Positions 1 through 64,000 of a stretch of 64,000 nt of DNA are shown piece after piece. The position numbers and the translations under genes are program-made. The notes under the pieces were generated by a model, which was not told the origin of the DNA, searched no databases, and saw only the letters and a program-made list of their open reading frames with translations. This DNA comes from Geosiphon pyriformis uo1 (lineage: Eukaryota > Fungi > Glomeromycota), in the NCBI GenBank assembly GCA_016748015.1, contig JAAOMT010000777.1, positions 190,347-254,346 on the forward strand, in the 5' to 3' direction. Within the stretch, counting starts at the first letter, position 1, and each line of letters starts with the position of its first letter.

Positions 1-71
1 TTAACAAGCTATTAAGAATCAAGTTATGAATTTGTTATTTATTCCAACCACCCAAATAATTACTTGTAACA
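1..71 (+). repeat. 3' end of the 5' LTR of A1
   Basis: Matches U5 end of the other family A LTRs (GTTAT..TTTGTTATTT..CAAATAATTACTTGTAACA). Confidence 0.85.
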
Positions 72-135
72 TTTGGTGCTTTTTGTAAGATATAATTCAG
101 CAGAGAATTAACACTAACAACAATTATTTGGAAAA

Positions 136-2857
136 GTAGCAAACTAAGAAAATATAGAAAAAAACCATTTAAGATTTGTAAAATCTTTATTTTAACAATT
201 TCTACAGTAAACTATTTCAAGGCACCACACTTTTATAAAATTACCTGTTTTTATTAATAATTACAGAAATAAACAAAAAAATTGGAAATTACATCCAACA
301 AAGATTTTCTATTATCTTTGTAGACAAAAAAAATTATAAACACTAACAGAAACCTCAAGAAAAATACAACTACTGATTTGAAAGAAACCAAGAATTATTT
401 TACCTATTTATCTGTCATATTATTATATACTAAGAAGTACTATTCACATACCATTAGAATTTATATTACTATTAATCACAAAAACAATATTATCCAAAGT
501 ACTATTCCAAAATAATTAGGAGAAAGCCAGATTATTAAGAACCTATAGTGATTTCTTTGAAGAATTTAGATTATAACCAACAATATTATTAGAACTTTGA
601 TTATTGTTACCTTAACCAAATTTTAAATCTACTAGTTATTAAAAAGATACTAATTCAGAAGAAAAAGAAAATAGTGATCAAAAAAATAATAACCAAAACC
701 CAATACTAAATAATTTAGAAATACAAACTCCAATTGTTCAAACTTTACAAAATCTGAACAATCCAAATTTTGCTCTTATTATTTAGTAAGATTTATTTTT
801 AGTAATAGTGATCAAACTACCAGTTATACCAATTGTCTTATCATAACAACAGCTTTTATAACAACTATCACAACAATAACAATTAGCACCAATAGCATAT
901 GTATTTATTGCCAAACTCGAAAAATTCACTGGTGAAAAAAACAACATTTAAACATAATTAAATGATATTACTAAGGCAATTACAACCAATAATTGAAACA
1001 ACACCAAAGTTTTTCAAGCTATTTCTTATTTCTTACAGAATACTGCTGACTTGTAATATTAAAATTTTATTAACAAGCCATAAATCTTTGACATATTTAA
1101 AACCATATTTATATAATACTTCAGTAATCACAACAGCATTAATAAGTTATTAACTAATTTTATCACATTTAAACAAGATGAAACTGAAGCAGTCACTACT
1201 TATTTGGAATGCTTCTATAGAAATTTGCACTAAATACAAACAATATAAGCTGATTACTTTACTAAGACACAAATCTTGAACCAGTTTATTTATGGACTAT
1301 ACAGTAATTTGTTACAATATATACATTCAATACATCCAAATACATTTCAAGATATAGTTACACACACCAGAAATTTTGAATCAGCTAAATTTAAAGCCAA
1401 TTACACCTAAACTGTCAACTTAATAATAAACAAATTATCTAAATTAGATACCAAATTGAAACAATTTGGCAAAATTATCAATTAGAAAATTGAGAGATAC
1501 TTAGCTAACAATTAGACAATTTTTCAATTTTTACAATATTGTGATAATACAAAAAACTTTAATCATTTCCAAAATCAATTATGTCTATTATCCTCATTAA
1601 CCAACCAATTATAATAGCAAGAAATGCATATTTGTCATTATTATGATAAACAAAGACACCTAAAATTAGACTATTATACAAGATTAAATAATTAATAATT
1701 AGAACATCAATATCAAAACTCCAATCACCAGTTTTAAACTCCAAATTATACCCAGAATCAAGAATTATATTAATCTTATTACATTCCAATAATACAACAA
1801 CTAATATACTTACCTTTAATATATTAAACTTTAGTACCAATTATCTATCAGCTGCAGTCACAAACCATCTATTAACTACAGTCACAAATTATCTATTAAC
1901 CATCACCAATTCAAGTACTACCACAAAATTTAAGTTAAATATCAACTAGCAACTAAAAGCTGAAAATTATTTACACACAACAAAATTGGAGATTGGTAAT
2001 AGTAATATATTAACTGATCTTTAATTCATCAAATTAGCTATTAGGATTATGCCAGTAAAGTTTAAAAAGTAGATACACCCAAAACCTAAATTTCCAGAAC
2101 TATTTAAGTTTTTTAATTACTTTAAAAAACAATTTATTTAATAATTTAGAAAGACCAATAATACTATTTACCAACAACATTCTATTAGCAACTATTACTA
2201 AAGACAAATTACTTGTAGCCATATTTTTCTTTACACTGAAAACTCAAGTCAAAACACTATTATTCAGTAGAGCCATTCTTAATGTAAAACCAATTACTGC
2301 AATAAACATTGATGCCAAAGTTGATGATTATTCTATTAAGCTAATTCTTAATAATGGTTTAGTAAGCAACATTATTACTTAACAACTTATGAACCAATTA
2401 GATTGCCAAGTTAATCATGTTGCCAGCATCAGAATAATTATGGCTAATAGAACAACAAAAACTCCTATTGGCAAAATTGACAACTTTTTGTTTGAAGTTA
2501 ATAGTATTATGACAACTATCAAAGTTCTTATCATAGAAGTCATACAGTATTAAGCACTAGTTGGTAATAACTGATTGTTTAAAACCAATGCTATGTTCAA
2601 CTAAAATACTTAAAAGCTACAGTTTAATTAAGATAGTTAACAAACTCAGATATCTGCTACTTGCAGTTATTTCAAACAACCCACTATGTATTTATTAATA
2701 AAATTTAAGAAAAAAAAAAAACCTATTTGAAAAGCTTATTAAGTTTTATGAGCCAACAAAAATTACAACAAACTATTATCAATCTTAACCTAAAAAGAAA
2801 AAAAAAAAAAAGAAAAAAAAAAAACCCAATCTCAAGCCACCACTTCAACATATACTT
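136..2857 (+). pseudogene. gag: A1 gag-protease remnant
   Basis: IAKLEKFTGE capsid motif near 907, decayed Zn-knuckle near 1630, protease region near 2340; many stops. Confidence 0.85.
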
Positions 2858-5800
2858 TGCTACAGCCAACCAATATGATAATAAATACAAGTTCCAAATT
2901 TTTGGTGGCTATCTTTAAAGCTCTTCTGCTACTTGATTCTTACAAAAAACCAATGTTAATGCTTAGCAAAAAATTATTAAATAGACACCAACAAATGCTA
3001 AAGAAGACAACACCTCTTTTATAACCCAGTTTGAAATTAAATTTAGAACTTTTATCCTAATATCCAAATGATACATGGAATTAAAAAAAAGAACCCAAGA
3101 TCCTGATAAAGTTGTAACTGAGTATGTCAAAACAATCAAAAAGTTAATCAAGTAAGTAGATTTTGGAAAGAACTGGACAAAAGAGCAAAAGATTCATTTC
3201 TTTACAAAAAAATTAAAGACTGATCTTTCATATGCTCTTTGGCTCCTCCTGGCCCTAAAAAACAATTTCACAATGAATATGGCCATTGAACTTGTTCAGA
3301 AAATAGAAAACAATCAAAAAATGCATCTAGGATCCACATTTTTAGTTTTTGCTCTTGCTCCTGTTATGGCTCCTGCTTTCCAAATGACTGCTACCTTTTT
3401 TGTTATCCAAACTCAAGACCCAAATAAACAGTTGATAGATAGACTTACAGCTAATCTTGCCCAGTTACTAGAACTCTTAACCCAAGCAGTCAAAGAGAAT
3501 TAACAATCCCAAAGACCCAGATTTGAACTCCATTTTAATCAATCCCAGCAATTTTTTTATCAAAGACAACAAAATTGTGGCTTATCTGTATGTTATTGCT
3601 GTGAATTAACCAAACATTTCTCCAGAGATTGCAACAATCTTCCTTTGTTTTTTCCAGCTCCCAGAAACAATAACAATCAAAACAACAGAACTATTAACAA
3701 CAATGTCCCCAATAAAAGACTCAATTATGTTAACATCAATTTTTTTGGAGAGAATTTCCTAGTTAAAGCTATTGTTTATTAGTTTTTAAACTGGTAAGTG
3801 CACTTCTAAAGGGTAAAAGTACAAACCAACCAGAAAAAAACCTCTTTTTTGCTTTTAATCAAACTGATAATAACTATGACATGGATGAATTAACAATTAA
3901 CACCTCTGAATTAACAAAAAAGAAGAAGAAAGCCAAGATTAATTTCGTTTTAAACCCAAACAAAGCATTCATATTAACTGCTAATAACAATAAGCCACCA
4001 AAAGCTAAAGTTTTTAAAAATCTTTCAAAGTTGAAATCCCCAGAAATAGTATAAAAATCTGGTTTCTATTCTGTTATTAAAGATTTCATAGAAATCTCAC
4101 CACATATTACATTTGGCCAACTAATGACTTATCCACAATTCAAAAAAAATCTTTGCAAATTATTGATTCCAAAGAAGAAAACACCAAAAACCAACAAACA
4201 CTCTTGTCAAGCTGGACTTGCTGACAACAGTAATGTTATCTCTGTCATTTGCAAAGCCCAAATGGCTGGTTATTTTATTGACTTGATCCTAAACAGTGGA
4301 TCATTTGTCAGTATAATTGCCAAACACTTTTTGGAAGCCATTAAAAAAAAAATTGATAAACCTTCTACTTAGCCTATAACCAATATGCATAGTGACAAGA
4401 AAAAAAGTCTGGACATAGCCAAAGCTATTCCTGTTCATATCAATAGCATTAGCATTGAAACTGACATGGAAGTATTTGAAACAAAAAAGTACACCATAAT
4501 TGTTGACAATAAGTGGCTCAAGAAAGCCAAAGCACTATTTAATTATGAACTTTCTGAGTTAAACATCAAATGTAATGAGAAGCCTATTGTGGTTAAGTAT
4601 CATCATTGGACAATTTTTTTAGTATCCAAGCAAAATCAAGAAGATAAACAATTAGATAAATTAGATGATGATGAGAGTGATGAAAAAAAAAATCAAGAAA
4701 ACAAGAGGAAACTGCTAAACTCACTTATATTATTTTTATCAGCAATGGCAAGCCACTAGATAATGTCAAAGCTGACAGAGAAAAAATTATTGTAAATAAC
4801 AAGCTAATTTGCTGGCCCTACTATGATATTCTCAGAAAAATCTTTGATAGAAAGCTTGACAAAAAAACAAAATACAGTTATTGGTGGCATGGCCCTTGTG
4901 CCCAGTATTAGTGTAATAAACTCTTGTATTCTTCTAGTAATAAATGCAAATTTTGCCTAATTTACTACAAAAATTAGGAACCCATTAGCCTAATACCAAG
5001 AAAAAAAATTAAGAAAAGTACAAAAGTTTTTTGAAAATGAACCATCTAAAATTTAATCACTTGCAATAAAACAAAAAAAACTCTCTCTTGAAGAAAAAAA
5101 ATAGACATTGAAAATCTGTTGACTAGAAATAGCCTAGTTATCTCAAAAAAAGATGATACTTCTAAACAAACCCATATAATACAACACATCATTATCACCA
5201 GAGAAACTCGTTCTATCTATTTGAAGTCTTATTAATCCAATTAACACAATAATAAGTTCATTAAAAAAGAGATAATCCGAATAAAAAACCTTGGATTTAT
5301 ACAAAAAACCAAGAGTAAATGGGCTTTTCCAGTTGTAATGATATTCAAAAAAGATGGAACCTTACACTTCTGTGTTGACTACTGCCAATTAAATGCCATT
5401 ACTATAAGAGATATATATCTATTTTCCAAAATTAATGCAATATTAGACAAATTCAATAGTCCTGCTTTCTTTTTAACTATTGACTTAACTGCTGGATTTT
5501 GGCAAGTAGAAATAGATCCAGAAAGTAGAAAAAAAACTGCTTTTATTACCAAGTATGGCACTTATGAATTCACAGTTATGTTTTTTGGTCTTACTAATGC
5601 TCCTTCTATCTTTTAATGCCTAATAAACAAAGTATTTAAATCAATAAAAGAAAACTTTGTTCTGGTTTATTTGAACAACATAATGATATACTCAAAAACC
5701 TAGAATAAATACCTTAAACACTTGCAAAAAGTTTTTGATCTTCTTAAAAATGCTGGTCTCAAGATAAACCCAATCAAATTTTTCTTTGGATAACAATCCA

Positions 5801-5934
5801 CCCAGTTTCTTGGTTATTTTATTACAAAAAATAAAATTTTCTCTGACTTAGCTAAAGTTGAAAAAGTCCAGAACATTAAACAACCAATAAATGTTTCTGA
5901 ACTATGCTTTTTCTTTGGTTTGACCTCTTACTAT
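2858..5934 (+). pseudogene. pol: B1 gag C-terminus, protease and RT (5' part)
   Basis: Zn-knuckle CYCCELTKHFSRDC, protease LILNSGS, RT motifs FCVDY, IDLTAGFWQ, KTAF, FGLTNAP. Confidence 0.9.
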
Positions 5935-6324
5935 TATTATGGTTAAAACTTATTTTTCTTATTAATTATCACATATATTAGTCACCAATATCATATAAAT
6001 TAGCCACTCTATTTTTAGAAAGTAATCATTGACCTAATTATTGACTACTTTTGATAACTATATAAGCAATGAATTTTTTAGCTATAGAAAAACATATAAG
6101 AATTAAAGAAAATAAAATAAAATAACAACTTTTATCTCAATCCTTTTTTTATCACTAAATTTTCTTTTCTTATCTTCAAGTATTTGAACATCTTAAAATA
6201 AAAAATTACTTGTTAGTATTTACCTACCTTTTTTCTGAAATGTGTAATTGCAATATTTGAAGATTATTGAATAAAACATGATTAAAGAATACATTTGATA
6301 CCTGATATTGAATTCTAAAAGCAC
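5935..6324 (+). repeat. B2 5' LTR, left part (split by A2)
   Basis: Matches 52421-52860. Confidence 0.9.
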
Positions 6325-7212
6325 TGTTACAGATGATTATTTGAGATCTTAAATCAAATAACAAACTCGTAACTTGGTGCTCAATTGATGACATTGGTAA
6401 TATCCATAAGTTGATTATATCTGAAGGTGTTTGTTGAGTCTTTTGTATAATGAACAGAAATTTAATTAATAGTTTTATCTATAGCTTTCCAAAACCACAG
6501 TTTTGTCAATTTTTTTCTCAATGTGGTGGCCAGTAATTTGACAGAAATGCCCTTCTGGTAAGCTATCTTTAAATTTTCAATTCTTATACCTTTTCTTTGG
6601 GGTCTTTTACCAAGCTATTCTTAACATCAATAACTCAGCACTTAATTCTCAATCAATTAGTAAAACCAAAAGAAATAACAAAAGAAAATAAAAGAAAAAT
6701 AAAAGAAGATAAAGAAATAAGTAAAGACAATTGCCAGTTAATATCCTGTCAATAGCCATGATTAAAAGCTATTGTTCTAGTGTGGTTAAGTATCAATTAC
6801 TATTAACATGAAGTGTTGATAGTGGAAGTGGATTTGATATATTGAATAATTATTTATTGATATTTGTAAGATAAAAGGTTGCTTAAATCAAATCTAAACT
6901 AAGAAGTCTGTCTTTTCTTCTTTTAATGCTATCACTATATATACATAATTGATGTTCTATAAGATCACTTACATTTTTAAGTGATGTGCTATGATTTTTT
7001 GAGCAATGCTCACATTGCTAAGCAATGTGTCCTAATTTTTTAATATTGCTTTACATTGCTAAACAATGTGTTCTAATTTTTTAATATTGCTCTACATTGC
7101 TAAACAATATGTCCTAATTTTTTAACATTGCTCTATATTGCTAAGCAATGTGCTTATTACTCTCCTATTGGTCTACTATTTTTTATATCTGTTTTCCTTT
7201 TTATAAGTAATA
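6325..7212 (-). repeat. A2 3' LTR
   Basis: Matches 45067-45883; ~40-bp tandem units carrying the CACATTGCTNAGCAATGTG palindrome. Confidence 0.93.
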
Positions 7213-7225
7213 TTATCTCTTCCTT

Positions 7226-7861
7226 TTAATATTGAGCTCCATCAAAATTCTCATTTTGAATTATGTCAAATACTTCTTTTTCAAGTAGTGTCTGTTCCAC
7301 CCTACTCTTTATTTCTTTAATTTGTAAGTTGTTTATTTTTTTCCATTGATTAATGGTTATTGTTTCCATGTCAGAGTGTAATAATACTTCTGGATAGTTT
7401 TGAAATATAGTGTGTAGTTAATAAATGGTCTTAATATGTAGTGTCAAGTTTGTTTTTTTTCCAATAATGTCTTCAATGTTCCAGACTATTTCTTGATTAA
7501 AGATTCTTTTGGATTTGTCAAAGTATAACTTCTAAATATCTACTTTTTGTTCCAATTAATAGTAGTAGTATGATATTGGGAATTGGTCTATCTATTGGCT
7601 CCAATTTTTTTTTTCCAGTTCTTCTGTTGAAACTATGATGATTATTTTTCCAAAAGTGTTTTTTATTTTCTTTACTATTTTATCTGACCAGTTTATTACT
7701 GGTTTTTGTGGTCATTAGTATAGTGTATTTTTTCCTTTTTGTTTGGTGTTTCAATAACAGATTGTTTGGTTGTTGATGATAATTTCTATGTTTCCTTGCT
7801 GTTGACCTAAAGCCTAAAACAATTGTTGGGCTAAAGTGTGAATATGGTCTGGTATTTTCAT
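7226..7861 (-). pseudogene. A2 ORF3, unknown function
   Basis: ATG MKIPDHIH..., ends DGAQY-TAA at the PPT; homologous to A4 20075-20713. Confidence 0.75.
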
Positions 7862-7915
7862 TTTTTTTTGTTGCTTTTGTCATATATACTTTGTTTTTAT
7901 ATACTCTTTGGTTGT

Positions 7916-9297
7916 TCAATTTGACATGTTTGGTTTAATAACTATAATTGGTTTCAGATCTCATGGGATCTTATCTGGTTGGACTAGTATTTGTTGTATT
8001 CCCAGTTGTGGAATGTTATTGATAGATGATAATACTATATGATGATATGATTTCAGTTGATCACTATATACTGCTTTGGCTAAAATTTTGTTGTCTCATC
8101 TTAATTTATAAGCTCTATTTCTAAGAATTTCTTCTATGTAAAATGGTTTATCCTATTTGAGGTCAAATTTTCCACTCTATTGTTTTTTCACTTTAGTACA
8201 ATATAATAGTACTTTGTCTCCAATCTTGAATTCAACTGGTTTATCTGGTAGTTGGTTGTCATGTTTTTTTTTTTGTTTTTTTTGTGACTTTTGAATATTA
8301 TTAGCTGCTTTTTGTCATTTGTTTTCTAGAGTTTCTATCAAGTTATATGTTCTTCTTAGCAACATTTTTTGAAAATTGTCTTTAGTTATTGGTTCTGTTG
8401 GATAAGTATTGACTTTTATCTCAACTGGTAATATTGTTGTTCTACCATATACTAATTCAAATAGTGTTGCTTGTGTAGTGTCTTGTTTTATTATTCGATA
8501 AACAAATAATACTGATAGTATGAACAAATCCCATTTATCCTGGTTTTCTTGGCTGATTTTAGCAATAGATTCACATAATATTCTATTAAATCTTTTAACT
8601 AGTCTATTGGTTTGTAGATGGTATGATAATAATAATGGTTTTTTTATCCCAAATTTTTGGCTTAACTCTGCTAATGTTCTATTCACAAAGTGAGTTCCTT
8701 GGTCAGATAGTAATTTTTTTGAACATCTATGTCGACAGATCAAATCTTAATAGATGAATTTGGCAATGGATTTTGCATCTGCTCTTTAAATGGCTTTTGC
8801 TTCTGGCCATTTTGTGAAATAATCCATGACTACTGCAATATATCTGTTGTCTTTACTGGTAATTGTTAATGATCCAACTAAGTCAATTCTGATATAATCA
8901 AATGGTTGTTCCATTTTGATTGGTCTTAATGGTTTACTGGGTTTTGTTTCACCTCTTCTTTGACAAGCATCACAATTTTGAACATATTAGATGATGTTTG
9001 GATATATTAATAGCCAATAGTATTTTTTTCTGATTTTTTCTATGGTTGCTTCTTTGTGGAATGTCCTGCTGTTGGATCTGTATGCATGTTGAATAATATT
9101 GTCTCTTTTTCTGGTTCTGTAATTACTTTGGTTGGTTGATCTGAATTTTTTTTGTTTTTCTGGTAAAGTATATTTTGATGATTGATAAAATATTTTGATT
9201 GCTGTTTTATGTTGTTTTGTTTTTTTTGAGATAATTTCTCCTTGAACAATTAAGTATTTATATAATGTTGGAGTTGTTGATATTTTTGTATATTTAT
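7916..9297 (-). pseudogene. int: A2 integrase ORF
   Basis: NMHTDPTAGH, CDACQ, SDQGTHF motifs. Confidence 0.9.
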
Positions 9298-9358
9298 CTT
9301 TTATTATATTTTTCATCAACTTGTTCTGTTTTTTTTATATTTTTGAGTTGAAATGTTC

Positions 9359-10340
9359 TTAGATTTGTTTTATTTTCGACAAACTGTTAGCATTTCTGTT
9401 GTCTTTTCCCTTTTTATAATGTATTGTAAATGTATATGACAATAATGCTATTTTCTATCTTGCATGGCAATTATCTCTAAATTCTTGATTCTGGATTAAA
9501 GTCAATCCCTTGTGATCTGTGTACACATCAAATTTCTGGCTTAAGTACTCTTTTCATTTCATGACTGCTCAATAGATTGCCAAGTGTTCTAATGTCAGTG
9601 TTTTATAGTTTTTTTTTGCTGGGCTCAAGCTTTGGCTGGTGTATGTTACTGGATGTTCTCTTCCATTTTATCCTCTTTGTAATAGTACTGCTTTCAATGC
9701 TTGGCCTGATGGATCAGTAGTAATGATGAATGGTTTACTGTAGTCTGAATAGATCAGTACCAGAGCTAGAATAAGCTTTCTTTTTAGTGTGTCAAATGCT
9801 TTTTGTTGAGCTTTTGTCTATTCATACTTCACATTCTTAGTTTGTAGATGATGGAATAGCTGAGCCAGTTTAGAAAAGTCTTTGATAAAGCAGCAATAAT
9901 ATTCAACAAATTCTAAAAATGCTCTTAGTTCTGTCAAGTTAGTTAGTACTGAAAAGTTTTTTACTATTGCAATCTTATTCAAATCTGTTTTGATGCCATT
10001 TTTGCTCACAACATGTTTCAAAAACTTGAGTTCTGTTTTGCCAAAGAAACACTTGGTTGCATTTAATTTTAATCCAGCTTTTCTGAGTCTTTCAAATACT
10101 TGTTGGAGATAATGCAGATGATCATTGAATGTTTTTGAGAATACATTGGTGTCATCTAAGTATATGTCTACTGATTTTCATAGCAGTCCAGTATAAACAA
10201 TTTCCATGAGTCGTTGAAATGTGGCAGAGTGTTTATTAAGCCAAATAGCATTACTTTAAACTCAAAATTTCTTTCTCTTGTGGTGAAAACTGTTTTTTCT
10301 TTATCTTTCAGTTTTATGATTATTTGCCAATAACTACTGT
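9359..10340 (-). pseudogene. pol: A2 RT C-terminal part and RNase H
   Basis: YLDDT near 10150-10165; RNase H ends KQI-TAA at 9359-9361. Confidence 0.9.
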
Positions 10341-11183
10341 TGTTACTCATAAAATAGAGGAAAGACATTAACATATAAATTAGCCAATCAGAAGTAGTCA
10401 CAGTAAATGTGGAATTCCAGAATTTTTCTCAAAAAAAATTACAGGATTCCAGAAATTTTAGAATTCTCATACAAGGAATCGCAGGATTCCAGAATTCCAG
10501 GATTCCTCTTAAAAGAAATTGCAGGATTCCAAGAATTTCAGGATTTCTGGTGTGAAGAATTGAGGAATTGAAGAATCTCAATTATGTATATATAGTGGTA
10601 GCATTAGAAGTAAAAAAAACAGACTTTTCCATTTAGATTTAATCTAAGCAACCTTCTATATCACAACCATCAATAAATAATTATTTAATACCTTAAATCT
10701 TCTTTTCACTATCAATATTTTATGTTGATAATAATTGCTAATTAGACCATACTGAAACAATAGCTTTTGATCACAGCTATTGATGGGATACTAACCATTA
10801 TTGTTTTGGCTTATTCATTATTATTTTTTTCTTTATATTTTTTCTCTTTTTGTTATTTTTTTTGTTTATTAACTTGATTAAAGAATTTATGTATGGAGGA
10901 ACTGACATTAGGATATAGCACTGGTAAAAGACCCAGGAATAAGGATAGACATTCGGGATTGAAAATATCTTACCAGAAGGAATACTGGCCATCATGCTGA
11001 GAAAAAAATTGACAAAACTGCAGTTTCGGAAAGCTATGGATAACACAACTATTAAATCTTTGTGCATTATACAAAAGACTTAACAAAGAAAAACCCTTCA
11101 AATATTAACACCAGAAATACCAATCAAGCACCAAGTTACAGGTTTGTTATTTGACTTGAGATTCTAAATAATCACTTGTAACA
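10341..11183 (+). repeat. A3 5' LTR
   Basis: TGTTACTCAT...TGTAACA; CCAAT box, CAGGATTCC/GAATTCC repeats, TATA-like TATATATAG, AATAAA. Confidence 0.93.
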
Positions 11184-11246
11184 TTTGGTACTCTCTGTGA
11201 GATATAATTTTACAGAAAACCAGCACCAACAAATCCCATCCAAACA

Positions 11247-11488
11247 GTGGCAGAATCAGAAGAAATAGGAACAAATCATTTGGAATTTGCAAAATCTTTA
11301 TTCCAATATTATCACATCTATCTCAAATTAACAAATAATAGTTGGCCAACAGAATCAGCTTTCAATTGCTACATCAACAAGAAAATCATATACCATTTAA
11401 GAAGTCAAGGAGATCCAGAATTTGTCTTCAACAACTTCTTCAGTAAACTACTTCAAAGCACTACTCTTCTGTAAAACTATTTATTCAC
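11247..11488 (+). pseudogene. gag: A3 gag N-terminus (interrupted by A4)
   Basis: GTG-AESEEIG...ESAFN; frame continues at 21599 (QNYLFT|PLITEIN). Confidence 0.88.
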
Positions 11489-12360
11489 TGTTACTCATAG
11501 AATATAGGAAATATATTAGTATATAAATTAGCCAATCAGAAGTAGCCATAGTAAATGTGGAATTCCAGGATTCCTCTTAAGAGGAATTGCAGAATTCCAA
11601 GAATTTCAGGATTTTTATACAAGAAATCACAGGATTCCAGAATTCCAGGATTCCTCTTAAAAGGAATTGCAGGATTTCAAGAATTCCAGGATTTCTGGTA
11701 TAAAAAATTGAGGAATTGAGAAATCTTAATTATGTATATATAGTGGTAGCATTAGAAGCAAAAAAAACAGACATCTCTATTTAGATTTGATCTAAGCAAC
11801 CTTTTAGTTCCCAAATATTAATAAATAAATATTTACCATCACAAATCTACTCTCCACTATCAACACTTTATGTTGATAGTTATTAATACTTAACCACACT
11901 AGAACAATAGCTCTTGATTATGGCTATTGACAGGATACTAACTTGTAAATTGCCTTGGCTTATTTTTTTACTTCTTTTATTTTCTTTTTTTATCTTTCTT
12001 TCTTTGATTTTTGTTGTATACTAATTGATTGAGGATTAAGTGCTGAATTATTGACATCACAAATAGCCTGGTAAAAGACCCAGAAATAAGGGTAATGAAT
12101 ATATATATATTAACAGATAGCTTACCAGAAGGGCACAACTGCCAGATTAAAATGGCCATTATGCTGAAGACAGAAATTGGGAAAAACAACTCACCAACCA
12201 ATCACATTATCATTGAATCTCTGTCTATTATACAAAAGACTTAACTAAAACCTTCAGATACAAACAACACCTTCAGATCATTATCATTGCAAATAGCTTC
12301 TAAGTACCAAGTTACAAGTTTGTTATTTAATTTGAGACCCCTAAATAATTACCTGTAACA
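11489..12360 (+). repeat. A4 5' LTR
   Basis: Matches 20728-21598. Confidence 0.94.
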
Positions 12361-12379
12361 TTTGGTGCTCTCTGTGAGG
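12361..12379 (+). promoter_or_regulatory. A4 primer binding site TTTGGTGCTCTCTGTGAGG
   Basis: TGG motif 2 nt after the LTR; complementary to a tRNA ending ...GAGCACCA (identity not determined). Confidence 0.85.
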
Positions 12380-12422
12380 TATAATCCTACAGAGAACTAG
12401 CACCAACTACACTCATCCAAAA

Positions 12423-15400
12423 GTGACAAAATCAGAATCAATAGGAGCAAACCATTTAGAATTTGCGAAATCCTTATTTTAATACTACTGTCAACATTTG
12501 GAATTAAACTACAACCACATATTAACAGAATCAGCCTTCAACTTCTATGTCAACAAGAGAATTGCTTATCTGTTAGGAACACCAGTAAATACCGAGTCAG
12601 CAAGAGAAACCTTTTACAACAAATTAATTCAAAACACTAGCCTACTAACAAACCACAATTTCACATCTATCATTACAAAAATCAATAAAAAAATTAAACA
12701 TCACACTCAACAAAAATACCCAATTACATATGCCAATAAAAGAAAAGGAAAACTACAAACCCCAGCAGTGACACCTCAAAAAATACAACCATCCATTTGG
12801 AAGAAAACCCGAGTTGAGTCATCAACAAACTCATTATACTAATACACACTAAGAAGCATCATTAACATTTTATCAACAGGCATGTCCACATCAAATGTGA
12901 CATCCACATTTGGATGACTCCTATTTCAAAACAAACAAAAGAAAGCAGAGTTACTAGAAATCTATGGTGATTATTTTGAAAGATTTAAATTACAATTGCC
13001 AATACTATCTAAATTCCAATCACTATCATCTCAACCAAATTTTGGGAATGCAAGTCCCTAGGAGATAACGGAATCAGAAGAGAAAGAAGAAGAAGAAGCC
13101 AAAGATCAAGAATTTACTTACCAGAACCTGATTCCAGAAAATCCTGACATTGAAACCCCAAACTTTTAGACACAGCAAAATACAAATTTAGAAAATCTGG
13201 AAATCAAAACTCCAAATATTTAACCACTGTCAAATCAGAATAATCAAAATTCCAATCTAATTAATCATCTGAACTTACCTTCTGTTATTATTATCAATCC
13301 ACCATAACAACCACCACTGCAATCTCAAATCCAGTTACCATCTTAACAACAAAACTTAGACCCAATGGCTTATGCCTCAATAGCAAAACTCAAAGAGTTT
13401 ACCAGCAAAGAAGACAATGCCCAAGCATGGCTCAACAATATAGAAAAAGCCATTGCAGCTAATAGATAGAATGACACCAGAGTCATGCAAGCCATTCCAT
13501 ATTTTCTTCAAAATACCACCAATTCATGCTACTAAAGCCTGGTCAACAAACTCCAAGATTTCAATGCATTTAAAATAGAGTTCTTAAGATACTTCAGCAA
13601 CAATAACAGCATTAACAGGTTAGCAAACACCTTCATTATCATTAAACAAGAAGAAACTGAAACAGTTATTACTTACTTAGAATGCTTTTATAAGAATCTG
13701 TATCAGATCCAAGTCATCGACACTAATTATTTTACAGTGGCCTAGATCTTAAATCAGTTTATTCACGAATTATGCAGTAGCATCCTGCAATGCATATGAC
13801 CAATGCATTCTGCTAATCTGCAAGCAGTCATCACAAACACCAGAGATTTTAAAGCCACTGAATTAGAAGCCAACCATGTCCAAGCAGTAAATCTAGTAAT
13901 GAATGGATCATCTAACTTGGATTCCAAATTGAAACAATTTAGCGAATCAATCAATTAGAAATTAGAGGAATACTTAGCTAACAACAATCAAGCAATTTAT
14001 TAAACTCCACAGCAATGCAATAATCAGGAAAACTCTAATTGTTTCCAAAATCAATTGCATCTATCATCATCAACCAATCAACAGTAGCAACAAGAAACGC
14101 ATGTTTGCCACTATTGTGATAAACAAAAACACCTACAAATTGACTGCTGCTATCACTTAAATAACCAATAATTAGGAAATCAATATTGAAACCCCAATTA
14201 CCAGTTTCAAATTCTGAATAATCCATCAAATTCAGAGTCATACCATCAAAATTACCTACCTATAACAGAATAGCCAATCTATCAACCACCAATTTATCAG
14301 CCCTCAATACCCATTGTTTATCAACTGCAGTCTCAACTTATCTATCAACCACAGTCTCAAGTAATCTATCAACCCCAACAAATTCAAACACTGCCACAAA
14401 ACCTACCTCAAACCAGAACCCAAAGACCAAGACTGACACAACAAAGCTGGAGATCATCAATGGTTGTTCATCAACTGATTCCCAGTTCCTCTAACCAGCT
14501 GTCAGAAACACATTAGTGGAGTCCAGGAACTGGGTATACTCAAAACCCAAGTTCCCAAAACTATTTAAGTCTCTTGGTTACTCCTGAAAATGCCACATTC
14601 AACAATCTGAAATCCAACCAGAAGCAGCTACTTACCAGCAATATCTCATCAGCAAATATCTCCAATAATGAATCTTTAGCCACTATCTTTCCTTTCAAAC
14701 TTGAGGAAACCACATCAGTTTTATTATTCAGTAAAGCTGCTCTTAACATCAAACCAATCACCACCATGTACACTGATGTGAAAGTTGATGGCCACGCCAT
14801 CAAACTGATCCTAAACAATAGATCAGCTGGCAGCATCATTACATGACAACTTATGGACCAATTAGATTACTGAGTTGATCACACTGCCAGTGCACACATA
14901 ATCACTGCTGATGGAGTGACCAAGACTCCGATTGGCAAGATTAATGACTTTCTTATAGAAGTCAATAGTATTATCATGCCAATCAAAATATTAGTAATGG
15001 AAGCAACCCAGTACCAAGCTCTTGTTGAAAATGACTGGCTGTCGAAAACCAATGTCATGCTTGACTGAAACACCCAAGAACTACAGTTAAGCTAGGATGA
15101 CCACCACACACAGGTGCCAGCCACTTGTGGTCACTTCAAGATCACTTACAATGACAAGCCACTCATTGAGTTCGAGAAAGAAGAGAAAAAATCTACCTAA
15201 AAAGCATACCAAGCTTTTTGGACCAATAAAGACCACAACAAACTACTACCAATACTCTCATGGGATGACAATGAAAAAGGAAAAGAAAAAGAAAAACTTA
15301 CCTGGAATGCTGACCAAGTCTCTTGGAATGATATAGAACACAATGAGCTATCACCAATACTCTTCTGGAATGCCAAAGAAAAAGGTAAAAAAGAGGACAC

Positions 15401-18400
15401 AACAGAAAAAGACACCACTACTAAAGAAATAACTAGTGGCTGAGAGAGATTCTACTCACATGAGCCACTAAAACAACTGCCACATATTCCACTTAAATGC
15501 CAAGATTGTGGAAAGAAACTTTCTTCCATGGGAGTTTGGGTCACACCAGATGAAGATTATTGGATGCAAACCCATTACTATTACAAGCCTTGTCACTGCA
15601 AACATTATGGCTATTCAAAAAGACAAGGAAAGTAGGACAACAAACCATGTTTTGCTTACAGCAAACAATTGCTTGATGAAGAAATATGGAATGACATTTC
15701 TAGTCGAAGAGAAACATATAACACTTCATGTCAATACACAATCCTCATCAGCAATTGTGTGAGTTATGATATGTCAATAACTGCCGTCTGGCACTGTGTG
15801 ATCTCTTGCTTGGACAGTTACCCACATGACAAGAACAAGATCTGGCATATGGCCAATGCCAAAATCAAAGGCACCATGTCCAGCAAAATTTTAGAAATCA
15901 AGAACAACCTACCAAAACCAGTCAATGTCATATTCATCCCAAACTCAGATGCTTTTCTTGACATAAAGACAGGTCCAGAAGAGTTTTATGAGCATTATCA
16001 AAACTTGGTACTAACAAAAGAAGAGTAAGAACAACATCTGGAAGAAATCAACACAAGACTATGTGACTTCCAATATTGTAATGAGTGTAATCTCATTTAC
16101 AATCTATTACTATGCATGATTTACACAATTCCAGAAGAGGATGAACCAATCAGCTACTGTGCATTGGAATCGGAATCAAATTTCAATCCTAATTCAAACT
16201 CCGACAATAATGACAATGAAAATAATAGTTCCAGCTCCATTCTATATGATAATAACAACAACAACAATTTAGACTCAGATTCAAACTCTGATTTAAACCA
16301 TGAACAATATATTACACTCCTTGATCTTATCAAAAAACAAGAACTTAAATGGTTCAGTGATAATAATAAAGGTATTATGTCAGAATGTGTGCATGATACT
16401 AATGCAGAGTTTGATTTGAGATATCTGGAAAAAGATTCCATCAAATTGGAATCACATTTATGCACATGTATTGATCTCAAAATAGCACTGGAGATTCCAA
16501 CAACAACAATGGTCCAACTAGCATCCAGAAGTAGTTTAGCAAAAAAGAAAATCAACATCAGAGAAGGAATAATTGATGCAGGATACGTAGGAAATATCAT
16601 TGCTATGCTACAAAATGATTCAGAAAAGTCATATATTATAGACTCAAATGAAAAGATAGCACAGGCAATATTTTTACCTCTGGTGAAAGTAGCTTAATTA
16701 GTGTCAATAGGAAACAGAGAAGAATTAAGGATAACAGTAAAAGGGATATAAGGATTCAAATCCATGGGTAGAATAGATGTACCAGTTAATATGGCAGAAG
16801 AAGAAATTATTGACAAGGGAGAAATTATTTCCACCTGTTAACCAATTTCTATTCCACCATATGACCAGTACATGGTAGTCATAGACAGAAAAGTAAGGGA
16901 TCAGGTTTAGATTTGTGAAGCAGAAGCAATCTTTTGTGAATCAGAAAAAATTGGATTAGTCAATCTACACATACCAGCCAAGAACCACAATCACATCAAA
17001 ATCCCCATTTACAACAACACAGGAGATATTATTGAGATACTGGAGGGAATTACTATTGGATATCTGACCACCAAAATTGAAGATCAATTACCAAACTCCA
17101 TTCCAGACTTTCCACAACTGTGCAGATATGTGGACATCACATTACAAACAATTTATGGACAAGAAAAATGTTATCTGCTCCAACCAGAACAATTAGAACA
17201 GATGAACTTGGGAAATCTAGATCTATTACAATGTATGCAGCTTAAGATGTTACTCAACAACTTCAATGACATCTTTGCAAGCAAAAATAAATTTGGTAGA
17301 ACTGACATAATCCAGCACCAGATCAAGACTGGAGATGCAATGCCAATCAAACAAAGAGCATACAGAGTACCACCAGCCAGCCATAAGATCATTTATCAAG
17401 AAATCAATCAAATGCTTGACAATAGATTAATTCAACCATCAATGAGCTCATGGTCATTACCAGTAATACTAGTCCATAAGAAAAATAGAAAAATATGCTT
17501 TTGTATGGATTACCAGAAATTGAATAGAGTGACCAAAAATGATAGCTACCCAACTTCAAAGATTCAAAAACTGTTCGATGTTTTTGGTAGAAAGAAATGG
17601 TTCTCAACTTTAGATTTAGACAGTGGTTACTGACAAGTAGCCATAAAACTAGGAGACAAAGAGAAAACAGTATTTACAATATGAAAAGGGAATTTTGAAT
17701 TTGAAGTTATGCCATTCAGCTTGATGAATGTTCCAGCCACATTTCAATGGCTGATGGAAATCATTTATACTAGACTATTGTGGAAATCTGTAATTGTTTA
17801 CTTGGACGATACAAATGTGTTCTTAAAAACATTTAATGATCATCTACATCATCTTCAATAAGTGTTTGAAAGGTTGAGAAGAACAAGATTGAAGTTGAAT
17901 ACAAACAAATGTTTCTTTGGCAAAACAGAACTCAAGTTTCTAGGACATGTTGTAAACAAAGATGATATCAAAATGGATTCAAACAAGATTGCAATAGTAA
18001 AAAATTTTCCAGCACCAACCAACTTGATGGAACTAAAAGCATTTTTGGAATTTGCAAACTATTATTGCCACTTTATCAAGAACTTTTCTAAACTGACACT
18101 GTCACTCTATTATCTACAAACCAAGAATGTGAAGTACAAATAAAAAGAAACTCAACAAGAGGCATTTGACACGTTAAAAAGAAAACTTATTCAAGCTCCA
18201 GTGTTAATGTATCCAGATCATAACAAATTATTTATTATTATCACTAATACATCAAGTCAAGCATTGGAAGCAGTACTATCACAAAGAGGACCAGATGAAA
18301 GAGAACATCCAATAACATATGTCAGTAGAAGCTTAAGTCCCACTGAAAAGAACTATGGAACTCCAGTACTAGAACACTTAGCTATTTATTAGACTGTTAC

Positions 18401-18602
18401 CAAATAGAAAGAATACTTGAGCCAAAAGTTTGATGTTTATACTGACCACAAAGGATTGACTTCAATTTAGAAGCAAAAATTTGGAGACAATTGTTATGCA
18501 AGATAGAAAATAGCACTATTACCATATATATTTACAGTACATTATAAAAAAGAAAAAAACAACAGAAATGCTGACGGATTGTTGCAAATGAGACAAATCT
18601 AA
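12423..18602 (+). pseudogene. pol: A4 ORF1: gag-PR-Cys-rich-dUTPase-RT-RNase H (~2060 codons, many stops)
   Basis: Capsid motif IAKLKEFTSKEDNAQAWL, protease near 14810, WFSTLDLDSGY, YLDDT, RNase H ending RQI-TAA. Confidence 0.92.
16377..16769 (+). pseudogene. dut: dUTPase domain in A4 pol
   Basis: Trimeric dUTPase motifs: AEFDL, ASRSSLA, GIIDAGYVGNI, EKIAQAIF, decayed RG..GFGS. Confidence 0.9.
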
Positions 18603-18638
18603 AAAAAAAACATTTCAACCAAAAAATATAACAAAAAG

Positions 18639-20015
18639 ATAAATATACAAAAATACCAACAACTCCAATATTATATAAATACCCAATTGTTCAAGGAGAA
18701 ATTATCTCAAAAAAAACAAAACAACATAAAACAACAATCAAAATATTTTATCAACCATCAAAATATACTTTACCAGAAAAACAGAAGAAATCCAGATCAA
18801 CTGACCAGAGTAATTACAAAACCAAAAAAAGAGACAATATTGTTTAACATGCACTCAGATCTAACAGCAGAACATTTTTATAAAGAAGCAACTATGGAAA
18901 GAACCAGAAAAAAATACTATTGGCCATCAATGTATCCAGACATTATCCAATATGTTCAAAATTGTAATGCTTATCAGAGAAAAGGAGAAACAAAACTCAG
19001 TGAACCATTAAGACTAATCAAAGTGAGACAACCATTCAATTGTATTAGAATCAACTTAGTCAGACCATTAACAATCACCAGCAGAGGCAACAGATATATT
19101 GCAGTAGTCATGGATTATCTCATAAAATGGCCAGAAACAAAAGCCATTCAAAGAGCAGATGCAGAATCCATTGTCAAATTTGTTCATCAAAATTTGATCT
19201 GTCGACATGTATGTCCAAAAAAACTGTTATCTGATCAAGGAACTTACTTTGTGAATAGAACATTGACAGAATTAAGTCAGAAATTTGAAATAAAAAGGCC
19301 ATTATTATCACTATACTATCCACAAACAAATAGGCTAGTTGAAAGATTTAACAAAACATTATGTAAAGCAATAGCCAAGATCAGTTAGGAAAACCAAGAC
19401 AAATGGGACTTGTTTATGCCATCAGTATTATTTGCTTATCAGACAATAAAGCAAGACACTACACAAACAACACCATTTAAATTAGTATATGGTAGAACAG
19501 CAACATTACCAGTTAAGATAGAAGTCAACATTTATCCAACAGAACCAATAACTAAAGACAATTTCCAGAAAACATTGTTGAGAAAAACATATGACTTAAT
19601 AGAGACACTAGAAAACAAATGGCAAAAAGCAGCTGATAACATTCAAAAGTCACAAAAGAAACAAAAAGAAAGACACGATAACCAATTACTGGATAAACCA
19701 GTTAAATTCAAGATTAGAAACAAAGTACTTTTATATCACACCAAAGTAGAAAAACAATGGAGTAGAAAATTTGACCCCAAATGGGACAAACCATTTTACA
19801 TAAAAAAAATTCTTGGAAATGGAGCTTATAAATTAAGATGGGACAACAAAATCTTAGCCAAAGCAGCACATAGTGATCAACTGAAACCATATCACCATAT
19901 AATATTACCATCTACCAGTAATATTCTACAATTAGAAATACAGAGAATACTAGTCCAACTAGATGAGATTCCATGAGATTTGGAACCAGTCATAATTATT
20001 GGACCAAACATGTAA
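18639..20015 (+). pseudogene. int: A4 integrase ORF
   Basis: Start decayed to ATA; NMHSD..H..CNAYQ, SDQGT, PQTNRLVE; ancestral stop at 20013-20015. Confidence 0.9.
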
Positions 20016-20074
20016 ATGAAACAATGAAAAGAGTATATAAAAACATAGTAAACATGACAGAAGACATCAGAAAA

Positions 20075-20713
20075 ATGGAAATTACCAACAACATTCACTC
20101 ACTAGTCCAACAATTCTTTCAATTGATCCAACAACAAGAAATAGAAATCACAATCAATCAACAAACCATCAAATACACAAACACCAGAAAAAGACCACAG
20201 GATAAAGTACAGAGGAAAACAGAAAACACTATTGACAAAATAGTGGCAAAAGTGAAACTGGTAATAGAAACACAATTCAAAGTCATCCAATATCAAGAGT
20301 TGACTATAAAAACCTGGAATTGGTGGATACAACAATTTTTAAGAAACTTTTGTTATTTTTACTTGGAACAACACGTGAATATTCAGAATCTATATACAAA
20401 TAAGACAAAACAATTATTTGACACAACAATACTATAACAACTAGAACAATTTGTAGAGAAAAACAATTTAACCACACAAACAAGAGCCATTTACTGGCTG
20501 CACACTGGATTTCAAGATTGACCAGAAATCTTGCTCAACACTGAAATAAATACTGTTACTGTCAACCAAATGGAAAAATTAATCAACACCCAATTTGAAA
20601 AATTACAGAACAAAATAACACCAATAATTTTCGAAAAAGAAGTTCAAAAACTACTCAAGAATGGAGAATTAGAGCTAGGAGATTTGGGAGATCTCGACAG
20701 AGCTCAATATTAA
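20075..20713 (+). pseudogene. A4 ORF3 (~212 aa), unknown function
   Basis: ORFs 19973-20437 and 20531-20713 share a frame; ATG at 20075 is conserved in A2 and A5; stop abuts the PPT. Confidence 0.8.
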
Positions 20714-20727
20714 AAAGGAGAGAATAA
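20711..20727 (+). promoter_or_regulatory. A4 polypurine tract
   Basis: TAAAAAGGAGAGAATAA immediately before the 3' LTR. Confidence 0.85.
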
Positions 20728-21598
20728 TGTTATTCATAGAATATAGGAAATATATTAGTATATAAATTAGCCATCAGAAGTAGCCATAGTAAATATGGAA
20801 TTCCAGGATTCCTCTTAAGAGAAATTGCAAAATTCCAGGAATTTCAGAATTCTTGTACAAAAAATCACAGGATTCCAGAATTCCAGAATTTCTCTCAAAA
20901 AAAATTACAGAATTCCAAAAATTCCAGGATTTCTGGTGTGAAAAATTGAGGAATTGAGGAATCTCAATTATGTATATATAGTGGTAGTATTAGAAGCAAA
21001 AAAGACAGACATCTCTATTTAGATTTGATTTAAGCAACCTTCTAGTTCCCAAATATTAATAAATAAATATTTACTATTACAAATATATTCTCCACTATTA
21101 ACACTTCATATTAATAATTATTGACACTTAACTACACTAGAACAATAGTTCTTGATCATGACTATTGATGGGATACTAATTTGCAAATTACCTTGGCTTA
21201 TTTTTTTACTTCTTTTATTTTCTTTTTTTATCTTTTTTTCTTTGATTTTTGTTGTATACTAATTGATTAAAAATTAAGTGCTGAATTATTGACATCACGG
21301 ATAGCCTGATAAAAGACCCAGAAATAAGAGTAATGAATATATATATATTAATGGATAGCTTATCAAAAGAGCATAACTGCCAGATTAAACCAGCTACTAT
21401 GCTAAAGATAGAAATTGGGAAAAACAATTTACCAACAAACCACATTATCATTGAATCTCTGTTCATTATACAAAAAACTCAACCAAAACCTTTAGATACA
21501 AACAATACCTTCAGATTATCATTATCACAAATAGCTTCTGAGCACCAAGTTACAGATTTGTTATTTAATTTGAGACCTCTAAATAATTATCTATAATA
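20728..21598 (+). repeat. A4 3' LTR
   Basis: Matches 11489-12360. Confidence 0.94.
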
Positions 21599-24500
21599 TC
21601 ACACCACTAATCACAGAAATAAATAGGGAAATTGAAAAATACACCAAACAAAAATTTCTTATTATGTTTGCTAATAAAAGAAAAGGAAGACTATAAACAT
21701 CAGCAGGAACTCCAAAGCAAATCCAACTACCCACTTGGAAGAAACAAAGATTTGATTCTCTGGCCAATCCATCATATTATCACACATTTGAAAGCACTAT
21801 CAATATAACATTAAAAGGCACATTTATCACAAACACAACCATATTATTGAACAAAATCTCATTCCAAAATAAACAAAAGAAAACAGAATTATTAGAAACA
21901 TATGGCAATTACTTTGAGAGATTTAAATCATAATTTCCAACACCATCAGGAATTTGATCACCACCACTACAACCAGATTTCAGAGCCATTAGTCCTTGGG
22001 AAATAACTGACTCTGAGGAAGAAGAAGATAGTAATCAAGAAAATAGTAACCAAAACACGATCTTAAAAAAACCAGAAATTGAGACTTTGGTTAATCAAAC
22101 CCCAAAAAACCAGAATGATTGAAACCCTGACATTAATAATCAACAATACTTACCTCTAGTAATTATGATCAATCCACCACCAGCTCTACCAATTGCCGAA
22201 CAGCAACAACAGCCACAATCACTATCCCAACAACAAATCCAGCAGCAACCACAACAACAACTAATGGCTTATGCTCCAATTGCCAAAATAGAGAAATTTA
22301 CCAGCGAAGAGGATAACACCCAAGTATGACTCAATAATGTGGAAAAAGCCATTACAGCCAATGAATGGAATGACAACAGAGCCCTTCAAGCAATTTCTTA
22401 TTTTCTACAGGATACTACTGACTCATGATATCAGAGTTTAACTGCTAAACTTCAAACATTCCAGGAATTTAAAATTGCATTTTTGGGATATTTCAGTAAT
22501 AATAACAGTATTAATCACCTAGCCAATGTCTTCACTACAATCAAACAGGGAGAAACTGAAGCAGTTACCACTTACTTGAGATGCTTTCACAGAGACTTAC
22601 ACCAAATTCAAACAATTCAAGCTGATTATTTTACAGTGCCACAGATCCTAAACCAGTTTATTTGTGGACTGTGCAGTAGTCTTCTTCAATGCATACATTC
22701 AATGCATTCACAAACTCTTCAGAATGCAGTTACCAACACAAAAGATTTTGAATTGGCAGAACTTGAAGCAAACCATGCTCAAGCCATTAACTTAGTCATG
22801 AATGAATCATCTAACTTGGATTCCAAATTGAAACAACTCAATAATTCAATTAATCAGAAATTGGAAGGATACTTAGCTGACAATTGCATAATTTATTAAC
22901 CATCACAATAACACAATAACTCAGAAAACATGAATCATTTCCAAAATCAGTCATGTCCATTATCATCATTTTCTTCTTCAAATCAGCTGTGGCAACAGGA
23001 AATGCATATCTGCCATAACTGTGGTAAACAAGGCCACATTAGAGCTAACTGCCAATTTTATAGTAATAATCTATAATCAGAAAATCAATATTAAAACCTC
23101 AATCACCAGTTTCAAGCTCCAAATTATCAATCCAACCCAGCACCATATTAATTGAGTTATCTACCTATAATGTAATAGCCAATCTATTAACCACCAATTT
23201 ATTAGCCCTCAATACCCATCATTTATCAACCACAGTCCCAATCCATTTATTAGTTGCAGCCTCAGGTAATTTATCAGCCCCAACAAATCCCAAACACTGC
23301 CATAGAACTTATCTCAAAATAGAACCCAAAGGCCAAGACTAACACAACAAAGCTGGAGATCATCAATAATAGTCCATTAATTAATTCTCAGTTCCTTCAC
23401 ACAACTATTAGGATCTTAACAATGGAATTTGGGCACCAGATACACCCAAAATCTGAATTTTCAGAACTATTTAAGTCTCTTGGTTACCCCAGAAGATGCC
23501 ACATCCAACAAATCAGAAGCCAACCAAAAACCACTTACTAACAATATCTCACTAGCAACCATTACAAAAGACAAATTACTTACTGTTATCTTCTTTTTTG
23601 AATTCAAAGAACCAATTGAAATGCTGCTATTCAGTAGAGCTGCTCTAAAATTAAAACCCATCACTGCGATGTATACTGATGCTAAAATTGATGGACAACA
23701 CATTAAACTGATCCTAGACAGTAGATCAGCCAGCAGTATTATTACATGACAATTTATGAACCAATTAAATTGCTGAGTTGATCACGCTGCCAGTACACAC
23801 ATAATTACTGCTAATAGAGCAACCAAAACTCCGATTGGTAAAATAGATAACTTTCCATTTAAAGTCAACAACATCATAATACCAATCAAGGTATTGGTGA
23901 TGGAAACAACTCAGTATTAGGCTCTTGTTGGAAATGACTGGCTGTCAAAAGCCAACACTATGCTCAACTGGAACACCCAAGAACTACAGCTCAGCCAGAA
24001 CAGTCACCACACATGCATGCCAGCCACTTGTGGTGACTTCAAGACCACTCCCAATGACAAACCACTCATTGAATTAGAAGAAAAAAAAAAACCTATCTGG
24101 GAAGTGTATCAAGTCTCCTAGACTGACACCAAACACAATAAGCTATCACCAGTACTTTCTTGAAATGATAAAGAGAAAAGTAAGGAAGAAAACACAACAG
24201 AAAAAGACACAACTAAAGAAATAACTAGTGGCTGAGAAAAATCCTACTCACATAAGCCACTAAAACAATTGCCACATATTCCACTCAAATGCCAAGATTG
24301 TGGCAAGAAACTTTCTTCCATGGGAGCTTGGATTACACTCAACAAAGATTACTGGATGTGAACCCACTATTATTGCAAGCTGTGCCACCAAAAATGATAT
24401 GGCTACCCAAAATGACAAGGCAAGTGAAACAACAAACCATGTCTCACTTGTAGGGAACAATTACTTGACAAAGGAATATGGAACAACATTCTTGGATGAG

Positions 24501-27382
24501 AAAGAATGTGCGACACTTTATGTTAATACATGATTCTTATCAGTAACTGGATAAGTCATAGAATGCCTATTACTGCTGCCTGGCACTGAGCAATCTTTTG
24601 TTTGGACAATTACCCACACAACAAAGATGAGATTTGGCGAATGGAAAATGCCAAAGTAGAAGGCATCATGCCCAGCAAAATATTGGAAATCAAAAACAAC
24701 CCTTTAGAACCAGTCAACATTATTCTAATTCCCAACCCAGATGCTTTCCTGAACCTGGAAGCAGGCCCAGAAGAATTTTATGAACACTATCAAAATTTGG
24801 CACCAATTAGAGAAGAGCAAGAACAGTGCTTAGAAGAAATAAACACCCAATTATGTGACCACTGTTTGATTCCATGTGACTTCCAGTATTGTAATAAATG
24901 TGATCTTATCTACAATCCACCACCACATATGATCTACATGATTCCAGAAAAAAACGAACCAATCAACAACTGCATATTGGAATTAAAATCAATTTTAATC
25001 CTAATTTAAACTCCAACAATAATAACAATGAAGACAATAATTTCAGCTCTACTCAATATAATAAGAAAAATAATGGTAATTCAGACTCCAATTTAAACCC
25101 CAAAACATACATTGCATTTTCTGACCTTTCCAAGAAACAAAAACTCAGATGGTATAGCAACAACAATAAAGGCATTATGCCAGAACATGTGCATAATACA
25201 GATGCAGAGTTTGATCTAAGATATCTAAAAAAAGATGCCATTAAATTGAAACTACATTCAAAATAGCACTGGAAATTCTAGCAACAACAATAATACAATT
25301 AACATCTAGAAGTAGCTTAGCCAAAAAGGGAATCAACATCAAAGGAGGAATAATTGATACAGAATACATAGAAAATATCATTGCTATGCTACAAAATAAC
25401 TCAGAAAAGACATATATTATAGATCCAAATGAAAAGACAGCACAAGCAATATTCTTATCTCTGGTGAAAGTAGCTCAATTAGTATTAGTGAAAAACAGGA
25501 AAGAATTAGGGATTACAGCAAGAGGGATATAGGGATTTGGGTCAACAAGTAGAATAGATGTACTAGTTAATATAGCAGAGAAAAAAATTGTTGACAAGGG
25601 AGAAATTATCTCCACCTGTCAACCAATCTTTATTCCACCATATGATAGGTACATGGTCAAAATAGAAAGAAAAGTGAAGAATCAGATTCAGATTTTTAAA
25701 GCAGAAACAAAACTTGTAAATCAGAAAAAATCAGATTAATCAATTTATATATACCAACCAAGAACCACAATTACATCAAAATTCCCATTTACAACAACAT
25801 GGAAGAACTCATTGAGATACCAGAAGAAACCACCATTGGATATTTAACCACCAGAATTAAGGATCAACTATTAGACACCATTACAGACTTTCTACAACTG
25901 TGTGGATATGTAGATATCACATCTTAAACCATATATGAACAAGAAAAATGTTATCTGCTTCAACCAGAACAATTGGAAAAGATGAACTTGGAAAATCTAG
26001 ATCTATTACAATATATACAACTCAAAATATTACTTAACAACTTCAATGACATCTTTGCAAGTGAAAATAAATTTGGCAAAACTGACATCATACAACACCA
26101 AATCAAGACTGGAGATACAATGCCAATTAAACAGAAAGCATACAGAATACCACCAGCTAGTCATGAGATCATTCATCAAGAAATCAATTGGATGCTTGAC
26201 AACAGGCTAATTCAGTCATCAATAAGTCCATGATTATCATCAGTGGTACTAGTCTGGAAGAAGAATGAAAAAATTTGCTTTTGTGTAGATTACCAAAAAC
26301 TAAATGGAGTAACAAAAAGAGATAACTATCCAACTCCAAAGATTCAAGAACTTTTCAATGCTTTTGAAGGAAAGAAATGGTTCTCAACTCTAAATTTAGA
26401 CAGCAGTTACTGACAAGTAGCTATGAAGCCAAAAGACAAAAAGAAAACAGCTTTTACAACTCAGGAAGAAAACTTTGAGTTTAAAGTAATGCTATTTGGC
26501 TTGATGAATGCCCCAGCCACTTTCCAGCAACTTATGAAAATTGTTTATACTGGACTACTATGGAAATCAATAATTATATACTTGGATAACACCAATGTGT
26601 TCTCAAAAACATTTGATGATCATCTGCATTATCTCTAACAAGTGTTTGAAAGACTAAGAAGAACCAGATTAAAGCTAAATGCAATCAAATGTTTCTTTGA
26701 AAAAACCGAACTTAAGTTTTTAGAATATGTGGTGAGCAAAGACAGAATCAAAACGGATCCAGACAAGATTGAGATTGTCAAGAACTTTCTAGTTTCAAAT
26801 AATATCACAGAATTGAGAGCATTTTTGGGATTTGCTGGATACTACTGCTGCTTTATCAGGAACTTTTCCAAAATAGCTTAACCATTACACCAACTCCAAA
26901 CAAAAAACACCAAATATGAATGGACAGAAACTCAACAAAAAGCTTTTGATACTTTAAGAAGAAAGCTTATTCGAGCCATAGTACTGATATATCCAGATTA
27001 TAGCAAGCCATTTATAATAACAACCAATGCATTTGGTTAAGTGTTGGAAACAGTACTATTACAGAAAAGACTGAATGGAAAAGAGCATCCAATAGCTTAC
27101 ACCAGTAGAAGCTTAAGTCCAGCTGAAAAAAACTATGGAACTCCAGTACTAGAACACTTAGCTATCTATTAGGCTGTCATCAAATGGAAAGAATACTTGA
27201 ATCAGAAGTTTGATGTATACACTGATCACAAAGAATTGACTTCAATTCAGAAACAAAAATTTGGAGATGATTGCCATGTCAGATGGAAAATAGAACTGTC
27301 ACCATTTAATTATACAGTACATTATAAAAAAAAAAATGAAAATGAAAATGCCAATGGATTGTTTTGAATAAGACAAATCTAA
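21599..27382 (+). pseudogene. pol: A3 gag-PR-Cys-rich-dUTPase-RT-RNase H
   Basis: Zn-knuckle CHNCGKQGHIRANC, LILDSRS, dUTPase at ~25177-25550, RT, RNase H ending RQI-TAA. Confidence 0.92.
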
Positions 27383-27413
27383 AAACATTTCAATCCAAAA
27401 ATATAATAAAAAG

Positions 27414-28790
27414 ATGAACATACAAAAATACCAACAACTTCAATATTATATAAATACTCAATTGTTCAAGGAGAAATTATTTCAAAAGAAACAAAACAGC
27501 ATAAAACAACAATCAAAATATTTTATCAATCACCAAAATATACTTTACTGGAAAAACAGAAAGAATTCAGATCAACCAACCAGAATAATTACAGAACCAG
27601 AAAAAGAGACAATATTATTCAACATGTATTCAGATTCAACAGCAAGACATTTTCATAAAAAAACAACCATAAAAAGAACCAGAAAAAAATATTATTGGCC
27701 ATCTATGTATCCAGATATTATCCAATATGTTCAAAATTGTGATGCTTGTCAGAGAAGAGGAGAAACAAAACCCAGTGAACCATTGAGACCAATTAAAGTG
27801 GGACAACCATTTGATTGAATTGGAATTGATTTAATTGGACCATTAACAATAACTAACAGAGGCAACAGATACATTGCAGTAGTCATGGATTATTTTACAA
27901 AATGGCCAGAAGCAAAAGCCATTTAAAGAGCAGATGCAGAATCCATTGCCAAATTTATTTATCAAAATTTAATTTGCCAACATGGATGTCCAAAAAAATT
28001 ATTATCTGATCAAAGAACTCACTTTGTGAATAGAACATTAGCAGAATTAAGCCAGAGATTTGGAATCAAGAGACCATTATCATCATCATACCATCCACAA
28101 ACAAATGGGTTAGTTAAAAAGTTTAACAGAATATTGTGTAAAACAATTACCAAGATCAGTCAAAAAAACCAGGACGAATGGAATTTGTTTATACCATTAG
28201 TATTATTTGCTTATCAGACAATGAAGCAAGACACTATACAAGCAACACTATTTGAATTAGTATACAGTAGAACAGCAATATTACCAGTCGAGATAGAAGT
28301 TAACACTTATTCAGCAAAACCAATAACTGAAGACAATTTTCAGGAAACGTTGCTAAGAAGAGTATATGACTTAATGGAAACACTAGAAAACAAATGGCAA
28401 AAAACAGCTAATAACATTCAAATATTACAAGAAAAACAAAAAGAAAGACATGATAACCAATTACCAGAGAAACCAGTTGAATTCAAGATTGGAGACAAAG
28501 TACTTCTACATTGTACTAAAGCAGAAAAACAATGGAATAGAAAATTTGATCCCAAATGGAACAGACCATTTTACATAAAAAAAATTCTTGAAAATAGGTC
28601 TTATAAATTAAAATGGGACAACAAAATCTTAGCCAAAGCAGCACATGGTAATCAACTGAAACCATATTACCATATAGTATTACCATCCACCAGTAATATT
28701 TTACAATTAGGAGTACAGAGAATACTAGTACAACCAGATAAGATTCCACAAAATCTGGAACCAATCATAATCATTAGACCAAACATGTAA
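27414..28790 (+). pseudogene. int: A3 integrase ORF (458 codons, own ATG)
   Basis: ATG MNIQKYQQL; ORFs 27414 and 28026 share a frame; zinc-finger region, DDE core, GPF-like C-terminus; no chromodomain. Confidence 0.92.
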
Positions 28791-28850
28791 AATTGAACAA
28801 TAAAAAGAGTATATAAAGACATGATAGACGTGACAGAAGATTTCAAAAAA

Positions 28851-29472
28851 ATAAAAATCATTTACAACATTCACTCACTAACACAACAACTCTTTCAACT
28901 GATTCAACAACAGAATATAAAAATTACTATCAATTAACAAACCATTTGATACCGAGATACTAAAAAGATACCTAAACACAAAAGTCAAAGAAAAACAGAA
29001 AATATTATTGACAAAATGGTTCTGAAAATAAAATTAACAATAGAGGAACCAACAAGTATTACCACATATCAGGAGTTGACCAAAAAAACTTGGAAATAGT
29101 GAATACATGAATTTCCAAGAAACTTTTGTTATTTTCACTTGGGATGACACTTAAACATTCAGAACTTATACATGGATAAAACAAAACAATTATTTAATAC
29201 AATCATACTGCAACAATTAAAACAATTTGACTACATAAGCAAAAGCCATTTATCAGCTACATACTGGATTTCAAGATAGACCAGAAATTTTACTTAATTC
29301 TGAAATGGATTTCATTACAGTTAACCAAATAAGAAAAATAACCAATGCCTAATTTGAAAAATTACAAAACAAGGTAACACAAGTAATTCTCGAAAAAAAA
29401 GTTCAAGAAATACTTAAAGATAGAGAATTAGAGTTAGAAGATTTAGGAAATCTTAACAGAGCTCAATATTAA
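28851..29472 (+). pseudogene. A3 ORF3, unknown function
   Basis: Homologous to A4 ORF3; start decayed to ATA; ends RAQY-TAA. Confidence 0.75.
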
Positions 29473-29485
29473 AAGGAGGGAATAA

Positions 29486-30306
29486 TATTACTCATAGAAT
29501 AAAAGAAAAACATTAGCATATAAATTAGCCAATCAGAAATAGCTGCAGTAAATGTGGAATTCCAGGATTCCTCTTAAGAAGAATTGCAGGATTCCAGAAA
29601 TTTCAGGATTCTCGTACAAGAAATCACAGGATTCCAAAATTTCAGGATTTCTCTCAAAAGGAATTCCAGAATTCCTGGTGTGAAGAATCGAGGAATTAAA
29701 GAATCTCAATTATGTATATATAACAGTAGTGTTAAAAGTAGAAAAGACAGACCTCTCTGTTTAGATTTAATCTAAGCAACCTTCTATATCACAACTATTA
29801 ATAAATAATTATTCAATACCTTAAATCTTCTCTTCACTATCAATATTTTATGTTGATAATAATTGCTAATTAGATCACACTGGAACAATAGCTCTTGATC
29901 ACGGCTATTGACAGGATACTAACTATTATTGTTTTGGCTTATTTGTTATTTTTCTTTTCTTTATATTTTTTCTCTTTTTGTTATTTTTTTTGTTTATTAA
30001 CTTGATTAAAGGATTCATGCATGGAGGAATTGACATCAGGATATAGCACTGATAAAAGACCCAGGAATAAGAGTAGACACTCGGGATTGAAGATATCTTA
30101 CCAGAAGGAATACTGGCCATCATGCTGAGAAAGAAATTGACAAAACTGCAGTTTTGGGAAGCTATGAATAACACAACTATTAAATTTCTGTTCATTATAC
30201 AAAGAACTCAACAAAACCCTTTAGATATTAACACCAGAAATACCAATCAAGCACCAAGTTATGGGTTTGTTATTTGACTTGAGATCCCAAATAATCACTT
30301 GTGACA
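29486..30306 (+). repeat. A3 3' LTR
   Basis: Matches 10341-11183. Confidence 0.93.
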
Positions 30307-30862
30307 CTGTCTAAGTCTAGCATTAAGAACTATTTCTTTCCTCCAAAAACATCAAACAGTTCTTGAATCTTTAAAGTTAGGTAATTATCTCCTTTTGTTA
30401 CTCCATTCAGTTTCTAGTAGTCTATACAAAAGCAGATTTTTTCATTCTTTTTATGGACTAGTACCACTGGTAATAACCATGGGCTCATTGATAGCTGAAT
30501 TAACCTGTTGTCAAGCATCTGATTGATTTCTTAATGAATGATCTTATGACTGGCAGGTGGTACTTTGTATGCTTTTTGTTTGATTAGCATTGTATCTTCA
30601 GTCTTAATCTGGTGTTGAATTATGTTAGTTCTGCCAAATTTATTTTCACTGGCAAAGATGTTATTGAAATTGTTGAGTAATATCTTGAGTTACATTCATT
30701 GAAATGGGTCTAAATTTTCCAAGTTTATCTGTTCTAGTTGTTTTGTTTGGAGCAAATAACATTTTTCTTGTCTGTATATTGTTTGAGATATGATATCTAC
30801 ATATCCACACAGTTGTAGAAAGTCTGGAATAGGATTTGGTGATTGTTTCTCAATTTTGGTGA
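30307..30862 (-). pseudogene. pol: A2 RT N-terminal part (between the A3 and C insertions)
   Basis: LDLDS|SYWQ motif rejoins across TSD CTGT with 10340. Confidence 0.9.
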
Positions 30863-31733
30863 TGTTACAGAATGGTTCTCTTGTTATATTTAATTGCTGA
30901 TATCCCATTTTAATTGCAATCAGTCTTTTGTGAGTTCCTCAATTCTATTTGTGTGATAATGTCACTGTTATACTGAAGGCTTTCTTTTTAATGTTGCGAT
31001 GTAAGTTATTCTTCAATTTCTGATTGTTGTGTGTGTTTATGTACTCCTTCTCAGAGGCTGAACTGAAATCTACTCACTGTCTGGGGTTTTCTCTGAGGTT
31101 ATCCTTGCAATTGCCTGATGTGTTTTTCTAATTTAGAAACACAGAATGTTAATGGTCTTTAGCACTTTTTTTAATTCTTACAATAAAGCTTTTATCAATT
31201 AGTAACAATGTGAATAATTTTGATCAAGAATTATTCTTCCAAGAGATTCAGTTGATAAATGATAGTTTCATTCAATAAATAATACAAGTAAATTTCTTAA
31301 TACTTTGGGTTGTGATAATTCAGTTTTAAATATTCTTTTTCATTTCTTTTTGATTTAAAAGTTTCTTGGGATATTTAATTTGAAAGTATGATTTAAAGTG
31401 GAGTTTGTTGAATAAAATTGGATCTATTGCTTGATAAGTTATGATTTTTATTACCCAATTTTTCCTAATATTAAAACTACTGTATATATACATGTTTGTA
31501 GTTCTATGAGAAAACACATTGTAATACTTTCTTTTTGATATTTCAATCTGGTGTTTGCTGCTATCACCAGTTGGTGTTGGCTGCTATTGTGAACTGATGC
31601 TTGCCACTATTGCAAGATGGTGTTTGCTACTATGTTAATTATTACTTTTCTAAGATTATTACTGCGCTATATTATGATTGAATAGTTTGTATTATTTTTA
31701 TGATTCTTTTTGCTAAATTCTTAAACTGTAACA
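30863..31733 (-). repeat. C 3' LTR
   Basis: Matches 39541-40411; 23-bp tandem repeat at ~31550-31633. Confidence 0.95.
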
Positions 31734-31746
31734 TTATCCCCTCCTT

Positions 31747-32414
31747 TTAAGATTGAGCTCCATCGAAATCAAAGTTAATTTCTTCATTAAATTCTAAGTT
31801 ACTATAGTGGTTCAATACTGTGTTATTAATTTGTTGTTGTAATTCTTGAAATTGTGAATTGGTAAGTCGTCCAATACTGTTGGTTGTTATTATGTTCATG
31901 GTTGAGTCCAACAATAATTTGTGACAGTTTTCAAATGCTTTGAAAATTCTGTAAACTGTTTTTGAATGGAATGTAGTGTTGGTTTTTCCAATGAAAGATT
32001 CTAATAGTTGGATAGTTGTTTTGTCAAACACTCTAGTTGAGTCTTTTGAGTATAATGTTTGTATGTTCAAGTGCTTTCCTAGTTGATAATAACAGTAATT
32101 AATTGGAAATTTCGTTTTCAAGTTGCTAAATGTGTCTGGTGTTAATTCACTTATTTCTATTTCTTCCATTATTAATGTATTGCCCAATGCTATCTCTAAT
32201 TTTTCAGTAACTTTGCTAATAAATTTGTTGTTATATTTGGCAATATTATATGGTTCAAAATTATGTTCTTTTCTTGTTTTTGGATTTTCTATTGTTCTTT
32301 TTATGTATGTTATCTTGAGCTATTAACTGTGATTTCCAGATCGGATTTTAATTGTTGTAAGCTTTCAACTAATTGTTGAGTTATATTGTTGATGTTTTCT
32401 GGAATAAGTATCAT
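31747..32414 (-). pseudogene. C ORF3, unknown function (one frameshift)
   Basis: MILIPENINNITQQL..., FPINYCYYQLGKHLNIQTLY, ends DFDGAQS-TAA at the PPT. Confidence 0.78.
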
Positions 32415-32498
32415 TGTTTTAATTTTGACTGCTATTTTGGAATCTTTTGTATGCGTTTTTATGGTTGTTAAATCATTTTTGCTGTGATCTAAGATTAA

Positions 32499-33729
32499 TT
32501 ATCTTTTTGAATAATGTTCAATTAAAACTATTGGTTCTAAATCTCATGGAATTTGTTCTGGTAGAATTAAAGATAATTGTGTTCCAATTCTGGGTGTTTT
32601 TGTTGTTATTACTGGTTTACTGTAATAGAATTTCAGCCGGTTACCATGTGCTGCTTTTCTTAATATTTTATCATCTAGTCTTAGCTTGTATGCTCCATTT
32701 CCAAGTATTTCGTGAATATAAAATGGTTCATCCCACTTGTGATCAAATTTTCCACTCCACTGTTTTTCTATTTTTGTACGATGCAACAATACTTTATCTC
32801 CAATTTTGTAGCTAATTATATTATCTGGTAACTGGTTATCATGTCTCACTTTTTGTTGTTCTTATAATTGTTCAATATTTTGTGCTGCTTTTCTTCTTTT
32901 GTTTTCTAAAGTTCCCATTAATTCATATATTCTTCTAAGTAGTGTTTTCTGGAATGTTGTTTCTGTGATAGTGTCACTTAGATAAGTTGGGATAGTAAGT
33001 TCAACTGGTAATGTGGCTTTTTTTCCATAAACCAGTTCAAACGGTGTGAATTGTGTAGTATCTTGTTTTACTGTTCTATATGCTAGTAGTACTGCTGGTA
33101 TAAACAAATTCCATTCTTTTTCATGTTCGTTACTAATTTTCGCCAGTGATTTACATAATGTGCAATTAAATCTTTCAACTAATCCATTTGTTTGAGGGTG
33201 ATATGGTGATGACAGTGGTTGCTTGATTCCAAATTTTTGGCTAAGTTCTTTTAAGGTGCTGTTTACGAAGTGTGTGCCTTAATCTGATAGCAATTCTTGT
33301 GGACATCCATGTCAGCAAATTAAGTCTTCATGTACGAATTGAGCTACAGAAATAGCATCAGCTGTTTTAATAGCTCTAGCNNNNNNNNNNNNNNNNNNNN
33401 NNNNNNNNNNNNNNNNNNNNNNNNNNNNNNNNNNNNATTTTTGGCCAATAGTAATGGCTAGTTGCACGTTGGATGGTTGCTGTTTTTCCAAAGTGGCCTG
33501 AATGAATATCTGAGTGCATGTTAAATAAAATAGTTTCTTTTTCATCTGTGGTTATAACTCTTAATGGATTATCTGGATTTTGTCAATTCCAGTAATAAAG
33601 TATGTGATTTTGGATGAAATAATGTTTTGCTAATTTTTGGAGCTTAATTAGCTCTTTTACTGGCATTTCTTCATCTATTTGTAGTGTTTCCAAGTATTGG
33701 CTGAGGTTTTTGTAAAGATGGTTGTTCAT
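32499..33729 (-). pseudogene. int: C integrase ORF (own ATG; spans an assembly gap)
   Basis: ATG MNNHLYKNLSQYL, NMHSDIHSGH, PQTNGLVERFN, KWDEPF. Confidence 0.9.
33381..33436. other. Assembly gap (56 N)
   Basis: Run of N; part of the integrase core is missing. Confidence 1.
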
Positions 33730-33758
33730 TGTTGTTGTGGTGAGTGGGTTGGTGATTT

Positions 33759-36700
33759 TTATGTGTGTTTCATTCTTGACAAACAGTCAGCATTAGCATT
33801 TTTGGTATCTTCTTTGTATTTGATAATATAATTGTATGGTGCTAACGTTTGTGACCATTTGGCGTATTTTCTTTTTAGTGCTTTCTTGTTATTTAACCAG
33901 ACCAGACCTCTATAATCTGTCGTAATTTCAAAGGGTTGGTACCATAAATATGTGTCAAAGTGAACACAATTCCAGACTACTGCTAAGCATTCAAGTTTAT
34001 GTGCTACATAGTTTTGTTCTGCTGTACTGAGACTTCTGCTGGCATAAGCGATTACACGTTCTCTTCCATTATCATTTTTTTGTGACAGAATGGCTCCAAG
34101 TCCAGTTCCAGAGGCATCTGTGACCAAAATGAATTTCTTGTTGAAATTCGGATAGATCATTATTGGTGATTCAATGAGCTTTCGTCTAAGGTATTCAAAA
34201 GCTTTTTGTTGTGCTTTAGTCTATTCAAACTTCACATTTTTGGATAGTAGGTAATTAAGGGGTTTGATGATGTTTGAAAAGTTTTCTACAAAGTGGCAGT
34301 AGTAAGATGCGAGTCCTAAAAAGCTTCTAACTTCTGGAACATTTTGAGGTACTGGAAAATTTTTCACTTTGTCTATTTTTGATGGATCTGGTTTTATTCC
34401 ATCTTTTCCAACTACGTGTCCTAAAAATGCTAGCTCATTTTTCCCAAAGAAACATTTTTCTAGATTTAGTTTAAGTTCAGCGTGTCTCAATCTCTCAAAA
34501 ACTTGTTGTAAATGTTGGAGATGATCCGTGAATTTTGACAAGAAAACATTTGTATTATCCAAGCAGACAACAATGGATTGCCACAGGATTCCAGAGTAAA
34601 TTACATCCATTAGTCTTTGGAATGTCATGGGAGCATTTGTTAATCCAAATGGCATTACATTGAACTTATAATTGCTATTTTGTGTTGTGAATGCTGTTTT
34701 ATGCCTGTCCTTTGGGTCCATTTCCACTTGCCAGTACCCATTGGTCAAGTCCAGTGTAGAAAACCATTTTGCTCCTCCAAAAACGTCGAAAATTTTGTCA
34801 ATTAACAGTATTGGGTATGAGTCTTTGGTTGTTTTGCTGTTTAGTTTGTGATAGTCAATGCAAAATCTAATTTTTCCGTTCTTTTTCTTTACTAAAACAA
34901 CTGGTGAGGACCATGGACTCATTGATGGTTGTATTATTCCTTTTTCCAACATGCTTTGGACTTCTTCTCTGATAAAATTATGCTCCATTGGTGGGACACA
35001 GTAAGCGCATTATTTTTCAGGTCTGGTGTCTCTAGTGAGAATTTGGTATTGAACCAAGTTAGTTCTTCCAAATTCACTATTTTGTGAAAATATATCAGAG
35101 TATTTTAAAATTAATGCTTTTAATTGTTGCTGTTGGTCAGAATTCATTGTTCTAATGTTTAATTTGGCCAATTTTTCTAGTGTAAATTGATAGCATTCTA
35201 ATGGTTGTTGCCAATTTATTGAAGTGAGTTCACAGTAGAGGGCGATTTTTGGGAAATTTAGAATTTCTTGTGGTATTGACATGTTTTCTAGCTCCGTTCC
35301 GAAGTATTCAATAATGGTATTTTTCAGAATGTAGATGGGTTCTTCTGTGGTGTTTGCGATAGGAATTTTTATCCATTGAGTTTTATCAGCTGGAATAAAA
35401 AGGTTAGTAAGTCCTATGAGAAACTGTTGGCAAGTTTCTGGATAGGGCTCAAATATTAGGTCTTTTTCTTTAATTGTTCTTTTTATTCTTATTTCTGATT
35501 TTCCATATAGTAGGAGCATGATAGACTGCTCATTTTTAATTATTTCGCCTTTTTCCTTTATTGTTTCAGCAAAATTTGCTTCAATTTCTTTTCCTGTCGA
35601 TCCGAAACCAAAAGTTCCTCTCATTGTTTGTGACAATTTCTCACGATTTTTCACTGGCATGAATTTCCCAATTTTTACCAATAGTAGGAAAATTGCTTGT
35701 ACAATCTTTTTTTTAGATTCAATGGTATAAGGCTTTTCTGAATTGTTCTGTAGCAAAACCATTAAATTTCCAGTATATCCGGAGTCAATTACTCCTCCTT
35801 GAATGCTTATTCCTTTTTTTGCGAGGCTTGATCACAATGCTATTTGAACCATTATTCCTGGCAGAATTTCAACCGCTATTTTTAGGTCGATTTTGGTGAT
35901 GCTCCTAGGTGGTAACGTTGTGGATTGGTCTTCCGGATAATGTAGATTGAATCTGGCATCGGTTGGATAGACTCTTTCAAGTATTATTTTTAAGTGCCCA
36001 TTGTCGAAGTATTGGATGTTGGTCACCTGTTCTAGGTTGGTATAGGCTACAAATTTTTCTGACTCGGGACTGTCAGGTGAGTCTTGTTAATTTATTGATT
36101 GATTTTGAGACTACTGATTCTCAATTTCCATTTTTCTTTCTAAGCCCCTTTCATCTTGACACTCTTCACAGCACTGATTTTGGCACAGAATGAGACAGTT
36201 TTCGCAGAGGTAAGTGTTGATTTGGGCGAGGTATTGTTTTTGCTTTTGTCGAGTGGGGCATAGTTGTTGGTAGTAGTCCTGGAATTTGTCTACTGGGTCA
36301 AACATATTGTAGCTGGCGACTTTGTCAGCTACTTTGGCTGACTCTTTCCAACATCATATTTCTTCAGTGGTTCCTCCTCTTACTTTGGCTTGTGCGGTGT
36401 TGTACAACTTATTCTCGTCGTGTGGGTAGTGCTATAGTCTTTTTAACACTCTGTTGAATGCTGCTTCGAATGGCATTCCTCCTCTTACCCAGTCACAGAT
36501 GAGGATTGTGTATTGGCAAGTTGCGTCACATGTTCCTCCTCTGCCTGATATGTCATTCCAGTCACACCTTTTTGGTAATAATTTTCCACAAGCGAGGCAC
36601 GGTTCCTCATCCCATTTTCCGTGTCTTTCTGGGTAACTGTATTTTTTTTTGTTACAACGGTTACAATAGTAGTGGGTGGGATTTCTTGGGTCTTTGTCTG

Positions 36701-39458
36701 GTGCGCTGTATGCAGTCATAAACAAGAGTTTTTTCTTGCAAACTGAGCATTCTAGCTTTGGTCTGCATTGCTGGTGGTTTCTTCATGAACTTACCTGGTT
36801 TCATTCGGATCTTTCTTTGCTGGTCCACGTTGGTACAGCTGGTAATCCTGTTCTTTGGTCATCAGCCCAAGAGAGCTGATAAGTTTTGATGGCTGGTAGT
36901 GCTGAATTTTCCTTAAATTCGAAGGTAGGTCTTTGGTTGGCACTGAGTTTTTGGAAGTGGCCACAGATGGCTGGAATTTTGGCCTGGTGGCCATTATAAT
37001 TGATCAGAAGCTCTTGGGTGGTCCAATCTAAGGTGGTGTTGGCTTTTGTTAGCCAGTCATTCTCTACTAACACTTGATATTGTGTAGCGTTCATTACTAA
37101 TACTTTTGTAGGTATTACTATGCTGTTAATTTCAAAAGGGAATGAGTCGATTTCGCCATGAGGTAGCTTTGTACTTCCATTGACTGTTATAATTTGGGAC
37201 GTCACAGCACAATCAACTTTGAAACCCAGTTGGTTTACTAGTTGAAGTGTTATGATGCTTCCAGCGGATCCACTGTCTAAGATAAATTTGATTGGAGTAT
37301 TGTTTACAGTGGCTTCTATATACATAGCAGTAATTGGGCATTTTTCGTCTAATGCTGCTCCACTGAACATAGCCTTGTTTTCCTTTAATTCAAAAAGAAA
37401 AATAGCTGCGAGGCTGCTATCTTCGGTGGCAACTGCTGGTGGTATTGTTTGGCTCAATTTGTTGGAGGAATTCTTGGTTCTGTTTATGTTTCTATCATCA
37501 TTATTTCTGATGATCAGATTTTCTGGTATATTAAGGTAAGTTTGTTGATAATTTTAGTAGTTTGGATTGGTTTCGGCGCAGTTTAGATTCCTCTGGACCA
37601 ATGCGTTCTGGTTTTACATGAGCTGATTTCGGGCCTTGGGATGCCAATTTGGGTTGGCTATCATGGGCTGTTGCTGATAAGCTCCTTGATTTTGATACGT
37701 GATGGGATATTGGTATGGTATTGGCATGTACTGGTTTCTGGGCATTTGGAGTGGCGTGTAGTAATTATTTTCGCATGCTTCCTGCATCATTCGCGTTCGA
37801 CATTGACTAATCAAATGTCCTATGTGTTTGCAAAAATGGCAGGCGCGCATTTCTGTTCTGAATTCCTGGTGTGACGAATGATTATTTCGACTGTCACTGA
37901 CTTCTTGGCTGCGTCTTTGGGGTGGTTGGTATGTATTTCTTCTCGGATTTGGGATGAGGTAACTTTCTATTTTCTTAGAGAGTTCCTTCCCTAATTGTGT
38001 TACTCTTTTCTCTAATATTTCTGTCTTATTTTCCTCCATTACTATGTTAACCATTTGACTATGGTTAGCTTTTTTCTCAGCCGATTCAAGAGCTCTGGCG
38101 AGCGTAACGGCTTCTGGTAAAGAATTAGGGTGGACAGGGTGTACTCTTCCTAAAATGCTGCTTTTTAATCCTCTAATAAACTGATTTAAAACCTGTGGAT
38201 CAGTGTAGTATCCTTGTTCAATTGCTTCAATCTGACGGCGAATTCGATTGAATTGAGCAAGATATTGGGTGACAGTTTCACTGGTATTTTGCTTGATAGT
38301 ATTGAATTTGTTCTGTAGTTGGATTACGGCATTTGGGTCGCTAAAATACTCCAGGAGTGCATTTTTAAATTCGGCAAAGCTCGTGGGTTTTGTTTCCAGG
38401 CTTTGATACCATGAGTTGGCTGTGCCTTTCAGGAAGAAAGATAATGTTTGAATTGCTCTTTGGTCATTCCAGTTATTTGCCTGGATGGCTTTTTGTGTTT
38501 CTCTGAGCCATGTGTGCACGTCCGTTTCTTCTTCCTCTCCTGAGAAATCTGTTAGTCTTGCAATATATGGTGTGGTCATTTCATTGCCGTTTTCTGCTGG
38601 TGGGCTTATTGGTCTAAGAGGAGGTGGGATGATATTTCCTTGAGCATTCCTAAAGGTGGCTTTTCTTATATCTGGTTCTTCCTCTTGATCACGAGTTTCT
38701 TGGTTTCTGGACTGGCTGCTTGTTCCAGTGACTGGTCTTGTGATTGTTTTTTTGCTGGTCTCTTTTTCAGATTCTGATTCAGACTCCTCTTCATGGTTTT
38801 CAAACTCCGTTCTAAATTTTGGCTGAAAAAGAGGGTTTTGGAATAGTGATAAATATCCTCCTGTAATTGGTATGTCTCCCCAGTTATGTTGTTTAATTTT
38901 ATCAGTATAACTAGGAGTTCTTGGCATTTGTGGAGTTGATGTTAATGATGATGCAGCTCCTAATGGAATTTGTATCTTATTTTCTGGTGAAAAATGGTAT
39001 AATTTATCTTCTGGTGAATAAATATGTTGTTTTTTTATTGATTGAGTAACAGTTTTCTTTGGTGTTTGAGCTGGTGTTCTTAGTTTTTGCTAGTTACTTT
39101 CCTGATTAGTTTCTAAATTTTCTTTGGTTTTGTTGGCACGTTCCCTAGTGTTTCTTGTGGATATTGGAAAATTTTCATTGGCATATTGCTCAATTTCTCA
39201 ATGAATTTTGACAATAGTTGCGGCTATTACTGCTACTTCTTTTGTAGTGTATTGTGATAATTCTCTATACAATCTAAGTTTTGTGTCATGTGGTTCTTCT
39301 TCCTTTTCTATATGATAATTTATTCTGGCGTTAATATAATAAGTAAGGGCAGATTCTGCTGGACAACACCCTTCTGGTAATCCAAGATCACTTTGATTTT
39401 GTGTGTAAATAGCATGGCAGAATTCAAGAACAGTAAAATTAGGGGTTTTTGTCACCAC
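33759..39458 (-). pseudogene. pol: C ORF1: gag-PR-Cys-rich-dUTPase-RT-RNase H (~1900 codons)
   Basis: Gag and PR ORFs share a frame; CHFCKHIGHLISQC, ILDSGS, SPWSSPVVLV, TDASG; ends ADCLSRMKHT-TAA. Confidence 0.93.
35594..35981 (-). pseudogene. dut: dUTPase domain in C pol
   Basis: GGVIDSGYTG (motif 3), IVQAIF, RGTFGFGSTG (motif 5). Confidence 0.9.
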
Positions 39459-39521
39459 TTTTGTCTCTTCTTTTTTAGCAATGAATTATTACTAATTATT
39501 ATTTCCTTTTTGATTTTCTTT

Positions 39522-39540
39522 CCTCGTAGGGTTCACCAAA
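39522..39540 (-). promoter_or_regulatory. C primer binding site TTTGGTGAACCCTACGAGG
   Basis: TGG motif next to the 5' LTR; differs from the A/B PBS. Confidence 0.85.
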
Positions 39541-40411
39541 TGTTACGGGATGGTTCTCTTGTTATATTTAATTGCTGATATCCCGTTTTAATTGCAATCA
39601 GTCTTTTGTGAGTTCCTCAATTCTATTTGTGTGATAATGTCACTGTTATATTGAAGGCTTTCTTTTTAATGTTGCAATGTAAGTTATTCTTCAATTTCTG
39701 ATTGTTGTGTATGTTTATGTACTCCTTTTCAGAGGCTGAACTGAAATCTACCCACTGTCTGGGGTCTTTTCTGAGGCTATCTTTGCAATTGCTTGATGTG
39801 TTTCTCTAATCTAGAAACACAGAATGTTAATAGTCTTTAGTGCTTTTTTTAATTCTTACAATAAAGCTTTTATCAATTAGTAACAATATGAATAATCTTG
39901 ATTAAGGATTATTCTTCCAAGAGATTCAGTTGATAAATGATAGTTTCATTCAATAAATAATACAAGTAAGTTTCTTAATACTTTGGGTTGTGATAATTCA
40001 GTTTTAAATATTCTTTTTCATTTCTTTTTGATTTAAAGGTTTCTTAGAATATTTAATTTGAAAGTATGATTTAAAGTGGAGTTTGTTGGATAAAATTGGA
40101 TCTATTGCTTGATAAGTTATGATTTTTATTACCCGATTTTTCCTAATATTAAAACTACTGTATATATACATGTTTGTAGTTCTATAAGAAAACACATTGT
40201 AATACTTTCTTTTTGATATTTCAACCTGGTGTTTGCTGCTATCACCAGTTGGTATTGGCTGCTATTGTGAACTGGTACTTGCTACTATTGCGAGATGGTG
40301 TTTGCTACTATGTTAATTATTACCTTTCTAAGATTATTACTGCACTATATTATGATTGAATAGTTTGTATTATTTTTATGATTCTTTTTGCTAAATTCTT
40401 AAACCGTAACA
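39541..40411 (-). repeat. C 5' LTR
   Basis: Matches 30863-31733. Confidence 0.95.
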
Positions 40412-43400
40412 GTGGTTAAATATCAAATAGTGGTCCCTTCTGATATTTCGATAATATCTCCTATGTTGTTGTAAATAGAAATTTTAATGTGACTGTGATT
40501 CTTGGCTGGTATGTGCAAATTGACTAATCCAATCTCTCTTAATTTACAAAGTGTTGCTTCCACCTCAAAAATCTAAATCTAATCCTTCACTTTTCTCTTT
40601 ATAACTACTATGTACTGGTCATATGGTGGAATAAAAATTGATTGACAGATGGAGATAATTTTTCCCTTGTTAATAATTTCTTCCTCTGCCATATTAATTG
40701 GTATGTCTATTCTATCTGTTGATTTAAATTTCTGTATCCCTCTAACTGTAATTCCTAATTTTTTTCTGTTTCCCACTGATACTAATTGAGTTATTTTAAT
40801 CAAAGGTAAGAATATTGTTTGTGCTATCTTTTTGTTTGGCTTTATAATATAGGTCTTTTCTGAGTTATTTTGTAGCATAACAATAATATTTCCTATATAG
40901 TCTGTGTTAATTATTTCTCTTTTGATGTTGATTCCTTTTTTTACTAAACTACTTCTGGATGTTAGTTGAATTATTGTTGTTAGAATTTTCAGTGCTATTT
41001 TAAGATCAATGTAGGTGCATGAGTGTAATTCCAATTTGATAGTATCTTTTCCCAAATATCTCAAATTAAACCCAACATTGGTATTATGTACACATTCTGG
41101 TATAATATTTTCATCATTATTACTGAATTATTTTGATTCCTGCTTCTTGGTAAGATTAAAGAGTGCTATATATTGTTTGAGTTTGAATCTAAGTTTAAAT
41201 TGTTGTTAATGTTATTGTCAATTTGCATAGAGCTAAAACTGTTGTTTTTGTTATTATCATTGTCAGAGTTTGAATCAAAATCAAAAATTGATTCTGATGC
41301 ACAGCTGCTGATTGGTTTTTTTTCTTCTGAAATTGTGTAAATCATGTAAATTAGTGAATTGTAAATGAAATTACACTCATTACAATATTGAAAGTCACAT
41401 AGAATTAGGCAGTGTTGACACAGTTGAGTGTTCAACTGTTTTAAGCATTGCTCTTGCTCTTCTTTGGTGGGCACTAATTTTTGGTAGTGTTCATAGAATT
41501 GTTTTGGATTCAGAAGATTTATGACTGGTTCTGGGTTCCAGTCAAGTTCTATGGATTCTGGAGGATTATTTTTATTATTCTGATTTCTTTTAGTAATGCA
41601 TTTTCAATTTTGGTGAGTGCCATTTGCCATATTTTGTCATTATTGTGTGGACAGCTGTCCAAACATTTTACAGTTCTTCTCCAGACTGCTTCTATTGGTG
41701 TTCTTTTTTTAACTCAATTACTTATCAGAATTGTGTATTAACACGATTTGTCACACATTCTTTCTCATTCAGGAATGTTATTTCACATTCTTTTATCTAG
41801 AAAAGTTTTTTCACAAGTCAAGCATGGTTCATTATCCCATTTTCTAACTCATTTTGGTCTTTTAAAGTGTTCAAAGATGCATGGGTGGCAATAAAACTTA
41901 GTTGCTATTTGGTATTTCTTATTGTTGCCACAACATGTGCTCATTAATAACAATTTCATGCCACAATTGACACATATTAGTTTGAGTTGGCAATAGTTAG
42001 ACAGTTGTGGTGAAGTGTAAGTGTATGAACTATAAGTGATAGTAGGTGTTGGTTCTTCTTCTTTCTCTTTTTTTTTTTATTATTTTCCTTTTCCTAAGTT
42101 ATTAGGTCTTTTTGGTCATTGTCAGTTCCCCAGACTTGGTTAGAATTCCAGGTAAGTTCTTTTTTTTGCTTTTTTTTTCTATTGTCATCCCAAAAGAGTA
42201 TTAGTGATAGCTTGTTGTAATCTTTGTTAGTCCATAAAACTTGGTAAGCTTCTCAGATGGGTTTCTTTTCTTCTTTTTCAAATTCAATAAGAGATGCTGA
42301 TAATGTAGTGATGGGTTTGAAATGATTACATGTGGCTGCTACCCATGTGTGTTAACTGTTTTGGTTAAGTTGGAGCTCTTGTGTGTTCTAATTGAGCATT
42401 GTATTGGTTTTGGACAACCAGTTGTTACCAACAAGTGCTTGGTACTGAGTGACTTCCATAACTAATACCTTGATTGGTATGATGATGCCATTGATTTCTA
42501 TGGAGAGGTCATCAATCTCGCCAATTGGAGTTTTGGTTGCTCTATTGGCTGTTATAATTCTGGCACTGGCAGCATGATTAACTTGGCAATCTAATTGGTC
42601 CATGAGTTGTTGTGTAATAATGCTGCCCACTGACTCACTATTTAATATGAGTTTAATGAAGTGGCCATCAACTTTAGCATTAGTGTATATAGTGGTGATG
42701 GGTTTTTCTTTAAGTGCGGCTCTACTAAACAAGAGCATGGACAATAGTTCCTTGAATTTGAATGGAAAGATTGCTGCTAGTAATTTGTCATTGGTAATGG
42801 TGGCTGGAGGTATGTTGCTGATAAGTAATTTGTTTTGGTTGAGTTTTGTGTTGTTGGGTGAAATGTCTTCTAGAGTTACCAGAAGACTTAAATAGTTCTA
42901 GAAACTTGGGTTTTAGATGTACCCAGTTCCTGAATTCTGCTAGCATGATCCTGATTGTTGATTGAAAGAACTGGGAATTGGTTGGTAAACAACCATTACT
43001 GATCTTCAGTTTTGAGTAATCCTTGATCTGAAATTTCCTAGTGTTATCTGAGCTGAGTTTGATGGCAGTATTGAAATTGGTTAGAATTGATATATTATTT
43101 GAGGTTGTGGCTGATAGATAGGTTGGAGCTGCAGTTGATATACTACAGGTGCTGTAGGCTGATAACTTGGTAGTTGATAGATTTGTGGCTGTGTTACAAG
43201 TAGGTAATTTGGTTAATATAGTTCTGAGTTTAGTTGGTAACTCAAAGTTTGAAACCAGTAATTAGGGTTTCTATATTGATTTTCCAATCATTGGTCACTT
43301 AGCCATTTACAGCATTTAAATTGTAAATATCTTTGTTTACTACAATAGTGGCACACACGCATTTTTTGCTGCCACTGTTAATTGGTCAAGGATGATGCTA

Positions 43401-45003
43401 AACACAATTGATTTTAAAAGCAATTTTTGTTTCCCTAATTGTTATATTGTTGTAGAGGTTAATAAATGGCTTGATTGGTGTTAGCTAAGTATCCTTTCAA
43501 TTTCTGACTGATTAAGTCACTTAATTGCTTCAACTTGGAATCCAGGTCAAATAATTCATTCATGACTAGATTTACAGCTTGAGCATGATTGGCTTTGAGT
43601 TCAGCAGATTCAAAATCTCTTGTATTGGTAACTACATCTTGGAGAGTTTGTGAGTGCATTGGGTATATGCACTGGAGGATACTATTGTGTAATCCATGGA
43701 TGAACTAGTTCAAGATCTGTGGCACTATAAAGTAATTTGTGTCAATTGCTTGTATTTGGTGCAAGTTTCTATAAAAACATCCTAAATAAGTAGTAACTGC
43801 TTTATTTTCTCCTTGTTTTATGGTGGTGAATATATTTGCCAAGCAGTTAATACTATTATTGTTACTGAAATATCTCACGAATTCTAGTTTGAATTCTTGG
43901 AAAGTTTGGGGTTTGGCAGCTAAGCTCTGATACTATGAATTGGCAGTATCTTAAAGAAAATAAGGAATTGCTTAAAGGGCTCTGTCATTGTTCTAACTAT
44001 TGGCTACAATGGCTTTTTCTATGTTATTGAGCCATATTTAAGTGTCATCTTCCTCACTGATGAATTTCTCAATTTTGGTAATGAGTGTGTATGTCATTAG
44101 TACTAATAGTTGTTGCAGTTGTAATTGTTGTTGTAGTTGCTGTTGGAATTGTGGCTGTTGCTGTTTGTCAATTAGTAGGGCTGGTAGTGGATTAATCATG
44201 ATTACTGGAGATAAGTTTTCTTAATTAACAATGTTGGGGTTTGTATTGTTCTGGTTTTTCAGAGTTTAATTAACCAGAGTTTCAATTTCTAAATTTTCTG
44301 TAATTGGGTTTTAATAATTAAATTCTTAATTCTTTTCTTTCTATTCTTCTAATGGCATTATTTCCCAAGGACTTGCGATTCCAAAATCTGGTGGAGGTAG
44401 CAGTGATCAAAATCCTAATAGTGTTGGCAATCACAATTTAAATTCTTCAAAATAATCACTATAGGTTTTTAATAATTCTGCTTTCTTCTGTTTGCTTTAA
44501 AATGGGAGGCATTCAAATGTTAATATTGTGTTTGATGTGAATGTACCTGCTAATATAATATTGATGGTACTTCCAGGTGTATGATGATATAATGGGTATA
44601 GTGGTAATTCAATTCTTTGTTTCTTCTACATTGGTAGTTGGATTTGTTTTGGAGTTGCTGCTGGTGTTTGTAACTTTCCTTTACTTTTATCTGTGTAGGT
44701 AATAAGAAATTGTTGTTGAGCATATCTTTCAATTTCTTGATTAATTTTTCTGATGATTGGTGCAAAACTGTAATTTTGTGGTAAGCTGGTGTGTTGAATT
44801 AATTCTGTATAGAAATTTTCTTTTGCTAATTTAATGTCAACTGGTTTTCCCAGAAAATCTGTGATTCTTTTATTAATGTAAAAGTTAAAGGCTGATTCCA
44901 CTGGATAATGGTTGTTAATTAAGCCCAATTGTTTGCTGTACTGTTAAAACAAAAATTTAGTGAATCCTAAATGGTTTGCCCCTATTATTTCTAATTCTGC
45001 CAC
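40412..45003 (-). pseudogene. gag: A2 gag-protease-Cys-rich domain-dUTPase
   Basis: Colinear with A4; GTG at 45003; decayed dUTPase at ~40714-41103. Confidence 0.9.
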
Positions 45004-45066
45004 TTTTGGATGATTGTTGTTAGTGCTGATTCTCTGTAAGATTTATATTTCACAGGGAGTACCAAA

Positions 45067-45883
45067 TGTTACAGGTGATTATTTGGAGTCTCAAATCAAA
45101 TAACAAACTTATAACTTGGTGCTCAATTGATGACATTGGTAATATTTGTAGGTTAATTGTATCTGAAGATGTTTGTTAAGTTCTTTGTATAATAAACAGA
45201 GATTTAATTAATGGTTTTATCTATAGCTTTCCGAAATTGCAGTTTTGTCAATTTTTTTCTCAGTGTAATGACCAGTAATCTGGCAGAGATGCCCTTTTGG
45301 TAAGCTATCCTTAAATTCTTAATTCTTATACCCTTTCTTTGGGGTCTTTTACTAGGCTATTCTTGATGTTAATAACTCAGCGCTTAATTTTCAATTGATT
45401 AGTAAAACCAAAAGAAATAACAAAAGAAGATAAAAGAAAAATAAAAAAAAATAAATAAATAAATAAAGACAATTGCCAGTTAGTATCCTGTCAATAGCCA
45501 TAATTAAAAGTTATTGTTCCAGTGTGATTAAGTATCAATTCCTATCAATACTTCATGTTAATAGTGGGAAGTGAATTTGATATATTGAATAATTATTTAT
45601 TAATATTTGTAAAATAGAAGGTTGTTTAGATCAAATCTAAACTGAGAAGTCTGTTTTTTCTTCTTCTAATGCTATTGCTATATATACATAATTAATGTTC
45701 TACAAGATTGCTTATATTTTTGAGCAATATGCTATGATTTCTTGAACAATGCTCATATTGTTGAGCAATGTGCTCTAATTTTTTAATATTGCTCCACATT
45801 GCTGAGCAATATGCTTACATGTTAATTACTACTCTCTTATTAGTCTATTATTTTCTATATCTGTTTTTTTTTTATGAGTAATA
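45067..45883 (-). repeat. A2 5' LTR
   Basis: Matches 6325-7212; adjacent PBS TTTGGTACTCCCTGTGA. Confidence 0.93.
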
Positions 45884-46115
45884 GCACCAATATGAGACAT
45901 AGAATTATACCAGGTGTGATTATTTGTTGACAGTATGGACTATCCTTCTATCTTGAAAGTATAGTGACTGAAATATTTTATAAGACTGATCTTACACATT
46001 GAATTTATACTCATTCAATTTGCTCTTTAAAGTTGAATTCCCTTTGATCTCTTTTATCACTCTACAATCCTGTTCTTTCTTGCTATCTGTTAGCTTGTTA
46101 CTCCAATTTGTAACA
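45884..46115 (+). repeat. B2 5' LTR, right part
   Basis: Matches 52857-53111, ends GTAACA. Confidence 0.9.
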
Positions 46116-46121
46116 TAAAAG

Positions 46122-46137
46122 TGGTGCTTTCTGTAAG
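46122..46137 (+). promoter_or_regulatory. B2 primer binding site TGGTGCTTTCTGTAAG
   Basis: TGG-starting motif 6 nt after the LTR; similar to the family A PBS. Confidence 0.8.
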
Positions 46138-46167
46138 ATTGTCAAAATCCACTTTGTTTCCTATTGT

Positions 46168-47721
46168 ATGAGTGATTATTCATACCTGCCACAATAATCA
46201 GAAAAATACTTTGAAGCACACAACAAAAATAATCTAGATATTATTGAACTCAATCCTTTGTCTTCCTGCTTGATTTGCTTTCTTATTGAAAAACAATCTA
46301 GCAGACAATTCCAAGACTTTTGGAACTGGTTTCTAAACAAGCATTTAGCTAAAACCTACACAGTTTATACAATTTATTACTTTGATTAAGCTTATTTTGA
46401 AGACAACTTTGAAGAAAGAAACAACAGCATCAATTAGCTTTTATATTCCACTATCTTTGAACAACAGCCCTCTGATTTCGAATATCTGAATCATCAAATC
46501 TATACTTGGATTGCTGCCCATCAATCAACTGAAACTTCTCTTGAAACAGAAGAAGAAAGCTATCAAACTGCTCTTATTTTTGATCTCTTCTTAAGTGAAT
46601 CAGATTATTCTATTCAAACAGTAACTCCTAAACCAATGGCTAATAATTCTATGCAACAGAACATTCTGATTGCTCTCCAAGACATACAAACTGCTTTGAG
46701 AAGAAAAAACAACACTCTATTACTCTTGTTTAGAGATGATACACAAGATCCAATTAAATGGTTGGACAATTTTGAAAGAGCTGCTACAGCCAACTAATAT
46801 GATAATGAATATAAGTTCCAAATCGTTGGTGGCTATCTTCAAGACTTTTCTGCTACTTGGTTTTCACAAGAAACCAATGCCAATGTTCAGCAAAGAATCA
46901 TTAGATGGGCACTAGCAAATGCCAGAAAAGACAATACCTCTTTTACTATCCAGTTTAAAATGAAATTTAGAACTCCTATCTTGATATCTAAATGGTACAT
47001 GAAAGTAGAAAAAAGAATTTAAGGTCTTGGTAAAATGATAACTAAATATGCCAAAGCCATCAGAAAGTTAATTAAAAGAGTAGACTCTGGAAGAAACTGA
47101 ACAGAAGAACAAAAAATTTATTCCTTTACAAAAAGATTGAAAACAGATCTGTTTTATGCTCTTTGGCCCCTCTTGGCCTTGAAAGACAATCTCACAATAA
47201 ACATGACCATTGAACTTGCCCAACGAATTGAAAACAACTAAAGAATGCACTTGAAATCTACACTTCCAGTTTTTGCTCTTGCTTTTGTTATGGCTTTTGC
47301 TCTCCAAATGACTGCTGTTTCTTTTGCTGCCCAAACTCAAGACTCAAATAAACAGTTAATAGATAGACTCACAGCTAATTTTGTCTGATTACTGGAACCC
47401 TTAGCCCAAGCAGTCAGAGAGAATCAACAACTCCAAAGATCTAGATTTGAACCCTATTTTAATCAATCCCAGCAACCCCCTTATCAAAAACAACAAAATC
47501 ATGGTCCACCTGTGTGTTATTGCTATGAATTAACTGGATATTTTTCCAGAGATTGTAACAATCCTTCTCTGTTTCTTCCAGCTCCCAGAAACAATGACAA
47601 TTAAAACAACAGAACTATCAATAACAATGTCTTCAACCAAAGACCCAATTATGCCAACATCAATTTCTTTGAAAAAGATTCCTTAGTTAAAGCCACTGTT
47701 TATCAGCCTTTAAATTGGTAG
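46168..47721 (+). pseudogene. gag: B2 gag
   Basis: ATG at 46168, capsid motif DPIKWLDNFERAATAN, Zn-knuckle near 47515, ends ...YQPLNW-TAG. Confidence 0.85.
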
Positions 47722-50401
47722 GCACACCTTCAAAGGGTAAGAGTGCAAGCCAACCAGAAAAAAACCTCTTTTATGCTTTTAATCTAACTAATAATGATCA
47801 TAACATAGATGAACTAGCAATTAACACTTCCAAATCAACCAAAAAGAAGAAGAAAGCCAAAGTTGATTTCGTTCTGGACCCAAACAAGTCATTCAAATCA
47901 ACTGTTGATAACAATAAGTTACCAAAGACTAAAGTTTTTAAGAATCCTCCAAAGTTGGAATTCTCAGAAATTGTACAAAAATCTGGATCCTATTCTGTTG
48001 TCAAAAATCTCATGAAAACGCTTGCTTACATTACCTTTGGCCAGTTAATAACCCATCCCCAATTCAGAAAAAACCTTCACAAATCTTTGATTCTTAAGAA
48101 AAAGACACCAAAAACCAACAAACACTCATGCCAAGCTGAACTTGCTAACAACAGCAATGTTATCCTTCTTATTTGTAAAGCCCAAGTAGCTGGTTATTTC
48201 ATTGATCTGATCCTGAACAGTGGATCATCTGTTAGCATCATTGCCAAATACTTCTTAGAAGCAATTAGCAGAAAGATTGATAAACTGTTTATAAGACCAA
48301 TGACCAATGTACATAGTAACAAAAAGAAAAATTTGGACATAACCAAAGCTGTTTCTGTCTGAATTAATGGCATCAGCATTGAAACTAACATGGAAGTATC
48401 TGAAATGAAAGAATACACCATAATAGTTGACAATGAATGGCTCAAAAAAGCAAAAGCCTTGCTTAATTATAAACTCTGTAAACTAATCATCAAATGTGGT
48501 GAAAAACCCATTGTAATTAAGTGTTGTCATTGGACAACTCTTCCAGTACCCAAACAAAGCCAAGAAAAAGAACAATTAGATAAATCAGATGATAAAGAAA
48601 GTGAAAAAAAAGATGAACAAAAAGAACAAAAAAAAACTGCTGAACTTGCCTATATTATTTTTACCAGCAATAACAAGCCATTAGATAATATCAAAGCAGA
48701 TAAAAAAGAAATTATGGTAAATGGCAAGCTAATCTGCTGGCCTTACTATAATATTCTTAGAAGAACCTTTGATAGAAAACCTGGCAAGAAAGCAAAATAC
48801 AATTATTGGTGACATAGTTCTTATGCCAGGTGCTGGTACAATAAATCTTTATATTCCTCTAGTAATGAATACAAGTTCTATCTAATTTATTACAAAGATT
48901 GGGAGCCAATTAGTTTGATACCCAGAGAAGAACTAAAAGAAGTACAGAAGTTCTTTGAAAATGAACCACTTAAAATCCAATCATTAGTTATAAAACAAAG
49001 AAAATCTTTCCCTGAAAAAAGAAAAGTGGACATTAAAAATCTGTTGGCTAGAAATAGTTCAGTTATCTTAAAAAAAGGTAATACCCCTAAACAAACCCAT
49101 GTGATACAACATACCATCATCACAAAAGAAATTCATTCTATCTATTTGAAGCCTTATTAATCTAATTAATACAATAATGAGTTTATCAAGAAAGAGATAA
49201 ACCAGATAAAAGATCTTAGATTCATACAAGAAACCAAGAGTGAATGAACTTTTCTAGTTGTAGTGGTATCCAAGAAAGATGGAACTCTACATTTCTGTAT
49301 TGACTACTGCCAACTAAATGTTATTACTATAAGAGACATGTACTCACTCTCTAAAATTGATGCAATACTAGATAAATTCAATAGTGCTGCTTTCTTCTCA
49401 ACTATTGACTTAACTGCTGAATTTTGGCAAGTAGAAATAGATCCAGAAAGCAGAAAAAAAACTGCTTTCATTACCAAGTATGGCACCTATGAATTCACAG
49501 TCATGTCTTTTGGTCTCACCAATGCTCTTTTTACTTTTCAATACCTAATGGACAAAGTATTTGAATCAATAAAAGAAAACTTTGTTTTGGTCTACTTAGA
49601 TGACATAATGGTTTATTCAAAAACCTGGGATGAACATTTTGAACACTTGCAAAAGGTTTTTGATCTGTTTAGAAATGCTGGCTTCAAGATTAATCCAATT
49701 AAATCTTTCTTTGGATGCCAATCCACCCAGTTCTTTGGTTATCTTATTATAAAAGATAGAATCTTCTCTGACCCAGCTAAAGTTGGAAAAGTTCAGAATA
49801 TTAGACAACTAATGAATGTTTCTGAACTATGCTTTTTCTTTGGTTTGGTCTCTTACTATCACAAATTTATCAAGGACTTCTCCAAAATCACTTTTTCTCT
49901 CAATTAGCTACTCAGAAAAAATGTCAATTATTACTAGGGCATTCATCAACAAAAAGCTTTTGAAATTTTGAAAGAAAAACTTGTTACTGAACCAATTCTC
50001 AAACAATCTGATTTGAACCAACCTTTTATTTTTCACACTGATATATCTGGCTATGGACTTGGTACTGTCTTTTTACAGAAAGATGAAAATGGCAGAAAAC
50101 ATACCATAGCATATGCCAGTAGATTCTTTACACCAGCAGAAAAAAACTATTCAGTTATTAAACAAGAATGTTTAGCAGTAGTTTGGACTACTAGTTACTG
50201 GAATTAATATCTTCTTGGTGCAAAATTCTTAGTGGTAACAGATCATCAAGTCTTGGTTTGGCTGCACAATAAAAAAAAGCTGGAACACAAATAAATAACT
50301 CACTGAATACTCTACTTGGATGAATTTGACTATGATATTCAACACTACAAAGAGCAAATTATCAAAATGCCAACACTTTCTCTAAACTTACTATTCAGTA
50401 A
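47709..50401 (+). pseudogene. pol: B2 pol (PR-RT-RNase H), -1 frame relative to gag
   Basis: LILNSGS protease, YLDDI RT, HTDISG / NYSVIKQECLAVVW RNase H; ends TIQ-TAA-TAG. Confidence 0.9.
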
Positions 50402-50465
50402 TAGTACAACCTTTCAAACCAAACCAACTTAATTATTAGTAACTTCTTTACAAACAAACACAATA

Positions 50466-51776
50466 ATAGACTTGGATAACTATTCTGCCTTAATAAAATT
50501 TTTGGGTAAAGAATAATACTCACCAGAATACACTTGACAGCAAAAAAACATTTGCACAAACAATCAAATTTCTATTTGATTTGCCAAAACCAGCTATATA
50601 AAAGAAATAGAAAAGATCTTAATCATTCTCAAAAAGTCATCAGATTTGAAGAAAAAGAAATTGTAATATACAACATGCACACTGACCCATTAGCTGGACA
50701 CTTTGGAAAAACAAAGACAATTCAGAAAACTTTAACTCGCTATTATTAGCTTACCTTGGGAAAAAATATTGCTAAATACATCAAAACCTGTGACATCTGC
50801 CAAAGAAGAGACAAACTCAATTGCAAAGAAGATATCTATTCAATTTCTGTTGGTCAATTATTTGACAAAATTGGTATAGATATTGTTAGACCATTAACAA
50901 TAACTCCTGATGGCAACAGATATATTATCACAACTACTGCTATCTTACAAAGTAGATAGAAACAAGAGCCACTTCTGACCAAACAGCAGTCTTAATAGCC
51001 AATTTCATTTATGAAGATATTATTTGTCATCATGGCTCCCCAAAAAACTTTTATCTGATAAAGGCAGAGTTTTTCTTAGTACACTGGTTGAAGAACTTTG
51101 TAGAAAAATGGGAATACATTATAAACTTTTTTTCCCTTATTACCCCCAAACAAATGGCTTAGTAGAACATTTCAATAGAACACTATGTGAAACTCTAATC
51201 AAAACCAGTGAAGAAACAAACTTATAAGACAAAGTACTGTTTTCAGCTTTGTTTGCTTATAGAACTGTGAATCATGACATAACAAGTTATAAATCTTTTT
51301 ATCTGTTCTATGAATGCATAACAACATTACTAATAGAAACTAACATTAAGACAATACTCTTTGAAGAGATCACAATAGAAAATTACAAAGACATTTTGCA
51401 AAGAAGACTTGGTACTATTCTTGACTCCTTGATAGAAGCACAAATAATTGTTTTTGAAAAGATAAAACAATTTCAAGAAAAGCTTAAAAAAAAGAAAACT
51501 TATAAAACACTTTCTTTAAGTGTTGGTAATTTGGTATTAGAATACCATTCAGATAGAGACAATGTTTATGGTAATAAATTCTCTAGCCAATGAAAAGAAC
51601 CTTTTATAGTCAACAAAATTTTAAACAATAGTTCTTATATTTTTCAAAATCAATTTAGAACAATCTTTAATGATTGTCTTGTTTATAATACACAATTCAA
51701 GAAATATCATAAACGACTTGATTGGTGGTCTGTTGTGGTAATATTGATTCAAATAATCAGCAAAAATCAAGTATAA
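50466..51776 (+). pseudogene. int: B2 integrase ORF
   Basis: NMHTDPLAGH..CDICQ HHCC, IGIDIV, SDKG, PQTNGLVE; end approximate. Confidence 0.85.
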
Positions 51777-51829
51777 ATAAAATGTACTATTCCCAAAACA
51801 GAGGTATTTTCTGGATCAAAACATTTAAA

Positions 51830-52420
51830 ATGTCTTCTATACTCTTTATAAGTATTGAATCAAAAACTATTCAAATGCTACTCTGACTATTGGAAAACAA
51901 ACCACTATAACTAATAATAATGGAACATATACTGTTATTAGACCAAAAAAAACTATTACCAAAAGAGAAAAAATTGGTAGCAAAATAGATAAATGTCTGT
52001 TGAAAAGTATAACAGCAGCTATACTCCTACCTTCTAGTACAATTGAAAAAACATTCCAAGAAATTTTACCTATAGACAAAAACTTGTCATATGGAAGGCA
52101 ATTAGAACTCTATAGTCACCTTGGAAAAATCATAAAAGATATGAAACTTATGAAAAAAACAACTTCAAAGATACAGCAGAAATTTTGGGTATTATACAGT
52201 TAGATATTTCAAGAGTTTTAACTATTGCTAAAAGAGCCAAAACTCTAATACAAAAATTTGGTTTCTTGAATACAAAACTCATTTCACCTCAAGTATTATA
52301 TATCCTATTCACAAAAAATTTCAACAAACTAGTTAGCTTTGAGTTAAATAAAACTCTTTAAATAGATTACACCATAAATAACTTGATTTTGCTGAAGCTC
52401 AATCTCTTTGGAGAGGATGA
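51830..52420 (+). pseudogene. B2 ORF3, unknown function (frameshifted)
   Basis: Includes ORF 52000-52203; YSHLG motif and C-terminal FAEAQS resemble ORF3 of families A and C; start approximate. Confidence 0.6.
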
Positions 52421-53111
52421 TGTTATGGTTGAAACTTATACTTCTTATTAATTATCACATGTATTAACCATTAATATTATATAAATTAGCCACTCTATTT
52501 TTAGAAAGTGATTATTGACCTAATCAATAACCTAACTGTTAACCTGATTATTAACTTAGTCATTGATCTAATCATTGACCATTTTTGATAACTATATAAG
52601 CAATAAATCTTTTAACTGTAGAAAAACATGTAGAAATTAAAAAAATAAATAAATAAAATAACAACTTTCATCTCAATCCTTCTCTTATTGCTAAATTTTC
52701 TTTCTCTATCTTCAAATATCTGAACATCTTGGAATAAAAAATTACTTGTTGGCATTTACCTACTCTTTTTCTGAAATGTGTAATTGCAGTATTTAAAGAT
52801 TATTAAATAAAATGTGACTGAAGAATACATCTGATATCTAATATTGAATTCTAAAAGTGGTGATGTGAGGCATAGAATTATACCAGATGTAATTATTTGT
52901 TAACAGTACAAAATATCCCTCTACTTTCAGATTTCCTGGTTATCTTTTAAAAAGTATAACAACTGAGATATTTTATAAGACTGATTTCACACATTGAATT
53001 CATACTCATTTAATTTGTTCTTTGAAGTTGAATTCTCTTTGATCTCTTTCATTACCCTACAATCTTGTTCTCTCTTGCTATCTATTAGCTTTGTTATTCC
53101 AATTCATAACA
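52421..53111 (+). repeat. B2 3' LTR (preceded by PPT GGAGAGGATGA at 52410-52420)
   Basis: TGTTATGG...CATAACA; ~12-bp ATTGACCTAATC tandem repeats in U3. Confidence 0.92.
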
Positions 53112-53659
53112 CTATCACAAATTTATCAAAGATTTTTTCAAAATAGTTTTTCCTTTCAATCAGCTATTCAGAAAAAATGTCAATTATTACTGAGGCACTC
53201 ATCAACAAAAAGCTTTTGAAATTCTGAAGAAAAAACTTGTTACCAAACCAATTCTTAAATGACCTAATCTAAACCAATCTTTTATTCTGCATACTAATGT
53301 ATCTGGCTATAAACTTGGTGCTGTTTTTTTACAGAAAAATAAAGATGGCAAAGAACATACTATAGCATATGTTAATAGAACTTTCATACCAGCAGAAAAA
53401 AACTATTTAGTTACTGAACAAGAATACTTAACAGTAGTTTAAACTACTAGTTACTGGGACCAATATCTTCTTGGTGTAAAATTTTTAGTAGTAACAGATT
53501 ATCAAGTCTTGGTTTGGCTGTGCAATAAAAAAAAACTAGAACACAAACAAATAACTTACTGGATACTCCACCTGGATGAATTCAACTAATGATATTCAAC
53601 ACCACAAAAAAGCAAATTATCAAAACACCAATATTTTTTCTAGACTTGCCATCCAGTAA
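53112..53659 (+). pseudogene. pol: B1 RT C-terminus and RNase H
   Basis: Continues B1 after the B2 3' LTR; ends ...SRLAIQ-TAA-TAG. Confidence 0.85.
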
Positions 53660-53716
53660 TAGTACAACCTTTTAACCAAACCAGCTTAATTATTAGTAAT
53701 ACCTTTATAAACAAAC

Positions 53717-54580
53717 ATGATAATAAACTTGGACAACTACTTTGCCTTAATGGAATTTTTGGGTAAAGAACAATACCTACCAGAATACACTTAACAGCAA
53801 AGAGAACATTTACACAAACAATTAAATTTCTATTTGATTCACCAAAACCAACTATATAAAAGAAATAGAAAAGTTCTTGACCATTCTTAGAAAGTCATTA
53901 GATTTCAAAAAAGAGAAATTATAATCTACAACATGCATACTGATCTATTAATTAGATACTTTAAAAAAACAAAAACAATTCAGAAGACTTTAGCTTACTA
54001 TTATTAATATATCTTAGGAAAAAACATTGCTAAATACATCAAAATCTGTGACATTTGCCAAAAAAAAAACAAATTCAACCAGAAAAAAGATATTCATCCA
54101 ATTTCTGTTGGTCAACTATTTGACAAAATTGGTATAGATGTTGTTGGACTCTTAACAATAATTTTTAATAGAGATAGATATATTATTACAGCTATCAACT
54201 ATTTTACAAAGTGGATAAAAGCAAGAGCCACTCCAGACTAAACAGCAGTTTTAATAGCCAATTTTATTTATAAAAATATTATCTGTCATCATGACTGCCC
54301 AAAAAACTTTTATCTAATAGAGGAAGAGCTTTTTTCAATACACTGATTAAAGAACTTTGCAGAAAAATAGGAATACATTATAAACTTTTCTCTTCTTACC
54401 ACTCTTAAACAAATGGCTTAGTAAAATGTTTTAATAAAACACTATGTAAAATCTTAGTCAAAACCAGTAAAAAAACAAACTTATGAAACAAAGTACTGTC
54501 TTTAGCTTTGTTTGCTTATAAAACTGTGAATCATAACATAACAAGTTATAAACCTTTTTATTTGCTTTATGGATACATGG
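53717..54580 (+). pseudogene. int: B1 integrase ORF (truncated by A5 insertion)
   Basis: NMHTD..CDICQ zinc-finger region, IGIDVVG, YFTKWIKA core motifs. Confidence 0.85.
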
Positions 54581-55362
54581 TGTTATAGATAATTATTTGG
54601 GGTCTCAAGTCAAATAACAAATTCGTAACTTGGTGCCAGGTTGATATTCTGGTGTCGATATCTGAAGATTTTGTTGTGGAGTTTTTTGTATAATGGACAG
54701 AGATTCAAGTATTGTCTTTCTTGTAGCCTTCCAAAATCACAATTCCGTTGAATTTCTTTCTCAGTGTGGTGGCCAGTAATCTTGGCAGAGATGCTCTTCT
54801 GGTAAGCTATTCTTAAATTCTCAATTCCTATACCCTTCCTTTGGTGTCTTTTACCAGACTATTCTTGACGTTAATAACTCAGCACTTAATTTTTAATCAG
54901 TTTAGTAAAACCAACAAAATGACAAAACAAAGAAAATAAAAGACAAAAATAAAGAAATAAACAAAAGCAATTGCAAGTTAGTATCCTGTCAATAGCTGTG
55001 ATCAAGAGCTATTGTTTTTGTGTGGTTAAATATTACTTACTATCAACATGAAGTGTTGATAGTGGAGAGTGGATTAAGATAGTGAATAATTATTTATTAA
55101 TATTGGTAAATGGAAGGTTGCTTAGATCAAATCTAAACTGAGAGGTCTGTCTTTTTTACTTCTAATGCTATCACTATATATACATAATTTGGGTTCTACA
55201 AAATCACTCACATTCCCAAGTGATGTGCTATAATTTCTCAAGCAATGTGTCATACTTTCTGACATTGCTCCACATTGCTGAGCAATGTGCTTATGTGCTA
55301 ATTACTATTCTCTTATTGGTCTCCTATTTTTCTATATCTGTTTTTTTTTTTTATAAGTAACA
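54581..55362 (-). repeat. A5 3' LTR
   Basis: Matches 63541-64000; U3 is the A2 type. Confidence 0.93.
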
Positions 55363-55376
55363 TTATCTTCTCCTTT

Positions 55377-55835
55377 TTAATATTGAGCTCTGTCAAAATC
55401 TTTGTTTTGAATTAATTCTAATACTTCTTTTTTAAGTATTGTTTGTTCGACTCTGTTTCTCATGTCTTGGTTGAATATTTTCTTGGATTTGTCAATATAC
55501 AACTTCTGAATATTCAACTTCCGACCTAACTGGTAGTAACAGTATGATATTGGAAGTTGTTCTGTCTATTGTTTTCAATTCTCTTTTGTAAGTTCTTCTG
55601 TTTGTACTATAATAGGTATTTTCCCAAACGTGTTCTTTACTTTTTCTATTATGTTATCTGACCGGTTTTTATCATTCTTTGGTACCCACTGATATGGTGT
55701 GTTCTTTGTCTTTTTTTTAGTGTTTTAATAGCAAATTGTTTAGTTGTTAATGATAATTTCCATGTTTAACTGTTGTTGACTTAAGGCCTGGAACAGTTGT
55801 TAAGCTATAGTGTGAATATGATCTGGTATTTCCAT
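55377..55835 (-). pseudogene. A5 ORF3 (internal deletion)
   Basis: ATG MEIPDHIHTIA..., ends DRAQY-TAA; ~175 nt shorter than A2 ORF3. Confidence 0.72.
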
Positions 55836-55894
55836 TTTCTTGATTGCTTTTGTCACATATATTGTGTCTTTATATACTCTCTGATTGTTTGATT

Positions 55895-57271
55895 TTACGT
55901 GTTTGGTTCAATAATTATGATTGGTTCCAGATCTCGTGGAATCTTATCTAGTTGAACTAGTATTCTTTGTACTCCTAGTTGTAGAATGTTATTGGTAGAT
56001 GATAATGTTATCTGGTAATATTGTTTCAGTCGATCACCATATACTGCTTTGGCTAAGATTTTGTTGCCCTATCTTAATTTGTAAGCTCTATTTCCAAGAA
56101 TTTCTTCAATGTGAAATGGTCTATTCCATTTGGGATCAAATTTTCCACTCTATTGTTTTTCTGCTTTAGTATAATATAGAAGTACTTTGTCTTCAATCTT
56201 GAATTCAACTGGTTTCTCTGGTAATTAGTTATTATGTCTTTTTTTCTGTTTTTTTTGTGACATTTGAATGTTATCAACTGCTCTTTGCCATTTGTTTTCT
56301 AGTGTTTTCATTAAGTCATATACTCTTCTTAGCAACGTTTCTTGAAAATTATCTTCTGTTATTGGTTCATTTGAATATGTATTGACCTCTATCTCAACTG
56401 GTAATATTGCTGTTCTACCTTATACTAGTTCAAATGGTGTTGTTTGTGTGGTATCTTGTTTCATTATTCAATAAGCAAATAATACTAATGGTATGAACAA
56501 ATCTCATTTGTCTTGGGTTTTTTGACTGATTTTGGCAATTGTTTTACACAATATTCTATTGAATCTTTCAACTAGTCCATTAGTTTGTGAATGATATGGT
56601 GATAATAATAGTCTTTTAATTCCAAATTTTTGACTTAATTCTGCCAGTGTTCTGTTCACAAAGTGAGTTTCTTAATCTGATAATAGTTCTTTTGGACATC
56701 CATGTTGACAAATCAAATCTTGATGAACAAATTTGGCAACGGATTCTGCATCTGCTCTTTGAATGGCTTTTGCTTCTGGCCATTTGGTGAGATAGTCCAT
56801 GGCTACTGTGATATATCTGTTGTCTCTGCTGGTGATTGTTAATAGTTCGACTAAGTTAATTCTAATGTAATCAAATGGTTGTCTTACTTTGATTGGTCTT
56901 AATGGTTCACTTGGTTTTGCTTTTCCTCTTCTCTGACAAGCATTACAATTTTGCACGTATTAGATGATGTCTGGATACATTGCTGGCCAATAGTATCTTT
57001 TTCTGATTCTTTCCATGGTTGCTTCTTTGTGAAAATACCCTGCTGTTGGGTTTGAATACATATTGAATAATATTGTCTCTTTCTCTGGTTCTGTGATTAC
57101 TCTGATTGGTTGATCTGGATTTCTCTTGTTTTTCTGGTAAAGTATATTTTGATGGTTGATAAAATATTTGGATTGTTGTTTTATGTTTCTTTGTTCTTTT
57201 TGAGATAATTTTTCCTTGAACAATTGAGTCTTTATATAATGTTGTAGTTGTTGGTATTTTTGTATATTCAT
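55895..57271 (-). pseudogene. int: A5 integrase ORF (458 codons, own ATG)
   Basis: MNIQKYQQLQHY, CNACQ, DYLTKWPEA. Confidence 0.92.
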
Positions 57272-57301
57272 TTTTTGTTATATTTTTGGGTTAGAATGTT
57301 T

Positions 57302-60300
57302 TTAGATTTGTCTCATTTGTAACAATTTGTCAGCATTTTTATTATCTTTTCTCTTTTTATAATGTATTGTATAGTTAAATGGTGAAAGTTCTATTTTTCA
57401 TCTGGCATAACAATTGTCTGCAAATTCTTGTTTTTGAATTGAAGTCAGTCTCTTGTGATCTGTGTATATTTCAAACTTTTGGCTCAAGTATTCTTTCCAT
57501 TTCATGACTGCCCAATAGATTGTTAAGTGTTTCAGTGCTGGAGTTCCATAGTTTTTTTCAGCTGAACTTAAGCTTCTACTGGCATAAGCTACTGAATGTT
57601 CTCTTCCATCTGGTTCTTTTTGCAATAGTACTGCTCTCAATGCTTGACCTAATGTATCCATAGTGATGATGAATAGTTTGCTGTGGTCTGGATATATCAA
57701 CACTAGAGCTTGAATAAGCTTTCTTCTCAATGTGTCGAATGCTTTTTGTTGAGCTTCAGTCCATTTATACTTTACATTCTTAGTTTGTAGCTGGTGAAAT
57801 GGCTGAGCTAATTTGGAAAAGTCCTTGATGAAGTGGTGATAATAGTCTGCAAATCCCAAAAATGCTCTTAGTTCTGACAAGTTTGTTAATACTGGAAAGT
57901 TCTTTACTATTGCAATCTTATCTGGATCCATTTTGATACCATCTTTGCTTACAACATGTCCCAAAAACTTGAGTTCAGTTTTTCCAAAAAAACACTTTGT
58001 TGCATTTAGTTTCAATCCGGCTCTTCTTAGTCTTTCAAACACCTGCTGAAGGTAATGCAGATGATCATTGAATGTTTTTGAGAATACATTGGTGTTATCT
58101 AAGTATATGACTACTGATTTTTATAGTAGTCCAGTATATACGATTTTCATGAGTCATTAGAATGTTGCTGGAGTGTTCATCAAGCCAAATGGCATGACTT
58201 CAAATTTGAAATTCTCTTCTCTTGTTGTAAATGTGGTCTTTTTTTTGTCAGCTGGATCCATGGCTACTTGCCAGTAGCTACTATCTAGATCCAGTGTCGA
58301 AAACCATTTGTTTCCTTTAAAAGTGTTGAATAGTTCTTGGATCTTTGGAGTTGGGTAGCTGTCTTCCTTGATTACTCCATTCAATTTCTGGTAATCTACA
58401 CAAAAGTGAATTTTTTTATTCTTCTTCTAGACTAGTACTACTGGTAATAATTATGAACTCATTGATGACTGAATTAGCCCATTGTCAAGCATCTGATTGA
58501 TTTTTTGACAAATAATCTTATGGCTAGCTGGTGGTACTCTATATGCTTTTTGTTTAATTGGCATTGTATCTCCAGTTTTGATCTGATGCTGGATGATGTT
58601 GGTGCAGCCAAATTCATTTTTGCTAGCAAAAATGTCATTGAAGTTGCTGAGTAACATTTTTAATTGCATCTGTTGAAGTGGGTCTAGATTTTCCATGTTT
58701 ATCTGTTCTAATTGTTCTGGTTGGAGTAGATAACATTCATTTCATCTGTAAATAGTTTGTGATGTGATGTCCACATATCTATACAGTTGTAGAAAATCTG
58801 GAATGTGGTTTGGTGGTTGATCCTCAACTTCAGTGGTTAAATATCCAATGATGGTTCCTTTTGGTATTTCAATAATGTTTCCAGTTGTATTGTGGATAGG
58901 AATTTTAATATTTTTGGGGCTATTGGCTGAGATGTAGAAATTAGTGAGTCCAATCTCTCCTGATTCACAAATGGTGGCTTCTGTTTCAAACAATTGAGCT
59001 TGATCCTTCACTTTTCTTTTTATGGTTAACATATACTGGTTATATAGTAGAATAGAAATTGCTTGACAGTTTGAGATAATTTCTCCTTTGTCAACAATTT
59101 CTTCCTCTGCCATATTGACTGGTATATCTATTCTACCTGTTGATTTGAATCCCTATATCCCTCTAGCTGTAATCTTTAATTCCTCCCTGTTTCTCACTGA
59201 CTCTAATTAAGCTATTTTCACCAGAGGTAGGAATATTGTCTGTGTCATCTTTTTGTTTAAATCTATGGTATATGCCTTTTCTGAATCATTTTGTAGCATA
59301 GCAATAATATTTTCTATGTATCCTGCATCAATTATTCCTCCTCTAATGTTAATTCCTTTTTTTGCTAAACTACTCCTGAATGCTAGTTGAACCATTGTTG
59401 TTGCTGGAATTTCCAGTGCTATTTTCAGATTAATGCAAGTATGCGAATATGGTTTCAATTTAATGGGATCTTTCCCTGGATATCTCAGATCAAACTCTGC
59501 ATCAGTATTATGTGCACATTCTGGCATAATACTTTCATTATTATCACTGAACCATTTTAGTTCCTGCTTCTTGGTGAGATCAGGGAGTGCAATATATTGT
59601 TTGTAGTTTGAATCAGAGTTTGAATCTGAATTGGAATTATTGTCATTGTTATTGCCATTTTGAACGGAGCTGGAACTGTTATTTTTGTTGTTATTATTGT
59701 CAGAGTCTGAATCGGGATTGGAAACTGATTCCAATTCCGATGCACAGCTGCTGATTGGTTCTTTTTCCTCTGGAATTGTGTAGATCATGTGTGGTGGTGG
59801 ATTGTAAATAAGGTCACACTCATTACAATATTGGAAGTCACAAGGAATTAAACAATAGTCACATAGTCAAGTATTGATTTCTTCCAACCATTGCTTTTGT
59901 TCCTCTTTAGTGGGTGCTAATTCCTGATAGTATTTGTGGAATTGTTCTGAATCTAATAGATTTATGACTGGTTCTGGGTCCTAATCAAGTTCTATGGATT
60001 TAGGTGAGTTGTCTTTGATTGTTTTTATTTCTTTTGGAGTCACTCCTTCAATTTTGACAAGTGTTATTTGCCAGATTTTATTATCATCATGTGAACATCC
60101 ATCCAAACATTTGACGACTTGTCTCCAAATGGTGTCTATGGGCATTTCTTTTCTTACCCAGTTGTTTATGAGAATCATGTATTGACACAATTCGTTGCAC
60201 ATTCCTTCTTGCCCAGGAATGTCATTCCACATTCTTTCATCCAGAAGAGTTTCACCACAAGCCAAGTATAATTCATTGTTCCATTTTCCTTTTTGTTTTG

Positions 60301-63300
60301 AACATCCAAAGCATTCTATGATGTACATGTGGCAATAAAATTTGGTTGCTGTTGAGTATTCCTCATCGTCACCATAACACACGTCCATTGACAACAATTT
60401 CTTGCCACAATCAATGCATATGAGTTTTGGGTGATGATAACTTAATTGTGGTGTTGTGTATGTATATGTAAGGTGAATAGGGGTTGGTATAGAATTTTCT
60501 TTTTTCTCTTTCCCTTTTTCTTTTATTTTATTCTCTTCCCATTCCCAGGTTGTTGATAATTTGTCCTAATTATTATGGGTTTCCCAGTTTTGGTCAGTGT
60601 TCCAGGTAAGTTCTTCTCTTTTCTTTTCATTCCTGTTATTGTCATCTTACAAAGGTACTGTTGGCAGCTTGTTGTATTCTTTATCAGCCCAGGACACTTG
60701 ATAAGCTTTCCAGATAGGTTTTTTTTTTTCTTCTTTGAACTCTATAAGTGGTGCTGTCAAGTTGGTGGTCATGAAGTGGCCACACATGACTGGTACATGT
60801 GTGTGTCATCTGTTCTGGCTGATTTGAAGCTTCTGTGTATTCCAATTAAGTGATGCATTGGTTTTAGATAGCCAATTATTACCAATGAATGCTTGGTATT
60901 AGGTGGCTTCTATGACTAATACTTTGATTGGTACAATAATGCCATTGACTTCTATAGGGAAGTTATCAATCTCACCAATAGGAGTTTTGGTTGCTCTATT
61001 GGTGGTTATGATTCTGGTGCTGGCAGTGTAATCAACTTGGTGACCTAATTGGTCCATAAGTTGCTTTGTAATAATACTGCCAGCTGATCCACTATCTAGG
61101 ATCAGTTTGATGAAGTGGCCATTGACTTTGGCATTAGTGTACATAGTAATGATTGGTTTGGTGTCAAAAGTGGCTCCACTGAATAATGGGACTGGTGTAG
61201 TTTTTTCAAGTTTGAATAGAAAGATTGTTGCTAGTAATTCATTGTTGGTGATGATGGCTGGAAGTATGTTGTTGGTGAGTGATTGTTTTTGGTTGGTTTC
61301 TGGATTATCGGGTGGGGTGTCTTCTGGAGTAACCAGGAGACTTAAATAGTTCTGGGAATTTGGGTTTTGGGCGTACTCAGTACTGGAATTCCATGGTTGA
61401 GATCCTGATGGTTGTGCTATAGAACTGGGGATTGGTTAATGGACTACCATTGACAATCTCCAGCTTTGCTATATTAATCTCGGTCTTTGAGTTCTGTTTT
61501 GAGATAAGTTCTGTGGCAGTGTTTGATGTTGTTGGGGTGGATAATTTATCTAAGACTGTGGCTAATAATTGGGTTGGGACTGTGGTTGATAAATTGCTGC
61601 TGGAGGCTGATAAACTAAAGGTGAGCATAATTGCTACATCATTGGTGTTTAATATATCGGCTGCATCATAGGTAGGTAATCTTGTTGATATAGAGCTGGA
61701 TTTGATTGATTACTGATGTAATTCTGAGTTTGTAGTTGGCAATCAAAGTTTTGATACTGATTAACTGATCTCTGGTCACTTATCTTTTTTCGATATTCAA
61801 ATTGCAAATGTCCTTGTCTACCATAATAGTGGGAAATACATGTTTTCTGCTGTCACTGTTGATTGGTCAAGGATGTTAGACACGACTAATTCTGGAAACA
61901 ATCTGTGTTTCCGGAATTATTGCATCATTGTGGTGGTTGATATATTGCGTGATTGTCAGCTAAGTATCCTTCCAATTTCTGATTAATTGAATTACTGAAT
62001 TGTTTCAATTTGGAATCCAATTCAGATGATTCATTCATGACCAGGTTTATAGCTTGAGCATGATTGGCTTCTAGTTCAGCTGCTTCGAAATCTTGTACAT
62101 TGGTAACTGTGTTTTGGAGAGTTTGTGGGTGCATTGGGCGTACGTGTTGAAGGATGCTACTGTACAACCCATGGATGAACTGGTTTAGAATTTGTGGCAC
62201 TGTAAAATAGTCAGCTTGGATTGCTTGAATTTGGTAAAGGTGTTGGCTAACTTGTTGATGCTATTATTGTTACTAAAGTACCTCAAGAATTTGGTTTTAA
62301 ATTCATTAAAATTTTGGGGTTTGATGGCAAGGCTTTGGTACCATGCATCAGTGATGTCCTGAAGAAAGTAGGGAATTGCTTGCATGGCTCTAGCATTGTC
62401 CCAATTATTGGCTGTAATTGCTTTAACTACATCATTCAGCCAGACTTAGGCATTGTCTTCTTTGCCAGTGAATTTATCGAGCTTCACGATTGGTGCATAT
62501 GTTATTTGTTGTTGTTGTTGCAGTACAGGTGGCTAATGAATTTGTTGAAGTAGTTGTTGGGGTGGCTGTCATATGAGTTCGGCTAGTGGCTGATTAATGA
62601 TGATTCCAGGAAATAAGTTTTGTTGATTAATTAAGTCAGGGTTTTGGTCATTCTGATTTGGCTGTGTTTGAAAATTCGGAGTTTCAATTTCCAGATTTTC
62701 TAAATTTAGATTTTGCTGAGTCTAGAAATTCGGGGTTTCAATGTTCAGGTTCTCTGAAATCGGGTTCTGGTAAGTAAATTTTTGATCTTCAGATTTTTCT
62801 TCCTCTTCTTTTTGTTCTTCCTCCGATTCTATTACTTTCCAGAGACTTGTGGTTCCGAAATCTGATTGGGATGGCAAAGATTGAAATTTTGATGGCGTTG
62901 GCAATTGGGACTTAAATCCTTCAAAATATGTGTTATATAGTCCTATAAGATCTTTTTTCCTTTGTTTACTCTGAAATGGGAATCATTCAAAGGTTGATGT
63001 CACATGTGATGTGGATGCACCTGTTGATGTGATGTTGATGGTGCTTCCAAGTGTATAGTGGTATGATGGATTTGTTGGTAATTCAACTCTGGTTTTCTTC
63101 CAAGTGGGTGGTTGTATTTGTTTTGGTGTCACTACTGGTGTTTGTAATTTTTTTTTGCCTTTACTAGCATAAGTAATTGGATATCTTTGTTGTGTGTGAT
63201 GTTCAATTTCTTTATTAATCTCAGTAATAATGGATGTGAAATTATAATTTGTTGATAGGCTGGTGTTTTGGATTAATTTGTGGTAAAAAGTTTCTCTTGC

Positions 63301-63477
63301 TGATTCAGTGTTTACTGATGTTCTTAACAAATATGCAATTCTTTTGTTGATGTAGAAATTGAAGGCTAATTCCATTAATATATGATTTTGGTTTAATTCT
63401 AAGTGTTAACAGTAGTGTTAAAATAAGAATTTCACAAATCCTAAATGGTTTGCTCCTATATTTTCTGATTTTGCCAC
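57302..63477 (-). pseudogene. pol: A5 ORF1: gag-PR-Cys-rich-dUTPase-RT-RNase H
   Basis: Intact LILDSGSAGS protease, dUTPase GGIIDAGY at ~59136-59527, RT, RNase H ending RQI-TAA. Confidence 0.92.
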
Positions 63478-63540
63478 TTTTGGGATGAGTGTAGTTGGTG
63501 CTGGTTCTCTGTAGAATTATATTTCACAGGGAGCACTAAA

Positions 63541-64000
63541 TGTTACAGATGATTATTTGGAGTCTCAAGTCAAATAACAAATCCATAACTTGGTGCTGGG
63601 TTTGTATTCTGGTGTCAATATTTGAAGGTTTTATTGTGGAGTTTTTTGTATAATGGACAAAGATTCAAGTGTTGTCTTTCTCGTAGCCTCCTAGAATTGC
63701 AATTCTATCAAATTTTTTTCTCAGTGTGGTGGCTGGTAATCTTGGCAGAGATGCACTTCTGGTAAGCTATTTTTAAATTCTCAATTCCTATACCCTTCCT
63801 TTGGGGTCTTTTACTAGGCTATCCTTGACATCAATAACTCAGCACTTAATTTTTAATTAGTTTAGTAAAACCAACAAAATGACAAAACAAAGAAAATAAA
63901 AAACAAAAATAAAGAAATAAATGAAAGCAATTACAAGTTAGTATCCTGTCAATAGTCATAATTAAGAGCTATTGTTCTTATGTGATTAAGTATTACTTAC
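63541..64000 (-). repeat. A5 5' LTR (partial)
   Basis: Matches 54581-55040. Confidence 0.93.

Follow-up and report, generated by a model that had tools for sequence, protein, structure and literature searches.

Ty3/gypsy LTR retrotransposons of Geosiphon pyriformis were found to carry a real accessory gene, ORF3, which is conserved between integrase and the polypurine tract (PPT) and is under purifying selection along its whole length. The version of the gene changes together with the type of a repeated word in the U3 region of the adjacent LTR, and we tentatively favour the possibility that ORF3 encodes a DNA-binding regulator of its own LTR.

Organization of the elements

The window, that is the whole 64-kb stretch of DNA analysed, consists of decayed Ty3/gypsy LTR retrotransposons nested in one another. 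Element A2 spans 11489-21599, with gag-protease-dUTPase-RT-RNase H in one frame, followed by integrase and ORF3; the Ty3/gypsy order gag-PR-RT-RH-IN with a Ty3-type capsid is present, and the dUTPase lies between PR and RT. The LTRs of a pair are 89% (A2) and 96% (C) alike, with TGG after the 5' LTR (11489-12361 in A2) and the PPT before the 3' LTR (20728-21599, plus strand). Differences within pairs are nearly all transitions (88 of 91 in A2, with 3 transversions, and 38 of 38 in another pair), and CpG is scarce in the window (observed/expected 0.15).

The elements are deeply nested between 6325 and 45881: the insertions of C (30862-40411) and A3 (10341-30306) both interrupt A4, and A2 lies inside A3. 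The ORF3 copy on the minus strand at 7861-7226 probably belongs to the element called A4 in a preliminary description of this DNA, because the RT continues from 30306 to 10341 across the nested insertions. The part of the polyprotein from protease to dUTPase (15300-16350), about 350 codons long, contains several Cys/His clusters as well as an acidic stretch and gave no clear Pfam match. Within the integrase of element C there are 56 N (33381-33436). Contigs of run X1 leave out stretches of the same element within 35219-39433 (minus strand), and 5 of the 15 joints listed have GT..AG ends on the plus strand; these would be spliced RNA antisense to gag-pol, the kind of run X1 being only guessed (share 0.17).

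The RNase H frame ends at a stop codon in all five related elements of the window and in contig L001; in A2 this codon, which closes gag-PR-dUTPase-RT-RNase H, is at 18600-18602 (plus strand). Integrase opens 24-36 nt downstream, behind spacers (18600-18641; 33700-33765; L001 772-801) that are A/C-rich and nearly free of G, and the frame between RNase H and integrase varies among copies. The stand-alone integrase ORF of A2 (18639-20015, plus strand) has Zn, core and SH3-like parts and two internal stops. Integrase has its own ATG in A3, A5, C and L001; the same place reads ATA in A2 and A4. A canonical Pol, with integrase in frame with RT-RH, was found in none of the five elements or L001, all of which have the tri-cistronic layout with a split integrase that had been proposed for the window elements. 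The region after integrase showed no chromodomain. Between A2 and A3 the synonymous sites of gag (13461-13898) are saturated, whereas the dS of integrase (19020-19520) is 0.29; gag diverges far more than integrase, and integrase therefore seems to have been exchanged between subfamilies.

ORF3 is conserved and under purifying selection

ORF3 of A2 runs from a conserved Met at 20075 to 20713 (plus strand), with a further in-frame ATG at 20054 and internal stops at 20435 and 20519; the annotated model P0093 covers this locus and avoids the stops by splicing. Five copies are present in the window, and tblastn and a profile search found no further ones there. The copy in A3 (28830-29472, plus strand) has a frameshift and stops and shares both subfamily and U3 word with A2. 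A second subfamily comprises the copies in A4 (7226-7861, minus strand), which has stops, and A5 (55377-55835, minus strand), which has an internal deletion. The third is represented by C (31747-32414, minus strand), with one frameshift near 32316 and 189 open codons. A sense ORF between pol and the 3' LTR is kept in all five related window elements with a 3' end, as the preliminary description had stated, and in L001, and the core motifs listed there align among the window copies.

The reading frame is far more open than expected from shuffled sequence. Over 219 codons the ORF3 of A2 is interrupted in frame only twice, whereas shuffled versions averaged 16.7 stops and none of 500 had so few; that of C has no stop over 189 codons, where shuffling gave an average of 15.5. 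At many of the stop positions, sister copies read CAA, CAG or TGG. The dN/dS ratio was 0.19-0.40 in eight of ten pairs and saturated in two, bearing in mind that the pairs are not independent, that a protein-guided alignment is biased to dN < dS and that the first 33-codon piece of C gives no reliable contribution; the same test gave 0.10-0.42 for integrase and 0.12-0.21 for RT. Transversions, which C>T decay does not make, were commoner at 4-fold than at 0-fold sites in all ten pairs.

The protein is basic. The earlier statement that it has neither signal peptide nor transmembrane segment and is not an env was borne out by hydropathy, the best 19-residue value being 0.27-1.05 in all five proteins, and no env family was found for ORF3 in Pfam. 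One 745-nt contig of run X1 (31492-32246) covers most of the ORF3 of C; over the ORF3 of A2, contigs of that run were found only at its last codons. We do not take this coverage as evidence of expression.

Relatives of ORF3

All matches of two protein searches with overlapping results (51 of 51 and 96 of 96) were hypothetical proteins of Geosiphon pyriformis. Stop-free, ungapped copies elsewhere in the genome include P0063 (219 aa), P0010 (209 aa) and P0065 (211 aa), together with a young C family represented by eight clustered models. The three subfamilies in the window are 30-41% identical. When 1.84 billion representatives were searched with a profile, 101 matched; of ten distant ones looked up, eight were from Geosiphon, representing two further subfamilies, and two were metagenome records, with no named homologue from another organism among these ten. 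P0063 was also used to scan metagenomes, and none of 100 pattern matches proved to be a relative. Contig L001 has the RNase H stop, 24 nt, an integrase starting with ATG, 318 nt, and an ORF3 of 230 aa that runs through the PPT into the LTR. Compared with the ORF3-bearing elements of the window, it is 46-56% identical in RT-RH and about 47-57% in integrase, and its CpG is also depleted (0.21). The description of ORF3 as a lineage-wide accessory protein is supported by its presence in the three window subfamilies, the two further Geosiphon ones and the metagenome relatives, and by the layout of L001.

Among the annotated 'hypothetical proteins' of Geosiphon (within P0007-P0326), many are ORF3 copies or models spliced around stops, some of them joined to gag or to another piece of a retroelement, and the gene set is thereby inflated. 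A literature search, which covered few subscription papers and neither supplements nor the repeat libraries Repbase, Dfam and GyDB, listed no description of this ORF.

The terminal word and the B family

At the end of A2, the conserved DNA word GAGCTCAAT, the ORF3 stop and the PPT together occupy 20700-20727 (plus strand). The word AGCTCAAT before the PPT is invariant in seven of seven element ends (20700-20727, five other ends and L001 3100-3120). It is translated as ...GAQ(Y/S/F) in four subfamilies, whereas the intact B proteins, the E subfamily and the two metagenome proteins use another frame, which gives EL(S/N)LEE or ELNLFGEDD; the B2 reading DFAEAQS is out of frame with the B ORF. The ending DF(D/A)(G/E)AQ(S/Y), previously taken for a protein motif of the whole family, has to be given up as such, since it is the DNA word that is invariant and the frame that varies by subfamily. 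Being invariant across distant families, AGCTCAAT is likely a signal for plus-strand priming.

The distant B family, with an RT 37-40% identical and no dUTPase match, had been thought to share ORF3. Element B2 indeed has an ORF of its own after integrase (51780-52440, plus strand), which is broken, its intact relatives being of 218 aa. This gene type gave 132 matches in Geosiphon, many of them intact copies, and 20 intact 218-aa models were fetched; the protein matched no Pfam family above the cut-off. Kinship with ORF3 could not be upheld. The best score of the B2 ORF against the ORF3 profile was 2.3 bits, with 9.5 bits for the best shuffle, and hhalign gave E values of 0.29-0.84. In all, five comparisons were at chance level, and the predicted elements look collinear by eye; the B family may be a remote relative of ORF3.

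ORF3 and U3 change together

The integrases of A2, A3, A4 and A5 are 84-86% alike in DNA, with a core amino-acid identity of 74-80%. ORF3 groups the same elements as A2+A3 versus A4+A5, and its versions are only 36-39% alike. Between A2 and A4, dS is 1.7 in ORF3 and 0.37 in integrase, and identity per 100 nt is about 85 in integrase, 51-71 through most of ORF3 and U3, and about 80 past a TATA-like box. The U3 of A2 contains an array of seven near-palindromic GGAATTCCAG-type words (20797-20935, plus strand), which are candidate ORF3 binding sites. Words of this type also occur seven times in A3; A4 and A5 have CACATTGCT-type inverted repeats (seven and four copies), and C has three words of the TAGCAAACACCA type. 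No word type was found in the U3 of another group in any of eight U3 stretches. L001 carries a further repeated word of its own, with six copies against a shuffle maximum of three. The type of ORF3 is therefore paired with the type of U3 word, in a comparison where only three types were seen and where adjacent sequences recombine as a block. At the sequence level, this is what a regulator with its operator would look like.

Predicted fold

An earlier model of ORF3 had a pLDDT of 44, and its viral fold search was uninformative. A relative of ORF3 that was modelled later folds confidently; it is predicted to begin with a short N-terminal helix and a beta-hairpin, to continue as a helical core over about residues 84-210 and to have a long helix at the C-terminus. 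Foldseek with this model gave nothing at E <= 0.001 and barely covered the N-terminal helix-hairpin part. Searches of Pfam, PHROGs and PDB sequences gave nothing above a cut-off; in a tblastn search of phages the best E was 8.

Alignments of the helical core with two groups of domains scored below significance. The core aligns over 93-95 residues with helix-turn-helix (HTH) DNA-binding domains of the ParB family (Spo0J 1vz0, KorB 1r71), and it aligns with DUF1016_N (PF17761) in register with the Y-W-x-I-G helix. DUF1016_N scored 14.6 bits in one of 21 members, against a Pfam cut-off of 32.8 bits, and comparison with the core gave P values of 0.016-0.061, two of three masters scoring above all 100 shuffles. 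Unlike the ParB family, ORF3 has no ParB N-terminal or nuclease domain; a small ParB-HTH profile of six sequences gave no signal in ORF3, and HTH_ParB was not among the Pfam matches listed. The soluble, helical product of ORF3 may well be a DNA-binding protein of the HTH type.

Proposed function and alternatives

Since the version of the gene and the type of word change together, ORF3 may well bind the repeated words of its own promoter. ORF3 would be made from its own cistron, whether by restart behind the integrase stop, from an internal promoter or through splicing, and would bind, as a dimer, the palindromic words repeated in the U3 of its own subfamily; once bound, it would keep its own LTR active in the manner of Tas, either by activation or by shielding it from methylation. 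We infer this scheme of an HTH-type regulator from the pairing and the predicted fold, and hold it as a tentative proposal that may well be right. Set against the jobs suggested in the preliminary description, the results point rather to control of the element's LTR by a DNA-binding protein, a role that could extend to anti-silencing.

An action on the RNA of the element, by ribosome restart at integrase as with TAV or by export of unspliced genomic RNA as with CERV, is unlikely but deserves attention. A restart mechanism of some kind is needed, because integrase forms a cistron of its own that starts 24-36 nt after a stop, and the spacer of C has no AG splice acceptor; ORF3 is basic, and both activities have precedents (described for TAV in PMC5902531 and for CERV in PMC10309623). 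However, Pfam gives no match to a TAV- or CERV-like family, and this reading leaves unexplained why the type of ORF3 follows the U3 word and not the shared integrase junction. We regard as somewhat less probable a general counter-defence against small-RNA silencing or against cytosine methylation and deamination, acting with no cognate DNA site. The pressure for it exists, as seen in the CpG depletion and in LTR pairs that differ almost only by transitions, and ORF3 diverges faster than integrase; yet the dN/dS values lie well under 1, no match to a known suppressor family was found, and the extra divergence, most of it synonymous, goes back to the older history of the block.

The earlier suggestion of an integrase partner or targeting factor seems slightly less probable again. 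ORF3 directly follows integrase, a targeting part is not otherwise seen, as no chromodomain was found, and a DNA-binding fold would suit targeting too. Nevertheless, one nearly identical type of integrase travels with very different ORF3s, which disfavours a tight partnership, and nothing in the evidence speaks positively for one. Most improbable is an env remnant or a functionless frame kept by chance and by the PPT signal. ORF3 does sit in the position of env, none of the five copies in the window is intact and a DNA signal dictates the final codons, but unbroken copies exist, as do distant relatives that share the layout, and the purifying selection over the whole length, the lack of a membrane or signal segment by hydropathy and the confident fold of a relative have already largely refuted this reading.

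Relation to known systems and significance

Vicient and Casacuberta (PMC7264820) describe a class of sense additional ORFs, aORF-3S, that lie between pol and the 3' LTR; ORF3 is thus a real accessory gene family that has no family name within a type of ORF already recognized. It shares with that class, as outlined there, position and strand, retention in most copies and the lack of an assigned job. The sense examples given there are env-like, some with transmembrane segments or spliced mRNA; ORF3, unlike these, is soluble, fungal and located behind a stand-alone integrase. The foamy virus protein Tas/Bel1, described as a nuclear transcriptional transactivator (PMC8003144), is likewise the product of a small accessory gene beside the 3' LTR, and by analogy its job is the one proposed for ORF3; no sequence relation between the two was found, and the Geosiphon element has no env. 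CERV of the C. elegans element Cer1 (PMC10309623) and TAV/P6 of cauliflower mosaic virus (PMC5902531) are also non-env accessory proteins of reverse-transcribing elements and are reported to control expression; in contrast to our proposal for ORF3 they act on RNA export or translation restart, and no similarity to them was detected. In gene order, though not by sequence comparison, the Geosiphon elements resemble the dUTPase-bearing Ty3/gypsy elements (PMC2864245, PMC5408684), with gag-PR-dUTPase-RT-RH-IN and LTRs, and the rotifer paper on such elements names additional ORFs in its title (PMC2864245 / PMC5408684). Going by their description, they differ from the Geosiphon elements, in which integrase is split from Pol and the ORF3 family is present.

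Extra ORFs after pol are known, and almost none has an assigned job; for the ORF3 family, naturally intact copies are available, along with a confident model and candidate sites of binding. If ORF3 is an LTR-binding regulator, this fungal retrotransposon would follow the logic of complex retroviruses, with separate cistrons and a private transactivator. A broader scenario, which we consider speculative and rather doubtful, is that a bacterial-type HTH (ParB/DUF1016_N-like) was taken up as an LTR regulator, that ORF3 and the U3 operator array make up an exchangeable cassette carried by a common integrase backbone and give each subfamily a private switch-on or escape from methylation, and that this may have driven the LTR expansion (41% of the genome). 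LTR elements are reported to make up 41.2% of the G. pyriformis genome (PMC11952901), and a regulator of this kind, if real, would bear on how they rose to that share despite heavy cytosine decay.
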